From the IMG/VR virus record IMGVR_UViG_2734482570_000015: a DNA stretch of 44,534 nt; one strand, written 5' to 3'. The notes beneath the pieces are model-generated. The model was not told the DNA's origin and did not search any database. It worked only from the letters and a program-made list of their open reading frames with translations. Made by a program: the position numbers and the translations under genes. Source of the stretch: a virus. Taxonomy: Duplodnaviria; Heunggongvirae; Uroviricota; Caudoviricetes. Below are positions 1 through 44,534 of this stretch, in pieces. Within the stretch, counting starts at the first letter, position 1. The number at the start of each line of letters is the position of its first letter.

Positions 1-3968
<3,968 letters not shown>

Positions 3969-4028
3969 TCCTCACGCTCCATAAACGACAAAACCGCCCG
4001 CAGGCGGTTTCTCATAAAACATTTTGCA

Positions 4029-4676
4029 TCAGCGACCAATCACCACAACCTGACCACCATCCCCTTCGTCTGCCGTGCTGATCTCCTGAGAAACCACACG
4101 TGACCCCACGCGCATTTCCCCGTACAGAACAGGCAGAACATTACCCTGGGCAACCATGTTATCCAGTGACGAGAAATACGTGTTCTGTTTGCCGTTATCT
4201 GTACTGGCTGCCGTGGGCGTCCTGGCTTTCGGTGCCAGCATCTGCGCCACACCACCCAGGATCATACTGGCCCCTGCTGCATACATACCCGATACAGCCG
4301 CGGCCCCCAGCCAGCCCACAGGGTTCCACCATGCCACCGCAATCAGCGCCGCACCCAGCACCGCCTGAAACACACCGCCACTTTTGGCACCCGCCAGACG
4401 CGGAACGATGTGGATCACGGCACCATTTGCCAGCGGTTCATTAAGACGGGCAGATAATTCATTTTCGCCTGCATCACGCCCGGCAATGCGCACCTGATAC
4501 CAGCCGTCGCTCAGTTTCTGACGAAATGCCGGGAGCTGTGTGGCCAGTGCCCGGATGGCTTCGGCCCCCGTTTTCACACGAAGGTCGATGCGGCGGCCAA
4601 ATCGCTGCAAATCCCCGTAAAGGCAGATGCGTGCCATGCCCGGTGACGCCAGAGGGAGTGTGTGCGTCGCTGCCAT
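4029..4676 (-). CDS. I: Tail assembly protein I
   Basis: 215 aa beginning MAATHTLPLASPGMARICLYGDLQRFGRRIDLRV, matching lambda gpI as recalled; sits between K and J. Confidence 0.85.
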   Translation of the reverse strand: MAATHTLPLASPGMARICLYGDLQRFGRRIDLRVKTGAEAIRALATQLPAFRQKLSDGWYQVRIAGRDAGENELSARLNEPLANGAVIHIVPRLAGAKSGGVFQAVLGAALIAVAWWNPVGWLGAAAVSGMYAAGASMILGGVAQMLAPKARTPTAASTDNGKQNTYFSSLDNMVAQGNVLPVLYGEMRVGSRVVSQEISTADEGDGGQVVVIGR

Positions 4677-5317
4677 TTGTCGGTGTACCTCTCTCGTTTG
4701 CTCAGTTGTTCAGGAATATGGTGCAGCAGCTCGCCGTCACCACAGTAAATGGCGGCATGATTCGGCACCGATGAACCAAAGCAGCACAGCAGCACATCGC
4801 CCGGCTGCGCCGTTGACAACGGCACCTGATACAGCCCTGTAGCCTCCAGATTATCCAGATAGAGATTCTGACCATTACGCCACCAGTCGTCCTCACGATG
4901 AAAATCTGGCATCTCAATTCCCGCCAGATGGTAAGCGTCCCGGAACAGCGTGTAACAGTCCGTCACCCCGTGCTCAAAGCGCCGCCCGGTGAGATGCGGC
5001 ACACAGCGGAACTTGTGAATCGCCCCGCGGCAGACCAGCCACCACGACAAATCACTCTGCACCTGCAGCCGCCGGTCGGCCTCACTCAGCCAGGGCAGAC
5101 CACCGGGGTGGCTGTGGACCAGCGCCACAATCTCACCCTGCATCTCTGCCTGCAGCCAGTCCTCCGGAGCCATCCGGAAATACTCCTCCGGCTCACCGGA
5201 AATATTCACGCAGGGAAAATATCTTTCCCCCTCCGGTGTTCTCACCACGAAGCCGCACGACTCCGCTGGCGCACATCGCCGGGCGTGCGCCAGAATCGCT
5301 GATTCTGTCTGTGTCAT
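4574..5317 (-). CDS. K: Tail assembly protein K (predicted JAB/MPN plus NlpC/P60 family); overlaps the start of I as in lambda
   Basis: 247-aa ORF beginning MTQTESAILAHARRCAPAESCGFVV with an HSHP motif; positioned between L and I. Exact 3' end uncertain (lambda K is shorter). Confidence 0.75.
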   Translation of the reverse strand: MTQTESAILAHARRCAPAESCGFVVRTPEGERYFPCVNISGEPEEYFRMAPEDWLQAEMQGEIVALVHSHPGGLPWLSEADRRLQVQSDLSWWLVCRGAIHKFRCVPHLTGRRFEHGVTDCYTLFRDAYHLAGIEMPDFHREDDWWRNGQNLYLDNLEATGLYQVPLSTAQPGDVLLCCFGSSVPNHAAIYCGDGELLHHIPEQLSKRERYTDKWQRRTHSLWRHRAWHASAFTGICSDLAAASTFV

Positions 5318-5322
5318 GGGAT

Positions 5323-6021
5323 TTACTGCGAAAGTTTGTTAATGGAAAGGAAGCCGCCAAAGTTGCCGACGTTATTGCGGAACTTACAACCGCTCAGGCA
5401 TTTGCTGCATTTATCCTTCGTGATATCGGACGTTGGCTGGTCATATTCATCCGCGACAGCCGGACCGTGATAACCGCACTCATCACCGCGATAGGTCCAG
5501 GTGCAGGTATTAGCAAGCATGATGCGCCCCGGAAAAACAGCGCCGTCCGTTTCCGTCGGCGTGGACAGTACAAAGGAGGCACTGACCGCGCTCAGTTCGC
5601 TGCACTGCTCAATACGCCAGCGGCTGATCACCTCCTGCTCCGGATCGGCGTCACTGTTTCCGTTGACGAAGTTCACCGCATCCAGAAAACGGGCGTAAAC
5701 CTTACGCCTGACCACCGTTCCGCCGACCAGACTCTGCAGGTCTTCCGCCATCCCGGTGACCATGCCGTGCAGATTAGAGACTTTCAGCGTTGGCCTTGCA
5801 CTGGCACCTTTGCCGTTCATCTCAAATCCACTCCCCTGAATGGGATAGGCCTGATACTGCCGACTCTGCCAGGTGACAGACTCTCCTTTCTCGTTCTGCT
5901 CATTGCAGAAAAAGTAGCGATCCCCGCCTACCTCGGTCAGGTCGATTTCCCAGAGCACCACGCTGGCCGACTGCTCCGCACGAATGCATTCATTCAGCGT
6001 TTCCTGTTGTATGTCCTGCAT
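5323..6021 (-). CDS. L: Minor tail protein L
   Basis: 232 aa, same length as lambda gpL; C-terminal Cys cluster (CSKCLSGCKF); synteny M-L-K-I-J. Confidence 0.85.
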   Translation of the reverse strand: MQDIQQETLNECIRAEQSASVVLWEIDLTEVGGDRYFFCNEQNEKGESVTWQSRQYQAYPIQGSGFEMNGKGASARPTLKVSNLHGMVTGMAEDLQSLVGGTVVRRKVYARFLDAVNFVNGNSDADPEQEVISRWRIEQCSELSAVSASFVLSTPTETDGAVFPGRIMLANTCTWTYRGDECGYHGPAVADEYDQPTSDITKDKCSKCLSGCKFRNNVGNFGGFLSINKLSQ

Positions 6022-6359
6022 CAGATCACCACTTCGTCAAACTGACACGAAAAATCGGTATAGGTGATATGTTCTGTCGCTGACCACGTTCGACACACCA
6101 CTCTGATTTTTCTGTTAATACCCGGCGGGCGCCAAAAAAAAGATTTATAGCCTTCATGCCGGGCTAAAAATTTTTCAAATGAATCACGTTCATTCGCCTC
6201 AACTTTGAAATCACAGGTGAAAACGCGCAGAGAATGATTAAGTCCATTTGGACTTCGTTGCTCATAACCATCACCAAATCTTACAGTTTTTATCGATGGT
6301 TTATTTTCTGTTTTCATTCCATCCTCTGGTAACCAGTGAAATTCTTCCGTATTAGCCAC
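6021..6359 (-). CDS. M: Minor tail protein M
   Basis: 112 aa with VRFGDGYEQRSP and FFWRPP motifs resembling lambda gpM; sits between tape measure and L. Confidence 0.8.
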   Translation of the reverse strand: MANTEEFHWLPEDGMKTENKPSIKTVRFGDGYEQRSPNGLNHSLRVFTCDFKVEANERDSFEKFLARHEGYKSFFWRPPGINRKIRVVCRTWSATEHITYTDFSCQFDEVVI

Positions 6360-9300
6360 TTAACATTCCCCCATCACGTCGCATATTTAACAGATTGCCC
6401 TGCACCCGCTGATCAACCATCCCCATAAGTGCTTTTATTGCCTGAGGGCCAATCTCTCCATTCTGGCCGTCATTTTGAATAGTGATTTGGTATACAGGGG
6501 CATAGGTAATATCTCCGCCTCCATTACCACTTTTACTATTAATAGCTCTGACACCAAGAGAACCATCGGAAGTTCGTGTTAATGGCATAATGGCTTCCGG
6601 TCCAGCCTCACCAAAAACACCAGCCCCTTTTGCAAAAGCAAAAAATTGCGGGGAATCATAAATACCGTTCGAATACGTGCTCAATGACGGAGACTCATAA
6701 ACACCGCCCTTTGCATTCGGAATAAATTTACTAATAGCACTCCCGATAGTTCCTAAAATCCCCCCAGAAGAACTGTTACTAATGCTGTCGAAAATCCCAG
6801 TAATTGAAGCCTTTAATGCTATTCGACTAAGATCCGAAATCACGGAAGTAGCGAAAGAACGAAAATTTGCCTTGCCTGTCGTGACAAAATCACCCAGCGC
6901 ATCGGTCATCCCATCAAACATCTGAGTCGTGGTTGATTTTATCTGCTCACTGATATCCTTAGTGTCATCCAGCCAGTTATTGAATCCCTGGGAGGCACCA
7001 CTAACCCAGTCTCCTGCCTGAATATCGAGCTGCTCGTTTTTCTGTCTGACAATTTCTTTTTCCCGTTCCAGAGCATCATTCAGAGCCTGCATTTTCTCTT
7101 GAAAAACATGATCTGACATTCCACGGGATTTATCTGCATAGTCACGTTCAAGTTGCAGACGCTGATTGTTATATCCATGTTCAATCCGCAGTAATTCCTG
7201 CTGGCGTTGCTGATTTTTATCGCCAACCCCATAACCAGCAATCTGAATATCATACCCCTGCTGACGATTATCAATCGAAGCCTGCAATGAATCACGCCAT
7301 GCTGTTATTTCGGCGGATTCCTTGATTAGCCTGTTATTTTTTTCAATCGCAACATTTTTCTCCATCAACGTGGTTATTTCTTCCCGGTGTAAGAGAAGCG
7401 ATTTCTGATCCTGGGTTAATTTCGATGATGGTCGTGACTCTAGGTCGGCAATCCGCTGACGCCACTTAACCAGTTCCTGTTCAGAGGAACTTAATTTAAC
7501 GGTCAACTCAGCTTGTGAACTTAGTAACGCATTCTGTTGATTCAGATGATCAATCATTCGTTGGGCTGCATCATCAGAATAACCTTTCGCCTTTGGTTGC
7601 TTTGGATCTTTATAACGCTCATTTATTTGAGCGATAAGATTATTATATTCTTCCTTTGAATACTGATTCTTTAGCTTTTCCAGTTTTGCAAGTTCACTAG
7701 CTCTCTGCTGCTCCCGGGTCTGATATTGTTTTGAAAAGGCATCTGCTCTCTGTCTGAGTTCAATTCCTTCCTGTTGTCGCTTGTTGTAATCGTTTATTGA
7801 TGAATTTAGTACGTCCTGAGCAATTTTTTCTGCTTGAAGTACGCCCAATTGCTGCTTTAATCGTGCCAGCCTTTTATTTTGAGCTCCGCCATCTCCAATG
7901 CCACCTAACCCGAAAACTCCGGGTCGGGTATTTTTTTCTATTTCATCAATTTGACGGAGAACATCTGAGATTTTTTGATCAAGGGAGGCCTCACGGCCAA
8001 TATCCAGCATGGAATCCCATGCCCATTTTGCGGAGTCTGCGACAGCTTTCCATGCAGTCTCAAGATAACCAAGATTTTCTTTAATCTGGTTGGTGCGCTG
8101 GATCATTGAGGATGAGTATTCTTCTGTCGCAATGCGGGCGGCCTCCTACTGGTTCCCTTCATCCTGTAGCGCCTTAATCTGGTTATAAGTCGCAAGTGTC
8201 AGAAAATGGTACTGATCATTAAGTTTTGATATGGCACTGACAGGATCCTTTGCAATTTCATTGAAGTCATTAACCAGTTGTTCGGTTGATATTCCTGTTA
8301 CTTCGCTCGTTTTTACTATCGCTGTCGTCACTTGCTCCAGCGAACTGCTCGCTACCTTTCCCGAACGCACAAGCTGATTTAATACTGCCGCCGCAGCACC
8401 AGTTGTCGAATCAGCCGCATTCCCGGCACGTTGAGCTATATCGCCCAATTGCCCGCTGGTTGTCCCCAACTGATTTCCGGTAAGAATAAGAGATTTATTA
8501 AATTCGTCCTGCTCCTGAGAGCCTTTATAGTAAGCCAGTCCTAAGACCCCAACGGCTGCTGCGGCCAGGGTAAAAGGATTAATTAATCCCAGCACATAAG
8601 AACCTACACCTTTGATCGCCGGGCCAATCCCACCGAACATATCTTTTAGCTGGCCGCCCTGCTGCATTAACACCATAAATGGCGACTGACCAGTGGACAA
8701 CCCAACAACAATATCCGTCATTTGTACAGGCAACATGCGCATAGCAAAAGCCGTTTGTTTTGCCGACATTCCGGTTTTGCTTAATTGTGATTGAGTAACC
8801 TCAAGCTCACTCCGCATAGCACGAAGTTTTCCAGAAAGCTCCTCATACATTTCAGGAGAAAGCATCCCCTTAGCTTTTGCTTCATTGAGCTGTTTCTGTT
8901 GTTCTACCAGACGATTAAAAGCAGTTCCGACAGGATCAAGTTGAGCAATCAGACGTTGCAAAGCAACAACCTGTTCATCATGCGCTTTTGCTGCTTCTCG
9001 CTCTGCCTGAGCCTCTCCGGTAAGCTCTCGCCGTGTTTCCTGTATTTTTCGGCTATAATTCTCAAACTGAGAACCATTTATTTTCCCGGATGCAAACGCA
9101 GCATTAAGTTCATCATGCTGTTGTTCAAGATTTCTTAGCGCCGCAGCCAGAGGGTCGATCTTGTCCAGCATTCTTTGAAAGGCCTGAGCCTGCGCTTCCT
9201 GCTGGGCGGCAGCAAGTTTTCCGGCCTTCTCGGCTTCTCTCTGCGCTTGCGCAACCCCGCTCAATTCCTCTGTGGTTTCATTAAGTTTACGGACAAGAAA

Positions 9301-9585
9301 TTCATATTCTTCTTTATCAATAAGCCCTTTATCGAAAAATTTCTTTAATTCAGAATAGCGTCGACCGACAGTATCAATTGCGGCACCAACTGGATCAATA
9401 GCTGCTTTTAATTTTGCGAGCGCGTTCTTCTCATCTTCTGTTGCCTTAGTCACTTTCCCTGCGCTATTTGCAGCAGTTTCCCCAGCCTGCGTCATTTTGA
9501 CTAATGAGGAGGTCAGATTGTCAGCATTATTTTTCGCTCCAGTGCTATCAATAATTATTGCGAGACGCGAGGTTTGCTCTGCCAT
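6352..9585 (-). CDS. Tail tape measure protein, read as one frame but interrupted by a single in-frame TAG at 8146-8148
   Basis: ORF 8146-9585 (479 aa, coiled-coil rich with hydrophobic segment [30 protein letters not shown]) and ORF 6352-8106 (584 aa) are in the same frame. The 39 nt between them translate without a stop ([14 protein letters not shown]). Together they would make about 1077 aa. Confidence 0.8.
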
Positions 9586-9606
9586 TTATTAAAACTCCTG
9601 ACAACA

Positions 9607-9630
9607 AAAAACCCACCGCGAAGTGGGTTT
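9607..9630 (-). terminator. Rho-independent terminator between the G-T chaperone gene and the tape measure gene
   Basis: Minus strand reads AAACCCAC-ttcgcg-GTGGGTTT followed by a T-run (8-bp stem, 6-nt loop). Confidence 0.55.
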
Positions 9631-9750
9631 CAGGCGACATAATAGTAGATATAGCGATTACGAGGCCACGCAATGCTTTTCTCCAGGAGCATCATCGATT
9701 TAATTAAAGACACCATCACATCTCTGTAACAGAGTGTACGTAATTAACAA

Positions 9751-10520
9751 CTACACACACTGCTCCTGAAAATACTGGTCATCCAGTGCAAAGATCACTG
9801 CTTCAAATTCATCGCGCTCAATCAATACCGGATGAGTGGCTAAATATTCATTTATCTCTGTCAGAGATAAAGGCAAAGGCACCCCAGCCATTCCAGCATA
9901 ACGTCGGGCACGGGATATTACCGAATAGGCGTACAACAACTCCTTAAGCACCGGGTCTATTTCTGGTTCCGGTATCGGTGGCAACCTGAGTTTTTCTCGC
10001 TTCCATCTTGCCTTTTCCCCCCTTTCTCCCCCGAACTCCGATAACCACCGCTGGGCAGCTATGGCTTTTTTATCGTATCCTGCTTCTGCTGCTCTTTACC
10101 CTGGGCGATGCTGGCTGCTTCTGCAAGGATCTGCCAGTACAACTCTGGATTCTGCTTAAGCAGCGCGATCCCTCGTTCTGCCGTATATTCCAGTGCAACC
10201 TCAACACCATTAACCAGTTCACCAACCCCTTTCCAGTCTTTCAGCAGATAACGAGCGGCATTATCAATGAGTAAATCATCAACAGAATCCACCTCGGAAA
10301 CCTTTGAAATATCAAACTCCTTCGTTCCGACGTGCAAACTGGCATCCATTTTCTCAATGTGGCGACGGATTAATGCATTACGGGAGCGATACTGATCGTT
10401 ATCGCTGCTTGCCACCAACAGTTTTAACCCGTCTACAGGTTTTAAGTCCTTCATTGGCGTAAACCAGCGTTCTCCACCAATGATAATTTTCTGATTAAGA
10501 ATAAACATCCATAACCTCAT
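9751..10520 (-). CDS. Tail assembly chaperone G-T fusion made by -1 programmed frameshift
   Basis: The -1 frame is open from the slippery heptamer through ORF 9751-9984 (which the ORF track begins at a TTG): ...KKAIAAQRWLSEFGGERGEKARWKREKLRLPPIPEPE... Confidence 0.65.
10059..10520 (-). CDS. Tail assembly chaperone (gpG-like)
   Basis: 153-aa ORF immediately upstream of the tape measure gene; ends ...KEQQKQDTIKKP with a slippery site two codons before the stop. Confidence 0.75.
   Translation of the reverse strand: MRLWMFILNQKIIIGGERWFTPMKDLKPVDGLKLLVASSDNDQYRSRNALIRRHIEKMDASLHVGTKEFDISKVSEVDSVDDLLIDNAARYLLKDWKGVGELVNGVEVALEYTAERGIALLKQNPELYWQILAEAASIAQGKEQQKQDTIKKP
10065..10071 (-). promoter_or_regulatory. 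-1 ribosomal frameshift slippery heptamer A AAA AAG
   Basis: Minus strand reads gat acg ata aaa aag cca tag; zero-frame codons AAA AAG preceded by A, the canonical X XXY YYZ form, two codons before the G stop. Confidence 0.65.
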
Positions 10521-10568
10521 TCAATGCGTCCCCCTGTAGGGCAGTACCACAGGAGGAATAACGGAAAA

Positions 10569-11531
10569 TCAACTAATCGCCTCAGCACTGGCTTTTGCGA
10601 TCACGGCAGCCGGGGAATTTTTTTTTCTGGTTATCGTAGGTGCTTCATCTGCTGCGGTAATGCTCAATTGAACCTGGATAATGTCGCTATTACCCCCATC
10701 AGGCCATTCACCTGACACCTGAACCTTCGGGAAACTGAAAGTGTATGCCCCCTCTCCATTCGAAAGCGTGAAGCTGAACGGAACTGTTTCTCCAGTCAGT
10801 GTTTTACTCCAGATTTCCCACGCGGCTTTAGACCATGAAAGCGTCACCGTACCGGACGGTGTAAAAGTAGTCGGAATATTTGCTCCTGCATAAGGCGAGC
10901 CAGTCCCGATACAACGCTGTGTCTGGAGTTTGTTATCGAACTGAATATCAAAACTGTCGATACAAAAACCGTTACCTCCGGCAACACCATTCAGGCTTAC
11001 TGCTGAAACCTCCTTAAACGAATAACGTAGCTTTCCTGCACTATCCACAGGTTCGCCTTTGATAAAATTCGTATCATCGGCCTTTGATTCCCAGTCCAGT
11101 CCGGCAAAGGTTACGGTCGCTGTAATATCGCCGTCGTTAGGGATCTGCATTTTCCATGAGCCAACCTGCGCTCCTCTGACGACAGAGGCAATTCCGACAT
11201 CGGACGCATAGGTCGCCAGAGAAAATGTTATTCGCTCATTCCCCATTGTCAGAGAATCGCCTGACCATTCCGCGCCGAAACAGGATGCAAGAAAATCATC
11301 ATGTTGACCCCAGCGAAATTTGGTACCAACATCACCGCCGACATCCACAGTGCCAGGCGTCGCCCCCTGAGCCATCCGGGAGCCACCAATCTCATTATTT
11401 TCGCCTTTATTCTGGGTGGGTTTTACTCCCCAGCTTGTGCGTTTTAATAAACTCCAGTCACCACTTGCTGGCGTAGTGCCTGCAACCGTCTCCCGGATAA
11501 ATGCCGAGATAACCTTTGCACCTGAACTCAC
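10569..11531 (-). CDS. Major tail (tube) protein with C-terminal Ig-like extension
   Basis: 320 aa; position between the tail terminator and the G/G-T chaperone; Ser/Thr/Gly-rich beta-type sequence typical of tail tube proteins. Confidence 0.65.
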   Translation of the reverse strand: MSSGAKVISAFIRETVAGTTPASGDWSLLKRTSWGVKPTQNKGENNEIGGSRMAQGATPGTVDVGGDVGTKFRWGQHDDFLASCFGAEWSGDSLTMGNERITFSLATYASDVGIASVVRGAQVGSWKMQIPNDGDITATVTFAGLDWESKADDTNFIKGEPVDSAGKLRYSFKEVSAVSLNGVAGGNGFCIDSFDIQFDNKLQTQRCIGTGSPYAGANIPTTFTPSGTVTLSWSKAAWEIWSKTLTGETVPFSFTLSNGEGAYTFSFPKVQVSGEWPDGGNSDIIQVQLSITAADEAPTITRKKNSPAAVIAKASAEAIS

Positions 11532-11557
11532 AGGAGCCTCCTATGTCATTAATTGCG

Positions 11558-11950
11558 CTAGAGCGCGCGATATGGAATTTGAAGATTAAGCTGGAACCAG
11601 CCATTCTTTTCGCCAACGGCTATTGAGGAAACAGCCTGGTAACTGAGACGATCGTCATCCTGAAACTCAAACAGTTCCCGCAATTTATCGGCTGTCTCAG
11701 TAATGAGTTTTGAACCAGAACCTGCGGGGACAAATAACTGAATAATGATTATCCCCGTGCGATAAACAACCGGCCCCGCGCCAATTTCATTAACTCCAGC
11801 CTGCCCGGGAATATTACTTAACCGCGCCCAGATTAACTTACCGGAAGGATCGAACGTTGGCCCGTTCGGATACAATACGTCTTTTCCATCAATAATCGTC
11901 TGTGCCGTCATTCTGGAAATAACCGTATTTCTGATTTCAGTAAACTTCAT
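11558..11950 (-). CDS. Tail terminator / tail completion protein (gpU-like)
   Basis: 130-aa ORF directly upstream of the major tail gene; assignment by synteny. Confidence 0.5.
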   Translation of the reverse strand: MKFTEIRNTVISRMTAQTIIDGKDVLYPNGPTFDPSGKLIWARLSNIPGQAGVNEIGAGPVVYRTGIIIIQLFVPAGSGSKLITETADKLRELFEFQDDDRLSYQAVSSIAVGEKNGWFQLNLQIPYRAL

Positions 11951-12327
11951 TTGTAAGCCTGTAAAACACCATGAAAAGCGTTGGCATACACGCCAGTTGG
12001 CGCTTGTTGTGAATGACCGTTTTCAAGAGCCTCTGCATAAGGAAGGTTATTCTGGATATAAATAACCCCGTAATTTGCAGCTTTCGAAATAACCCCGATC
12101 CCACGCTGAACAGCAATCGTACCGTTCGGATCCACGTTATCAGATATACCAAAATCGGGATGCTGTAACGACACCAGGTTGTTATTTCTGAAACGTCCGG
12201 TATCAACCGGAGCAGCAATATCAATAGCAGTAAGAATCTGCATAGCGATGTAGCGAATCTTCAGCCCTACATCTTCCTCAATCATCCCGGCAAATATTGA
12301 CGGTTCTATATCCCATGCCTTTGCCAT
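11947..12327 (-). CDS. Neck / tail component protein (HK97 gp10-like or Z-like)
   Basis: 126-aa ORF; start overlaps the stop of the upstream gene (translational coupling); assignment by synteny. Confidence 0.45.
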   Translation of the reverse strand: MAKAWDIEPSIFAGMIEEDVGLKIRYIAMQILTAIDIAAPVDTGRFRNNNLVSLQHPDFGISDNVDPNGTIAVQRGIGVISKAANYGVIYIQNNLPYAEALENGHSQQAPTGVYANAFHGVLQAYK

Positions 12328-12711
12328 TTACGCTCTCCTTAACTGGATAGAGTAAACTGATGCGGAAGGATCTACACTTGCTGTAATTACCTCGTATCGT
12401 TGTAACTGCCTTGATACAGGATCATAAATCTCAATAATATGGTCGACAGCTGGTTTATCCGTAACCTCGCATACCAGAGCGGTTAATTTAAGGTCACCAT
12501 GCAAAATATTAATCCCATCAATTCTGCCCAGCTTATAACGTGTCAACACGCCTCGCCCGGTATAGATTGCGGTGGATTCGCCGCCAGTTTCCGTCACAGG
12601 ATCCCAGTGCCGGTGCGTAACGTAAGAACCAGAAAAATCACTCACGGCGTCCGCTAAATCCTCATCAAAAGCAGCGGCAACCTCTGACTGAATCTCTTCA
12701 CGAAGCCCCAT
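12328..12711 (-). CDS. Head-tail joining (head closure) protein
   Basis: 127 aa; synteny within the neck module. Confidence 0.45.
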   Translation of the reverse strand: MGLREEIQSEVAAAFDEDLADAVSDFSGSYVTHRHWDPVTETGGESTAIYTGRGVLTRYKLGRIDGINILHGDLKLTALVCEVTDKPAVDHIIEIYDPVSRQLQRYEVITASVDPSASVYSIQLRRA

Positions 12712-13106
12712 TATCCCCCCCTCACAACCCTGACTTGTGAGCGACTAAGTCCGTACGGTTTCAGCAGTGCTATCGCAAGCTGTAAATCGGGTTCAAGCAA
12801 TGCAGTGCTGTTTGCTGGCAACTCAGAAAATGATTTCGATACACTGACCCCGTCAGCCGACACGGCTTTACTGATAACAACGCCAGAATCATTTTTCTGC
12901 TGAAACAACTTACCGAATGAGGCAATTCTGGCTGCATATGCTCCCGCAAGTTTTACCTCTTCCGGAATACGGGATGGGTTAATTTTCAGGTTGAAGCCAT
13001 TAAGCCAGGCATTAGCCATTAAAACAGCTTTATTTTTAGCGTTCTCACTCGTCCAGGCGTTCCCAAACGCATTATCAACGTCATCACAGGTCACGTAAGT
13101 GATCAT
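12711..13106 (-). CDS. Head-tail connector / adaptor protein
   Basis: 131 aa; synteny; 1-nt overlap with the downstream gene. Confidence 0.45.
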   Translation of the reverse strand: MITYVTCDDVDNAFGNAWTSENAKNKAVLMANAWLNGFNLKINPSRIPEEVKLAGAYAARIASFGKLFQQKNDSGVVISKAVSADGVSVSKSFSELPANSTALLEPDLQLAIALLKPYGLSRSQVRVVRGG

Positions 13107-13109
13107 GTG

Positions 13110-13286
13110 TTACTCCTGAGTTTTCCAGCCCATAGCCTTCCAGTTGTCAACTTCATCAGGATGAACATTAGCGATAGTTGGTGCGCCGGGAAACATCTGA
13201 TAATCGGTCACCATAACCACTAACTCAATTTGCGTTTTTTGTGCGGCTTCACGCTGTGCTCTTTGCTCTTTAGTTAATCCGGCCAT
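13110..13286 (-). CDS. Small hypothetical protein (58 aa), below the ORF-track size cutoff
   Basis: Hand translation gives MAGLTKEQRAQREAAQKTQIELVVMVTDYQMFPGAPTIANVHPDEVDNWKAMGWKTQE. ATG is preceded by GGGGGG; the stop lies 3 nt before the next gene's ATG. Confidence 0.45.
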   Translation of the reverse strand: MAGLTKEQRAQREAAQKTQIELVVMVTDYQMFPGAPTIANVHPDEVDNWKAMGWKTQE

Positions 13287-13295
13287 ATGCCCCCC

Positions 13296-13319
13296 ATTAA
13301 AAATGGGGCCGAAGCCCCG
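13296..13319 (-). terminator. Rho-independent terminator just downstream of the major capsid gene
   Basis: Minus strand reads GGGGC-TTCG-GCCCC followed by ATTTTTAAT (GC stem with TTCG tetraloop). Confidence 0.7.
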
Positions 13320-13328
13320 TTTGAATGT

Positions 13329-14468
13329 TTAACCAAGAATCAGACAACCATGTGCCGGCTTCACTGATGAAACACCCCATGCCAGTCCAACTTCATAGCG
13401 CACCTGGCGATACTGACGATACAGTGCAATCTGGAACGTAATCCCTGAAATCGGGTCCGTAACATTCATTACATCATCAGCATTATCGCCACCTTCCGGC
13501 ATTGCCGGAGTACGGGATGCCAGCAGAAACGCGTTGCGATCAAACGCCATATTTGCAGTAAAGGCCCCAACAACTGTGATGGCAGTATCATCGGCCAGAT
13601 CCTGACGCAGTCCGGGCGCTGCAAGAGTAATCAGATTGCTGGTCGCTGCTGCCACAACATACTGATTCGGATCACCAGCGAACGTAACAATCTGACCTGC
13701 AGAAATACTCCCCGAACCAGTATCAATGGAAATAAGAACATCGCCTTCTTTTTTCTCTCCATTCACGAGATAACCAGTTGCAGCAACCTTTGGCGCTCGT
13801 TTCACACCTGCCGAACTGTGAATATTGAATCCCTCCAGACGCCCCAACACGCCCTCACGCAGTAGCTGTTCAGTGCCGGATTCATTCACTTTAAACAATA
13901 CAGACTGTTTTCCGCGCAAATTAGCAATGGCAGTGGAGCCAAGCACCATCTGCAGATCGGTTGTCGGTGCGCCGTTATCCTCCAGAACCTGACGAGCCAG
14001 AGCAGCATCAGAAAGATCATCTTTAACACCAAACGGCGTTGTCCCTGCGGTTCCCACGGCGCGGGAAGCACCGAAATACAACGCACCAAGATCAGCCTCA
14101 ACCTCGTTTGCAAGGGCGCGAAAAGCCTGCTTGAACTGATCAGCCAGAATGGTGTTGTAAGTCCCTGAAGGGCCAAGAGCCAGTTGTTCTTCACCATTCC
14201 ATTTAACCGGTGCCATTTTGGATTTAGTAATTTTTACATCAACAGTGCCAATATTTTGATCACCGGTATTCGGAGCTGACGGCCCCGGTACGATATCTTC
14301 GGTTTTCGCCTCAGGCGCAACTGGCGCGGTTACCGTCTGATCTTTTGCTGCGGCGTCAGCTTTTGCGTTTTTTGCTACCGCAGGGATAAAACCTACCTGC
14401 TCACGGGATACAACATCCAGGGCGGTATAAATAGTCGGGATCAACCCGGTCAGGGTATTTCCAGCCAT
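13329..14468 (-). CDS. Major capsid protein
   Basis: 379 aa from the internal ATG (MAGNTLTGLIPTIYTALDVV), which has an upstream AGGAATAT Shine-Dalgarno-like sequence. Sits downstream of the scaffold gene and is followed by a strong terminator. Confidence 0.7.
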   Translation of the reverse strand: MAGNTLTGLIPTIYTALDVVSREQVGFIPAVAKNAKADAAAKDQTVTAPVAPEAKTEDIVPGPSAPNTGDQNIGTVDVKITKSKMAPVKWNGEEQLALGPSGTYNTILADQFKQAFRALANEVEADLGALYFGASRAVGTAGTTPFGVKDDLSDAALARQVLEDNGAPTTDLQMVLGSTAIANLRGKQSVLFKVNESGTEQLLREGVLGRLEGFNIHSSAGVKRAPKVAATGYLVNGEKKEGDVLISIDTGSGSISAGQIVTFAGDPNQYVVAAATSNLITLAAPGLRQDLADDTAITVVGAFTANMAFDRNAFLLASRTPAMPEGGDNADDVMNVTDPISGITFQIALYRQYRQVRYEVGLAWGVSSVKPAHGCLILG

Positions 14469-14566
14469 AATTAAATATTCCTTAAAAATTTGCGTAATTG
14501 TGAATAGATGGAGTAATGAGCTATCCAGCCCTGACACCAGCTCCCATCCGGAAGCTGACAAATGTG

Positions 14567-15331
14567 TTAATCAACGATTGTGATACCGTCTTTCAATGCG
14601 TTTTGCTTACCTGCAACATCCAGTGCATCAAAAGCAGAGCGTTTCATCGTTTTCTGACCAATATCATGCTGTGTCGGACGGGAGCCGCCGCCATTGTTGC
14701 CACTGGCTTTCAGGATGTAGTCTTTCTGAGGGTAATTTTCGACAAGGAACTCCAGCGCCTCATCAAACTGCGCCAGTTCGCCAGGCTTCGCGCGGGAATA
14801 AATTTTGTTGCCGGAAGCGTCATAAGCAACGATCCTCCCTTCTTCCACTTTGAATGCCTGCCCGAAGCGGGCTTGTAATAAATCTGCCGGGATCGCAATT
14901 TTATCGGCAATATATTTTGAACCCGCAAAACTACCGCCAATCATAGAATCGTAAAGCTGCTTCTCCAGCATCTGAGAGCGTTGCTTTTCTTCATCTAATT
15001 GCTGCTGAAAATTTTTCGTAATTTCTGCCTTAACCTGGTCAACCTGTCCCGCATCGAGCAGCTTTTTCTGGTCGATTTTTGACAGCATTTCCAGTGCCTC
15101 GATCGCCTTCTTCGGGTCTTCGATAGCGGCAAACTTAGCCAGTTTTTCCTCTGCAGCTTCTTTAGCCAGGCGATGATTTTTTGCCTCGCCATTAAGCTCT
15201 GTAATTTTTTTTGTCGCCAGCGGTGCATCGAAGCCAATTTCTTTACCATCGTCGTGCACATAAACTGGCAGGCCAGCAGTATCAATTTCTGCGTATTGTT
15301 TTCCGTTAATCTCGACCGTTTTCAGTTTCAT
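14567..15331 (-). CDS. Head scaffolding protein
   Basis: Charged, predicted coiled-coil ORF (AKEAAEEKLAKFAAIEDPKKAIEALEMLSKIDQKKL); likely start MKLKTVEINGKQ; lies between the morphogenesis and capsid genes. Confidence 0.55.
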   Translation of the reverse strand: MKLKTVEINGKQYAEIDTAGLPVYVHDDGKEIGFDAPLATKKITELNGEAKNHRLAKEAAEEKLAKFAAIEDPKKAIEALEMLSKIDQKKLLDAGQVDQVKAEITKNFQQQLDEEKQRSQMLEKQLYDSMIGGSFAGSKYIADKIAIPADLLQARFGQAFKVEEGRIVAYDASGNKIYSRAKPGELAQFDEALEFLVENYPQKDYILKASGNNGGGSRPTQHDIGQKTMKRSAFDALDVAGKQNALKDGITIVD

Positions 15332-15435
15332 ATTAGTACCTGGTTTAAGTCTTCCGACAGTTACGCTGCTCACCATCCGGATCGCAGCAATAAAAAAGGC
15401 CACCCGAAGGTAGCCTGTTGTAATAAATGATTTAT

Positions 15436-16551
15436 TTAAATCCCTGCTTTTCTGAATACCTGTGCATCACGCTCACGGAGCTGCTTCAGCGTCAGCCATT
15501 CGCCTTTATCGGTGTAAAATTCATCTGGCGACATACCACCATCCCGAATCAGCTTTGCTCGGCTTTCCCCCACAATCTGTTTTTGTCTGGTGTAAGGCTG
15601 ACGCAAAAACCATTCCCTGTAGGTTGTATCTCCGGCCACCACGCCATCCATGCTGGCCCGCTCAGCCGGGGAAATATCGCGAACATCAATACCCAGTTCC
15701 TTCGCTGATTTCAGAATGAACGTTTCCGTTGAGCGGCAGCAGAAATGAATTTTTCCCGGCCCCTGCAAATAAGGCACGCTGTGACCTACAGGTTTATTAT
15801 TCAGCGTATATTTGAGGCGATCCCTGATTCGACATTGTGGCGTAGTACGATTATCAAGCGTTGATAACCATTGCTTACCCTTAATCAAATCATTATTCGC
15901 GCTGGCAAAACTCTCACGGGCAGTAGCAGCAAGATGTCCAACCGCTGTTTTTGCAATGCTGGCCGCATTAGCCCGGCTCATCTGCAATGCACCATCCTGA
16001 AATCCCTTACTGACATGTCCCCGAATTTTTCTTGCGATCTGCTCATTGGTATCCCCCAGCAAAAAACCCTGACGCACTGTATTTGTTATGCGTCTGAGCC
16101 GATCCGCCTCAAGATCTGAGGCCCACTCACTGAGCAGTCGTCCCTGGAATGGTCGCGCCATTGCAGCGGCATAAAGTGCATCAGGAGAGATACCAACCAG
16201 AGGGTGAACATCAGCAACAAAATCAGGTAGCATAGAATCAAACAGACTTAACTGATAACCAGCCTCATAAATTGCCAGCTCGTTCAGCTCTCCGGAGAGA
16301 CTGGTAAACATGCTGTTAATAGCAGTGCGGTTAACCTCTCTGACGCTCGCCAGAAGTGACTCCAGGCGCTTAACGGTAAAACTACCTGGATCGAGGCTGT
16401 CCAGTGCTATCAGCAGGCGAGCAGTAAGTTCCGCATCGCTGTCATTCAGTATTTTCACCATTCTGGCAGCCACGCCAGTGCTATAGCGGGATATCCAGAC
16501 TGCATGAGCAATTGATTCATCACGCAGCCGTTCATTCACGGTTTGCATCAT
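15436..16551 (-). CDS. Head morphogenesis protein (Mu gpF / SPP1 gp7-like minor head protein)
   Basis: 371 aa; directly downstream of and overlapping the portal gene; family assignment from memory. Confidence 0.6.
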   Translation of the reverse strand: MMQTVNERLRDESIAHAVWISRYSTGVAARMVKILNDSDAELTARLLIALDSLDPGSFTVKRLESLLASVREVNRTAINSMFTSLSGELNELAIYEAGYQLSLFDSMLPDFVADVHPLVGISPDALYAAAMARPFQGRLLSEWASDLEADRLRRITNTVRQGFLLGDTNEQIARKIRGHVSKGFQDGALQMSRANAASIAKTAVGHLAATARESFASANNDLIKGKQWLSTLDNRTTPQCRIRDRLKYTLNNKPVGHSVPYLQGPGKIHFCCRSTETFILKSAKELGIDVRDISPAERASMDGVVAGDTTYREWFLRQPYTRQKQIVGESRAKLIRDGGMSPDEFYTDKGEWLTLKQLRERDAQVFRKAGI

Positions 16552-17938
16552 TGATTTCCATCAGCATTACACTCTGATTTTTTAATTCATCGATCACTTC
16601 CTCTGGACGGGAATCCTGATCGATAAATTTCAACGCCTGCAACACCCGAACCGCATCAATCTGACGTATATCACCGCCCTGACGCAATGACTGAACAGCC
16701 AGCGCGGAGGATGAGTCAAACACCTGGGCAGATACATCCAGTTCAGTGCGCACATCCACATTGCCACCGCAACTCTCTCCGATCCATTCCGCCATTATCT
16801 GGAGAATATTATCGAGGGCATCTTCGAGGGAGTTCGCCATTGTATAAAGCGGCGAGTTTTCCTGCATTCGCTCTTCATTAGTCTGATCAACAGATTTGGT
16901 GGATGTATTTTCAGCACGCAGAAGTTTAGCGCCGGCATGACGCATCTGATTTTCCAGCTTCTCAAGTGATGTTTCGCCAGATTCTATCGCTGCGCCACTA
17001 TGTTCAACATATTCGAGGCCATTTTTTGTTCTGTCCTCAAAAATCGTAGCGGTGGATGCACCAACCGTCAGTTCTTCATTCCTGTCCAGCCCGTAGGCCA
17101 CCAGCAATGGAACGCGGGCAACATGAAGAATATTGTCCTGCTCGCTCTGGCTTTGCCAGTGCTTGATATTCAGCAAGCCAAGATTAAGCAATGGCGGTGT
17201 ACCACGCATAAATCCTGTTTTCTTCGTGTACAGTGTTACCAGAGGAATATCATCACGGCTGGTATTCCATGACTCATGAAGCGTCCAGACAGATTCGCCA
17301 TTAGTGCCTTCGCTACGTCGATAAATTTCAACTCGACGGGGCATAATATGGCGGATCTGCTCCACCTTCTTCTGCCCGAAATCATCACCATCAATAATGA
17401 TGACCTCTTTTATACGCAAATCAGTGAGAACAACTTTCCCTTTTTCAACTTTCGATTTCCATCCAATAACCTGGCGTGGATTCAGCATCGTAACGTACGG
17501 ACGACCACCGGTCGCGTTTTCATCGGCTTTTGTCCGAATCTCTTTCATATCCGTTCGTGGATAGTCCACCAGCGCATGTGCCACACCATACTGAAATGCG
17601 AGGCTGAAAAATTGCTGCGCCCACACATCCAGTCGGCTCCCCTCCATGTCGATATTTTCTGCATATTCCCTGATTTTTGCCGGCGTTTCCTCACTCAATA
17701 CTGTCGGCTCTGCAAATATGCGCCCAATATTTTGCTTGATGCTTTCTTCATACACAGGAAGTAGCGTAGCCACAGACAGGCGTTTTTTATAAGCGTCTTC
17801 ATCTTCGTTAGGCCATTTTGGGAGATAATTTTCCCCCTGCCTGCGCATTTCAAGCGTACCGCCCATCAGTGCGTCGTTAATATCCCACGCCTCCAGCATA
17901 TCGTTATAGTCGAGGTTGGGTGTTGATATATCAGCCAT
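16532..17938 (-). CDS. Portal protein
   Basis: 468 aa, immediately downstream of the terminase large subunit gene. Confidence 0.7.
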   Translation of the reverse strand: MADISTPNLDYNDMLEAWDINDALMGGTLEMRRQGENYLPKWPNEDEDAYKKRLSVATLLPVYEESIKQNIGRIFAEPTVLSEETPAKIREYAENIDMEGSRLDVWAQQFFSLAFQYGVAHALVDYPRTDMKEIRTKADENATGGRPYVTMLNPRQVIGWKSKVEKGKVVLTDLRIKEVIIIDGDDFGQKKVEQIRHIMPRRVEIYRRSEGTNGESVWTLHESWNTSRDDIPLVTLYTKKTGFMRGTPPLLNLGLLNIKHWQSQSEQDNILHVARVPLLVAYGLDRNEELTVGASTATIFEDRTKNGLEYVEHSGAAIESGETSLEKLENQMRHAGAKLLRAENTSTKSVDQTNEERMQENSPLYTMANSLEDALDNILQIMAEWIGESCGGNVDVRTELDVSAQVFDSSSALAVQSLRQGGDIRQIDAVRVLQALKFIDQDSRPEEVIDELKNQSVMLMEINDANRE

Positions 17939-17940
17939 AA

Positions 17941-19251
17941 TTAAATCCGAAGTGATGTGACTCTTCCGGTCGGTTTGACAATAGGGAATTGCTTAACGAT
18001 GAAATAACCTCCGGCATCATTCGGGTGATCATTGCCAGATTTTTTATCAGGCTCCCCCTTCTCATCCCAGACCTGTTGCTCCAGAGATTCGGCATATAAC
18101 GGGCAACGCTTCACATTAACTTTATAGCGACGCTCACCATTGGCATTGCAGAACATTGCATTCATTGAGTTAACGCGATCTTTTACTGGCGGGTTCGAGC
18201 TGTTCACCACAACGTTAAAACCAGCCTGCTTAAGCTGGGCTATATCCGTCGTACTTGCGTTACTTGATTTTCTGGAATCCCCGGAAGCATCTGGATAAAT
18301 ATAAATTTCCCTCACTTTCCGGTAATCATTCCCATCATACAGCCAGAAGCGTTCTTTAATGATGCGGATCATATCCGGCGTATCGTAGGCATTGATGATT
18401 TCAGTTACCGCACATGGAAGCCCCAAACGCAGCACATGGACGATTCCCGCCATCTTTCCAACGTTAAAATCCATCCCAATATAAATCGGCTCCCCTGGCT
18501 GCTCCACTTCTTCGCAATTATTCAGTTTCCGGTCAAACTGATGGTAAACAGTACCACTTGTCAGGTTAGTAAACTGTCCTCGAAGATAGGCTTTAATCAG
18601 CTCTGGAGGGTATGATTCAAGAAGCGAAGGAATGTAATCTGCTGGCAGGTTCTTTTCATTATCGAAAGTAGATGCCTGCACCAGACCATACAGTGAGGCC
18701 AGCTCTGTTTTTTCACGCACGGCTTTAACAAACTGCTCGTAGACAAATTTGAATCCTTCCGGCGTGGTTGTAACGTCAATACCGTTGCGAAGTCCATCAA
18801 TCTTATAACGCATACGTGCAATTATCTTGCGCCACGCCGTTCTGGCTTTTTCCTTCGGCAAAATGTCCAGTTCATCCACCAACGCATTACCAATTTTGAA
18901 ACCGACGATCGTTTGTGGCTTCTCCATCGATCTGCAGATAGTGGTTCCCCGATACTGGCGTCCGTAATAAAAGTGAACCTCTTTATTTCCCTCATTAATT
19001 TTTACGTTCAATCCCCAGTCAGCAGCAACTTCTTCCACTGTAGGGTAAAAAATATCGCGAATTTGGGGATACGTTGGCGCAAAATATCCCTGATTTATAC
19101 CTGGATGCTCCCAAATCCCCTTGCATATGCCGCCACACCCAACCCATGTTTTGCCCGAGCCAAAACCAGCAATATAGGCTTTAAATTTATGGGGCATTGA
19201 AAGAAATCGCGCCTGAGGCACATTAAGCGTCGGAGAGATCATCTTCATCAC
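17941..19251 (-). CDS. Terminase large subunit
   Basis: 436 aa with Walker A-like GFGSGKT near the N-terminus and acidic motifs (LVDELD, IGMDFN). Confidence 0.8.
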   Translation of the reverse strand: MMKMISPTLNVPQARFLSMPHKFKAYIAGFGSGKTWVGCGGICKGIWEHPGINQGYFAPTYPQIRDIFYPTVEEVAADWGLNVKINEGNKEVHFYYGRQYRGTTICRSMEKPQTIVGFKIGNALVDELDILPKEKARTAWRKIIARMRYKIDGLRNGIDVTTTPEGFKFVYEQFVKAVREKTELASLYGLVQASTFDNEKNLPADYIPSLLESYPPELIKAYLRGQFTNLTSGTVYHQFDRKLNNCEEVEQPGEPIYIGMDFNVGKMAGIVHVLRLGLPCAVTEIINAYDTPDMIRIIKERFWLYDGNDYRKVREIYIYPDASGDSRKSSNASTTDIAQLKQAGFNVVVNSSNPPVKDRVNSMNAMFCNANGERRYKVNVKRCPLYAESLEQQVWDEKGEPDKKSGNDHPNDAGGYFIVKQFPIVKPTGRVTSLRI

Positions 19252-20317
19252 TCCTTACTCTGGCATCAACCACATTAATATTGATCGCCACAGGCTGGGG
19301 ATGTTCATTATCTTCCACCGTTTCGATCTCTTTGCGCAGCTTCTGGTTTTCCATTCTGCGCCGTTCAATTTCCAGTTCCCGTAGCCGCTTATCTGCACAT
19401 AAAGCCCCGCCAGCAGAAAACAAACGCAACAATTCACGCCGGGCGGCAGCCTTATCCTCCAGCAGGATCTCAACGCCGAATTTTCCGAATTTTGCCCCTG
19501 CATATAATTGCCGCGCATCCCCATCAAGCAGAGTGGTATCAGCCATATAAAGCTGTCCCGTTCCCTCACCGCAGCACTTCGGGCAGTCCGGATTGGGTAT
19601 GGCGTTATCAACAAAGCCGAGGCCTCCATATTCCGGTTCGGGTTTGCCATCTCTGGAAGCCTGCGCCGCTGCCTTGTCGAATTCTGCTATATCGCGCCAC
19701 TGGTAGAGATGATTCTCGCCCCAGCAATAACGGCAGTTAACACGGCGAAATTGTGCAAGCTGATTGGGGTCGGCCAGGACAATAGCCATCAACTGACTCA
19801 CTAGTAAATCCAGGTCTGCGGTATAGCGTTTCTGGTACTGATTGCGGAAGTAGCTGATAGCGCGAAAAACCCTGGCATTTCTAAGCATACGACTGGCGTT
19901 GCTGTTAGCTGTCGCACCTTGCCCCTCATAACCGGCTAGTCGGTACGCCTCTGTCGGCTTTTTACCCTGAGCAACAAGCATCGCAAACTTAGCCTGCTGG
20001 TCAGAAATGCCGAATTCATCGGGACAGAACGAAAATTCCTCCGCGTCGCCCTCATTCAGGCCCGCATCGAATACTGGCTTTTTTTCCTGAGATTTTTCGT
20101 TCCGCTTTTGTGCAGTCTGCGCAGATTTTTTCTGCGCACTTTTTTGCGCAGTTTTGCACATTTCTGTCTGCGCATTTTTCGGAGTTTTTTTGATGTAACG
20201 ACGGGCTGTTGCGTAATTCAGTCCCCTTGCTTCACACCATGCCACCGGAGATATACCGGAGCGGGTGTATTCAGCAATATACTCCTGCTGCAACGCCCCC
20301 CAGTCCGGTCTGCTCAT
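19223..20317 (-). CDS. Terminase small subunit (putative; N-terminal HTH, C-terminal Cys cluster)
   Basis: 364 aa; N-terminal HTH-like segment (GISPVAWCEARGLNYATARRYIKK); overlaps the start of the terminase large subunit gene. Confidence 0.6.
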   Translation of the reverse strand: MSRPDWGALQQEYIAEYTRSGISPVAWCEARGLNYATARRYIKKTPKNAQTEMCKTAQKSAQKKSAQTAQKRNEKSQEKKPVFDAGLNEGDAEEFSFCPDEFGISDQQAKFAMLVAQGKKPTEAYRLAGYEGQGATANSNASRMLRNARVFRAISYFRNQYQKRYTADLDLLVSQLMAIVLADPNQLAQFRRVNCRYCWGENHLYQWRDIAEFDKAAAQASRDGKPEPEYGGLGFVDNAIPNPDCPKCCGEGTGQLYMADTTLLDGDARQLYAGAKFGKFGVEILLEDKAAARRELLRLFSAGGALCADKRLRELEIERRRMENQKLRKEIETVEDNEHPQPVAININVVDARVRSDEDDLSDA

Positions 20318-20320
20318 CAG

Positions 20321-20572
20321 TTAGTCCTGATTTTTATCCACCCTGAGTAGTTCGCGCAGAGCAAAGGCATCCCCTTTTCTGGCAAGCTTAAACAATGCCG
20401 CTCGTAACTCGGCTTCACCTTTCGCTCTGCCCTTACGGATGGCCGCATAAAAATCTGTCATTGCTTCCCGATTTTCTTTCAGTCGGTTCAGATCAACATC
20501 CAGAACGTCAGCGATTTGTTGTGCAGTCATCCGGCACGCTGCCAGAGACTCGACTTTCGAATACGGAATCAT
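20321..20572 (-). CDS. Small hypothetical DNA-binding-like protein
   Basis: 83-aa ORF (possibly starting at the internal MTAQQIADVLDV) just upstream of the terminase small subunit gene. Confidence 0.4.
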   Translation of the reverse strand: MIPYSKVESLAACRMTAQQIADVLDVDLNRLKENREAMTDFYAAIRKGRAKGEAELRAALFKLARKGDAFALRELLRVDKNQD

Positions 20573-21440
20573 TTGTCACCCCCATTGATATGCAGGGTGT
20601 CTTCTTCCTGTATTTTTCGTGAAGGATTTTTACTGCAGCGTTGTTCCAGGTGACCTGATGGTGAATGCGTTTATGACTGGCACCCATAAGTGAGATTTTT
20701 ACGCACGACGGCGCATACATGACGGAGTAAAAACTTTTAACGTAGGTTCCGGAATCCAGATACAGCTCGGTCATTCCGCCGCTGTTTTTCTGCGTCTGTT
20801 TCTGCCCTAACTGGACAGCACCGATCGTCATAAACAATTCACCACAGCGACCGAGATTCGTGTACGTATTCACATCCTCGTTAATGCGCCCCATGAATGA
20901 GAACGGTCGATCAACCGAACAGATAAAGCTGTTCATTGCCTTGCGTTTCACCCACGAAGCATGGCCGCCATTGTCACCAAGAAAATCCCCGCCCTGCGAC
21001 ATAGCGATGGAAAGAGCAGGTATTGATTCGTAGTACGCAAGCATTTCAGAAAGGATCTCATCCAGTTTCCTTATCGGGAAATAGGCCTGGTCATAGTTGC
21101 GATCCACCCGAAACTGGAACTCGTGATAATCATCATCGAGCTGAATGAAGTATTTACACCCGACCAGTTTTGCCTGGTCGAAACAGGCATTACGGGCGTA
21201 AAAAATTGAGCGGCGGTCACTAAAATTATCGGCTTCGTCAAAACGACTAGCAATATCGGCTTTGGAAAATACCAGCACCTGTTCACCAAATTCAGCCATG
21301 TACTGATGCCGTGTCTTATCTTCATCATCAACAACGATAAAAATTTTCCCGGTATAGCCAGCACGACGCAACGTCCGGTAAGTCAGAACTTTGTCCGGTC
21401 GCCCGTGAGTCAGAATAAAGGCGCAAAAATCATCACGCAT
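20508..21440 (-). CDS. GT-A-like nucleotide-sugar glycosyltransferase-like protein (putative; function unknown)
   Basis: 310 aa from the ATG with a GGAGGAGGA Shine-Dalgarno sequence. N-terminal FILTHGRPDKV...IFIVVDDED and a DxD-type motif YFIQLDDDYHEF. Start overlaps the ParB-like gene stop by 8 nt. Confidence 0.5.
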   Translation of the reverse strand: MRDDFCAFILTHGRPDKVLTYRTLRRAGYTGKIFIVVDDEDKTRHQYMAEFGEQVLVFSKADIASRFDEADNFSDRRSIFYARNACFDQAKLVGCKYFIQLDDDYHEFQFRVDRNYDQAYFPIRKLDEILSEMLAYYESIPALSIAMSQGGDFLGDNGGHASWVKRKAMNSFICSVDRPFSFMGRINEDVNTYTNLGRCGELFMTIGAVQLGQKQTQKNSGGMTELYLDSGTYVKSFYSVMYAPSCVKISLMGASHKRIHHQVTWNNAAVKILHEKYRKKTPCISMGVTNDSVFESRVSGSVPDDCTTNR

Positions 21441-22221
21441 ATTCCTCCTCCCCGCCATGCATGATCTCCACCATGCGCTGCGTCATTCGGACAAATCCAT
21501 TTTCAATAGCCTGCTGATAATCAATGATCACCAGCGCCGACTCCTCGAAAAGGCACTGAATTTCAGCGGGGGCATGAGCGTAATAGTCCGCAATTCTGCT
21601 GAAATTAAACACCGTGTGACGTTCTGCTGCACACAGGAGGAATTTCTCAATATCAGGATCAAGGGACGCCGAACGTATCCGGCTGATCAGCTCCTGAGTT
21701 TTCGTATCGTCGTACAGTTCACTGATATCCGGTTTACCGCCTGACGGCTCATAAACAGGCGTATCAATTTTCGTCGTATACGGCTCCTCCTCATTTCCTG
21801 TACCGGGCAAAACATCCGTCAACAGTTCATCAATTTCTGCCGGGATGAAGCCTGTCAGGGAGACATCAAAATCAGCATTGATTAGGTCCGACAGCTCCAT
21901 CCGCAACAGATCTTCATCCCAGCCAGCATTCATCGGCAGGCGATTATCTGCCAGGCGGTACGCCTTTTTCTGCTCATCCGTCAGGCCAGACAGAACAATG
22001 ACCGGAACAGAATCCATTTTGAGCATTTCAGCCGCCATAACACGACCGTGACCCGCAATAATTTCGCCCTTTTCGTCAATCAGCACCGGATTAGTCCAGC
22101 CGAATTGCTTAATACTTTCTACCAGTTGTGCCACCTGCTCAGTACTGTGCGTCCTGGCGTTGTGCGCATACGGTGACAATTCTTGTAATGGGCGATAGAC
22201 TATCTTTAATTTCTCGCTCAT
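21433..22221 (-). CDS. ParB-like N-terminal (ParB/Srx) nuclease domain protein
   Basis: 262 aa with ParB-N-like signature (YAHNARTHSTEQVAQLVESIKQFGWTNPVLIDEKGEIIAGHGRVMAA...AYRLADNRL). From memory, the K-12 Rac ynaK fragment is this family. Confidence 0.65.
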   Translation of the reverse strand: MSEKLKIVYRPLQELSPYAHNARTHSTEQVAQLVESIKQFGWTNPVLIDEKGEIIAGHGRVMAAEMLKMDSVPVIVLSGLTDEQKKAYRLADNRLPMNAGWDEDLLRMELSDLINADFDVSLTGFIPAEIDELLTDVLPGTGNEEEPYTTKIDTPVYEPSGGKPDISELYDDTKTQELISRIRSASLDPDIEKFLLCAAERHTVFNFSRIADYYAHAPAEIQCLFEESALVIIDYQQAIENGFVRMTQRMVEIMHGGEEEYA

Positions 22222-22248
22222 ACAGCCTTGCTTTATGAATAAAACGCA

Positions 22249-22272
22249 CCCCAGCAGCCAGTGCTACTGGGG
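22249..22272 (-). terminator. Possible terminator downstream of trkG
   Basis: Inverted repeat CCCCAG...CTGGGG followed on the minus strand by tgcgTTTTATT; the U-tract is offset, so weak. Confidence 0.35.
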
Positions 22273-22358
22273 GCGGAGGTGTTGCTGGTAAAGTTAGGTA
22301 TTGGATCAATGAGTGAGTCAACATAATATTAAACTCACAATTATAAATCAGCCATATA

Positions 22359-23816
22359 TTAGGAGCGCCAAAAAAAACCTGAAAACAATATAATAACAGG
22401 ATAAATTTCAAGGCGACCAAGAATCATAGCTATGCACATTAAATATTTTGCAATGTCATTAAGCACTCCGAATGACGATGCAGTAGCCCCAAAACCTAAT
22501 CCCATATTATTAATACATGCAGCCACTGTTGCAAATGATGTAAGAAAATCATATCCCATACCATTTAACACCAGTATAAAAAACACCGTGAAGAGAGTAT
22601 AAAGAAAAAAGAAACTCCATACAGACCTCATTACACGATCTGTAACTATCTTCCCTCCTACATTTACACTCAACAACGCTCTGGGATGAGAAAGCTGATT
22701 TATCTCGTGTTTGCTTTGTTTGAAAAGTATAAGAAATCGAAGTGACTTAATTCCACCACAGGTTGAACCTATACATCCCCCAAAGAAACTTGACAACAGC
22801 AAAAACACTATCGTGTGCGTGGGCCAGTTTGCATAATCCTGCGTAGCTAAACCATTATCAGTGAGCATGGAGCTGGCAAGAAAAAACGAATGAATAAAAC
22901 TTCCATGCAAGTCATACATACCTATATGCCAGACCTGGAAAGAGGTAACAATGATCACCCCTAAGGCTATTAACAGAAAGAAACGAAGTTCAATATCTCT
23001 GATTAAAGGTTTTATCGTTTTTCTGCTAATAACAATATACCAAAGAGTGAAGTTGAAAGCCGATAGCAGGGAAAAAGAACCAGCCACCAGCTCAACCAAA
23101 TAGTTATTAAAATATCCGATACTCTCGCTATGAGTTGAGAAACCACCAAGCGAAACTGTGGAAATCCCGTGACAAATAGCATCAAACAAAGGCATTCCTG
23201 CAAGTCTATAACAGACAATACAAGCAATACCTAATAAAGAATAAGTTATCCACAGTGTCCGTGACGTATCGGCCAGGCGGGGAGTGAGTTTGTCATCCTT
23301 AAATGGCCCCGGCATTTCTGACTGATAAAGCTTTGCACCACCAATACCCAATAATGGCAATACTGCAACCGCCAGAACAATAACTCCTAAACCACCTATA
23401 AAATTTAACTGTGACCGATAGTACAAATATGCCCGAGGTAATGAACTAACATCATCAATTACAGTTGCTCCTGTTGTTGTTATTCCAGAAACCCCTTCAA
23501 ACAGAGCATCAATGAACGTTAAATTAAGTTCTGAGTCAATCCATAAAGGGAATGCACTAATAACAGAAAACAAAATCCAAAACATTACAATTATAATAAA
23601 CCCATCACGGGTACGTAATTGAATGCCAGATTTCTTAGTTGTATACCACGCTCCGCCACCAATGCAAAAAAATATAACGAAAGTTATAAAGAAAACGAAC
23701 AGGCTTTTTTCTTTATAAAACAATGCTACAACCATTGGTGGCAACATTGAAAGACTATAGAGCCAAACCAGGAACCCACACATATGAGTAACAACTCTTA
23801 CATGAGATGTATTCAT
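22359..23816 (-). CDS. trkG: TrkG potassium uptake protein (TrkH/TrkG family); low-GC moron inside the late region
   Basis: 485 aa from MNTSHVRVVTHMCGFLVWLY; multi-pass membrane protein. trkG is a known Rac prophage gene in K-12. Gene and upstream region are visibly AT-rich. Confidence 0.85.
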   Translation of the reverse strand: MNTSHVRVVTHMCGFLVWLYSLSMLPPMVVALFYKEKSLFVFFITFVIFFCIGGGAWYTTKKSGIQLRTRDGFIIIVMFWILFSVISAFPLWIDSELNLTFIDALFEGVSGITTTGATVIDDVSSLPRAYLYYRSQLNFIGGLGVIVLAVAVLPLLGIGGAKLYQSEMPGPFKDDKLTPRLADTSRTLWITYSLLGIACIVCYRLAGMPLFDAICHGISTVSLGGFSTHSESIGYFNNYLVELVAGSFSLLSAFNFTLWYIVISRKTIKPLIRDIELRFFLLIALGVIIVTSFQVWHIGMYDLHGSFIHSFFLASSMLTDNGLATQDYANWPTHTIVFLLLSSFFGGCIGSTCGGIKSLRFLILFKQSKHEINQLSHPRALLSVNVGGKIVTDRVMRSVWSFFFLYTLFTVFFILVLNGMGYDFLTSFATVAACINNMGLGFGATASSFGVLNDIAKYLMCIAMILGRLEIYPVIILFSGFFWRS

Positions 23817-23953
23817 ATCTAAATATTCTTTCAATTATAACCACCTTGCTGCAATATTATGATTATACTGTATAAAATTTAACTCCTCTTAGATCTTACT
23901 TCACTGTTCCTTATGAAACAATCATCAAAATGAATCATATTGTAGTTAAGATT

Positions 23954-24418
23954 TTACTTTAAACACTGCTCGGTTATGTATTGCTGAGCACCTTCAAGTT
24001 GGGCCTGCATCATTACCAGTCGTTCCCGGAGGGTGAAATAATCCCGTTCAGCGGTGTCTGCCAGTCGGGGGGAGGCTGCATTATCCACGCCGGAGGCGGT
24101 GGTGGCTTCACGCACTGACTGACAGACTGCTTTGATGTGCAACCGACGACGACCAGCGGCAACATCATCACGCAGAGCATCATTTTCAGCTTTCGCATCA
24201 GCTAACTCCTTCGTGTATTTTGCATCGAGCGCAGCAACATCACGCTGACGCATCTGCATGTCAGTAATTGCCGCGTTCGCCAGCTTCAGTTCTCTTGCGT
24301 TTTTGTCGCGCTGGGCTTTGTAGGTAATGGCGTTATCACGGTAATGATTAACAGCCCACGACAGGCAGACGATGATGCAAATAACCAGAGCGGAGATAAT
24401 CGCGGTTACCCTGCTCAT
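23954..24418 (-). CDS. rzpR: Rz i-spanin
   Basis: [50 protein letters not shown] matches lambda Rz as recalled. Confidence 0.85.
24013..24198 (-). CDS. rzoR: Rz1 o-spanin lipoprotein, embedded in Rz in the +1 frame
   Basis: 61 aa beginning [23 protein letters not shown] (lipobox VVGC) with a proline-rich segment [15 protein letters not shown]; fully nested inside Rz. Confidence 0.85.
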
Positions 24419-24912
24419 TGTTGACCCCACAAACAGACTTCACGCTCAATCTCACGACGGGTCATCAGCCCTTTCCATTGCTTACCGCCAGCATATGTCC
24501 AGCGACGTAGCTGATCACATGCGCCTTTGATATCGCCCTGGTTTATTTTGCGAAGAAGCGTCGATGTTCTGAAATTACCAGCGCCCACGTTGTAAACGAA
24601 CGAGTAAAGAGCGCCGCGCGTTGTTTCCGGTATATCGACTTTGATGTACGGGTTAATTTGTCTGGCGACAGTGGCAAGGTCTTTATTCAAGAGTGTTTTG
24701 CATTCTGCTTTGGTATACGTTTTACCGAGCATGATGTCTTTTCCTGTATGCCCGTGACATACAGTCCATACACCAACAATATCTTTGTATGGTATGTAGC
24801 TGACACCTTCCAGACCATCGTTACCACTTGGGCCAGTGATTAACACTGATGCTATAGCAATTGCTCCGCCACCAATAGCAGCAGCAACGACTTTTCGTAA
24901 TGATGGAGGCAT
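24415..24912 (-). CDS. SAR endolysin (lysozyme, phage 21 R-like)
   Basis: 165 aa with an N-terminal Gly/Ala-rich weakly hydrophobic segment ([20 protein letters not shown]) followed by a lysozyme-like domain; lies between holin and Rz. Confidence 0.8.
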
Positions 24913-25127
24913 TATTCACCTCTCGCAGCCTTGCGCTTATCTTCTTTAATCTTGAAATAAAGGTTTGTCAGGTACGTCAGCAGGCCAAATACCAGACTAC
25001 CCAGCACACCGATTGCAGCCCACTGTGACGGAGTTACTCTATCGAGCAACTGTAAAAACCAGTAGCCAGCACTGCCTGCGGAGGTGCCGTAGGCAATGCC
25101 TGTTGAAATTTTGTCCATGGATTTCAT
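24912..25127 (-). CDS. Pinholin (phage 21 S-like), with dual-start motif MKSMDK
   Basis: 71 aa from the ATG preceded by CGGAGGTGAGG; two Met codons three codons apart (Met-Lys-Ser-Met); two hydrophobic segments; C-terminal basic tail [13 protein letters not shown]. Confidence 0.8.
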
Positions 25128-25235
25128 AGCCTCACCTCCGCACGGAACGGATGGCATAGTTATTATGTGTAGGCTTTCAGACACATCAATCAGAGCCTTA
25201 ATTGATATATATGCTGGAGACGATGCAATATAAAA

Positions 25236-25253
25236 AGCTCGCCGTAGCGAGCT
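25236..25253 (-). terminator. Rho-independent terminator downstream of the lipoprotein genes
   Basis: Minus strand reads AGCTCGC-tacg-GCGAGCT followed by TTTTATATT. Confidence 0.6.
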
Positions 25254-25378
25254 AATAAAATGTATTTCTCTGATATTATGTTTATTTGTATTAGCTCAGA
25301 CTTGACATCACAGGTTTCGTATATAGAACATCATCAAATCTGTCAGTTTGCTATGAATGAGATATAGTAATTGAAGAG

Positions 25379-25774
25379 CTAACCTCGCATGTCAAAGCCA
25401 GATTTCTGAAAATCTCTGTAGACTTCCGGATTGTTGAAGGCCGGAAATTTGGCTTTATGAGCTGCGGACTTTATCGCTTCGCAATAGGCTTTATCACCGT
25501 TACTGGTAGATATTTTTAACGCCGTGCCATCCTGAGAGAATTCCATATGCAACCTGCATTTTTTCCCTTTCCAGTTATGCGGCTCATCAAGTTTGGCATT
25601 AATTGCAGCTCTGATTCCCCGCGCTTGCGCCCCCCATTCATCCTGATCATCCCAGCGTCCTGAACTGCAACTACCTGTAGCAGTAGTTTTGTGGCAATCT
25701 GAAGGGTGTAAAGGTGTGCATCCCGCAACAAAACCGACCCAAAAAGTCAACATAACGATTTTCTTTAATCCCAC
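25379..25774 (-). CDS. Lipoprotein with TolA domain-III-like C-terminal domain (paralog 1)
   Basis: 131 aa; signal peptide plus lipobox (MLTFWVGFVAGC). C-terminus GKKCRLHMEFSQDGTALKISTSNGDKAYCEAIKSAAHKAKFPAFNNPEVYRDFQKSGFDMRG resembles the TolA C-terminal domain as recalled. Confidence 0.6.
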   Translation of the reverse strand: MGLKKIVMLTFWVGFVAGCTPLHPSDCHKTTATGSCSSGRWDDQDEWGAQARGIRAAINAKLDEPHNWKGKKCRLHMEFSQDGTALKISTSNGDKAYCEAIKSAAHKAKFPAFNNPEVYRDFQKSGFDMRG

Positions 25775-25924
25775 TTCTTGCTCCTCAATCCATTAAAATC
25801 TCAGCAATAGTAGTTGTTACGTCCGCCACTGGCTCAGAGCTGACTATCCGCTAAATTTAGCTCAGTGCCGTAGCTGTGTCAGAACAAACCTAAGCCGAAA
25901 CCGTTTATTACAAAACAATAAATA

Positions 25925-26353
25925 TCAGGGTTTAAAATCCAGCACCCCATTTTGAAATACTTTATATACTTCCGGCGAAGGGGGGGCAGGTATATCAGCA
26001 TTCTTTATCGCATTCATCGCTTCACGACATAAATCGAGGTCTCCACTTTCTCTTTTAACCTCCAGTAGAAGGCCATTCGGGGCCATATGCATTCTCAGTG
26101 TACACTCTTTTCCTGAATACTTACTCGCATCCCCGAACTGTTTTTCGATGGCGCTCTTGATTTGATGGGCATACAGACGGATATCCTCACTAACATCAGA
26201 AGTACGTTCAGATGAACTCACATACTGTGTCTCTATTGCTTTATCGGAGTAATATGATGTACGGTCATGATAATTTGTCGATACAGCATCAGTGCACCCG
26301 ATAATAATCCCACTAATAATCAACGTAAGAATTGATGCGCTACGAAAACCCAT
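25925..26353 (-). CDS. Lipoprotein with TolA domain-III-like C-terminal domain (paralog 2)
   Basis: 142 aa; lipobox IIIGC. C-terminus YAHQIKSAIEKQFGDASKYSGKECTLRMHMAPNGLLLEVKRESGDLDLCREAMNAIKNADIPAPPSPEVYKVFQNGVLDFKP is close to the E. coli TolA C-terminus as recalled (...AGQIKSAIESKF...GKTCTLRIKLAPDGMLLDIKPEGGD...PPSQAVYEVFKNAPLDFKP). Confidence 0.7.
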   Translation of the reverse strand: MGFRSASILTLIISGIIIGCTDAVSTNYHDRTSYYSDKAIETQYVSSSERTSDVSEDIRLYAHQIKSAIEKQFGDASKYSGKECTLRMHMAPNGLLLEVKRESGDLDLCREAMNAIKNADIPAPPSPEVYKVFQNGVLDFKP

Positions 26354-26382
26354 TTTTCCTCACATATGTCATATAGTAAAGG

Positions 26383-26412
26383 ATTATATATACCGTTGTT
26401 TTGGACGCTCAA
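26383..26412 (-). promoter_or_regulatory. Sigma70-like promoter for the TolA-like lipoprotein gene
   Basis: Minus strand: -35 TTGAGC, 18-nt spacer, -10 TATAAT, about 30 nt upstream of a GAGGA Shine-Dalgarno sequence and the ATG at 26353. Confidence 0.5.
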
Positions 26413-26941
26413 ACAGCGAATCAGATCAAATAAAACGCACATTTGTTAACATTTACACAAAGTCTGCGTGGGATATTCTGAAAGAATATCCATAATGTGG
26501 AGAGAATCTATTGAAGTGCATGGTGCCGGGTGCCTCCCGGTGAACAAAATGTTCGTGATACCTGTCGGCGACAGAAAAGGTTAATGGTATCACCCCACCG
26601 CACAGGGGGATTCACCATGCAGGAGTTTTCTTAGCAAACTCACTGCGCGCCCGGCAACTCCCAACCACATAAAATGCGGAGTTTGTGGCATTTATGCATA
26701 TAACTCGCAGGAATTATCTTAAAAAACTGATGTCGATCCGGATTAAAAAGAAGCAGGTCATCATCAGATGACTGGAAAAAAGGAAAACAAAAAATACTCA
26801 TCATACAGTTTTGATTGCAGGGATGAGCCTGCTATGCACAATATGCAGAATATAAGCAAGATAAAAATATGCAGGCATATTATTTCGGATCTTGTTATTA
26901 ACACAACCTTTTTAATAATCATTTGGCATACAATAAACCAG

Positions 26942-26970
26942 CCCAAAAAGAACCGCCTAAACAGGCGGTT
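26942..26970 (-). terminator. Rho-independent terminator in the long leader between tR' and the lipoprotein genes
   Basis: Minus strand reads AACCGCC-tgttta-GGCGGTT followed by CTTTTTGGG. Confidence 0.5.
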
Positions 26971-27290
26971 GGTCAATACAAAGGATGCTTCGTCTTTATT
27001 ATAGTAATCTGAGGCGTCGGGTGTCTTGTATCAGACAACATATTGTCCCGCTAAACAGCGAATTACAAACCACCCTGCAATGATCTCTCATCTCATTTTA
27101 TATGAGTTGACGACATCAGGATAACGCATCATCAGCCCCTGCCAAGAAATATCAAAACTCCCGCCAGCAATGTGTTATCACAATATTGTAAAAAAAACAC
27201 AGCACCGAAACTATAACTGGTCTCTGTTATAATTTGGAGCAGAAAGACCAGTTGCCCAACTAGCAGCATTCTCCCCTGCTTTCCTGACGT

Positions 27291-27318
27291 AAAAAAACCG
27301 CATTAAGCGGTTTTTTTA
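27291..27318. terminator. Bidirectional hairpin terminator about 80 nt downstream of Q; candidate tR'
   Basis: AAAAAAACCGC-attaa-GCGGTTTTTTT: symmetric A/T arms, so it reads as a terminator on both strands. Confidence 0.6.
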
Positions 27319-27397
27319 CGATGTCCATGTCTGCAATCCGCCTCGCGATACAGCTTTGCGAAGCATAGCAAAATTGAAGCAGTTTATACGTAAGAAA

Positions 27398-27940
27398 TCA
27401 AGCCATTTTCTCAGCAAATGATTCACGCATGGGAATATATAGGGCATACTCAGCAACAGCTAACCAATTAGCAATCCGTTTTTCGCATGTGCTAAAACAC
27501 CACTCTGGGTGTGCATCATTTAGCAATTCAGCCATTTTGCGCTTAGTCATCCCCCGCCCTTCATAGCGTTGCCGGAGAATGCAAATCAATCCTGGATGCT
27601 CTGCCAGCACCTCACTTATGACTCGATCAATACATAACGCCTCTGCATCAGTACAATGCGCCAGCCAGCTCTTTTGCTTGCCGTTGATCATCTCTCGCAA
27701 AAACGCTTCCAGCTCAGCTTTCTCTATTCCCGCTTTTTTCATTCTGCGCAGGGCTTCATTAATGGCTGTTTTCGTCAGTTTTTTGGATGCCAACAACTGA
27801 TTGAACATATTCCCTGACCTGCCACCGCCAATATACGACCAGCGCCCCCACATACGTAGTTTTCCCTGAATCCAGACACTTTCCAGCGTGGTGAGGCGAA
27901 GGTGTTCTCCGCTTTTTCCTGTATTCGTTGGGTAAATCAT
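27398..27940 (-). CDS. Late-gene antiterminator Q (putative)
   Basis: 180-aa ORF directly upstream of the tR'-like terminator and late genes, downstream of the Nin-region genes; RLTTLESVWIQGKLRMWGRWS segment is reminiscent of the Q antiterminator family (from memory). Confidence 0.6.
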   Translation of the reverse strand: MIYPTNTGKSGEHLRLTTLESVWIQGKLRMWGRWSYIGGGRSGNMFNQLLASKKLTKTAINEALRRMKKAGIEKAELEAFLREMINGKQKSWLAHCTDAEALCIDRVISEVLAEHPGLICILRQRYEGRGMTKRKMAELLNDAHPEWCFSTCEKRIANWLAVAEYALYIPMRESFAEKMA

Positions 27941-28227
27941 AAATGACCTTTCTTTCTCCAGATTTCTTGTGTGCGAAAAACCCCTTCAGCATGCATCAGG
28001 CGCAATTCTTCTTTGGTGTAATCGCTGGTTTTTACCCGCCCGTCGATTAGATCGTGGCATGAGCTACAGGCTATCGCCGCCTGCATATCATGTGGTTTTG
28101 TCGCTGTTCCGCACGTCCCCGCCAGCCTGTAATGCGCCAGCACAGAGGTTTCGGGATTGTGATTGCAGTAGCCAGGGATTCTGATCTGGCACATCTGGCC
28201 TTTAGCCGCTTTACGTAAATTCACCAT
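27937..28227 (-). CDS. Nin-region Cys-rich protein (DUF1364 / YbcO-like putative nuclease)
   Basis: 96 aa with a Cys/His cluster (CQIRIPGYCNH...CGTATKPHD...CSSCHDLIDGR); sits upstream of Q as in other lambdoid prophages. Confidence 0.55.
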   Translation of the reverse strand: MVNLRKAAKGQMCQIRIPGYCNHNPETSVLAHYRLAGTCGTATKPHDMQAAIACSSCHDLIDGRVKTSDYTKEELRLMHAEGVFRTQEIWRKKGHL

Positions 28228-28826
28228 TACGCAAACTCCAGTAGTTGTGCGGCCACATTTTCAACTTCCTCCTGAGAGGAGAATTTACGGAACAGAATCC
28301 AGTTCCACAGCACATTCAGTACAGATTTATAAACCTGCTGAAACTCGACTTCGTCCATATTCGCAAAAGCGATGGATTTTGCCCGACGCCCACGGCTACC
28401 GTCCGGATAAATATGCTCGGTGTAAAATCCGGCCTGAATGGTTACCCACTCGCGGAAAGCCTCAAACGACTTTAGCAACGCCGTATCCCGGGTTCTACGA
28501 GTCGCAACGGTGTTAAGGTATTGCTCTGCGGCATCACTCAGGGCTGGCGTGTGTTCCCGACCAACTGATTCGCACAGGTAATCAACGAAACCAGACAGCA
28601 GTTCTCGTTCGCGAGGCGTGATCGCCCCACCGACCGGAGTCCAGTAATCGAATCCCAGTTGCAGGAGTTTGAAAAAACGCTTGTGGAATGCGTAGTTACG
28701 CACACGCTTAAAGTCTGCGTGTATCCACTCACCTATTTTGATTTGATGCAGAAAATCGCAACTCTCCGGCGTCGCCGGGAGAAGTAAACCAGAAGAGGTT
28801 TGTTTGACCAGTTGTATATGCGCCAT
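28227..28826 (-). CDS. Nin-region protein (DUF1367-like, hypothetical)
   Basis: 199-aa ORF coupled to the downstream gene by a 1-nt overlap; family assignment tentative. Confidence 0.45.
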   Translation of the reverse strand: MAHIQLVKQTSSGLLLPATPESCDFLHQIKIGEWIHADFKRVRNYAFHKRFFKLLQLGFDYWTPVGGAITPRERELLSGFVDYLCESVGREHTPALSDAAEQYLNTVATRRTRDTALLKSFEAFREWVTIQAGFYTEHIYPDGSRGRRAKSIAFANMDEVEFQQVYKSVLNVLWNWILFRKFSSQEEVENVAAQLLEFA

Positions 28827-29106
28827 TTCTCAATCTCTCGATGGCGCAGCGCAGCAGATGCCAGTTGTTCAGGCTGACGAATAAAGTATAAATAAACTGG
28901 CTATGGTGTAAAGCCCCACATAGCATGAACAAACACTACATATCAAATAGCTGGTACAAGGATAGAAATACGACACTTATTATTAAAAACGATTAGATAA
29001 ATTACATTTTAATGTTATGCAAAAGTTCTTTTTTATCATAACATTTCAATAAAAGCATTACAGATGCAATCATCCCGTCATCATCAATTATTTAAGGTGG
29101 TTAAAC

Positions 29107-29193
29107 ATGGAAAATAACAAGTTCGCACATCTCGCTCCTTTTTTATCCGTAATCCTTTTCGCTTGTTGTTTTATATGGGCATTATTTTTATAA
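29107..29193 (+). CDS. Candidate 28-aa hydrophobic small protein (MENNKFAHLAPFLSVILFACCFIWALFL)
   Basis: ATG preceded by AAGGTGG at a 6-nt spacing; single predicted transmembrane segment; located in an AT-rich noncoding stretch of about 800 bp. Confidence 0.35.
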   Translation: MENNKFAHLAPFLSVILFACCFIWALFL

Positions 29194-29639
29194 AGTAGCC
29201 ACATGATAAGTTGCTGGAATCATATTTCCCACTCAAGTCATTAACATTTGATAAGATATATCTAAAAGGACGCCTTTACATTATTTATGCGTATATAATT
29301 TATTTATATACACAGTAAAGGTATCCTGGGAAAATATTTATCGTTAAAAAATACATCATAAATAATTAAGCTGAAATTTCAGAACACAACTAATACACAC
29401 AATAAGGTTCAGTAACAGTAATCTATGTGGACTACATCGAGATTTTTTGATTAAACTTTAATAACTTATTCCTAACACACAGAATGCATAAACTAAAAGT
29501 AAAACAAATAGTTATACGAAAAACAACCATATTTATTCTATCTTCTCCTCTAATCAACATATCAATTATGTGTTTCATAACAGCTTGACATAACCCTCCA
29601 AAAGATGCATTTTTAATGCATGTTTTGGAGGAGGTGGTT

Positions 29640-29978
29640 ATGACACACAAGAGAATTCCTAAAGATTGGGTAATCAAACGCTCAACTCCGTTCTTCACAA
29701 AAGAGAACGTACCTTCAGCGTTATTAACACATCATAATACAGCAGCAGGTGTTTTTGGGCAGTTGTGCGTAATGGAAGGCACTGTAACATATTATGGTTT
29801 TACTGATGAGAATGCTACTGAACCGGAGATAAAAGTAGTCATTAATGCTGGCGCTTTTGCAACAAGCCCACCACAATACTGGCACCGTGTTGAACTAAGC
29901 GATGATGCTCAGTTTAATATTAACTTTTGGGTCGCTCCAGACTTTTCGGGCGAAAAAGTCTATAGCACCAAAAAATAG
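29640..29978 (+). CDS. YeaR / DUF1971 family protein (tellurite-resistance-related domain); plus-strand moron
   Basis: 112 aa from the ATG preceded by GGAGGAGGTGG; RSTPFF and FNINFWVAP motifs resemble E. coli YeaR as recalled; opposite strand to the flanking phage genes; followed by a terminator. Confidence 0.6.
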   Translation: MTHKRIPKDWVIKRSTPFFTKENVPSALLTHHNTAAGVFGQLCVMEGTVTYYGFTDENATEPEIKVVINAGAFATSPPQYWHRVELSDDAQFNINFWVAPDFSGEKVYSTKK

Positions 29979-30006
29979 ATGATCATATTAAAAATGCTTT
30001 AACAGT

Positions 30007-30043
30007 CAGACCCGGCAGGGCTATCCCCGACGGGTCTCATTTT
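30007..30043 (+). terminator. Rho-independent terminator after the YeaR-like gene
   Basis: AGACCCG ... CGGGTCT stem followed by CATTTTTG. Confidence 0.5.
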
Positions 30044-30598
30044 TGTAAATATATTGGTTCTACATTGACAGGAGACTTCAACCATAAGAAGTAATCTGAA
30101 TACTTGAGCAATAAATTTACTTAAGATTAATGAGCGCACCTTGCCGGACAAAGATAAACCAAGGTAACACCTTTTTTCTAGCCAGTATGTAATCAATCAG
30201 AAAGCCGCTCCATAAGAACAACAGCAAGACAATAAATTGCCATTACAGCCGCAATAGCCAGCGCACATTTGAGAACCAGCACGACAACCCCCTGTATTAG
30301 ACGCACACCAGTCCTGATAAATATGAGGCTGTCTCGTCAGTGATTCAATACAACTATTGGGTATAGTTTCTGTGATTTTATTCTGTAGAAATGGAACACA
30401 ACAACCAGTCACCACCAGCACTTCCTTAAATGCTCTAAGTCAGAAACAAGCCAACATTTTAGTCCGCTTTGAGCGATCTGCAGACATTGCTAGCAGCCTT
30501 CTGTGTGAATTCTCAGGGAGCAGGTCGGCATAGCATCACGTTGAGGCTCTTACCCTACTTGTTCACACCAACCCTAACTCCACAGACTGATTCATAAA

Positions 30599-31600
30599 TT
30601 AGTAATCTGCGTGTTTCGCACTTTTCAGAAATGCTTTCATATTTTCATTAGGTCGCTCAATTTCGAAGTTACTTCCATATAACTCTTGTAATTTTGGCCA
30701 TAACTTACTTAATAACCCTCTCCTGCGATAAAATGGATGTATCCAAACGGTAGATAGGTACGGAGAATTTGCATTTGAATTGTTTATTGTGACCAGCCCA
30801 ACTAAACATTGTCGATAACCACTATTATCCATTGATTGTATTTCTTCGACGAATGGATACGCGATTACATCAGTCCAACCATGATCGGTTGTATCCCATT
30901 GCATTCCGTCATGACATTCCTTCGACTGATAGCGGCGTAAAGCTACACACGCGAGCTTTTGCCAATCTGGAGAATTAATTGTGATCTCTTCATCGTATGA
31001 CGCGCCTATTGGAGCGGGTATTGGTCTGATTAATCCAGCATGGCATTCATCATAGAACTTCATGTTTCCCTCAGAAACGTTGTGTACGTTGGGTTGCTCC
31101 ATGTGTGCGCCATTCAAAAATAGCTCTGATAGTAGTGTATCTACACTGTAATCTTTATTGATTATTGTCGGCTTAGAGTTTTTCTTATTAAGGCCGCGAG
31201 TAACGATTTTTTGATCAATGTTAACAACATGGAATAATCCGTCGGGGAGGCTAGCGAACCACGATGGGGCATCGGACCAGAATAGCATGCCTTTTGTACT
31301 TCTTAAGAGTTTAATTAAGTTAATACAAGCTTCTTCACTAGTCTTGCCGTTGATGCGAAGTATGTTAGGACTAAAGTAATATTCATCCATATCAGGGAAT
31401 GCAGCTTCGCAAAACTCCTGTACATAATTTAGCACCTGGATTCTACAGAGATCATCATAGCTGGTAATAACTAAGGGGGTATCTTCATTACTATTATGAT
31501 TATCAATAATGCAATCTATAGCGAGACTTACTGCTTTGCGTATCACTTCAGTTGAATCTAACGACTCTAAAAATTTTGTCTTTCGTGTGCGAATATCCAT
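30599..31600 (-). CDS. Hypothetical protein (333 aa) with GNAT-like C-terminal region; downstream gene of the low-GC cassette
   Basis: C-terminal segment ...YRQCLVGLVTINNSNANSPYLSTVWIHPFYRRRGLLSKLWPKLQEL resembles the GNAT acetyl-CoA-binding region (h-x-P-x-Y-R-x-x-G); N-terminal 200 aa unassigned; AT-rich coding sequence. Confidence 0.6.
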   Translation of the reverse strand: MDIRTRKTKFLESLDSTEVIRKAVSLAIDCIIDNHNSNEDTPLVITSYDDLCRIQVLNYVQEFCEAAFPDMDEYYFSPNILRINGKTSEEACINLIKLLRSTKGMLFWSDAPSWFASLPDGLFHVVNIDQKIVTRGLNKKNSKPTIINKDYSVDTLLSELFLNGAHMEQPNVHNVSEGNMKFYDECHAGLIRPIPAPIGASYDEEITINSPDWQKLACVALRRYQSKECHDGMQWDTTDHGWTDVIAYPFVEEIQSMDNSGYRQCLVGLVTINNSNANSPYLSTVWIHPFYRRRGLLSKLWPKLQELYGSNFEIERPNENMKAFLKSAKHADY

Positions 31601-31615
31601 GTATGACCTGCGCTA

Positions 31616-32638
31616 TTAAAATTCATGAATGAACGGTTTGTCATCTGGTTGCAAAATGGTGGTTTTATTCGTTGCTACATTTAAACTGTTGTAGAGCATA
31701 ATTGCCAGGTTCGATGCATTTTCAATCAGCGTTTCAAGATCCTGGTCTGTAATCACTACGAGGTTCCCTTCTTTATCCTTTCCACCACGATGCACTAAGT
31801 GATTTCGATTGAGGGTTGCCAATTCAATAGCTTCTATCGGACAGTCTTTTTGTACTTTTATATCGAATGTAGCTTCATAGCGGTCGATTACCTTTTTAGT
31901 GCTATGCCAGCTTGCACTGATCAAGTGTTCCTTGATTGACCTGATTAGCTCTCCCCTAATTTTCTCGATGGGTTCACCCTTGAAAGGCAACGCAGCAATA
32001 TCTTTGCTTACTTTAAATTCAGTCTTACCTTTTTCTATACAATTGGCTATGTAGACATCATCTTTCTCTATAGAATTAATGAATAGCTCAACATAAAGCG
32101 TTTCCAAAGCTGTAATAACATTCGTGTAGAGCAAACTAAGCAAGTGGTTTTTTTGCTGTTGTTCAGTTTTATCTTTTGCAAGTTTTTTTATTTTATCGAT
32201 ATTATCAATGAATTTTAAATACGGATTACCGGAAGACGTTACAGCGTCGTAGATATCATCATCGTACCAATCATCTATATTATTTGAGTTTCCAGACCAG
32301 TCAAAACATTGTGTTTGTAATTCATCTACTAATTCCTCAATATACTCAGATTTAACATATTGACCGAAGATGGATTGTAGTTCTTCGCTCGCATCATACG
32401 GCCCGCCATATATGTAAGCATAGCCACCTTCTCTACTTTCATACGGACAAGCATTTGCCGGATCTTCAAAGTTTTCAAAGAACCAGTTTTTCATTACTTC
32501 GAGTTGATCTTTTTTGCTTATGTATTTTAAAGATTTTAGTGGAACTTTCTTTCCATTAACCTCGAAAACAATTTTCACGATGTAACGCTCCCTTGTATCA
32601 ATTGCGCAACTATTATACCACAGCGAAATACAGGGCAT
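31616..32638 (-). CDS. Hypothetical protein (340 aa) with C-terminal R-x4-H HEPN-like motif; upstream gene of the low-GC cassette
   Basis: Start ATG has an AAGGAGG Shine-Dalgarno sequence 6 nt upstream. C-terminal region contains ATLNRNHLVHRGG (R-N-x-x-x-H). Gene is AT-rich; 15-bp spacer to the downstream gene. Confidence 0.6.
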   Translation of the reverse strand: MPCISLWYNSCAIDTRERYIVKIVFEVNGKKVPLKSLKYISKKDQLEVMKNWFFENFEDPANACPYESREGGYAYIYGGPYDASEELQSIFGQYVKSEYIEELVDELQTQCFDWSGNSNNIDDWYDDDIYDAVTSSGNPYLKFIDNIDKIKKLAKDKTEQQQKNHLLSLLYTNVITALETLYVELFINSIEKDDVYIANCIEKGKTEFKVSKDIAALPFKGEPIEKIRGELIRSIKEHLISASWHSTKKVIDRYEATFDIKVQKDCPIEAIELATLNRNHLVHRGGKDKEGNLVVITDQDLETLIENASNLAIMLYNSLNVATNKTTILQPDDKPFIHEF

Positions 32639-32776
32639 AACCTGCCTCCTTAAACTAACATACCATGAGCCAGCAATGTCCGCTATTGGCACAAAGCGGA
32701 CAACCACGCTAGCTCTCCCCTGTGCCAGAAAAATGTCAATTTACATATGAACTAATGCTCTTTGATCTAGTAACGT

Positions 32777-33193
32777 CTATAAATACCGAAGATTTCCTTG
32801 ATAAAATGCCAGTACACGTTTCATAACTTCACTCTTCCGGCACTCGCGACAGATTATGTTCTGACGCCTGTCATAGCGGCGTATTTCTCCGTCTGGTAAT
32901 GACCAGATAAGGTCAGGATCAACCACAACCGTTTTTTTCACCTTTGCCCTGGATAGTTTTTTGCGGGCGTTTTTCCAATCCTTACGAGCCTGTTCAGACG
33001 GGAATAACCCATAGCCAGAGTTGTATACATCGCCACTGGCAACCAACTCTCTGGCAAGAATGCTCATCAGATATCTTGTCGCACCTGTCTTGGCCTCCAG
33101 TTGCCTTAACGTCTCGCGCCCACTCTGGCGTACCAACTCAACAACCTGCTCCTTAATTTTTTCACGCTCTTCCTGTGTAAAAACTTTTGCCAT
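32777..33193 (-). CDS. Hypothetical protein (138 aa) with C-terminal CxxC
   Basis: ATG at 33193 is preceded by GGAGG; tightly packed after the ydaW-like gene. Confidence 0.5.
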   Translation of the reverse strand: MAKVFTQEEREKIKEQVVELVRQSGRETLRQLEAKTGATRYLMSILARELVASGDVYNSGYGLFPSEQARKDWKNARKKLSRAKVKKTVVVDPDLIWSLPDGEIRRYDRRQNIICRECRKSEVMKRVLAFYQGNLRYL

Positions 33194-33208
33194 AAGCGCC
33201 TCCGGCAA

Positions 33209-33970
33209 TCACTTTTCCGACACAATACGACTGGAGGAATCGACAATCTGTCGGACAATATCCCGGTGCTTGTTCAGCTCCCGCAGCGCGGCGCAGACTC
33301 GCTCCCACTTCTGGACATGATTTTTCGCCCGACGCAGTTCGCGGTTTGCCATATGCAGCGATGGTAAAACTAGGTCATCCGCTTGCGTTTCAGTAAACGA
33401 TGGCAGCGACTGCACAATGTCCGCCACAGTTTCTGTTTTAATATCTTCCTGTGTTGCCGCTTCCTGTACTGGTAACGCAACACCGGCTGGCTGAGGAAAG
33501 GCTTTACCATCAGTTTCCGCTACCGATGCAGCTTTCGGCTCTGCTGGTAAATTATCGCCCGGCATGCAGTAACGAAATTTACTGTTCTGGTTTACGCGAA
33601 TCAGGCGTCCTTTGCTGATTGCCATTGCCAGCGTTGAAGCAACTTTGCGGGATGTTGTACCGAACAGCGTAGCCAGTTCATCCGCCGTTTGTGGTCCGCG
33701 TTGTTCAATCGTCGCGGTTAAATCGCACTCTGAGATTTTCACTACAGTTGCCGTGGTGGTTTCTTCCGGCAGTTCTGCCTGCATTGGCTGTTCCTGCTGA
33801 ACGTTGTTATCAGCCACACGCCAGGTGTACGCGCTTTTATCAACGAAACCAGCTTTTTTCAGTTCCCATAGTTCGTTCAGCACTTCTTCACGACTGATAT
33901 CAAGTCGCGCAGCAAGTTCTATGGATGTGGCTTTTCCCATTGCTTTCAGTGCGTCAAAAACAGTCTCCAT
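33209..33970 (-). CDS. Replication-region protein with N-terminal winged-helix-like domain; possibly the intact form of the K-12 ydaW pseudogene
   Basis: 253 aa from the ATG with a GGGAGGAAA Shine-Dalgarno sequence ([43 protein letters not shown]); immediately downstream of ydaV. Confidence 0.55.
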
Positions 33971-33992
33971 AAAAATTTCCTCCCGGTAAAAA

Positions 33993-34739
33993 TTACTTCT
34001 CAATTCCTGGCTGGACGACATTCGGACGCCAGCTCTCCCAGTTAAAATTCACCCATCGCCCGCCGTTCATGGTCATGCGATCCATAATCCGCTCGCCGAG
34101 CAATGTTTTCATGGCCTCATAGTTCAGGTTTGTCAGCATCCCCACGCTGCGCATCGACGCTGTCCGGCGATCAACAATCTGGTGCAGCACCACCTGCTCG
34201 TTTTTCGTCTCGCGCTGAATGCCAATTTCATCAAGAACCAGCAGATCCACTTCGCATAGTTCCCGCAAAAATTTTTCGCCTGACTGCCCATCGTCATAGC
34301 TGGCGTGCAGGGCACTCATAACATCAGCCACGGTAACCACAATCACTGTCTGACCGTCTTTCAGCAGGCGATTCCCGATAGCTGCCGCTAAGTGGTTCTT
34401 CCCGGTACCAGGTTTTCCGCTGAACGCAAAATTTGTACACCCGGTCATCAGTTCATCAGCGATGGATTTCGCCTGACTCAACGCGTATCGCTGCGCTTCG
34501 TTCTGCACCTGGTAATTCGAAAACGAGCATTTGCGGTGCAATGGCTGGATGCCAGAGCGATTCAGAATTTTTTCCACCCGCAACTGACGATTCTGACGGT
34601 TGATCTCCTCACAACGTTTCTGGCCTTCGGAAAGTTGCCACTCGCGCCACTCCGCTACCGTCTTGAATGGCGCGGTTACATGTGACGGGGCCAGTCTGCG
34701 GATACGTTCAAGAACGTCGCCTGTCGCAATATTTTTCAT
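33993..34739 (-). CDS. ydaV: DnaC-like replication protein / helicase loader (AAA+)
   Basis: 248 aa with Walker A ([15 protein letters not shown]) and Walker B (LLVLDEIG) motifs; matches Rac YdaV in size. Confidence 0.8.
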
Positions 34740-34745
34740 GGTCAG

Positions 34746-35603
34746 TTACCCCCTGAAGCCTGGCGGGATCGCACTATCCGGTAACGAGACGGTGTTAACC
34801 TGTCGGAGTAACGTCTCAGGTCGAACACCTTTCGGCGCGAACAAGCCCTGGTATTCATTGGCGATGCTGTGTCGAATCACCTGCTCAGGTGAAAAACCCT
34901 GCTGGCGGAATTTTTCCAGCTCCCGTATCGCCCCGTTAGCGCCCTGCTCCGTTCGAATCGGTTTTCGCAATGCCTGGCGAAATTCAACCCACTCACGCCA
35001 AAGCGAGACAGAAATCCAGTTCGGCAAAGCAATATCCAGAGGGTCAAACTTTTTGACACCTCGATTCCCCCGGGGGGGATTTAGGGGGGGATCTGTTTTT
35101 AGATCTTTATCTGTATCTTTATTAGTTGCCTTTGTGTTGACATCATGTTCAAACACCACTTCAACATCTGTTTGAACACCTGTTAAATTTCTCTCTTGTT
35201 TTGTTTGAACATCTGCTTCCTTTCTGCTTCTTCTGGCCTGAACAGATGCTTTTCCTGCGGCTGATTTTTTGGTTAATTTTTCCCTGACTGATGCCAGATC
35301 TTCCTCAATCCGAAGATGCACCCATTCCTCGCCGTTATCGCAAAAAAACTCCTGCAAGGATGGTTCAACATCAGCCCATCGCTCGTTAGTCAGACGGGCA
35401 ATTTTTGCCAGCCTGTTTTTAGGTATTGGCTTTCCTGTTTGCCAGTAATTGAACATCAGCAACAAATACGCACCATGCTCCTCTGCTGACAAATGCATGG
35501 TGTCAGCCAGGTAATCAGCTATGTACAGTTGCATGTATGGTAATGCGGCCATAATTGCCCCGTATGATGCTGCCCGGTGGCTTAGAATAAGCACAAACAG
35601 CAT
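34746..35603 (-). CDS. ydaU: Replication initiator-like protein (YdaU, DUF1376)
   Basis: 285 aa, the K-12 YdaU length; upstream of the DnaC-like gene; contains an internal iteron-like repeat cluster. Confidence 0.75.
   Translation of the reverse strand: MLFVLILSHRAASYGAIMAALPYMQLYIADYLADTMHLSAEEHGAYLLLMFNYWQTGKPIPKNRLAKIARLTNERWADVEPSLQEFFCDNGEEWVHLRIEEDLASVREKLTKKSAAGKASVQARRSRKEADVQTKQERNLTGVQTDVEVVFEHDVNTKATNKDTDKDLKTDPPLNPPRGNRGVKKFDPLDIALPNWISVSLWREWVEFRQALRKPIRTEQGANGAIRELEKFRQQGFSPEQVIRHSIANEYQGLFAPKGVRPETLLRQVNTVSLPDSAIPPGFRG
35060..35215. repeat. Candidate replication origin inside ydaU: G/C homopolymer palindrome, AT-rich stretch, and three copies of TGTTYRAACA
   Basis: cccccgggggggatttaggggggg at 35067-35090; AT-rich ttttagatctttatctgtatctttattag; TGTTCAAACA at 35146 and TGTTTGAACA at 35169 and 35202. 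Confidence 0.45.
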
Positions 35604-35615
35604 GGAAACTTTTGC

Positions 35616-36038
35616 TTAATGAACAATGACAGAATCGTCGGAAGACCCGCCGCCGCTGAAATGCGCTTTCCGGTAAACGGCTTGGACTGCATCATCATGC
35701 GCATCAATTGCCGTACTTAACGCTTCCTGCGCCGCCAGTAATGCACGGCGTTCCAGGGTATCGAAGATGCAGAGTCGGTGACGCAGCTCGCGCGGAAGGA
35801 TTGCCAGAATTGCTGGGATCAGCTTCTGAATTTTTTCTCTTTGCGTTTTCGTTTCACCTTTCAACCAACGGTGATAGATATTCTGCTGATTATTCCAGTC
35901 CTTGCCTGGTACCAGGGGCAATTCGCCGCCCCCCTGGCGCAGATATTCTTCAGTAATGGCATTGGCTACCCATGCCTGCCCTTTTTCGGCTGCCAGGGCT
36001 AACAACACTGACTCGATGTGCTCATGCTTGATTTTCAT
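35616..36038 (-). CDS. ydaT: YdaT (Rac toxic protein co-transcribed with YdaS)
   Basis: 140 aa beginning MKIKHEHIESVLLALAAEKGQAWV; K-12 YdaT is 140 aa; overlaps the ydaS stop. Confidence 0.8.
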   Translation of the reverse strand: MKIKHEHIESVLLALAAEKGQAWVANAITEEYLRQGGGELPLVPGKDWNNQQNIYHRWLKGETKTQREKIQKLIPAILAILPRELRHRLCIFDTLERRALLAAQEALSTAIDAHDDAVQAVYRKAHFSGGGSSDDSVIVH

Positions 36039-36289
36039 GAATCAACTCCCATCAGCTTTTTCGTAGTAGTTTTATTTCTGCCAATAGTTAAAATTACATC
36101 AGCAGAAAATAATCCGTTTGATGCATGAGCGATTTTTTCAGCGTAATTTGTTTCGCCGGTATATTCTGTGCGAGGCAATTTTCCGTTATCCATCCATTTG
36201 TAGATTGCTCTTTGGCTGACACCACAAACGTCGGCCACAACAGAAACGCGAACAGTTTTGATTACATCTTCAAGTGTTTTCTGGTTCAT
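36035..36289 (-). CDS. ydaS: YdaS (Cro/cII-like HTH regulator)
   Basis: Start taken at the ATG with a GAGGGTG Shine-Dalgarno sequence (MNQKTLEDVIKTVRVSVVADVCGVSQRAIYKWMDNGKLP); divergent from racR; exact start uncertain. Confidence 0.7.
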   Translation of the reverse strand: MNQKTLEDVIKTVRVSVVADVCGVSQRAIYKWMDNGKLPRTEYTGETNYAEKIAHASNGLFSADVILTIGRNKTTTKKLMGVDS

Positions 36290-36350
36290 ATCACCCTCAC
36301 AATGTGAACTTTGAGTACATGCTATAACAGAACTGACAGTACATTCAAGA
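36290..36350. promoter_or_regulatory. Divergent racR / ydaS promoter-operator region with repeated AGTACAT motifs
   Basis: 61-bp intergenic between divergent repressor and Cro-like genes; AGTACAT at 36314 and 36338. The same motif recurs downstream of racR at 36866-36910, including the palindrome GTACTTATAGTAC. Confidence 0.45.
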
Positions 36351-36788
36351 GTGAATATCATTGAACTTATGGTTCATGAAGATAAAGCGCGTAAAGAGTT
36401 CGCCAGTAGGCTTGCGCTAGCCTGTGAAAACGCTGGTTATGAACAACATGGAAGGCAGGCAGAAATTGCCCGTCGAATGAAATTAACACCAAAAGCGGTT
36501 AGCAAATGGTTTAATGGCGAAACAATTCCTCGCCGAGAGAAATTAAGGGAATTAGCAACACTCATTGGAACAACACCAACCTATCTTTTGGGAGAGGATA
36601 CAGAAGAAAGTGGACAGGTACGTTTCTATCAGGAGTTAAATCCAAGACAAAAAATCATCATTGACCTTCTGGACGAGCTCCCTGACAGTGAGACAGATGA
36701 ACTTTTAAAAACTCTTGAGGAGAAAAAACAGAAGTACAATGCAATTTACGAAGAGCTAGCACGAAAGAAAAAACAAAAAGCCTCTTAA
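36351..36788 (+). CDS. racR: Prophage repressor RacR (XRE-family HTH)
   Basis: HTH segment GRQAEIARRMKLTPKAVSKWFNGETIP; divergent from ydaS; start codon uncertain. Confidence 0.8.
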   Translation: MNIIELMVHEDKARKEFASRLALACENAGYEQHGRQAEIARRMKLTPKAVSKWFNGETIPRREKLRELATLIGTTPTYLLGEDTEESGQVRFYQELNPRQKIIIDLLDELPDSETDELLKTLEEKKQKYNAIYEELARKKKQKAS

Positions 36789-37078
36789 ACCAGCATAAAT
36801 CCGGTAGCGTCCCCCTCCGGGTTTGTGCTTCACTTTATCCCATCTCATTTTTTTACACACAAAATGTACTTATAGTACTTTACATCAATGAACACAAAGT
36901 ACATTATATACCTACCAACCCACCCCGCCCCACAGAACGCAGGGCAATACTTCGAGTTACCAGGCAGTGGTCAGGGGTTAAGTAGCCAGCCCGAGGCGTA
37001 TGAACATGACGGCAGGGTTCAGATTTTGCAGTGCAGCAGGTTTCAGTTCCGCCACCCGGCGTTAAGGGGAGAGATAAG

Positions 37079-37213
37079 ATGGTGCATTACGAAGTAGTTC
37101 AGTATTTGATGGATTGTTGCGGTATCACTTACAACCAGGCTGTGCAGGCTTTACGCAGCAACGACTGGGATCTCTGGCAGGCAGAAGTCGCTATACACAG
37201 CAACAAGATGTGA
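37079..37213 (+). CDS. ydaG: Small Rac protein YdaG (44 aa)
   Basis: MVHYEVVQYLMDCCGITYNQAVQALRSNDWDLWQAEVAIHSNKM with an AAGGGGAGAG Shine-Dalgarno sequence; name assigned by K-12 gene order (racR-ydaG-ydaF-sieB) and length. Confidence 0.55.
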   Translation: MVHYEVVQYLMDCCGITYNQAVQALRSNDWDLWQAEVAIHSNKM

Positions 37214-37369
37214 GATTCGCAAAATGCAAAAAATCGACCTCGGCAACAACGAATCCCTGGTGTGCGGCGTGTTCCCCAACCAGGATGGAACGTTCACTGC
37301 CATGACGTATACCAAAAGCAAAACATTTAAAACCGAAACTGGTGCGCGCCGATGGTTGGAGAAGCACAC
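37214..37369 (+). CDS. ydaF: Small Rac protein YdaF (51 aa)
   Basis: Hand translation MQKIDLGNNESLVCGVFPNQDGTFTAMTYTKSKTFKTETGARRWLEKHTVS; start abuts the ydaG stop. Confidence 0.55.
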
Positions 37370-37375
37370 AGTAAG

Positions 37376-37864
37376 CTAACGATTAAAACGTCTACTCCTG
37401 CTGTTCCAGAATAACTTCATAAAATGGGAGTATTTTTCGGTGACGAGATAATAAGAACAGTTTGCGCTATCACTCTGATGTTGAATGATGCCCTTCCGTT
37501 CTAATTTTTTCATAACCGGGTTACGGCAAGGAGAAGTGATAATAAGATTTCCTGTTTTAAGGAAATCTTTAAATACAGCGATTTCTTTCTCAGATAAACG
37601 AAGCAATACTCGTTGCTCTGGTAGTAATGAATAATGCTTTTGAATATGTGCTCGCAATCTTGAGAAGGAAATGGCGACCACGAAAGAAAAGGCAAAAACG
37701 ATAATCTGAAAGAGCCAAGGTATTTCAGTATAAGCATTGAATGCGACAGTAAACTCTTTCGGTATCAGCCAGAGAGTGAGACCAAAAATGATAATCGTAT
37801 ACATAAGTATTTCGAGTGGCTCGTTAGCAAAAAGTTTCAACAATGGAGTAAATACATCCAACAT
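37376..37864 (-). CDS. sieB: Superinfection exclusion protein SieB
   Basis: 162 aa from MLDVFTPLLKLFANEPLE; membrane protein; K-12 SieB is 162 aa. Confidence 0.8.
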   Translation of the reverse strand: MLDVFTPLLKLFANEPLEILMYTIIIFGLTLWLIPKEFTVAFNAYTEIPWLFQIIVFAFSFVVAISFSRLRAHIQKHYSLLPEQRVLLRLSEKEIAVFKDFLKTGNLIITSPCRNPVMKKLERKGIIQHQSDSANCSYYLVTEKYSHFMKLFWNSRSRRFNR

Positions 37865-38305
37865 ATCAATAACTCTCAACTGTAAGGGTATTGAAATGTT
37901 AACACAAGCTCTCGCTGTAGGGGTATAGCCGAGACCACCGAAGCCCGGAGGTGGTGAAATAAAACCGGGCACAACACGAAGGCGCATTTCCGATATCCAT
38001 AAAGAGTCGGTCTTGTCTGTTAAATTTAAATGGTGGGAGTGCGCCTCCGGTTGTAAATAACGACATTGCTGTGTGTAGTCCTGGCGGCATCAGTTTTTTT
38101 CTTGAAGTTCGGCTGATGTCCGCCCTTTTTAAAGTGAATTTTGTGATGCGGTGAATGCGGCTAAGCGCACGTGGCACAGTTAAAAGTCATGTTAGTCCTT
38201 ATTGGTTTGGGTGGGAAAGCCGACTGTAATTGTTAACTGGTTGCAGTCACCTGGAGGCACCAGGCACCGCATCAACAAAGTTCATTTGTAAAAATGGAGA
38301 TAATT

Positions 38306-38527
38306 ATGATTGCACATCACTTCGGAACTGATGAAATACCACGTCAGTGTGTGACTCCTGGCGATTATGTTCTTCATGAAGGCCGGACATATATTGCCTC
38401 GGCAAACAATATTAAAAAGCGAAAACTATATATTCGTAACCTGACCACAAAAACATGCATTACTGACCGCATGATTAAAGTCTTCCTCGGTCGTGATGGT
38501 TTACCTGTAAAGGCGGAGTCATGGTGA
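38306..38527 (+). CDS. kilR: KilR, FtsZ-targeting cell-division inhibitor
   Basis: 73 aa beginning [32 protein letters not shown], matching K-12 KilR as recalled. Confidence 0.8.
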
Positions 38528-38697
38528 TGACTAAGAAAATAAAATGTGCTTACCACCTTTGCAAAAAAGACGTTGAAGAAAGCAAAGCTATTGAAAGAAT
38601 GCTTCACTTCATGCACGGGATTTTATCAAAAGACGAACCGAGAAAATATTGCAGTGAAGCTTGTGCCGAAAAAGACCAGATGGCACATGAACTTTAA
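38527..38697 (+). CDS. ydaE: YdaE zinc-ribbon protein (56 aa)
   Basis: Hand translation [55 protein letters not shown]; start overlaps the kilR stop (ATGGTGATGA). Confidence 0.65.
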   Translation: MTKKIKCAYHLCKKDVEESKAIERMLHFMHGILSKDEPRKYCSEACAEKDQMAHEL

Positions 38698-38771
38698 TTA
38701 ATTGACTATTCGAAACTGAATTTATGCCAGAAATGGCAGGTATTCGCTCAACCTTAATTAAGGAGAAAAAC

Positions 38772-39047
38772 ATGATTACCAATTATGAAGCCACTGTTGT
38801 AACTACCGATGACATTGTTCACGAGGTGAATCTGGAAGGAAAGCGCATTGGCTACGTAATTAAAACAGAAAATAAAGAAACCCCATTCACTGTGGTTGAT
38901 ATCGATGGTCCATCAGGCAACGTAAAAACACTTGATGAAGGTGTCAAAAAAATGTGCCTGGTGCATATCGGAAAGAATCTGCCCGCAGAAAAAAAAGCCG
39001 AATTTCTGGCAACTCTAATTGCAATGAAATTAAAAGGTGAAATCTGA
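38772..39047 (+). CDS. racC: RacC
   Basis: 91 aa beginning MITNYEATVVTTDDIVHEVNLEGKRIGYVIK; immediately upstream of recE. Confidence 0.75.
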   Translation: MITNYEATVVTTDDIVHEVNLEGKRIGYVIKTENKETPFTVVDIDGPSGNVKTLDEGVKKMCLVHIGKNLPAEKKAEFLATLIAMKLKGEI

Positions 39048-39148
39048 AAGAAATAGCCTGCGTATGGCGCAGGCTATGAACAGTGTGTATCCGGCAAGAT
39101 CATTCACTGAACAAAACGAATTTTAATCTGAGTTGAGGTTAAAAAACA

Positions 39149-41749
39149 ATGAGCACAAAACCACTCTTCCTGTTACGGAAAGCGAAAAAATCATCCGGTG
39201 AACCTGACGTCGTCCTGTGGGCAAGCAACGATTTTGAATCGACCTGTGCCACTCTGGACTACCTGATCGTTAAGTCAGGTAAAAAACTGAGCAGCTATTT
39301 TAAAGCTGTTGCCACGAATTTTCCTGTCGTTAATGACCTGCCCGCTGAAGGTGAGATCGATTTTACCTGGAGTGAACGCTATCAACTCAGCAAAGACTCC
39401 ATGACATGGGAACTAAAACCGGGAGCAGCACCAGACAACGCTCACTATCAAGGCAATACCAACGTCAACGGCGAAGACATGACTGAGATTGAGGAGAATA
39501 TGCTACTCCCAATTTCTGGCCAGGAACTGCCCATTCGTTGGCTTGCTCAACACGGCAGCGAAAAACCGGTAACGCACGTTTCACGCGACGGACTCCAGGC
39601 ATTACACATTGCTCGGGCTGAAGAACTACCGGCTGTTACTGCCCTGGCTGTTTCCCACAAAACCAGCCTGCTCGACCCGCTGGAAATTCGCGAACTCAAC
39701 AAACTGGTTCGTGACACTGACAAAGTTTTCCCTAATCCTGGTAATTCAAACCTGGGACTGATAACTGCTTTTTTCGAAGCATACCTGAACGCTGACTACA
39801 CCGATCGAGGACTGCTGACAAAAGAGTGGATGAAGGGTAATCGTGTTTCACACATCACTCGCACGGCTTCCGGTGCTAATGCTGGCGGCGGAAACCTCAC
39901 CGATCGCGGCGAAGGTTTCGTACACGATCTGACGTCACTGGCGCGGGACGTAGCCACTGGCGTACTGGCCCGTTCAATGGATCTGGACATCTATAACCTT
40001 CATCCGGCACACGCTAAACGCATTGAGGAAATTATCGCTGAAAATAAACCGCCCTTTTCTGTTTTCCGCGACAAATTCATCACCATGCCTGGCGGGCTGG
40101 ATTATTCCCGCGCCATCGTGGTTGCGTCCGTAAAAGAAGCACCAATTGGGATCGAGGTCATCCCCGCGCACGTCACTGAATATCTGAACAAAGTACTGAC
40201 TGAAACCGATCATGCCAACCCTGATCCGGAAATCGTGGATATTGCCTGCGGTCGCTCCTCTGCCCCGATGCCGCAGCGAGTAACAGAAGAAGGAAAACAG
40301 GATGATGAAGAAAAACCGCAACCATCTGGAACAACGGCAGTTGAACAGGGAGAGGCTGAAACAATGGAACCGGACGCAACTGAACATCATCAGGACACGC
40401 AGCCGCTGGATGCTCAGTCACAGGTAAATTCTGTTGATGCGAAATATCAGGAACTGCGGGCAGAACTCCATGAAGCCCGGAAAAACATTCCATCAAAAAA
40501 TCCTGTCGATGCCGATAAATTGCTTGCTGCATCACGTGGTGAATTTGTTGACGGAATTAGCGACCCGAACGATCCGAAATGGGTAAAGGGGATCCAGACT
40601 CGCGATTGTGTGTACCAGAACCAGCCAGAAACGGAAAAAACCAGCCCGGATATGAATCAACCTGAGCCAGTAGTGCAACAGGAACCGGAAATAGCCTGCA
40701 ATGCCTGCGGCCAGACTGGCGGGGATAACTGCCCTGACTGTGGTGCGGTGATGGGCGACGCAACATACCAGGAAACATTCGATGAAGAGAGTCAGGTTGA
40801 AGCTAAGGAAAATGATCCGGAGGAAATGGAAGGCGCTGAACATCCGCACAATGAGAATGCTGGCAGCGATCCGCATCGCGATTGCAGTGATGAAACTGGC
40901 GAAGTCGCAGATCCCGTAATCGTAGAAGACATAGAGCCAGGTATTTATTACGGAATTTCGAATGAGAATTACCACGCGGGTCCCGGTGTCAGTAAGTCTC
41001 AGCTCGATGACATTGCTGATACTCCGGCACTGTATTTGTGGCGTAAAAATGCCCCCGTGGACACCACAAAGACAAAAACGCTCGATTTAGGAACCGCTTT
41101 CCACTGCCGGGTACTTGAGCCGGAAGAATTCAGTAACCGCTTTATCGTAGCACCTGAATTTAACCGCCGGACAAACTCCGGAAAAGAAGAAGAGAAAGCG
41201 TTTCTGAGGGAATGCGCAAGCACAGGAAAAACGGTTATCACTGCCGAAGAAGGCCGGAAAATTGAACTCATGTATCAGAGCGTTATGGCTTTGCCGCTGG
41301 GGCAATGGCTTGTTGAAAGCGCCGGACACGCTGAATCATCAATTTACTGGGAAGATCCTGAAACAGCAATTTTGTGTCGGTGCCGTCCGGACAAAATTAT
41401 CCCTGAATTTCACTGGATCATGGACGTGAAAACTACGGCGGATATTCAACGATTCAAAACCGCTTATTACGACTACCGCTATCACGTTCAGGATGCATTC
41501 TACAGTGACGGTTATGAAGCACAGTTTGGAGTGCAGCCAACTTTCGTTTTTCTGGTTGCCAGCACAACTATTGAATGCGGACGTTATCCGGTTGAAATTT
41601 TCATGATGGGCGAAGAAGCAAAACTGGCAGGTCAGCTGGAATATCACCGCAATCTGCGAACCCTGGCTGACTGCCTCAATACCGATGAATGGCCAGCTAT
41701 TAAGACGTTATCACTGCCCCGCTGGGCTAAGGAATATGCAAATGACTAA
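39149..41749 (+). CDS. recE: RecE (exonuclease VIII), full length
   Basis: 866 aa, the K-12 RecE length; begins [30 protein letters not shown]; 8-nt overlap with recT. Confidence 0.9.
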
Positions 41750-42551
41750 GCAACCACCAATCGCAAAAGCCGATCTGCAAAAAACTCAGGGAAACCGTGC
41801 ACCAGCAGCAATTAAAAATAACGACGTGATTAGTTTTATTAACCAGCCATCAATGAAAGAGCAACTGGCAGCAGCTCTTCCACGCCATATGACGGCTGAA
41901 CGTATGATCCGTATCGCCACCACAGAAATTCGTAAAGTTCCGGCGTTAGGAAACTGTGACACTATGAGTTTTGTCAGTGCAATCGTACAGTGTTCACAGC
42001 TCGGACTTGAGCCCGGTAGCGCCCTCGGTCATGCATATTTACTGCCTTTTGGTAATAAAAACGAAAAGAGCGGTAAAAAAAACGTTCAGCTAATCATTGG
42101 CTATCGCGGCATGATTGATCTGGCTCGCCGTTCAGGTCAAATCGCCAGCCTGTCAGCCCGTGTTGTCCGTGAAGGTGACGAGTTTAATTTCGAATTTGGC
42201 CTTGATGAAAAGTTAATACACCGCCCAGGAGAAAACGAAGATGCCCCTGTTACCCACGTCTATGCTGTCGCAAGACTGAAAGACGGAGGTACTCAGTTTG
42301 AAGTTATGACGCGCAAACAGATTGAGCTGGTGCGCAGCCAGAGTAAAGCTGGTAATAACGGGCCGTGGGTAACTCACTGGGAAGAAATGGCAAAGAAAAC
42401 GGCTATTCGTCGCCTGTTCAAATATCTGCCCGTATCAATTGAGATCCAGCGTGCAGTATCAATGGATGAAAAGGAACCACTGACAATCGATCCTGCAGAT
42501 TCCTCTGTATTAACCGGGGAATACAGTGTAATCGATAATTCAGAGGAATAA
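41742..42551 (+). CDS. recT: RecT single-strand annealing protein
   Basis: 269 aa from [32 protein letters not shown]; start overlaps the recE stop. Confidence 0.9.
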
Positions 42552-42606
42552 TTCAGCCTGGCGGTGTAATGCACCGCCAACTTGAAATATTTTTATGAGA
42601 AAAATT

Positions 42607-42756
42607 ATGAGATATGACAATGTTAAACCATGTCCATTTTGTGGTTGTCCATCAGTAACGGTGAAAGCCATTTCAGGATATTACCGAGCGAAGTGTAACG
42701 GATGCGAATCCCGAACCGGTTATGGTGGAAGTGAAAAAGAAGCACTCGAACGATGA
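42607..42756 (+). CDS. ralR: RalR / Lar-family protein, truncated at codon 50 by an in-frame TGA; the frame stays open for 14 more codons to 42801
   Basis: MRYDNVKPCPFCGCPSVTVKAISGYYRAKCNGCESRTGYGGSEKEALER, then TGA, then NKRTTGNNNGGVHV and TAA, which overlaps the ydaC start as ATGTATAA. Read-through length would be 64 aa, the K-12 RalR length as recalled. Confidence 0.6.
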   Translation: MRYDNVKPCPFCGCPSVTVKAISGYYRAKCNGCESRTGYGGSEKEALER

Positions 42757-42793
42757 AATAAACGAACCACTGGAAATAATAATGGAGGTGTTC

Positions 42794-42982
42794 ATGTATA
42801 AAATTACCGCCACTATTGAAAAGGAAGGTGGCACTCCTACTAACTGGACAAGATATTCAAAATCTAAACTAACGAAATCAGAATGCGAAAAAATGCTCTC
42901 AGGTAAAAAAGAAGCAGGCGTTTCCAGAGAGCAGAAAGTAAAACTGATAAATTTTAATTGCGAGAAACTTCAGTCCTCGTGA
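42794..42982 (+). CDS. ydaC: YdaC (small Rac protein)
   Basis: 62 aa beginning MYKITATIEKEGGTPTNWTRYSKSKL; lies between ralR and xis as in K-12 Rac. Confidence 0.6.
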   Translation: MYKITATIEKEGGTPTNWTRYSKSKLTKSECEKMLSGKKEAGVSREQKVKLINFNCEKLQSS

Positions 42983-43081
42983 ATTGCATTGTATTCAAAT
43001 TAAAACTTCATAGCTGATTATTAATAATCAACATCGGGCGTCAATTTAAGTCTAACATTGGCGCCTGCCAGAGGTGATGCG

Positions 43082-43297
43082 ATGGCACAAGTAATCTTTA
43101 ATGAAGAGTGGATGGTTGAATACGGCCTGATGCTTCGCACTGGTCTGGGGGCCAGACAAATTGAAGCATACCGCCAGAACTGTTGGGTGGAAGGCTTCCA
43201 CTTCAAACGAGTATCTCCTTTAGGGAAGCCAGACAGTAAGCGAGGGATTATCTGGTATAACTATCCAAAGATAAATCAGTTTATCAAAGACTCATGA
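43082..43297 (+). CDS. xisR: Excisionase
   Basis: 71 aa beginning [32 protein letters not shown]; immediately upstream of the integrase gene. Confidence 0.75.
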
Positions 43298-43298
43298 T

Positions 43299-44534
43299 AT
43301 GTCTAAATTACCAACAGGTGTCGAGATTCGAGGTAAATACATTCGCATCTGGTTCATGTTTCGAGGAAAACGATGTCGGGAAACATTGAAAGGCTGGGAG
43401 GTTACTAACAGTAACATTAAAAAAGCCGGGAATTTAAGAGCGTTGATAGTTCATGAAATCAATTCCGGTGAGTTTGAGTATTTAAGACGTTTTCCCCAGT
43501 CCAGCACTGGGGCAAAAATGGTGACAACGAGGGTCATAAAAACGTTCGGGGAGCTTTGTGATATCTGGACAAAAATTAAAGAAACAGAGTTAACAACAAA
43601 CACAATGAAGAAAACGAAATCACAATTAAAAACACTCAGGATAATAATTTGTGAGAGTACTCCGATATCGCATATTCGTTATAGCGATATCTTAAACTAC
43701 CGGAATGAACTGCTGCATGGAGAAACGCTTTACCTGGATAATCCAAGATCCAACAAAAAAGGAAGAACCGTGCGCACAGTTGATAACTATATCGCCCTGC
43801 TCTGTTCGTTGTTACGTTTTGCGTATCAGTCGGGATTTATATCAACCAAACCATTTGAAGGAGTAAAGAAATTACAGAGAAACAGAATAAAGCCTGACCC
43901 GTTATCTAAAACAGAATTCAATGCATTAATGGAAAGTGAAAAAGGACAGAGCCAGAACTTGTGGAAATTTGCCGTATACTCCGGGCTTCGTCACGGGGAA
44001 CTGGCTGCTCTGGCGTGGGAGGATGTGGATTTCGAGAAGGGAGTTGTGAATGTCAGAAGAAACCTGACGATACTGGATATGTTCGGTCCCCCAAAAACAA
44101 ATGCGGGGATCCGGACGGTAACACTACTGCAGCCTGCTCTTGAAGCACTGAAGGAGCAATACAAACTGACCGGGCATCATCGCAAAAGCGAAATCACTTT
44201 TTATCATCGGGAGTACGGCAGAACCGAAAAGCAAAAACTGCATTTTGTTTTCATGCCCAGAGTGTGTAACGGAAAACAGAAACCTTATTACTCGGTAAGC
44301 AGTTTGGGTGCGAGATGGAATGCAGCAGTAAAACGTGCTGGTATTCGCCGCCGTAATCCGTACCATACGCGGCATACTTTTGCCTGCTGGCTGTTGACGG
44401 CAGGAGCGAACCCGGCGTTTATAGCCAGCCAGATGGGGCATGAAACTGCGCAGATGGTGTATGAAATTTACGGTATGTGGATTGATGACATGAACGACGA
44501 ACAGGTAGCCATGTTGAATGCGCGGTTATCGTAG
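43299..44534 (+). CDS. intR: Tyrosine integrase IntR
   Basis: 411 aa with C-terminal catalytic residues (HTRHTFACWLL...MGHETAQMVYEIY); stop codon at the window end. Confidence 0.9.
   Translation: MSKLPTGVEIRGKYIRIWFMFRGKRCRETLKGWEVTNSNIKKAGNLRALIVHEINSGEFEYLRRFPQSSTGAKMVTTRVIKTFGELCDIWTKIKETELTTNTMKKTKSQLKTLRIIICESTPISHIRYSDILNYRNELLHGETLYLDNPRSNKKGRTVRTVDNYIALLCSLLRFAYQSGFISTKPFEGVKKLQRNRIKPDPLSKTEFNALMESEKGQSQNLWKFAVYSGLRHGELAALAWEDVDFEKGVVNVRRNLTILDMFGPPKTNAGIRTVTLLQPALEALKEQYKLTGHHRKSEITFYHREYGRTEKQKLHFVFMPRVCNGKQKPYYSVSSLGARWNAAVKRAGIRRRNPYHTRHTFACWLLTAGANPAFIASQMGHETAQMVYEIYGMWIDDMNDEQVAMLNARLS

Follow-up and report, generated by a model that had tools for sequence, protein, structure and literature searches.

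A recent CAG-to-TAG change that probably disabled the tail tape measure gene of a Rac-type prophage

Two ORFs in the window (the whole 44,534-nucleotide stretch of viral DNA analyzed here) resemble parts of a tail tape measure gene but are separated by one stop codon, which raises the question of whether the gene is broken, misread, or normally expressed across or around the stop. The first-pass annotation had placed the ORFs in the same frame, with a single TAG at 8146-8148 followed by 13 open codons and a joined product of about 1077 aa. Translation confirms all of these points and adds the strand, a detail absent from that annotation: both ORFs, 8146-9585 (479 aa) and 6352-8106 (584 aa), lie on the minus strand. 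The minus-strand translation of 6352-9585 comprises 1078 codons and is interrupted once before its terminal stop, at codon 480, which reads TAG on the minus strand (CTA on the plus strand). The joined tape measure has a length of 479 + 1 + 13 + 584 = 1077 aa. The features of the locus are as follows.

6352..9585, minus strand: ancestral tail tape measure gene, lambda gpH homologue, 1077 codons plus stop (from translation; an intact 3234-nt CDS in relatives)
8146..9585, minus strand: N-terminal fragment ORF, 479 aa, with a TMP_2 domain at residues 267-471 (ORF list, Pfam, PHROG)
8146..8148, minus strand: amber codon TAG (CTA on plus), Gln480 CAG to TAG; relatives have G at base 8148, the window A
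8107..8145, minus strand: 13 open sense codons from the amber to the first in-frame ATG; ordinary tape measure coding sequence, the same in relatives
6352..8106, minus strand: C-terminal remnant ORF, 584 aa, with TMP_4 and Tape_meas_lam_C domains (ORF list, Pfam, PHROG)

The upstream ORF matches TMP_2 (PF06791) with 274 bits against a curated cut-off of 30.2, and the downstream ORF matches both Tape_meas_lam_C (PF09718; 92.5 bits, cut-off 23) and TMP_4 (PF24622; 85.9 bits, cut-off 27). Matches to phrog_24 are consecutive, covering positions 127-459 for the upstream ORF (E = 7e-153) and 474-1053 for the downstream ORF (E = 1e-166). The Pfam domains and the consecutive phrog_24 stretches together indicate that the two ORFs are halves of a single gene. 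The protein of an intact relative aligns with tape measure chain 8iyk_H (E = 4e-70; residues 268-1077 on 55-850 of 853 aa, which we take to be the length of lambda gpH) and with 9l9p_B (E = 9e-57). Profile matches, homology to a solved structure, and gene position all place the gene in the lambda-type tape measure family. A single continuous polypeptide, present in all relatives with CAG, is lacking here, and because the ORF is interrupted at codon 480, the split copy is a pseudogene of this family.

The ancestral codon can be read directly from relatives. E. coli 64.1, NCTC10444, Salmonella phage SPF_0923, and vB_EcoS-473R12 each carry a single 3234-nt CDS with CAG at codon 480, and all 33 of the 33 full-length ungapped copies in IMG/VR are uninterrupted ORFs of 1077 codons. 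The comparison with tape measure genes of related prophages that the first-pass annotation proposed therefore returned the same answer throughout, CAG and a single ORF in every relative examined. A 41-mer spanning the site in its CAG form was found in 688 of 5,426 complete E. coli genomes, and its TAG form in none of the 5,426. The variable base lies near the center of the 41-mer, so that megablast finds only the matching allele; since an allele match is needed, the absence of the TAG 41-mer is informative. A 33-mer with CAG was found in 60 IMG/VR contigs, while the TAG 33-mer was found in no IMG/VR viral contig and in no metagenome contig (the TAG version alone was queried in the latter collection).

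Two IMG/VR contigs, L051 and L026, carry a gene that differs from that of the window by the amber base alone, and L051 equals window positions 5426-19143 (13.7 kb) at every base but 8148. Because the background in L051 is otherwise identical, the change can be polarized as a plus-strand G to A at 8148, i.e., coding CAG to TAG. The window gene has a second difference from NCTC10444:

8726, minus strand: Ala287Val (GCA to GTA), also in L051 and L026, where codon 480 is CAG

Ala287Val was not found in the 5,426 complete E. coli genomes and was considered as a second private mutation, an idea rejected by its presence together with CAG480 in these two contigs. As Ala287Val is inherited, the notion of a cluster of new mutations in this gene also falls.

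The best explanation, with a probability of about 0.88, is a recent, isolate-specific CAG-to-TAG nonsense mutation, most likely leaving a tail-defective prophage. This was the first of the readings offered in the first-pass annotation, and it is supported by CAG in relatives and by a nearest relative one base away over 13.7 kb. A single recent plus-strand G-to-A transition at 8148 (C to T in the coding strand) would have converted Gln480 from CAG to amber, and in a non-suppressing host translation would end after 479 residues. The resulting fragment would keep the N-terminal coiled region and TMP_2 and lose TMP_4 and the lambda-type C-terminal domains. The C-terminal portion of lambda gpH is anchored in the complex at the tail tip, tail length is dictated by the full-length protein, and H amber mutants form no tails in hosts that lack a suppressor. 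Reasoning from gpH, the prophage would be unable to build tails. Excision, replication, lysis, and head filling should still be possible, because the other genes are intact, and tail-less heads would be released. The mutation would then represent an early step of neutral prophage decay that happened to strike one of the longest genes. It is a case of ordinary prophage decay and introduces nothing new in kind.

The rest of the prophage is well preserved. The window is a full-length Rac-type prophage with 99.9% identity over 24.5 kb to annotated E. coli Rac regions, and it contains the Rac gene set (intR, xisR, recET, ralR, kilR, sieB, ydaS-V, trkG, and ydaY) together with a complete head and tail module. 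Although the source label is Shigella sonnei, many E. coli strains harbor Rac-type prophages that are 99.9% identical to this one. In the annotation of NCTC10444, ttcA adjoins intR; the window ends at the last base of intR, and judging from this relative the prophage would sit beside ttcA. When 50 CDS of NCTC10444 were mapped to the window, an internal stop was found in the tape measure gene only; the other 49 of the 50 were intact, mostly without any amino acid change. Of about 29 differences from NCTC10444 beyond position 4700, 14 fall within about 300 bases at the lysis/lysozyme (rrrD) junction (24296-24601), a cluster that looks like a small recombination patch and not point mutation.

The order of the tail genes is lambda-like: tube, YdaY-type chaperone, and tape measure, followed by homologues of M, L, K, I, and J. 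The immediate neighbors of the tape measure gene are as follows.

10059..10520, minus strand: tail assembly chaperone of the YdaY type (gpG analogue), intact, shortly before the tape measure gene (PF27119, Phage_YdaY)
9751..10071, minus strand: predicted -1 frame extension of the chaperone (gpT analogue); slippery A AAA AAG at 10071-10065, open to a stop at 9751-9753
6021..6359, minus strand: gpM-type minor tail protein, intact, with an 8-base overlap with the end of the tape measure gene (PF05939, E = 1e-31)

The A AAA AAG motif lies two codons before the chaperone stop, and the -1 frame remains open for about 105 further codons (ORFs 10059-10520 and 9751-9984). The extension is predicted to be a programmed frameshift product of the gpG/gpGT type; its match to Phage_TAC_18 is weak and below the curated cut-off. 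At this locus RefSeq annotates ydaY only.

The tail-tip gene J, also on the minus strand, is broken by N runs at 890-1111 and 2131-2295, and the amber consequently cannot be called the sole defect of the tail module. The stretches bordering the second gap (1782-2130 and 2296-2644) share 94% similarity, so that the scaffold may combine J-like copies from two different prophages. ORFs that run across the J gaps (e.g., 881-2326 and 2097-3968) are artifacts of the Ns.

The state of J bears on the sequencing-error option of the first-pass annotation. The window corresponds base for base to scaffold CWZI01000013.1 of assembly GCA_001250015.1 (record label Shigella sonnei), a draft from short reads that contains N gaps and, in the neighboring J gene, what looks like a mis-join; a TAG allele found nowhere else in the searched collections is also the pattern that an error would produce. 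However, the exact 479-aa protein is recorded for GCA_001250015.1 and for the Logan assembly of run ERR572876, and only for these. The Logan contig reads ...CCAGTAGGAGGCC... across the site, with the same TAG. Either both assemblies derive from the same run and two different assemblers agree, or they derive from different runs and two isolates share the TAG allele. An assembler artifact is unlikely, since the independent Logan re-assembly gives the same TAG. An error in the sequencing or consensus base, with a true codon CAG and an intact gene, we consider improbable: the NCBI and Logan assemblies, made with different software, have the same base; the site falls in non-repeated sequence without gaps, with the closest N run 5.8 kb away; and a relative matches the surrounding 13.7 kb at every other base, which argues for high local assembly quality.

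A real amber codon may also be phenotypically suppressed, through a host suppressor (a supE-type tRNA-Gln), read-through by a near-cognate tRNA, or a restart of translation at the ATG 13 codons further on. CAG to TAG is exactly the change that a Gln-inserting suppressor repairs, so that the wild-type protein would be regained in a supE-type host; the stop is followed after 39 nt by an in-frame ATG; and in lambda only a few copies of the tape measure protein are needed per tail. Against suppression, the base after the stop is G, and TAGG is not known as a leaky context; no tRNA gene was detected by ARAGORN in the 44.5-kb window, which rejects a prophage-encoded suppressor tRNA; the ATG at 8106 is preceded by no Shine-Dalgarno sequence; and the TAG allele is conserved in no relative, giving no hint of selection for such a mechanism. 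Suppression in any of these forms is accordingly rated improbable as well. A tolerated amber in which a Gln-inserting suppressor or near-cognate tRNA-Gln read-through restores Gln480 is a slightly slimmer prospect; if true, the prophage would be a natural conditional (leaky) mutant and not a dead one. Searches of the literature on natural amber suppressors, on the Rac prophage with tape measure, and on ERR572876 returned nothing useful.

Re-initiation fares no better. The sequence upstream of the ATG of the remnant (8104-8106), GAATACTCATCCTCAATG, contains no Shine-Dalgarno motif, and independent translation of the 584-aa remnant is therefore unlikely; for the same reason, the remnant could be made only by inefficient re-initiation. 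An AGGAGG overlaps the amber codon itself, 35 nt from the remnant ATG and 8 nt from an in-frame ATT, and use of this ATT as a weak start is speculative. We know of no tape measure protein that is replaced by two separate fragments.

Disrupted copies of near-identical tape measure genes occur elsewhere, likewise broken by CAG to TAG or by IS elements, but each at a different position and none with an amber at codon 480. GCA_965251445.1 (locus L008, 2522-5755) has an independent CAG to TAG at codon 458 and keeps CAG at 480, and three more loci have an upstream product of 457 aa. In vB_EcoS-885R8 (locus L002, ON470602.1, 3001-6234) the CAG-to-TAG change is at codon 833, and two tape measure CDS are listed in four further vB_EcoS phage records. 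Insertions of IS1, IS3, or IS5 interrupt the tape measure gene of several genomes. Damage also reaches other tail genes: in E. coli 64.1 (locus L001), the tape measure gene is intact while the tail tube and gpM-type genes are annotated as frameshifted (1056-2017 and 6227-6564), and comparison of these frameshifts with the amber of the window indicates that different isolates carry different single lesions in the same tail module.

These recurrent lesions, with at least three independent CAG-to-TAG changes and several IS insertions in near-identical copies, might reflect selected inactivation, or domestication, in which the host lineage gained from disabled virion production. They also fit mutational target size with no special mechanism: the gene is about 3.2 kb long and offers 59 CAG codons and 452 possible one-step nonsense changes. 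The chance that all three nonsense changes would be CAG to TAG is about 0.125 (59 of 118 transition nonsense sites), and at this probability no selection can be deduced from the pattern. Moreover, loss of the tape measure protein would leave induction and lysis in place, with no obvious protection of the cell, and the codon 480 allele is a singleton with no spreading clade. Domestication is thus given very little credence. Programmed read-through, or a tape measure normally encoded by two genes in this phage group, has only the shared reading frame in its favor and can be dismissed, as a sense codon within a single ORF is found in every relative examined, the 688 genomes with the CAG 41-mer stand against none with TAG, and split copies elsewhere have other positions and other lesions. 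The conserved or programmed form of the read-through stop suggested by the first-pass annotation is refuted by the absence of the TAG allele from the genomes, IMG/VR, and metagenome contigs searched. Two separate genes as the normal state, which that annotation had named as a finding that would overturn its reading, are refuted by the single 1077-aa ORF of all CAG relatives.

With the nonsense mutation as the preferred reading, the two ORFs are better annotated as one tape measure pseudogene, and the prophage is best scored as a probable non-producer of infectious particles, although it looks complete to prophage-finding software. The locus illustrates cleanly how prophage decay begins, in that a relative which otherwise matches across 13.7 kb directly displays the ancestral allele; beyond annotation its importance is small.

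Among characterized systems, lambda gpH shares with the intact protein the TMP_2 and Tape_meas_lam_C domains, the alignment with 8iyk_H, and a gene order that includes a chaperone with a -1 frameshift. The lambda protein has 853 aa and the protein encoded here 1077 aa, of which about 210 residues form an additional coiled region at the N terminus. Laboratory lambda Ham mutants have formally the same lesion, whereas the amber of the window would have arisen spontaneously in a natural prophage. The head module is unlike that of lambda, as the major capsid protein is annotated as P22 family in NCTC10444 and the minor head protein matches Phage_Mu_F.

The Rac prophage of E. coli K-12 is defective, integrated next to ttcA, and has lost most structural genes. 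The genes for integrase, xisR, recET, ralR, kilR, sieB, ydaSTUV, trkG, and ydaY are common to both prophages. Unlike K-12 Rac, the window prophage retains its head and tail genes in full, and apart from J with its gaps, no coding lesion other than the amber was detected. By this analogy, the window prophage would represent an early stage of the decay that produced K-12 Rac. As in K-12 Rac, trkG (22359-23816), a host-type potassium transporter gene, is intact and lies as cargo (a moron) between the lysis cassette and the terminase genes.

What the first reader, a model, noticed from the sequence alone, without database searches (positions are those of the whole stretch)
20508..22221. ParB-like nuclease-domain protein coupled to a GT-A-like glycosyltransferase-like protein at the head of the packaging module
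The 262-aa protein has a clear ParB N-terminal-type signature (AGHGR...AYRLADNRL). Its stop overlaps by 8 nt the start of a 310-aa protein that has a strong Shine-Dalgarno sequence, an N-terminal segment typical of GT-A folds (FILTHGRPDKV...IFIVVDDED) and a DxD-type motif (QLDDDYHEF). ParB-like domains in phages commonly travel with DNA-modifying enzymes. A ParB-like plus glycosyltransferase-like pair next to the terminase suggests DNA modification or an anti-restriction role. From memory, the K-12 Rac fragments ynaK and ydaY appear to be remnants of this pair, so the intact genes here let the function be tested.
Basis: partly seen in the sequence, partly recalled or inferred. Interest (0 to 1): 0.6.

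Follow-up and report, generated by a model that had tools for sequence, protein, structure and literature searches.

The report
ParB-coupled orphan DNA glycosyltransferase module
A Rac-type E. coli prophage carries, just ahead of its DNA-packaging genes, a sugar-transferring enzyme of the phage DNA-glycosylating family. It is always paired with a small partner protein (here fused to a ParB-type nucleotide switch), and nothing nearby makes the modified base such enzymes normally need.

Summary
On the minus strand, a 262-aa ParB/Srx-fold protein (21433-22221) is translationally coupled to a 310-aa GT-A glycosyltransferase (20508-21440). The coupling is an 8-nt overlap plus a GGAGGAGG Shine-Dalgarno. 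The glycosyltransferase belongs to Pfam TAGT (PF20691), the family of the T2/T6 second glucosyltransferase and of TET-linked phage DNA glycosyltransferases. PGAP already names the pair "GREB1-related protein" and "ynaK ParB/Srx". About 16% of complete E. coli genomes carry it.

Two findings are new here.
- **Obligate partner.** The conserved partner of this TAGT clade is not the ParB domain. It is the unannotated C-terminal domain of the "ParB" protein (aa ~147-255). That domain sits directly upstream of the TAGT in 50 of 53 loci from many bacterial phyla and an archaeal virus, with or without the ParB domain.
- **No acceptor source.** No TET/JBP enzyme or hydroxymethylase recurs near the pair, so the acceptor is unknown.

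K-12 ynaK is the 5' third of the ParB gene. ydaY is an unrelated tail-region gene, not a glycosyltransferase remnant.

Best reading: a two-subunit, late-expressed DNA glycosyltransferase. This is inferred; no biochemistry exists. Novelty: a new variant of a known kind. Interest is moderate.

The parts
21433..22221 (-). ynaK-type partner gene, 262 aa. Layout: ParB/Srx nucleotide-binding domain, short helical segment, disordered acidic linker, conserved C-terminal glycosyltransferase-partner domain.
21922..22221 (-). ParB/Srx nucleotide-binding domain (aa 1-100). It carries an invariant G57-H58-G59-R60 (GxxR P-motif) and D92-N93.
   Evidence: Invariant columns in alignment A2. PDB profile hits to Noc and ParB at 1.6e-5. 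The PADLOC MTase_II model (ParB-methyltransferase fusions) matches aa 10-144 at 1.5e-38.
21457..21783 (-). C-terminal partner domain (aa ~147-255). Motif Y[TS]xKIxxPxYxP is followed by a helical core, FLxxAAxRHxxF..IAxYYA..QxLMExSALVIID..AIxG. No Pfam family covers it.
   Evidence: An HMM of this domain hits the gene directly upstream of the TAGT in 50 of 53 loci at E 1e-29 to 1e-68. Cross-phylum alignment. No Pfam match. 1195 representative clusters. Only stand-alone or ParB_N-fused architectures.
20508..21440 (-). TAGT-family GT-A glycosyltransferase, 310 aa. PGAP names it 'GREB1-related protein'.
21129..21137 (-). Codons for the invariant D102-D103-D104 (DxD/DDD motif, GATGATGAT).
   Evidence: Sequence. 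Invariant in 20 homologues at 59-82% identity.
21433..21451 (-). Translational coupling signal: the 8-nt overlap ATGCGTGA (21433-21440) and the Shine-Dalgarno run GGAGGAGG (21444-21451).
   Evidence: Overlapping partner-TAGT gene pairs recur in unrelated phages.
22249..22272 (-). Intrinsic-terminator-like hairpin (10-bp stem, 7 GC, T-run) after the trkG moron, 28 nt upstream of the ParB start. No promoter-like site lies between it and the gene.
   Evidence: That the pair is transcribed by read-through of the late, Q-antiterminated operon is inferred. A Q-like gene lies at 27398-27940.
20321..20572 (-). 83-aa ORF (69 aa as called by PGAP) that overlaps the 3' end of the glycosyltransferase gene. 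It resembles part of small-terminase PHROG 309.
   Evidence: An 82-aa gene occupies the same position in a Yersinia prophage.
17941..20317 (-). Small (19223-20317) and large (17941-19251) terminase subunits, directly downstream.
   Evidence: Pfam Terminase_2, Terminase_6N and Terminase_6C. PHROG 51.

Best explanation
The two genes encode a two-subunit, post-replicative DNA glycosyltransferase made late in infection, together with the packaging machinery.

- **Catalytic subunit.** It is a GT-A enzyme of the TAGT family. It would transfer a sugar from a nucleotide-sugar donor, bound by the R14 / D102-D104 / E188-D189 motifs.
- **Partner.** It is an obligate subunit. Its conserved C-terminal domain would bind, and probably dimerise or complete, the glycosyltransferase. 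In the E. coli version its N-terminal ParB/Srx nucleotide-binding domain would add an NTP-gated way of holding the enzyme on double-stranded DNA. The analogy is to ParB-like activators of phage thymine dioxygenases and to the ParB modules fused to phage DNA methyltransferases.
- **Expected outcome.** Glycosylated virion DNA that resists restriction or other nucleases in the next host.

**Shown here:** family and fold of both proteins, conserved active-site motifs, strict genetic coupling, DNA-centred gene contexts, and absence of a recognisable hydroxymethylase.

**Inferred:** physical complex, DNA as substrate, timing, protective role.

**Unknown:** sugar donor and acceptor atom.
For: - **Family activity.** Within the TAGT family, the T2/T6 enzyme extends glucosyl-hydroxymethylcytosine in DNA (PMC13216743, PMC13390438).
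- **Coupling.** In 50 of 53 loci the gene directly upstream of the TAGT start carries the C-domain. In one more (L125) the C-domain gene sits one gene further upstream. The other two loci are cut off at the TAGT. Spans: Proteobacteria, Bacteroidota, Firmicutes, Veillonella, Desulfovibrionaceae, Saccharibacteria, Kiritimatiellae. All 28 phage records with the C-domain also have the TAGT, including haloarchaeal virus HHTV-2. Three stand-alone C-domain proteins looked up all sit beside TAGT genes.
- **DNA context.** Terminase-family hits dominate the 150 nearest co-directional neighbours (within 2.8 kb), e.g. Terminase_6N in 14 proteins; blastp clusters place the two main terminase-sized families downstream in 15 and 11 loci. 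The rest lie in replication modules beside DNA polymerase A, primase-helicase and sliding clamp.
- **Sugar-pathway accessories.** Some loci have tandem TAGTs, a TAGT-methyltransferase fusion, NAD-dependent sugar epimerases or a cytidylyltransferase.
- **Precedent.** ParB-like proteins with the same NBD, short helices, disordered linker and CTD layout, and no DNA-binding domain, activate phage thymine dioxygenases on dsDNA (PMC13229309).
Against: - No biochemical or genetic data exist for this clade.
- The acceptor used by the T2/T6 member and by the TET-linked pathways described in the cited papers (a 5-hydroxymethyl-pyrimidine or a sugar already attached to one) has no recognisable source. 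This holds for this prophage, for the complete 31.8-kb genome of Lactobacillus phage c5, and recurrently near the 50 diverse loci.
- PGAP names this protein 'GREB1-related'. From my own knowledge, not checked here, GREB1 is reported to glycosylate a protein, so DNA is not the only possible substrate class.
- The C-terminal third of the glycosyltransferase and the partner's C-domain were modelled with low confidence. The proposed interface is therefore not supported by structure.
- In the thymine-dioxygenase system, mutating the ParB NTP-binding residues did not abolish activation. NTP gating is therefore uncertain even in the precedent.
Confidence: 0.55

Rival explanations
1. It is a protein glycosyltransferase, not a DNA one. 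The enzyme would glycosylate the partner itself, on the invariant Tyr or Thr/Ser of the Y[TS]xKIxxPxYxP motif, or a packaging or virion protein.
Against: Every GT-A query returns glycogenin-like hits, so that match is not specific. The partner's N-domain is the module fused to DNA methyltransferases. The stand-alone form sits inside replication gene clusters next to DNA polymerase and clamp. The TAGT member with an assigned activity in the papers read (T2/T6) acts on DNA.
Confidence: 0.15
2. It is a conventional hydroxymethyl-pyrimidine glycosyltransferase whose acceptor comes from elsewhere. The source could be an unrecognised hydroxylase in the phage or host. Alternatively, the enzyme could act on the hydroxymethylcytosine DNA of superinfecting T-even-like phages.
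For: It belongs to the same Pfam family as the T2/T6 and TET-linked enzymes. Thousands of phage dioxygenase-like contigs escape the TET/JBP Pfam model (PMC13229309). MazG genes lie a few kb away in two of the larger phages; that this hints at nucleotide-pool editing is inference.
Against: Clustering of 53 loci found no third conserved gene. Phage c5 (50 genes, complete genome) and this prophage show no candidate. A position in the late operon behind a terminator argues against expression from the lysogen to act on incoming phage. The module also occurs in Lactobacillus and haloarchaeal viruses.
Confidence: 0.15
3. The ParB-like protein is a partition or packaging-nuclease protein, and the glycosyltransferase is an unrelated cargo gene such as a surface-polysaccharide modifier. 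On this view the adjacency is incidental.
For: Database names read 'chromosome (plasmid) partitioning protein' and 'ParB-like nuclease'. Morons such as trkG do sit at this position.
Against: No HTH or parS-binding domain is detected; TIGR00180 scores 38 bits against a cut-off of 58. No ParA is annotated in the prophage. The pairing, with overlapping reading frames, holds in 50 of 53 loci across phyla and in 28 of 28 phage records. The glycosyltransferase matched no family other than TAGT in Pfam.
Confidence: 0.03

Closest known systems
T2/T6 beta-glucosyl-HMC-alpha-glucosyltransferase and TET/5mYOX-associated phage GT-A glycosyltransferases (Pfam TAGT, PF20691; relatives include kinetoplastid base-J glucosyltransferase and GREB1)
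   Same: Same Pfam family and PHROG. GT-A fold. Conserved R / DDD / ED motifs. Phage-encoded and found in DNA-metabolism or packaging neighbourhoods.
   Different: No alpha- or beta-glucosyltransferase, TET/5mYOX enzyme or thymidylate-synthase-type hydroxymethylase accompanies it. It has an obligate small partner protein, which the papers read here do not report for the T-even enzymes. It is too diverged from T-even members for tblastn: none appears among 36 phage records at E<=1e-5. The third motif residue is Val, not Tyr or Phe.
ParB-like activators of phage thymine dioxygenases (5mYOX-associated ParB, e.g. ParB176; PMC13229309)
   Same: Same layout: ParB nucleotide-binding domain, short helical segment, long disordered linker, C-terminal domain. 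No DNA-binding HTH. Encoded next to a post-replicative DNA-modifying enzyme, often near terminase genes.
   Different: The client enzyme here is a glycosyltransferase, not a dioxygenase. Whether the C-terminal domains are homologous was not tested, because no ParB176 sequence was available. Here the C-domain alone often suffices genetically, without the ParB domain. In the dioxygenase system both domains were required.
ParB-domain / DNA methyltransferase fusions of phages, prophages and plasmids (PHROG 498; PADLOC MTase_II)
   Same: The first ~140 residues match these proteins strongly, at 6e-51 and 1.5e-38. They are reported as strongly enriched in prophage regions (PMC12704722).
   Different: There is no methyltransferase domain. 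The enzyme is a separate polypeptide, recruited (inferred) through a dedicated C-terminal domain instead of being fused.
Canonical partition ParB / Noc / KorB CTPase clamps
   Same: ParB/Srx fold and the GxxR phosphate-binding motif.
   Different: No HTH, no parS and no ParA. The match to TIGR00180 is below threshold. It sits in a late or packaging operon of an integrated prophage.

Membership tests
TAGT (PF20691) GT-A DNA glycosyltransferases | Match to the family profile above the curated threshold | tested here: met
   118.9 bits against a cut-off of 27.5, covering aa 8-222 of the protein and positions 4-205 of the 205-position model. PHROG 842 at 7.5e-104.
TAGT (PF20691) GT-A DNA glycosyltransferases | GT-A (single Rossmann-like) fold | tested here: met
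TAGT (PF20691) GT-A DNA glycosyltransferases | Active-site motifs R...DDD...ED[Y/F] (Pyle et al., bioRxiv 10.1101/2023.12.21.572611) | tested here: inconclusive
   R14, D102-D104 and D189 are invariant and E188 is nearly invariant. The third residue is V190, not Y or F. Equivalence of positions was judged from sequence order only, not by superposition on JGT.
TAGT (PF20691) GT-A DNA glycosyltransferases | Genomic association with an enzyme that makes the acceptor (TET/5mYOX, dCMP/dUMP hydroxymethylase, or a primary alpha/beta-glucosyltransferase) | tested here: not met
   None in the prophage. None in complete phage c5. None recurrent among neighbours of ~50 loci. Only Pfam-recognisable enzymes could be excluded.
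TAGT (PF20691) GT-A DNA glycosyltransferases | Sugar transfer to DNA | not testable with these tools
   Needs nucleoside LC-MS or in-vitro assays.
ParB/Srx (ParB-CTPase fold) superfamily | ParB_N profile match and fold | tested here: met
ParB/Srx (ParB-CTPase fold) superfamily | GxxR phosphate-binding motif (Box II) and the Box III Asn | tested here: met
   G57, G59, R60, D92 and N93 are invariant, and H58 is nearly invariant, in 20 homologues. Nucleotide binding itself was not tested.
Partition ParB (ParABS) | HTH DNA-binding domain, parS site, ParA partner | tested here: not met
   TIGR00180 scores 38.1 bits against a cut-off of 58.45 and covers only the N-domain. No HTH family was found. 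No ParA is annotated in the prophage. It is not a partition ParB.
Enzyme-activating phage ParB (5mYOX-associated type, PMC13229309) | NBD, helix-helix, disordered linker, CTD layout without a DNA-binding domain, encoded beside a DNA-modifying enzyme | tested here: met
   The model shows the NBD at 1-100, helices at 103-134, a low-confidence linker at 137-158 and a helical C-domain at 172-255. The gene overlaps the glycosyltransferase gene.
Enzyme-activating phage ParB (5mYOX-associated type, PMC13229309) | Partner enzyme is a thymine dioxygenase that needs the ParB for activity on dsDNA | tested here: not met
   The partner is a glycosyltransferase and no dioxygenase is present. Dependence on the partner cannot be tested here.
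ParB-DNA methyltransferase fusions | Methyltransferase catalytic domain in the same polypeptide | tested here: not met
   Only the first ~141-144 residues match PHROG 498 and PADLOC MTase_II. No methyltransferase Pfam hit.

The most novel reading that the evidence does not exclude
The partner-TAGT pair is self-sufficient and glycosylates ordinary DNA that has not been hydroxymethylated. The target could be an exocyclic amine of a purine or cytosine, or another position of a canonical (or merely methylated) base. The ParB-type switch and C-domain would hold the enzyme on double-stranded phage DNA before packaging. That would be a new chemical class of DNA modification. It would be widespread in temperate phages of gut and environmental bacteria and in an archaeal virus, and testable in E. 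coli.
Probability: 0.25. Interest if true: 0.85.

Novelty: new variant of a known kind. Interest (0 to 1): 0.55.

Why it matters
Two recent surveys leave an open question. About 65% of roughly 25,000 phage glycosyltransferase contigs have no 5mYOX or thymidylate-synthase-type neighbour. In addition, 288 of 753 phage genomes encoding these glycosyltransferases (α-GT, β-GT or TAGT) carry a "solitary" TAGT of unknown role.

This prophage places one such orphan in E. coli, in a compact two-gene unit with a clear partner. K-12 is a natural deletion control: it retains only the first 85 codons of the partner gene.

Showing what the pair modifies would do one of two things. It would either reveal a hidden route to hydroxymethyl-pyrimidines or reveal a new kind of DNA glycosylation.

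The strict coupling to an unannotated ~110-residue domain, with or without ParB, also offers a handle on how ParB-like proteins were repurposed as accessory subunits of DNA-modifying enzymes. Practically, the modification could affect restriction, CRISPR and type IV defence outcomes for a prophage family present in about one in six complete E. coli genomes.

Tried and rejected
- **Hidden hydroxymethylase or TET in the window.** I scanned nine unannotated or poorly annotated ORFs against Pfam and four against PADLOC. Nothing relevant appeared, only weak GNAT and HEPN/RES-NTD hints.
- **A third conserved gene.** All-against-all clustering of ORFs from 53 loci found only the partner, terminases, a small downstream protein and portals. 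A Pfam census of the 150 nearest neighbours agreed. Families hit by a single protein were not listed, so a rare TET cannot be excluded.
- **Rosetta-stone fusion of partner and glycosyltransferase.** None was found among the listed hits, where the C-domain lies at or near the C-terminus in almost all.
- **First viral-contig scan.** It returned almost only near-identical E. coli prophages and added little. The one-genome-per-species collection was the informative one.
- **Literature.** Iyer et al. 2013 (NAR) and the published Cell Reports version of Pyle et al. are not in the held library. I used the preprint instead. No held paper characterises a ParB-TAGT pair lacking TET.
- **Partition function.** Rejected; see the membership test.
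- **ydaY as glycosyltransferase remnant.** Rejected.
Full report
**1. What is in the sequence**

Both genes lie on the minus strand.
- A 262-aa ORF spans 21433-22221. A 310-aa ORF spans 20508-21440; an upstream in-frame ATG at 21458 would give 316 aa.
- The first gene's TGA (21433-21435) and the second gene's ATG (21438-21440) overlap as ATGCGTGA. GGAGGAGG lies 3 nt upstream of the ATG. The 8-nt overlap and strong Shine-Dalgarno are therefore real.
- Downstream come an 83-aa ORF (20321-20572), the small terminase (19223-20317) and the large terminase (17941-19251).
- Upstream lie the trkG moron (22359-23834) and the lysis cassette.
- A strong terminator-like hairpin (22249-22272) follows trkG, 28 nt before the ParB start. 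No promoter-like site intervenes. I infer that the pair is expressed as part of the late, Q-antiterminated transcript. A Q-like gene lies at 27398-27940.

**2. Provenance and the K-12 link**

- The window is a Rac-type E. coli prophage. It is 99.8% identical over 35 kb to strain EC2.
- The 2-kb region matches 1600 of 5426 complete E. coli genomes, and 867 carry at least 80% of it. PGAP labels the genes "GREB1-related protein" and "ynaK: ParB/Srx family N-terminal domain-containing protein".
- Aligning K-12 Rac to the window shows a deletion joining window 21968 to 10410.
- K-12 YnaK (87 aa) equals residues 1-85 of the ParB-like protein, 85 of 86 identical.
- K-12 YdaY is 116/116 identical to a window ORF at 10059-10418(-). 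That ORF lies between the tail-tube and tape-measure genes, has no Pfam match, and is not similar to the glycosyltransferase.
The glycosyltransferase gene is entirely absent from K-12.

**3. The glycosyltransferase**

- The protein matches Pfam TAGT (PF20691) at 3.7e-34 and PHROG 842 at 7.5e-104.
- In 20 homologues at 59-82% identity, R14, D102-D103-D104, N187, D189 and V190 are invariant and E188 is nearly invariant. [quoted passage not shown]
- TAGT is the family of the T2/T6 enzyme that adds a second glucose to glucosyl-hydroxymethylcytosine.

**4. The ParB-like protein**

- It is not a partition ParB. There is no HTH, the TIGR00180 match is below threshold, and no ParA is annotated.
- Its first ~140 residues are nearly the same module that is fused to DNA methyltransferases in phages: PHROG 498 at 6e-51 and PADLOC MTase_II at 1.5e-38.
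- Beyond a short helical segment and a disordered acidic linker lies a strongly conserved C-terminal domain with no Pfam family.

**5. The main new result: the partner is the C-domain**

- A scan of one genome per species found 49 loci with TAGT homologues at 39-99% identity. Apart from the enterobacterial loci, they are at 39-59% identity and span Bacteroidota, Firmicutes, Veillonella, Desulfovibrionaceae, Chlorobi, Saccharibacteria, Kiritimatiellae and others.
- I built separate HMMs for the N- and C-halves of the window protein. In 50 of 53 loci (these 49 plus four metagenomic or genomic contexts), the gene directly upstream of the TAGT, usually overlapping its start, carries the C-domain at E 1e-29 to 1e-68. 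In one more locus (L125) the C-domain gene lies one gene further upstream, ahead of a first TAGT. The remaining two loci are cut off at the TAGT.
- In about eight loci the upstream gene is only ~130 aa, with the C-domain alone. In six more the N-terminal ~150 residues are not recognisably ParB.
- A profile of the C-domain retrieves over 6800 proteins and 1195 representative clusters. The hits inspected were stand-alone (~130 aa), ParB_N-fused (~250 aa), or carried N-terminal regions with no Pfam match.
- Among isolated phages, all 28 records with the C-domain are among the 36 with this TAGT clade. They include Lactobacillus phages c5 and phi jlb1, 191-kb Vibrio phages, Nocardia phage NTR1 and the haloarchaeal virus HHTV-2.
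- Three stand-alone C-domain proteins looked up independently all sit beside TAGT genes.
- The cross-phylum alignment shows an invariant Y..K...P.Y.P peptide followed by FL..AA.RH..F...IA.YYA...Q.LME.SALVIID..AI.G.

**6. Context**

- Terminase families dominate the 150 nearest co-directional neighbours (within 2.8 kb), and five different terminase-family groups are represented. Blastp clustering places the two main terminase-sized families downstream in 15 and 11 loci. The module therefore moves between unrelated packaging systems.
- In phage c5 the pair is ORF1/ORF2, immediately after cos.
- The stand-alone-C-domain form sits instead in replication clusters next to DNA polymerase A, primase-helicase, sliding clamp and ligase.
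- Some loci have two TAGTs in tandem, a TAGT fused to a methyltransferase, sugar epimerases/dehydratases or a cytidylyltransferase. These point to nucleotide-sugar chemistry and to glycan elaboration.
- No third gene is conserved.
- No TET/JBP or thymidylate-synthase-like enzyme was found in the window, in complete phage c5, or recurrently near the loci.

**7. Mechanism**

*Shown:* a GT-A TAGT enzyme with intact motifs; a ParB/Srx domain with an intact phosphate-binding motif; strict, translationally coupled pairing with a dedicated C-domain; exclusively DNA-centred neighbourhoods.

*Inferred:*
- The two proteins form a complex through the C-domain. This domain may co-fold with the conserved but poorly modelled glycosyltransferase C-terminus, aa 216-280.
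- The ParB domain adds NTP-dependent engagement with dsDNA.
- The enzyme glycosylates replicated phage DNA before or during packaging, and the modification protects DNA in the next host.

The precedent is the ParB-like activator of phage thymine dioxygenases. It has the same domain layout, lacks a DNA-binding domain, and is required specifically on dsDNA (PMC13229309).

The weak point is the acceptor. Without a hydroxymethyl-pyrimidine source there are three possibilities: the enzyme attacks a canonical base (novel), an unrecognised hydroxylase exists, or the substrate is a protein.

**8. Comparison and novelty**

- Family assignments are already in public annotation (Pfam TAGT; PGAP "GREB1-related"). 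The general ParB / DNA-modification association has been noted in the literature.
- I found no description in the held literature of the obligate C-domain partner, of its independence from the ParB domain, or of this TET-less clade as a self-contained two-gene module reaching from E. coli to a haloarchaeal virus.
- I rate it a new variant of a known kind, with moderate interest. Its main value is a tractable E. coli system for the open "orphan TAGT" question.

Noticed in passing
window 10410 and 21968 (deletion endpoints relative to K-12): K-12 Rac differs from this intact prophage by an 11.6-kb deletion. It removes the last two thirds of the ParB-like gene, the glycosyltransferase, both terminases, portal, head and head-tail genes and the tail tube. 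The first three codons of K-12 ydaY differ from the window ORF, and its start lies 8 nt before the deletion junction.
   Followed up: yes
window 22359-23834 (-) and 22249-22272 (-): trkG (K+ transporter) sits as a moron between the lysis cassette and the ParB gene, with its own strong terminator-like hairpin. In a Yersinia prophage the same slot holds other cargo.
   Followed up: partly
L005 2180-3332: In a Yersinia enterocolitica prophage, the moron slot just upstream of the ParB-TAGT pair encodes a heat-labile-enterotoxin-like pair. The A subunit hits Enterotoxin_a and Scabin-like; the B subunit hits LT-IIB. A second, otherwise similar locus (L006) lacks them.
   Followed up: no
window 30599-31600 (-) and 31616-32707 (-): Two adjacent ORFs of 333 and 363 aa with only weak Pfam hints (GNAT at 9e-4; HEPN/RES N-terminal domain at 1.9e-4) lie between the replication and Nin-like regions. 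They may be a defence or moron pair. The first is frameshifted in strain EC2.
   Followed up: partly
window 25379-25774 (-) and 25925-26353 (-): Phage-encoded TolA C-terminal-domain proteins lie upstream of the lysis genes. One is annotated as a truncated tolA in strain EC2. No function was examined.
   Followed up: no
window 20321-20572 (-): An 83-aa ORF overlaps the glycosyltransferase 3' end by 65 nt (23 nt with PGAP's start). It matches only an internal part of small-terminase PHROG 309. The E. coli glycosyltransferase has a ~20-30-residue C-terminal extension that is absent from homologues and coincides with this overlap.
   Followed up: partly
L125 3581-5275; L130 571-2004; L135 5178-6882; L140-L142: Some loci carry two TAGT genes in series, one of them fused to a class I methyltransferase domain. 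In two loci (L130, L111) a stand-alone C-domain gene precedes the second TAGT. L142 adds a cytidylyltransferase. This suggests multi-step glycan building.
   Followed up: partly
window ~6939-6947 versus L001 5873-6640: Strain EC2 has an IS1 inserted in the tape-measure gene, and its tape-measure and tail-tube genes are annotated as disrupted or frameshifted. The window lacks the IS1.
   Followed up: no
PMC12924614 (K-12 ynaK): An overexpression screen reported that the 87-aa YnaK fragment, the truncated ParB nucleotide-binding domain, raised MICs of six antibiotics 3- to 6-fold. No mechanism is known. The fragment lacks Box III and the C-domain.
   Followed up: no

Follow-up and report, generated by a model that had tools for sequence, protein, structure and literature searches.

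Within the window, by which we mean the whole 44,534-nucleotide stretch of DNA analysed here, a Rac-type lambdoid E. coli prophage carries genes for two small predicted outer-membrane lipoproteins, referred to as p142 and p131. The gene pair is flanked by a Q-like (antiterminator) gene on one side and by a P21-type lysis cassette on the other, and the lysis set is complete with holin, SAR-endolysin and Rz. Each protein starts with a signal peptide and a lipobox cysteine, continues with a disordered linker and ends in a TolA domain III. The features of the locus are the following.

26383..26412, minus strand: sigma70-like promoter upstream of p142, TTGAGC-18-TATAAT (10/12 match)
25925..26353, minus strand: p142 gene, 142 aa, an open reading frame with an ATG start and Shine-Dalgarno (SD) sequence GAGG at 26358..26361
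26294..26353, minus strand: p142 signal peptide and lipobox (IIG-C20), read from the sequence, with the Cys invariant in the family alignment
26192..26293, minus strand: p142 disordered linker, residues 21-54 (pLDDT < 50 for residues 18-50)
25928..26191, minus strand: p142 TolAIII domain, residues 55-142, 52/88 identical to E. coli TolA 334-421
25775..25924, minus strand: p142-p131 intergenic spacer, containing the p131 SD (fold z -0.83)
25882..25854, minus strand: weak promoter-like site within the spacer (9/12)
25379..25774, minus strand: p131 gene, 131 aa, an open reading frame with a GTG start and SD GAGGAG at 25780..25785
25718..25774, minus strand: p131 signal peptide and lipobox (VAG-C19), read from the sequence, with the Cys invariant in the alignment
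25646..25717, minus strand: p131 linker, residues 20-43 (pLDDT < 50), with two extra cysteines, C27 and C36, conserved in the alignment
25382..25645, minus strand: p131 TolAIII domain, residues 44-131, 27/88 identical to TolA
25228..25253, minus strand: intrinsic terminator between p131 and the holin gene (7-bp stem with 5 GC pairs, U-tract)

The first-pass annotation had described two open reading frames, each with a signal peptide, a lipobox and a C-terminal domain, and both were recovered on the minus strand at the positions it gave. For p131, the long start is favoured over the internal ATG used by RefSeq, as plasmid alleles have an ATG at the codon that is GTG in p131. Lipoprotein signals were recognised by a positive n-region, a hydrophobic h-region and a lipobox of the form [LVI][ASTVI][GAS]C. 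The p131 protein begins with MGLKKIVMLTFWVGFVAG, followed by C19-T, and p142 begins with MGFRSASILTLIISGIIIG, followed by C20-T; the lipoboxes FVAG-C19 and IIIG-C20 follow n-regions carrying K4/K5 and R4, and the lipobox Cys is invariant in 22 of 22 aligned family members. The residue at the +2 position is Thr in both proteins and Asp in neither, and sorting of p142 and p131 to the outer membrane is therefore predicted by the +2 rule.

Group A colicins and filamentous phages share TolA domain III as the hub through which they enter, and the domain also has a central part in keeping the outer membrane stable. Against the Pfam profile PF06519, which has a gathering cut-off of 25 bits, p142 scored 82.6 bits (E 2e-23) and p131 54.6 bits (E 1e-14), while phmmer matched them to E. 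coli TolA in the PDB with E-values of 5e-28 and 5e-9, respectively. A further match of p131 was to PHROG 5772 (6.7e-65). Both proteins align with TolA without gaps across 88 residues, p142 at 59% identity and p131 at 31%. The AlphaFold models have pLDDT > 90 over the domain, and the best Foldseek match of each is E. coli TolAIII, with an rmsd of 0.6 Å (2x9a_B) and a TM(target) of 0.96 for p142 and values of 1.1 Å (3qdp) and 0.92 for p131. The helices, the three-stranded sheet and the disulfide cysteines of the fold (equivalents of TolA C363 and C388) are present in both. The alignment and structure prediction proposed with the first-pass annotation thus returned strong similarity to TolA domain III, and the resemblance of the p142 C-terminus to that of TolA, noted there by eye, proved correct, with p142 ending in PPSPEVYKVFQNGVLDFKP and TolA in PPSQAVYEVFKNAPLDFKP in the gapless alignment. 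Sequence, profile and predicted structure together fully support the assignment of p142 and p131 as predicted lipoproteins with a TolA domain III-like module.

The two proteins are too short, at 131 and 142 aa, to contain the full-length TolA architecture of a transmembrane domain I, a long helical domain II and domain III, and their N-terminus is a lipoprotein signal and not a TolA anchor. Profile matches to TIGR02794 and NF007065 are restricted to the last ~80-100 profile positions; the NF007065 scores of 107.8 (p142) and 53.7 (p131) both fall below the cut-off of 213, and p142 exceeds the TIGR02794 cut-off, but only across profile positions 265-362. The genes had been called paralogous, which is a loose description, and they are not close paralogues, as their domains are only 28% (25/88) identical and the p142 domain is nearer to host TolA than to p131. 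A recent tandem duplication was rejected on these grounds. Recent capture of the 3' end of host tolA was likewise rejected, since sensitive blastn with the p142 gene matched only 898 of 5426 complete E. coli genomes and missed the resident tolA.

The residues through which TolA contacts its ligands are kept to different degrees. In p142, 11/16 are retained in helix alpha1 and 7/10 in strand beta3, including D418 and K420, compared with 4/16 and 2/10 in p131. According to PMC4339652, the backbone hydrogen bonds of TolA D418 and K420 are essential for binding of g3p, ColN and TolB. Of the three TolA lysines that make cation-pi contacts with ColA (PMC3365938), two are kept in p142 and 0/3 in p131. 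The LDFK of strand beta3 is invariant among the divergent p142 alleles examined; over the p142 domain, 21/32 residues of the binding surfaces and 31/56 of the remainder are identical to TolA, with no clear difference between the two sets. Judged from these residues, p142 with its alpha1/beta3 surface appears the likelier mimic of TolA itself. In p131, which keeps the fold and not the surface, the loss of contact residues suggests that the ligand may differ from those of TolA, and a different or additional ligand is probable. A TolB-box-like motif in the p131 linker, SGRWDDQDEWG, was compared with the ColE9 TolB box, DGSGWSSENNPWGG. This candidate was rejected because DQDEWGAQ aligns with TolAIII helix alpha1 (GADINNYA), so that the stretch belongs to the domain and does not form an epitope of its own.

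The first-pass annotation had also proposed a promoter and a terminator for the pair. The promoter sequence is present and the terminator is strong, its hairpin (25253..25236) having a dG of -13 kcal/mol and a z of about -4.7 (-4.66) and being followed by UUUUUAUAU, but promoter-like sites in the region are not enriched over shuffled sequence (11 vs 7.9±3.0), and the p142 promoter therefore stays a prediction. No terminator was found in the spacer between the genes, making their co-transcription likely; the spacer is 150 nt long here, and a spacing of 154 nt is fixed in 76 of 77 viral loci. The GC content of the gene pair is 40-45%, compared with 47-53% in the flanks, and in related prophages the same slot is filled by other cargo. 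As read from the sequence, the bracket of a predicted promoter and a terminator inside the late region would fit moron architecture. A lysis-accessory role tied to the P21-type cassette was considered and is unlikely, as the cassette flanks vary and homologues occur far from lysis genes.

The tandem p142-p131 cassette is present in 773 of the 5426 complete E. coli genomes (~14%); p142-like genes occur in 898 of these genomes, and p142, p131 or something closely related to them is found in ~25%. Among 50,697 isolated phage genomes, one, mEp460_ev081, carries them. Both genes are under purifying selection, with a dN/dS of 0.34 for p142 against a 66%-identical allele and 0.11 for p131 against the plasmid allele. 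In Stx-like prophages the stx slot is taken by the 66%-identical p142 allele, with Q, a methylase and tRNAs preceding the gene. On ~600 I-complex plasmids, a p131 allele of 88% identity follows nikB immediately and forms a precisely bounded cassette of a single gene. On 379 plasmids, mostly CloDF13-like bacteriocin plasmids of 10-12 kb with Klebsiella among their hosts, a TolAIII lipoprotein gene overlaps a gene for an exported TonB C-terminal-domain protein; one of these plasmids, examined in full, also encodes a cloacin-like toxin together with immunity and lysis functions. The CloDF13 'protein K' and 'protein L' were rejected as homologues, sharing only the slot and giving no tblastn similarity. 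Neither p142 nor p131 is recognised among the PADLOC defence families.

We propose, at what we judge to be about an even chance, that p142 and p131 are tethered decoys or dominant-negatives of Tol-dependent import carried in a prophage moron. The pair would be an independent transcription unit that has entered the late operon in the interval from the Q-like antiterminator gene to the lysis cassette. At the outer membrane, a flexible linker of ~25-35 residues would present a free copy of TolA domain III, and the tethered domain would compete with the C-terminal domain of energised inner-membrane TolA for ligands that have to bind it by beta-strand addition. Candidate ligands come from group A (Tol-dependent) colicins and bacteriocins, in the form of their translocation domains, and from filamentous phages, in the form of g3p N1. 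Emerging through the outer membrane, these would be captured by a domain uncoupled from TolQR, so that import would stall and the lysogen would be tolerant.

Precedents exist for a free domain acting in this way. Levengood-Freyermuth, Click and Webster reportedly found in 1993 (J Bacteriol 175:222) that excess periplasmic TolAIII made wild-type cells leaky and tolerant to colicins E1, E2, E3 and A. Conversely, periplasmic g3p-N1 sequesters TolA and gives colicin A resistance and a 4-log lower phage uptake (PMC10424213). PMC4339652 puts ColN-TolA binding at ~1 uM and TolA-TolB binding at ~40 uM, suggesting that a modest amount of decoy should trap invaders preferentially. The TolAIII lipoproteins on bacteriocin plasmids, on I-complex plasmids and in the stx moron slot are independent lineages, and their occurrence in these settings makes a decoy or a Tol-Pal function more plausible. 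Against the decoy proposal, a TolAIII mimic would also compete for the TolB N-terminus and could cost the cell a leaky outer membrane. We know of no tailed phage that requires TolA, so a lambdoid prophage would gain only against colicins and filamentous phages, and stand-alone chromosomal copies of the p131 family are as compatible with housekeeping in the envelope as with defence. The shuffle-level promoter match, the missing TolA contacts of p131, the silence of PADLOC and the single isolated phage genome are also to be set against it.

It is unlikely, in our estimate, that the proteins act instead as Tol-Pal modulators, in which case a tethered TolAIII would engage a Tol-Pal partner, such as TolB through its N-terminus, and the coupling of TolA to TolB-Pal would be partly lost and the outer membrane loosened. 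Vesiculation or leakage from the periplasm would be promoted, or, with transcription from the late promoter after induction, envelope disruption and cargo release would be helped. Within the late operon the pair follows pR'/tR'-like elements immediately and precedes the holin gene, so strong expression upon induction would be expected, yet the window already has its own full lysis set, and the bracket of promoter and terminator suggests that the genes are expressed in the lysogen, in which leakiness of the envelope would carry a cost. The leakiness said to follow from periplasmic TolAIII in the 1993 work counts for this alternative, as does the p142-type allele in the stx slot. On bacteriocin plasmids, leakage could help bacteriocin release, but the partner gene there encodes a TonB C-terminal domain, a module not involved in keeping the outer membrane stable, and the chromosomal and plasmid homologues are unlinked to lysis. 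The beta3 strand kept in p142 is also the TolB-binding site (PMC4339652); the weak TolA-TolB affinity given there, however, implies that much protein would be required.

A host-type envelope protein, mainly in the case of p131, with its own physiological ligand (e.g. peptidoglycan, an outer-membrane protein or a periplasmic partner), unrelated to colicin or phage entry and merely carried by mobile elements, seems to us rather improbable. The p131 family is 65-99% conserved between Enterobacterales genera, including the Cys-containing linker, and often stands alone amid metabolic genes on chromosomes of Enterobacter, Klebsiella and Raoultella. Its surface is unlike that of TolA, and its low dN/dS is typical of proteins whose partner is fixed. 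Within E. coli and Shigella, however, p131 is a precisely bounded cassette found on prophages and the ~600 conjugative plasmids, and the family is patchy by species (25 GTDB species representatives). Its neighbours, a GmrSD/HEPN pair in Serratia and an exported TonB C-terminal-domain protein in Raoultella, also argue against such a role.

That the genes are non-functional remnants, a truncated tolA pseudogene (p142) and a hypothetical ORF, is suggested by the RefSeq (PGAP) label often given to p142 ('tolA, incomplete, missing N-terminus') and by its partial TIGR02794 match, but is very improbable given a p142 ORF that stays intact in alleles as distant as 65% identity and keeps a start, an SD, a signal peptide and a lipobox of its own, its dN/dS, its restriction to a minority of genomes with no blastn similarity to host tolA, and a confident, compact domain model.

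Should natural tethered TolAIII mimics confer tolerance as the decoy proposal holds, this would be broad-spectrum resistance acting at the uptake step and not on the toxin, and it would bear on colicin and bacteriocin ecology in the gut, on how bacteriocin or phage therapeutics with a Tol entry route are designed, and on the use of the stx-type moron slot in non-toxigenic prophages. We consider it possible, though doubtful, that lipid-anchored or exported TolA and TonB C-terminal domains form a widespread, unrecognised class of uptake-level immunity, in which p142 and p131 would be specialised decoys with differing ligand ranges, that of p142 being the TolA beta3 binders. Prophages and conjugative and bacteriocin plasmids would then make their hosts tolerant to whole bacteriocin classes and to filamentous or TonB-dependent phages. 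The class of natural TolAIII-lipoprotein genes is common, and full-text literature searches found no functional account of proteins of the p142/p131 type. Annotation is affected as well, as RefSeq names many such genes tolA or tolA pseudogene.

Among known systems, E. coli TolA domain III (334-421; PDB 1TOL, 2X9A, 3QDP/3QDR, 1S62) has its fold and disulfide pair in common with p142 and p131, and p142 also keeps its alpha1 and beta3 ligand-binding elements. Unlike TolA, both proteins have no transmembrane domain I (the SHLS anchor coupling to TolQR) and no helical domain II. A lipoprotein signal followed by a short disordered linker stands in their place, and the prediction is therefore a domain suspended from the outer membrane and unable to transduce the proton-motive force. 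The periplasmic TolAIII reportedly engineered in 1993 and periplasmic g3p-N1 each provide a free partner copy that blocks Tol-dependent colicin or Ff import, which is the mode proposed for p142 and p131. Those precedents are laboratory constructs or a filamentous phage's own immunity, whereas p142 and p131 occur naturally, are predicted to be lipid-anchored, and have their genes on plasmids and on prophages of tailed phages.

The exclusion lipoproteins Cor (phi80/N15/HK022), Llp (T5) and TraT (F) are small mobile-element lipoproteins that, once sorted to the outer membrane, keep competitors from entering; p142 and p131 are alike by prediction, and their presumed moron-like expression from a prophage adds to the likeness. 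Whereas Cor, Llp and TraT work by masking FhuA or OmpA as a receptor in the outer membrane, p142 and p131 share no sequence with them (searches of Pfam, PHROG and PADLOC gave no Cor or Llp homology, with matches only to TolA and PHROG 5772) and would mimic a periplasmic co-receptor. Exported TonB C-terminal fragments are said by Howard et al. (2001) to be dominant-negative for TonB-dependent uptake, a free transducer C-terminal domain in the periplasm competing with the energised protein as proposed here, and a natural exported gene of this kind overlaps the TolAIII lipoprotein gene on the CloDF13-like plasmids; the TonB fragments belong to another transducer system and are soluble in the periplasm, whereas p142 and p131 are predicted lipoproteins. 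Finally, the locus resembles the lambdoid morons (stxAB in the Q-to-lysis interval, bor and lom elsewhere) in its stxAB slot, its bracket of a predicted promoter and a terminator and its modestly lower-GC insert, with a cargo whose fold and presumed function differ from those of stxAB, bor and lom.

The two predicted lipoprotein genes p142 and p131 lie in a Rac-type lambdoid prophage that is read on the minus strand, between a Q-like antiterminator gene and a P21-type lysis cassette. The match to the RalA sRNA and the trkG gene mark the window as a full-length Rac-family prophage with its structural and lysis modules intact; the Rac prophage of K-12 is defective.

Features of the window
42800..42978, minus strand: RalA antitoxin sRNA (225 bits)
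27398..27940: Q-like antiterminator gene (DUF1133 match; Phage_antitermQ score of 26.1 bits, barely above the cut-off of 26)
27027..26998, minus strand: pR'-like promoter upstream of the p142/p131 pair
26970..26951, minus strand: tR'-like terminator upstream of the pair
26464..26650, minus strand: STnc100-family sRNA (Rfam RF02076, 86.6 bits; gathering score 47)
26412..26383, minus strand: predicted promoter TTGAGC-18-TATAAT upstream of p142 (10/12 match)
25925..26353, minus strand: p142, 142 aa
25379..25774, minus strand: p131, 131 aa
25253..25236, minus strand: terminator 3' of p131 (hairpin dG -13 kcal/mol, z -4.7, then a U-tract)
24912..25184: pinholin of the lysis cassette
24415..24912: lysozyme of the lysis cassette
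23954..24430: Rz of the lysis cassette
22359..23834, minus strand: trkG

Both proteins belong to the TolA C-terminal domain family without being TolA, as each lacks TolA's transmembrane anchor and its helical domain II. PF06519 (TolA C-terminal) scored 82.6 bits for p142 and 54.6 bits for p131 (gathering score 25), and the PHROG assignment of each is 5772 (‘unknown function’). Against TolA domain III (TolAIII; E. coli TolA 334-421 in the PDB), residues 55-142 of p142 aligned without gaps at 52/88 identities (E 5e-28), bearing out the resemblance between the C-termini that the first-pass annotation had seen by eye, and p131 aligned at 27/88 (E 5e-9). Predicted structure, which that annotation had suggested as a check together with alignment, agreed: AlphaFold gave pLDDT >90 in the domains and <50 in the linkers, with predicted disorder at residues 18-50 of p142 and 1-27 and 29-41 of p131, and the best Foldseek matches were to E. 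coli TolAIII for both the p142 model (2x9a_B, rmsd 0.6 Å; 1tol, 0.7 Å) and the p131 model (3qdp, 1.1 Å).

The signal peptide and lipobox ascribed to both ORFs can be read directly in the sequence as MGLKKIVMLTFWVGFVAG followed by C19 in p131 and MGFRSASILTLIISGIIIG followed by C20 in p142, and the lipobox cysteine is kept in 22/22 aligned family members. The next residue is threonine in both proteins, so outer-membrane sorting is predicted by the +2 rule. For p131 we prefer the GTG at 25774 as the start because a Shine-Dalgarno sequence, GAGGAG, lies 5 nt upstream and plasmid alleles have ATG at the equivalent codon; the RefSeq start is an internal ATG, with which the positively charged n-region of the signal peptide is lost.

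The pair had also been credited with its own sigma70-like promoter and terminator. The terminator is convincing, but the promoter stays a prediction only, because promoter-like sites in the region show no excess over shuffled sequence (11 versus 7.9±3.0). Cotranscription of p142 and p131 is likely, since no terminator was found in the 150-nt spacer (fold z -0.8) and the spacing is the same in 76 of 77 viral-contig copies. Given the pR'-like and tR'-like elements upstream, Q-modified polymerase would also transcribe the pair and continue into the lysis genes. GC content is 40-45% in the insert, lower than the 47-53% of the Q and lysis genes; predicted promoter, terminator, and lower GC together resemble, at the level of sequence, a classical moron architecture. 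A perfect 12-bp palindrome in the spacer, GCTAAATTTAGC at ~25846..25857, overlaps a weak promoter-like site and could be a candidate operator. The STnc100-family sRNA, which a 2026 preprint relates to prophage PasD sRNAs, lies in the late leader region, where it immediately precedes the p142 promoter. A very stable hairpin at ~27290..27315 on the minus strand (dG -19.6 kcal/mol, z -7.8), ~80 nt past the stop codon of the Q-like gene and missed by the terminator scanner, has A- and U-tracts on either side and looks like a bidirectional terminator.

In TolA, strand beta3 (A415-K420) is extended by a beta-strand of g3p-N1, of colicin N, or of the TolB N-terminus, with further contacts on helix G334-E349, and D418P or K420P abolishes binding of all three (PMC4339652; PMC7391070). 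Strand addition by colicin A is at L375-P380, with cation-pi contacts to K368, K379, and K396 (PMC3365938). Helix alpha1 is identical to the 16 TolA residues at 11/16 positions in p142 and 4/16 in p131; strand beta3, FKNAPLDFKP in TolA, reads FQNGVLDFKP in p142 (7/10) and FQKSGFDMRG in p131 (2/10); and the three lysines contacted by colicin A are represented by 2/3 and 0/3, respectively. By these counts p142 looks like a mimic of the TolA surface, whereas p131 retains the predicted TolAIII fold with a different surface. The LDFK motif is unchanged across every p142 allele examined, and the p131 linker is conserved, with two extra cysteines. The binding sites of p142 showed no clear excess conservation over the rest of the domain (21/32 versus 31/56 identical to TolA), and we therefore make no claim of selective mimicry.

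We propose as the best-supported explanation, an even call in which we infer every functional step, that p142/p131-type proteins would be copies of the TolA docking domain, tethered to the outer membrane without energy coupling, that compete with the real TolA for incoming ligands and so render the host tolerant to Tol-dependent bacteriocins and filamentous phages. Conservation of the docking surface in p142 supports this competition. Levengood-Freyermuth et al. reportedly found in 1993 that wild-type cells become tolerant to colicins E1, E2, E3, and A when the periplasm holds TolAIII in excess. Blocking the interaction from the ligand side with periplasmic g3p-N1 makes cells resistant to colicin A and lowers phage uptake by 4 logs (PMC10424213). 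Invader ligands are the tighter binders of TolAIII, at ~1 μM versus ~40 μM for TolB (PMC4339652), which favours the competition model. The proteins might instead loosen Tol-Pal deliberately, aiding vesiculation or release, which we think unlikely.

Of 5426 complete E. coli genomes, 773 have the exact tandem cassette and 1341 have any part of the 1.3-kb region, plasmid p131 relatives included; plasmids account for 526 of the places matched. One of 50,697 isolated phage records had the cassette. A relative was encoded on 152 IMG/VR viral contigs; both genes were found in 77 of the 80 retrieved, and the remaining three stop just past p142. Members of the p142 family are confined to E. coli and Shigella. 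Stx-like prophages carry an allele with 66% identity to p142 by itself in the stx slot (loci L005 and L006, 3947..4375), the position of stxAB in Stx phages; it follows Q, a DNA methylase, tRNA-Ile, and tRNA-Arg, and nanS-p lies further downstream.

The p131 family extends across Enterobacterales (65-99% identity, 25 GTDB species representatives), often as a lone chromosomal gene and in Serratia adjoining a GmrSD/HEPN pair. A further reading, which we consider doubtful, is that mainly p131, whose surface differs from that of TolA, serves a host-type envelope function through some other partner. An 88%-identical p131 copy lies immediately 3' of the relaxase gene nikB on ~600 I-complex (IncB/O/K/I-gamma) plasmids of E. 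coli and Shigella (loci L003, L004, L013, and L014, around locus position 4000-5435). Homology runs from ~35 bp 5' of the start codon to 4 bp past the stop, which marks this copy as a single-gene cassette. I-complex plasmids make I-type pili, used by filamentous phage If1, whose g3p binds TolAIII (PDB 2X9A). An 89%-identical p131 gene was also seen on 8-kb MAG contigs assigned to Lachnospiraceae and Treponemataceae (L101, L102); these are probably mis-binned enterobacterial plasmid contigs, not a true presence in those taxa.

A profile search returned 580 matches among 1.84 billion cluster representatives. Among the best 150, 95 were ≤170 aa and 62 of these 95 had a lipobox; short TolAIII lipoproteins are therefore a diverse class. 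The lineages described here align without gaps across the 88-residue domain at 26-60% identity. On 379 plasmids, mostly from Klebsiella, a TolAIII lipoprotein gene overlaps a TonB C-terminal-domain gene (7818..8551 on NZ_CP065951.1, locus L125; 378 other plasmids match). The first gene encodes a 123-aa lipoprotein (lipobox LLTA followed by C; PF06519, 85.8 bits; end IFKNAPLDFRP), and the product of the second is 121 aa long, with a signal for signal peptidase I and the TonB C-terminal domain (PF03544, 42.5 bits). The matching plasmids are mostly Klebsiella bacteriocin plasmids of the CloDF13-like type, and mobilizable ColRNAI replicons of 10-12 kb make up most of the set. Full examination of one, pKP2509-5, showed a CloDF13-like plasmid that encodes a 561-aa cloacin-like bacteriocin with immunity and lysis proteins; in the original CloDF13, two unrelated proteins, K and L, take the slot of the pair. 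On the Raoultella terrigena chromosome a p131-type gene lies two genes upstream of an exported 111-aa TonB_C protein (loci L018 and L019, 7140..7475; 31.3 bits, cut-off 24.6), and on an IncFII/IncR Klebsiella plasmid a fourth TolAIII lineage adjoins a thioredoxin-fold gene. The repeated siting on competition-engaged elements, and the TonB C-terminal domain partner on bacteriocin plasmids, also support the competition model.

The first-pass annotation had called the ORFs paralogous. On their sequences they are homologues that did not arise by recent duplication, with 25/88 domain residues in common, fewer than p142 shares with TolA. We also rejected p142 as a recent copy of host tolA: sensitive blastn matched 898 of the 5426 complete E. 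coli genomes and not all of them, so the resident tolA was not detected. Both genes are under purifying selection (dN/dS 0.34 for p142 against its 66%-identical allele and 0.11 for p131 against its plasmid allele), and a non-functional remnant is very improbable. PGAP annotates p142 (6726..6986 of L001, NZ_CP029492.1, is the same gene as in the window) inconsistently: many genomes list it as a tolA pseudogene ‘missing N-terminus’, others as an intact ‘tolA’ CDS. Given this selection, the RefSeq label ‘tolA, incomplete, missing N-terminus’ is a naming artefact, which arises because p142 passes the TIGR02794 cut-off by domain III alone.

Domain-level annotation of p142 and p131 is already in RefSeq and Pfam; full-text literature searches found no functional study of such proteins and no recognition of the class. 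Neither protein has homology to Cor, Llp, or TraT. Known entry-blocking lipoproteins of mobile elements mask the receptor, whereas p142 and p131 would act by mimicry of the co-receptor.

Follow-up and report, generated by a model that had tools for sequence, protein, structure and literature searches.

Within the window, that is, the whole stretch of 44,534 nt that was analysed, a 2.24 kb cassette spanning positions 30462–32701 lies on the minus strand inside a Rac-like E. coli prophage, where it occupies the slot 3' of the DUF977 gene in the prophage backbone. The cassette carries two genes, referred to here as A and B, and its boundary arms are hairpin inverted repeats of 24–33 nt (Table 1). 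The two co-directional reading frames with a 15-nt gap that an earlier note on this DNA had described were found on the minus strand at 31616..32638/32707 and 30599..31600, and the LNRNHLVHRGG and IHPFYRRRGLLSKLW segments that it had quoted are both present in the translations. From the dN/dS values (0.14–0.18 for gene A, 0.19–0.28 for gene B), both reading frames are real genes under purifying selection. A tRNA scan of the whole window identified none.

Table 1. Features of the cassette, listed from its 5' to its 3' boundary
Feature	Position	Strand	Description
5' boundary arm	32669..32701	(-)	Hairpin GTCCGC-TTTGTGCCAATA-GCGGAC, then ATTGCTGGC; inverted repeat I1
Predicted extended -10, TGGTATAAT	32612..32620	(-)	From sequence reading; inside the cassette, downstream of ATG 32638, between both candidate starts of A
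Gene A	31616..32578	(-)	320 aa from GTG 32578, WP_014639476.1; PHROG 17908 (function unknown); predicted stand-alone-type HEPN effector
A residues 1–115	32234..32578	(-)	HEPN/RES N-terminal domain 1 (PF18870); invariant GGP, conserved DP..PYESREGGY.YIYGGPYDA block
A residues ~120–300	31679..32221	(-)	RiboL-PSP-type HEPN; all-helical bundle
HEPN motif R258-N-H-L-V-H263-R264	31787..31807	(-)	Rx4H; putative catalytic
A-B spacer	31601..31615	(-)	15 nt; 14–15 nt in every intact pair
Gene B	30599..31600	(-)	333 aa, WP_000354966.1; PHROG 16994 (function unknown); novel N-terminal domain and C-terminal GNAT
B residues 1–200	31001..31600	(-)	α/β domain; matches no family or fold
B residues ~205–333	30602..30988	(-)	Minimal GNAT acyltransferase domain; stops after helix α4
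Loop R292-R-R-G295-L-L297	30710..30727	(-)	Putative acyl-CoA pyrophosphate loop; compare GNAT motif R/Q-x-x-G-x-G/A
3' boundary arm	30462..30494	(-)	GCTAGCAAT, then hairpin GTCTGC-AGATCGCTCAAA-GCGGAC; inverted copy of the 5' arm

The G+C content of the cassette is 39.0% (36.1% for the A coding sequence, 39.1% for that of B), compared to 49.5% for the replication genes on one side (32702–35603) and 49.1% for the Nin-like genes on the other (27398–28826). Its GC3 is 0.35, compared to 0.47–0.61 for the comparison genes. The AT-rich block proposed earlier is confirmed by calculation as far as its composition is concerned (39.0% against ~49% in the flanks), but its extent had been drawn too narrowly, as AT-richness continues to position 28827 and the segment beyond the cassette (28827–29615) has 30.5% G+C.

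A start for gene A at ATG 32638 had been put forward as well. While this codon and its AAGGAGG Shine-Dalgarno sequence do exist, it is probably not the true start, judging from the RefSeq protein of 320 aa and from an alignment of full-length homologues, which begin at the MKIVFEV position corresponding to GTG 32578. In diverged copies, ATG 32638 is replaced by ATA or TTG; GTG 32578 (ATG in the copy L102) and its AAGGAG-type Shine-Dalgarno sequence are kept. The predicted extended -10 element (TGGTAYAAT) is conserved as TG(G/A)TA(T/C)AAT in the diverged copies that cover the site, Aeromonas included, the sole exception being L102 in which it is partly deleted. Consensus promoter and terminator scans gave no more matches than expected from shuffled sequence, and the predicted -10 was not listed by the consensus scan because of its poor -35.

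Domain composition of proteins A and B

The amino terminal HEPN/RES domain of protein A (PF18870, hereafter NTD1) was overlooked in the earlier note. The Pfam profile scores 21.8 bits on window protein A (residues 46–112 of the 340-aa model) and 25.4–26.8 bits on the closest A-type homologues scanned, slightly under the gathering threshold (GA) of 27.4 bits, and rises above it (27.7–29.4 bits) on proteins that have only this domain in common with A. Precomputed PF18870 matches are recorded for many A homologues, and in P0116 an N-terminal domain of this type is fused to PIN. A homologue search with the N-terminal domain of A alone returned fragments only.

The C-terminal domain of A has the all-α up-and-down helical bundle of the HEPN fold. 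A hallmark of the HEPN superfamily is that its dimers cleave RNA internally without needing a metal, and HEPN folds are known also from non-catalytic proteins and from housekeeping proteins. The RiboL-PSP-HEPN profile (PF18735, GA 28.4 bits) does not match window protein A at E ≤ 1 and scores 28.5–36.1 bits on A homologues of 29–58% identity. Within the Rx4H motif, no substitution of R258, H263 or R264 is seen among 107 A-family sequences (26–100% identity). Since window protein A itself falls under the Pfam thresholds, the HEPN and NTD1 assignments rest on the family and on the model; the HEPN domain that had been suggested for the upstream protein is supported by the invariant Rx4H, the fold and the family-level Pfam matches. 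No RES domain was matched by Pfam in A, its C-terminal domain being HEPN. A truncated A allele is present in P0203.

Two families provide the closest comparisons. Proteins that join PF18870 to a RES NADase are experimentally validated stand-alone defence proteins, termed aRES, and act alone (Osterman et al., bioRxiv 10.64898/2026.01.28.702374). They resemble A in their N-terminal domain, in the layout of an N-terminal domain followed by a toxic effector, and in their stand-alone occurrence in Enterobacterales defence islands and prophages. In contrast to the RES effector of aRES, A has an RNase-type HEPN domain, so NAD+ depletion is not expected; A additionally has a GNAT partner with which it is predicted to be co-transcribed. 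The link to aRES through NTD1 makes A alone a plausible complete system. The RiboL-PSP-HEPN family is distantly related to AbiD/AbiF and was originally noted for endoRNase L-PSP fusions and ParB operons (Anantharaman et al. 2013, PMC3710099). It shares with A an Rx4H with N after the R, above-threshold matches among A homologues and a predicted role in RNA-targeting conflict systems. It differs in that NTD1 replaces the L-PSP fusion, and window protein A is too diverged for the model.

Protein B was modeled by AlphaFold2 with a pLDDT of 90.2. Its N-terminal domain has no match in Pfam, the PDB or BFVD and, in a search of 1.84 billion representatives, is restricted to B-family proteins (21 representatives). 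The C-terminal domain adopts the α/β fold of GNAT enzymes, in agreement with the GNAT-like segment noted earlier at the end of the downstream protein. On PF00583 (GA 20.7 bits), window protein B scores 19.9 bits, compared to 27.0 bits for its homologue P0164 and 22.3 bits for P0155. Across 59 sequences, the putative acyl-CoA loop always has R292, has G295 in 45 of them and ends in L or M, never in G or A. Residues W286, H288 and P289 are conserved in 58 of the 59. The AlphaFold2 model lacks the usual C-terminal strands of a GNAT domain. With the imperfect loop and these missing strands, B may act by binding rather than by transfer.

The GNAT fold is shared with the type II toxins TacT, AtaT, ItaT and KacT, although B is twice as long, has its unique 200-aa N-terminal domain, is without the C-terminal strands and has sequence similarity to them no further than the generic GNAT profile. 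By analogy with these toxins, acetylation of aminoacyl-tRNA leading to a translation stop is one plausible output of B. GNAT/RHH modules (TacAT, AtaRT, KacAT) pair an RHH/DUF1778 antitoxin with a toxin of ~170 aa; no such antitoxin reading frame is present in the cassette, in which B (333 aa) has a HEPN protein of 320 aa beside it. The abortive-infection systems ApeA, AbiJ, PD-T4-5 and PD-T7-3, which are small or consist of one HEPN protein, and the toxin-antitoxin system HepT/MntA are also prophage- or plasmid-borne and keep a HEPN effector inactive until infection or partner release. Their models gave no PADLOC sequence match and the N-terminal domain of A differs; moreover, the partner in HepT/MntA (type VII) is a minimal nucleotidyltransferase (MNT), whereas B has a GNAT fold and no NTP_transf match.

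A search against PADLOC-DB v2.0.0 identified no system, the best E-value being 0.01 for A (a partial match to PglX) with none for B. The earlier expectation that the pair lies outside known defence models and toxin-antitoxin families was borne out. NCBIfam gave no usable match for A or B, sequence profile searches of the PDB found no relative of either, and a literature search for the A-B pair returned nothing relevant.

Boundary arms, variable cargo and neighbouring genes

DNA homology with cassette copies in other backbones begins at the 5' arm and stops at the 3' arm. An identical cassette is found in a second, Qin-like prophage backbone, and 205 of 5426 complete E. coli genomes (~4%) carry it, including APEC/ExPEC lineages. 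Among INPHARED phages, the flank was matched and the cassette was absent. The proposal that the block represents cargo acquired by a variable slot of the prophage is supported. The hairpin motif of the arms marks the junction to variable cargo in at least 120 viral contigs, and in prophage hotspots the same arms flank other cargo of at least 39 types. The bracketed cargo includes DarTG, AbiH, PD-T7-1, PD-T7-5, TIR, SAVED-HNH and a Gabija-like ATPase/helicase pair, and is sometimes metabolic (MFS transporters, dehydrogenases, LysR regulators). Lambdoid sites share the arms with probable P2-type sites and with sites in genomic islands.

The arms were compared with integron attC sites. Across 39 cassette types, R-T-T-R follows the 5' hairpin and A-A-Y precedes the 3' hairpin. 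Whereas an integron cassette has attC with RYYYAAC/GTTRRRY cores and IntI, the arm site has its two halves placed symmetrically on either side of the cargo, with no IntI nearby. Extra cassette-specific terminal complementarity of the attC R'/R'' kind was not found (3.9 of 12 positions, compared to 4.05 with shuffled partners), nor were Rfam families at the arms. A literature search for the arm motif returned nothing relevant, any earlier accounts of repeats flanking P2 loci being outside its reach.

Prophage defence hotspots have been described at the P2 Z/fun and tin/old loci and in P4 (Rousset et al. 2022, PMC9122126). Like these hotspots and like phage morons, the cassette is AT-rich, variable cargo with its own (predicted) promoter at a set position of a conserved backbone, the cargo there being rich in defence systems. 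It differs in its location, after the DUF977 gene of lambdoid prophages of the Rac and Qin types, and in being bounded by conserved hairpin inverted repeats.

In other strains, the same slot holds SMODS and SLATT or QueH/Hok. In Aeromonas, the pair adjoins Thoeris. Stand-alone A genes neighbour toxin-antitoxin modules, integrases, SIR2 genes and prophage ends, and distant B homologues adjoin Abi_2, AAA_13 and HerA-like genes and are also found on an ICE. Neither the neighbouring DUF1971 gene nor QueH, a slot occupant in another prophage, is an obvious defence gene. While such association is not proof of a defence role, related prophages hold known anti-phage systems in this slot and the cassette is therefore probably a defence cassette as well. 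The defence role proposed for the pair is thus likely from context. The cassette might instead be non-defence cargo, serving lysogenic conversion or phage benefit (host translation or RNA remodelling, acetylation-based counter-defence) or being merely selfish. The metabolic cargo of some same-arm cassettes, the commonness in phages of GNATs without an assigned role, and the DUF1971 and QueH genes would agree with this. It is improbable nonetheless, given the strictly conserved HEPN Rx4H, an N-terminal domain in common with a validated defence family, and defence neighbours that recur in unrelated genomes.

Linkage of A and B and the proposed function

The spacer length is retained across intact pairs whose B proteins range in identity from 100% to 78%, and A and B co-diverge with similar dS. 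The gene upstream of the pair in Aeromonas encodes 138 aa and is unrelated to DUF977, so the cassette unit consists of two genes. The upstream gene was rejected as a part of the cassette on these grounds. Linkage is limited to one Enterobacterales/Aeromonas clade. A is spread across many phyla and stands alone in 78 of its 80 best genome loci; it is found without B already at 75–76% identity and throughout the distant lineages. B is a rare gammaproteobacterial gene which, at 62% identity or less, is found without A in other mobile elements with other neighbours. As A and B are not linked outside this clade, neither protein requires the cooperation of the other, and the "two-gene system" of the earlier note is not established.

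It is possible, if rather less probable than a single defence unit, that A and B are defence or accessory genes which work independently of each other, were brought together on a single occasion and hitch-hike without functional coupling. A would then be a complete HEPN counterpart of aRES, and B a sensor-GNAT system in its own right that acts on a different target. The separate distributions favour this, as does the single action of aRES proteins and a natural variant, L097, in which A is deleted and B is intact behind the same promoter. However, A and B have no hairpin arm between them, while adjoining systems in the arrays L094, L096 and L100 are bracketed individually; the 15-nt spacer and the weak Shine-Dalgarno sequence of B suggest coupled expression; and the pair is kept together over the full identity range and across genera.

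Quite unlikely is a toxin-antitoxin-like pair with an enzyme as antitoxin, following the type VII logic of HepT/MntA, in which acylation by B, of A or of its substrate, would neutralise the HEPN RNase until phage infection brings relief. Within the paired clade, loss of A with B kept is observed, the reverse was not seen among ~30 loci, and truncated A alleles occur, all of which speaks for this reading. In contrast, A homologues both close and distant have neither B nor another conserved partner, and A is therefore not toxic constitutively. The effector gene precedes that of the modifier behind one predicted promoter, B carries an extra 200-aa domain and has a stand-alone distribution of its own, and no MNT or RHH-type partner was found.

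The best explanation, which stands at about an even chance, is that the cassette is a self-contained, horizontally mobile, abortive-infection-type anti-phage unit with A as its core effector. It would probably be a new phage-defence cassette, not a revolutionary one, built from known parts. In such a unit, the predicted promoter inside the cassette would drive A and then the co-transcribed B. NTD1 would keep the HEPN RNase of A silent until infection, as in aRES. Upon a trigger, the pairing of two HEPN domains would create the Rx4H active site, and the resulting cleavage of RNA (tRNA, rRNA or mRNA) would arrest translation and phage growth. B, with a sensor-like N-terminal domain and a small GNAT, may be a second, independent acylation arm or a modulator of A. 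More doubtful is a further extension, whereby A and B form an undescribed two-component immune module. Here the sensor-GNAT would license, restrain or complement the NTD1-HEPN RNase, as an acylation analogue of HepT/MntA AMPylation control, and the module would ride in unrecognised hairpin/TIR-bounded cassettes that shuttle defence systems among lambdoid prophages, P2-like prophages and genomic islands.

If the cassette defends its host, the aRES logic of one sensor domain with swappable toxic effectors would extend from NAD+ depletion to RNA cleavage, a second tractable E. coli model for the NTD1 sensor domain would become available, and a GNAT-containing family of no known function would join the defence repertoire. 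The conserved hairpin arms provide a sequence handle for new defence cargo in enterobacterial prophages along with a testable idea on how cargo is swapped. From its share of complete E. coli genomes and its presence in APEC/ExPEC lineages, the cassette could influence how susceptible clinical and poultry strains are to phages.

The cassette within a Rac-like prophage

The gene content of the window is that of a Rac-like prophage. Its genes are ordered as intR, xisR, ralR/RalA, recET and kilR, then ydaS/T/U, a dnaC-like gene, DUF1627 and DUF977, and finally DUF1367/DUF1364/DUF1133, lysis genes, trkG and structural genes; the arrangement matches a RefSeq locus at ttcA of E. coli FORC_081. The sRNAs RalA and STnc100 are familiar features of Rac-like prophages.

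The two co-directional ORFs described in the earlier note are present on the minus strand and encode protein A (upstream) and protein B (downstream). Both are real genes under purifying selection, with dN/dS of 0.14–0.18 for A and 0.19–0.28 for B against copies 78–92% identical. The low G+C content claimed for this block holds, with 39.0% in the cassette against 49.5% in the flanking replication genes and 49.1% in the Nin-like genes, and a third-position G+C of 0.35 against 0.47–0.61 in the flanks. The proposed extent was too narrow, as the AT-rich tract runs past the cassette and through the plus-strand DUF1971 gene to 28827. The stretch from 28827 to 30461 is a second AT-rich one that adjoins the cassette.

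Features of the cassette and its surroundings in the window
Feature	Position	Strand	Details
ORF A	31616-32638	minus	as first drawn; open frame to 32707
Probable start codon of A	32578	minus	GTG
Predicted extended -10 element	32620-32612	minus	TGGTATAAT
ORF B	30599-31600	minus	15 nt from A
Cassette hairpin arms	32669-32701 and 30462-30494		inverted repeats, GTCCGC-N12-GCGGAC
Third hairpin-like site	25821-25844		GTCCGCCACTGGCTCAGAGCTGAC; one mismatch; between two TolA-like ORFs, late region
Apparently non-coding stretch	28827-29615		790 nt; 30.5% G+C
DUF1971 gene	29616-29978	plus	opposite to cassette
Two terminator-like hairpins	30204-30258	minus
RalA, antitoxin sRNA of RalR/RalA type I toxin-antitoxin system	42800-42978	minus	Rfam, 225 bits
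STnc100 sRNA	26464-26650	minus	Rfam, 86.6 bits

The ATG at 32638 with its AAGGAGG sequence exists, yet A very probably starts elsewhere than had been supposed. When full-length homologues are aligned they start at MKIVFEV, the position of the GTG, and A is 320 aa long in RefSeq. Across seven backbones whose upstream regions were aligned, the proposed ATG becomes ATA or TTG; the start codon is kept (GTG, or ATG in locus L102), as is an AAGGAG-type Shine-Dalgarno sequence before it. The extended -10 element between the two candidate starts is also kept, partly deleted in L102, so the cassette seems to have a promoter of its own. A consensus promoter scan did not flag this element because it has no good -35.

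Predicted domains of A and B

Protein A from the window gave only a sub-threshold Pfam match, to HEPN/RES N-terminal domain 1 (NTD1, PF18870; 21.8 bits). Precomputed matches to PF18870 and PF18735 are present on many of 121 A homologues. When family members were scanned directly, they scored near the gathering threshold for PF18870 and above it for RiboL-PSP-HEPN (36.1, 30.8 and 28.5 bits; threshold 28.4). In an alignment of 107 sequences reaching down to 26% identity, R258, H263 and R264 of RNHLVHR are invariant, as are E159, W224, H225 and the GGP core of the N-terminal domain. RNHLVHR is the HEPN Rx4H motif, and the invariant residues together with the family scores support the earlier suggestion that A is a HEPN protein. 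Truncated A alleles also occur (P0203, 155 aa, 105 member sequences).

The N-terminal domain, which could not be seen in the first reading, recurs fused to a PIN nuclease in protein P0116 and joined to other C-termini in alphaproteobacterial proteins. It is also joined to a RES NADase in aRES, a stand-alone anti-phage family of E. coli, Klebsiella and Enterobacter for which a preprint of January 2026 gives experimental validation (Osterman et al., bioRxiv 10.64898/2026.01.28.702374). Lacking a RES domain, A falls outside aRES; with the N-terminal domain in common, it is the HEPN counterpart of the aRES architecture.

In the C-terminal GNAT domain of B, the loop after strand β4 reads R292-R-R-G295-L-L, where R292 never varies and G295 occurs in 45 of 59 sequences. 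The G/A that closes the canonical motif is absent and the domain stops after helix α4; thus, acyl-CoA binding is plausible but catalysis uncertain. The first 200 residues of B make up an α/β domain without detectable relatives: when 1.84 billion representatives were scanned in full with HMMER, it turned up only in 21 B-family representatives, of which the full-length members are about 330–346 aa.

Linkage of A and B

A belongs to a large and mostly solitary family; when a single genome of each species was scanned, 324 relatives from many phyla came up. Its neighbors are heterogeneous, and B lies downstream in 2 of the 80 best loci. No B accompanies A at 76% identity in Aeromonas taiwanensis or at 75% in Yersinia alsatica. 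B belongs to a small gammaproteobacterial family whose relatives at 62% identity or less are never accompanied by A. These occur alone or with other neighbors, on an ICE, beside an Abi_2, AAA_13 ATPase or HerA-like ATPase gene, or in a Shewanella prophage. On two marine metagenome contigs, L115 and L116, a B homologue (46% identity) lies 43 nt upstream of a gene for a 754-aa AAA_13 ATPase (E 4e-129), which may be a different two-gene arrangement of the B family.

Within one clade (B at least 73% identical, A at least 84%), A and B are always adjacent, with a 14–15 nt spacer wherever both genes are intact. Their identities fall in parallel (A from 100 to 84%, B from 100 to 78%), and dS is alike for the two genes in Escherichia, Serratia, Aeromonas and metagenomic Enterobacterales. 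The constant adjacency, spacer and co-divergence therefore indicate that the pair is a stable bicistronic unit, while neither protein needs the other in general. A natural derivative (L097, 1424-2957) retains the promoter, B and both hairpin arms, with A deleted from the leader to the last 25 or so codons; the converse, loss of B with A kept, was not seen among about 30 loci of the paired clade. In E. coli MB56, two ISSen4 (IS3-family) copies flank A and part it from B, and in E. coli O78 strain 3 an IS2 (IS3-family) lies between the DUF977 gene and A.

A and B may cooperate in this clade or simply travel together; two independent genes is the less favored reading, though a real contender. A type VII-like toxin-antitoxin pair, with A acylated by the GNAT protein B, is improbable. 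The stand-alone occurrence of both proteins argues against B as an obligatory antitoxin.

Hairpin-bounded cargo and a predicted role in defence

DNA homology to copies in other backbones sets in at 32701 and stops at 30462-30525, and the inverted hairpin repeats form these ends. Read on the coding strand, the 5' loop is TTTGTGCCAATA and the 3' loop AGATCGCTCAAA; when cassettes are compared, the reverse-complemented 3' loop consensus agrees with the 5' consensus at 10 of 12 positions. The pattern occurs three times in the window against 0.1 expected by chance, and the third site may mark another cargo junction.

The observations on these arms cover loci L140-L259, L092, L094, L096, L100 and L138 besides the window. 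The 5' hairpin was found in at least 120 IMG/VR contigs. Upstream lie a few backbone classes, either lambdoid, beside P2-type sheath/tube genes (a probable P2-type hotspot), or a preceding 3' hairpin. Downstream lie 64 unrelated sequence classes (120 viral contigs), 39 of which are closed by a 3'-type hairpin 0.5–5.8 kb on. The arms bracket at least 39 cargo types in lambdoid and probable P2-type prophage hotspots and genomic islands. The cargo begins with R-T-T-R and ends with A-A-Y; its exchange could be site-specific, or RecET or Red could recombine it over short homologies. A different 2.3-kb hairpin-carrying unit at the 5' end of umuC (L092, 8347-10662) has a 5-bp duplication (TCATT) and is missing from a closely related contig (L090, 8342-8346); this insertion looks like a transposition-type one.

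The identical cassette also follows the DUF977 gene of a second prophage backbone, which is Qin-like. Other strains have QueH with HokD, a run of small genes, or SMODS with SLATT behind the same hairpin in this slot. In addition to SMODS with SLATT, hairpin-bounded cargo includes ORFs matching PADLOC models for PD-T7-1, PD-T7-5, DarT, DarG, AbiH, an Argonaute-associated nuclease, SAVED-HNH, ThsB-like TIR, LmuA and several PDC candidates. On metagenomic islands, hairpins enclose each of the consecutive units, among them a Gabija-like ATPase/helicase pair and the A-B cassette, and no hairpin ever parts A from B. In Aeromonas (L131-L133), the pair lacks arms and adjoins Thoeris (SIR2-STALD ThsA and TIR ThsB) and further TIR proteins; a conserved 138-aa gene precedes the pair, and one strain has the pair beside a class 1 integron region. 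By association, the context points consistently to defence. Some metabolic genes are also among the cargo, and a function other than defence is given little probability.

HEPN, NTD1 and GNAT are known parts, and a sensor with a toxic effector on a prophage moron is a known logic. No PADLOC model, PDB relative or paper found covers either protein or their pairing. The more unusual feature may be the hairpin-bounded architecture. It is not claimed as new, since Nilsson et al. in 2004 are reported to have described repeats on either side of foreign DNA at variable loci of P2.

The leading proposal, held at roughly even odds, is that A would be activated by infection as a HEPN ribonuclease and cause translational arrest, and thus abortive infection. 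By analogy with aRES, which acts alone with the same domain, NTD1 may be the sensor or autoinhibitor. B, as a sensor-GNAT, would either provide a second, acylation-based arm or tune A.

Follow-up and report, generated by a model that had tools for sequence, protein, structure and literature searches.

A circulating nonsense allele of ralR in the Rac prophage, probably toxin-dead, beside a full-length RalA gene

Architecture of the ralR–RalA–rcbA locus

The window analysed here is a stretch of 44,534 nt from a virus of the Caudoviricetes (IMG/VR record IMGVR_UViG_2734482570_000015), and the locus under study forms the right-hand end of a Rac-type prophage, with ttcA just beyond it in matching genomes. 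recE (39149–41749) and recT (41742–42551) precede ralR and rcbA, and xisR (43082–43297) and intR (43299–44534) follow; the order recT–ralR–rcbA–xisR–intR beside ttcA is that of the K-12 Rac prophage in which RalR (Lar) was described (Guo et al. 2014, PMC4041452; NF007260), and annotation of regionally identical genomes gives the same context, with ralR beside recT and xisR/intR at ttcA. Between recT and ralR, a GC-rich inverted repeat (42552–42586, plus strand) forms a hairpin followed by a T-run (42590–42594). The ATG of ralR lies at 42607, and its frame translates as MRYDNVKPCPFCGCPSVTVKAISGYYRAKCNGCESRTGYGGSEKEALER before a TGA, giving an open reading frame of 49 codons plus stop (42607–42756, plus strand) that keeps the zinc-ribbon cysteines C9, C12, C30 and C33. 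The TGA is codon 50 (42754–42756, plus strand), ancestrally TGG (Trp50), and the next base is A. Beyond it the frame remains open for 14 codons, NKRTTGNNNGGVHV, until a TAA at 42799–42801. This former C-terminus (42757–42801, plus strand), now untranslated, contains the codons for three W-N-x-R motif residues, Asn51, Lys52 and Arg53, and the start of rcbA/ydaC, with its ATG at 42794–42796, overlaps the ancestral ralR TAA (ATGTATAA). The preliminary description of this DNA had reported the in-frame stop at codon 50 and the 14 further codons running into the ydaC start, and both its coordinates and its frame agree with ours. Fourteen open codons are unremarkable by chance alone, as their expected frequency is (61/64)^14, or about 0.5; the weight of the downstream frame comes from its base-for-base identity to the K-12 tail.

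Pairwise alignment of the 448-bp ralR–rcbA interval with K-12 reveals four differences: one T fewer in the T-run at 42590–42594 (a 1-nt gap in the window), C instead of A at 42751, A instead of G at 42756, and T instead of A at 42980. The second (42751, plus strand) is synonymous, CGA in the window and AGA in K-12 both encoding Arg49, and serves as a marker of the haplotype on which the TGA arose, while the third converts the TGG of Trp50 into TGA. The alignment with K-12 ralR that had been proposed earlier reads CGA TGA against AGA TGG, and the K-12 annotation of 64 codons bears out the length and the Trp codon stated in the preliminary description. Residues 1–49 of the two proteins are identical, whereas the 64-residue K-12 RalR continues through W50, the W-N-K-R motif and a tail that are all absent from the 49-residue product. 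In the aligned sequences the shorter T-run, as compared with K-12 and Escherichia ruysiae, is linked to the TGA haplotype.

The RalA gene, its pairing sites and rcbA

The gene for the RalA antitoxin sRNA (42800–42978, minus strand) is present in full length, matching Rfam RF02694 over model positions 1–179 of 179 at 225 bits (gathering score 170), and it aligns with K-12 RalA without a single difference over its whole length. The earlier statement that RalA is still present thus stands, but not its placement antisense to ralR, as RalA is encoded opposite rcbA/ydaC and acts in trans via a 16-nt match (PMC4041452). The pairing site in ralR, AAGTGAAAAAGAAGCA (42729–42744, plus strand), has the sequence given in PMC4041452, and lies intact upstream of the stop. 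Its partner is a 16-nt repeat within RalA (42901–42916, minus strand; plus-strand sequence AGGTAAAAAAGAAGCA), which, as RNA, complements the site in ralR (PMC4041452), with 11 contiguous identical bases, as in that study. The window therefore has the same sRNA and the same pairing sites as the K-12 RalR/RalA pair. The best sigma-70-like site of the region (43017–43044, minus strand; TTGACG, 16-nt spacer, AATAAT; 10 of 12 matches) faces RalA from about 30–40 nt upstream of its Rfam 5′ end at 42978.

The rcbA/ydaC gene (42794–42982, plus strand) encodes a DUF1187 protein of 62 residues that matches PF06688 with 132 bits over profile positions 1–61 of 61 and is annotated in identical genomes. A putative Shine-Dalgarno sequence, GGAGG (42784–42788, plus strand), lies 5 nt before its ATG. 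With this site of its own, rcbA should initiate without coupling to ralR translation, and the 38-nt untranslated gap that now precedes rcbA would be too short for a strong polar effect. The rcbA stop at 42980–42982, 2 nt upstream of the RalA 5′ end as placed by Rfam, is TGA in the window and AGA in K-12, where the protein extends to 69 residues. The same TGA occurs in O26, O145, strain L73 and E. ruysiae, and residue 62 is also where the DUF1187 profile stops, so that the 69-residue K-12 form looks like a stop-loss extension and not like the reference state. We also considered whether rcbA is truncated in the window, and rejected this, since the 62-residue form is the usual one and spans the DUF1187 profile in full, with K-12 as the exception.

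Lar family features of the 49-residue product

The truncated product still scores as a member of its family. It matches the RalR equivalog model NF007260 with 126.9 bits, above the curated cutoff of 113, over profile positions 1–49 of 64 and thus short of full-length coverage; reading through the stop with Trp raises the score to 166 bits. Against PF14354 it scores 39 bits over positions 2–52 of 58, the six lost positions being worth 14.5 bits, and the curated cutoffs of both Lar family models (PF14354 and TIGR03655) are exceeded. The product shares with the family a CxxC...CxxC zinc ribbon followed by a helix, and all four cysteines fall within the translated part, in columns that are invariant or nearly so in an alignment of homologues. 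In contrast, the C-terminal W-N-x-R motif, found in about 99% of aligned Lar domains, is absent, as the product ends at Arg49 and the motif is encoded past the stop.

Searching 1.84 billion representative proteins with a profile returned 2340 Lar-family members. Conservation was read from 213 aligned Lar domains taken from representatives of clusters at 50% identity, drawn from the best 150 together with the close relatives. Trp occupies position 50 in 199 of the 200 non-gap cases, position 51 is Asn in 194 and position 53 is Arg in 176 of the domains. By this alignment W-N-x-R is the most conserved motif of the Lar family. Most of the aligned domains stop a few residues past it, and residues 55–64 of RalR form a variable tail. 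The usual Lar architecture is a single domain of about 55–65 residues, and some representatives (P0028, P0037, P0041 and P0104) carry 4–6 tandem zinc-ribbon domains in 260–370 residues.

The outgroups have the long form. In E. ruysiae ralR is of the K-12 type with 64 codons, and homologues from Salmonella, Citrobacter and a soil MAG have R-W-N-[KR]-R at the position of Trp50; together with the Trp in 199 of 200 Lar domains, this identifies the 49-residue form as derived. That the short ralR is instead ancestral and the 64-residue K-12 protein a stop-loss extension has a parallel next door, where rcbA likely changed in just this way and the 69-residue K-12 form is the odd one out, but Trp followed by N-x-R in every outgroup, along with the confinement of TGA to one sub-haplotype, makes this reading exceedingly improbable.

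Frequency and origin of the TGA allele

The two linked substitutions at codons 49 and 50 define haplotypes that can be counted in an allele-specific manner, using 38-nt queries centred on both sites and megablast with a 28-base word. Among 5426 complete E. coli genomes, the CGA-TGA haplotype of the window occurs in 310, the K-12 haplotype AGA-TGG in 1510, CGA-TGG in 127 and AGA-TGA in none. As the ralR–rcbA interval is found in about 1922 of these genomes, roughly one ralR-bearing genome in six carries the stop. The carriers include O157:H7, O55:H7, O26, O111:H8, O111:H2 and unrelated animal isolates.

A single base that differs from K-12, with nothing further to mark it, could be a sequencing or assembly error. 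An error at 42756 is rejected by the identical 38-mer in 310 complete genomes, which were produced in many laboratories and on many platforms, and the tie of the TGA to one specific haplotype, CGA-TGG being present (n = 127) and AGA-TGA missing (n = 0), likewise leaves next to no room for this explanation. The W50* change in ralR is a genuine, widespread allele. With CGA-TGG present and AGA-TGA absent, the counts are as expected from one G-to-A transition in a CGA haplotype, and the haplotypes indicate a single origin of W50*, from CGA-TGG to CGA-TGA; independent origins are ruled out by the haplotype counts together with the outgroups. The TGG-to-TGA nonsense change put forward in the preliminary description is thus upheld by the K-12 alignment, the outgroups and the haplotype counts alike.

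Mosaic prophage context

The flanks of the allele differ in their affinities. Between 40988 and 44534 the window matches O55:H7 strain CB9615 base for base, with about 85 differences from K-12, and upstream of 40813 the window is K-12-like and O55:H7 highly divergent. O26 strain RM10386 shares the window's exact sequence over 40554–43047 and turns K-12-like at 43048, and the best matches to window positions 20000–44534 are non-O157 strains at 99.9%. Recombination breakpoints at 40813–40988, within recE, and at 42980–43048 mark the Rac prophages at ttcA as mosaics. The mosaic flanks imply that the stop travels in a block that recombines among these prophages, and such a block suffices to place the allele in several phylogroups without selection.

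Other disrupted forms of ralR were also seen. One E. coli sequence (P0012) encodes a RalR–RcbA fusion in which RalR, ending ...GGSEKEA, is joined straight to RcbA GVSREQKVK..., apparently, from the sequence of the joint, as would result from deletion between the pair of 16-nt direct repeats through which RalA pairs. A second, different RalR–RcbA fusion is found in another E. coli sequence (P0015), and P0005 is a frameshifted form. The three represent independent ways of losing ralR, which fits general decay of the gene.

Window positions 1–20000 contain many long minus-strand open reading frames that resemble genes for phage head, tail and terminase proteins, and trkG lies at about 22359–23834. 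In the closest Rac prophage, that of strain CM2010-0578/1, the element breaks off at the small terminase subunit, with sitAB and host genes beyond. From these phage-gene reading frames and the cut-off relative, the Rac-type prophage of the window appears more complete than K-12 Rac.

Predicted loss of toxin function

An AlphaFold2 model of a 64-residue homologue (92% identical, mean pLDDT 72) has strands at residues 17–22, 25–30 and 36–40 and a helix at 43–58. The stop at codon 50 would cut this, the sole predicted helix, mid-way. In error-prone PCR mutants, changes at residues 14, 37, 39, 49, 51 and 52 lower toxicity, and a Lys52 mutant, when purified, fails to cleave DNA (Guo et al. 2014, PMC4041452); RalR's DNase activity has been published in this single study. 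Residues 51 and 52 fall past the stop. The lost W-N-x-R motif, the cut helix and the published mutagenesis together suggest that the W50* product has probably lost its DNase toxicity, and restriction alleviation is probably lost as well. No functional test of a 49-residue RalR was found in the literature searched.

Ral of phage lambda, a functional analogue that alleviates type I restriction from a lambdoid early region (PMC2993543; PMC4041452), is about 24% identical to RalR (PMC4041452). No nuclease fold was recovered in structure comparison, the similarity to Elf1-type zinc ribbons (PDB 9er2_O, 8rap_M) being weak, generic to small folds and without functional implication, and a sequence search for a solved Lar structure returned only spurious CbpD matches.

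Loss of function must be weighed against the frequency of the allele in successful lineages, which would accommodate residual or altered function, and against PGAP, which treats ralR as intact because the equivalog cutoff is cleared. The 49-residue fragment might even have a favoured function of its own, such as non-toxic alleviation of restriction or interference with another Lar protein: the zinc-ribbon core is retained along with three strands, the product lies above the curated family cutoffs, and the allele has spread over several serogroups. However, the fragment has lost W-N-x-R, the most conserved Lar feature, and changes at residues 51 and 52 lower toxicity (PMC4041452). Hitch-hiking in a recombining prophage block explains the spread equally well, and other disrupted ralR alleles, both fusions and a frameshift, circulate, as expected of decay. 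We therefore regard a favoured function of the fragment as unlikely.

Read-through of the UGA codon

A leaky UGA could still yield some authentic 64-residue RalR and in this way temper the loss of function. UGA is the leakiest stop of E. coli, its near-cognate decoding being due mainly to tRNA-Trp, such that low-rate reading of UGA-50 would restore the wild-type residue and give an attenuated dose of RalR that RalA could hold in check. The 14 downstream codons and the TAA are undamaged and match K-12 exactly, and RalA and the pairing sites are retained. A 90-nt query that includes the tail (42745–42834) is, however, 100% identical in 312 genomes, essentially every carrier. With no variation among carriers, the intact tail says nothing about selection or read-through, and we do not take the conserved downstream frame to signal selection; the tail is invariant simply because the allele is young. 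The frame and junction that the preliminary description called preserved are thus intact, but give no evidence of constraint. The context is UGA-A, and a fold of 42720–42830 has neither a stimulatory structure nor a SECIS hairpin after the UGA (z-score −1.04). Natural isolates carry the efficient form of RF2 (Ala246), which is expected to hold read-through well under 1%. RalR toxicity was moreover seen only on over-expression (PMC4041452). Taken together, a leaky stop as the explanation of the locus is quite unlikely, and it is very doubtful that carriers, including the O157:H7 lineage, make trace authentic RalR through tRNA-Trp. Were it so, a DNase that is lethal on induction would have become a low-dose one with RalA kept, a natural case of toxin-dosage tuning by a nonsense codon.

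Programming of UGA-50 as selenocysteine, which an in-frame UGA with an open frame downstream might bring to mind, is practically negligible as an explanation, given the ancestral Trp codon and the lack of a significant hairpin past the UGA.

Discussion

As a whole, the locus is very probably best explained by a derived W50* loss-of-function allele of ralR that arose once and was spread by recombination. The gene affected encodes a Lar-family zinc-ribbon protein, which serves both as the DNase toxin of the type I RalR/RalA pair and as a restriction-alleviation protein. In this account, the TGG-to-TGA change would have occurred once, on the ralR haplotype with CGA at Arg49, and the resulting nonsense allele, circulating naturally in the Rac prophage, would have moved through the Rac prophages of several E. 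coli lineages within a recombining block covering the 3′ end of recE, recT, ralR and rcbA. Translation now ends 15 codons short, leaving a 49-residue product that retains CxxC...CxxC and lacks the second half of the helix with W-N-x-R. As RalA, both 16-nt sites and rcbA are untouched, RalA would persist as an antitoxin without a working toxin. W50* is probably an ordinary loss-of-function polymorphism, a case of routine prophage gene decay and not a new mechanism.

The allele is already public, annotated in hundreds of genomes. RefSeq, through PGAP, lists the identical 49-residue coding sequence as RalR (WP_001443846.1) without a pseudogene flag, because its 126.9 bits exceed the equivalog cutoff of 113. 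Homologues that end at codon 49 had been named in advance as evidence against a nonsense mutation, and WP_001443846.1 answers literally to that description, but it is the same allele and not an independent short homologue. No paper discussing the truncated ralR allele was found in the literature searched, and the 2025 EcoSal review of restriction–modification makes no mention of Lar.

The main value of the finding is a caveat for annotation. The RefSeq name "endodeoxyribonuclease toxin RalR" covers a 49-residue product that is probably toxin-dead, and toxin–antitoxin surveys of O157:H7, O55:H7, O26 and O111 will score a RalR/RalA system that probably lacks an active toxin. The RalR/RalA phenotypes of K-12, restriction alleviation and fosfomycin tolerance, should not be transferred to carrier strains untried.
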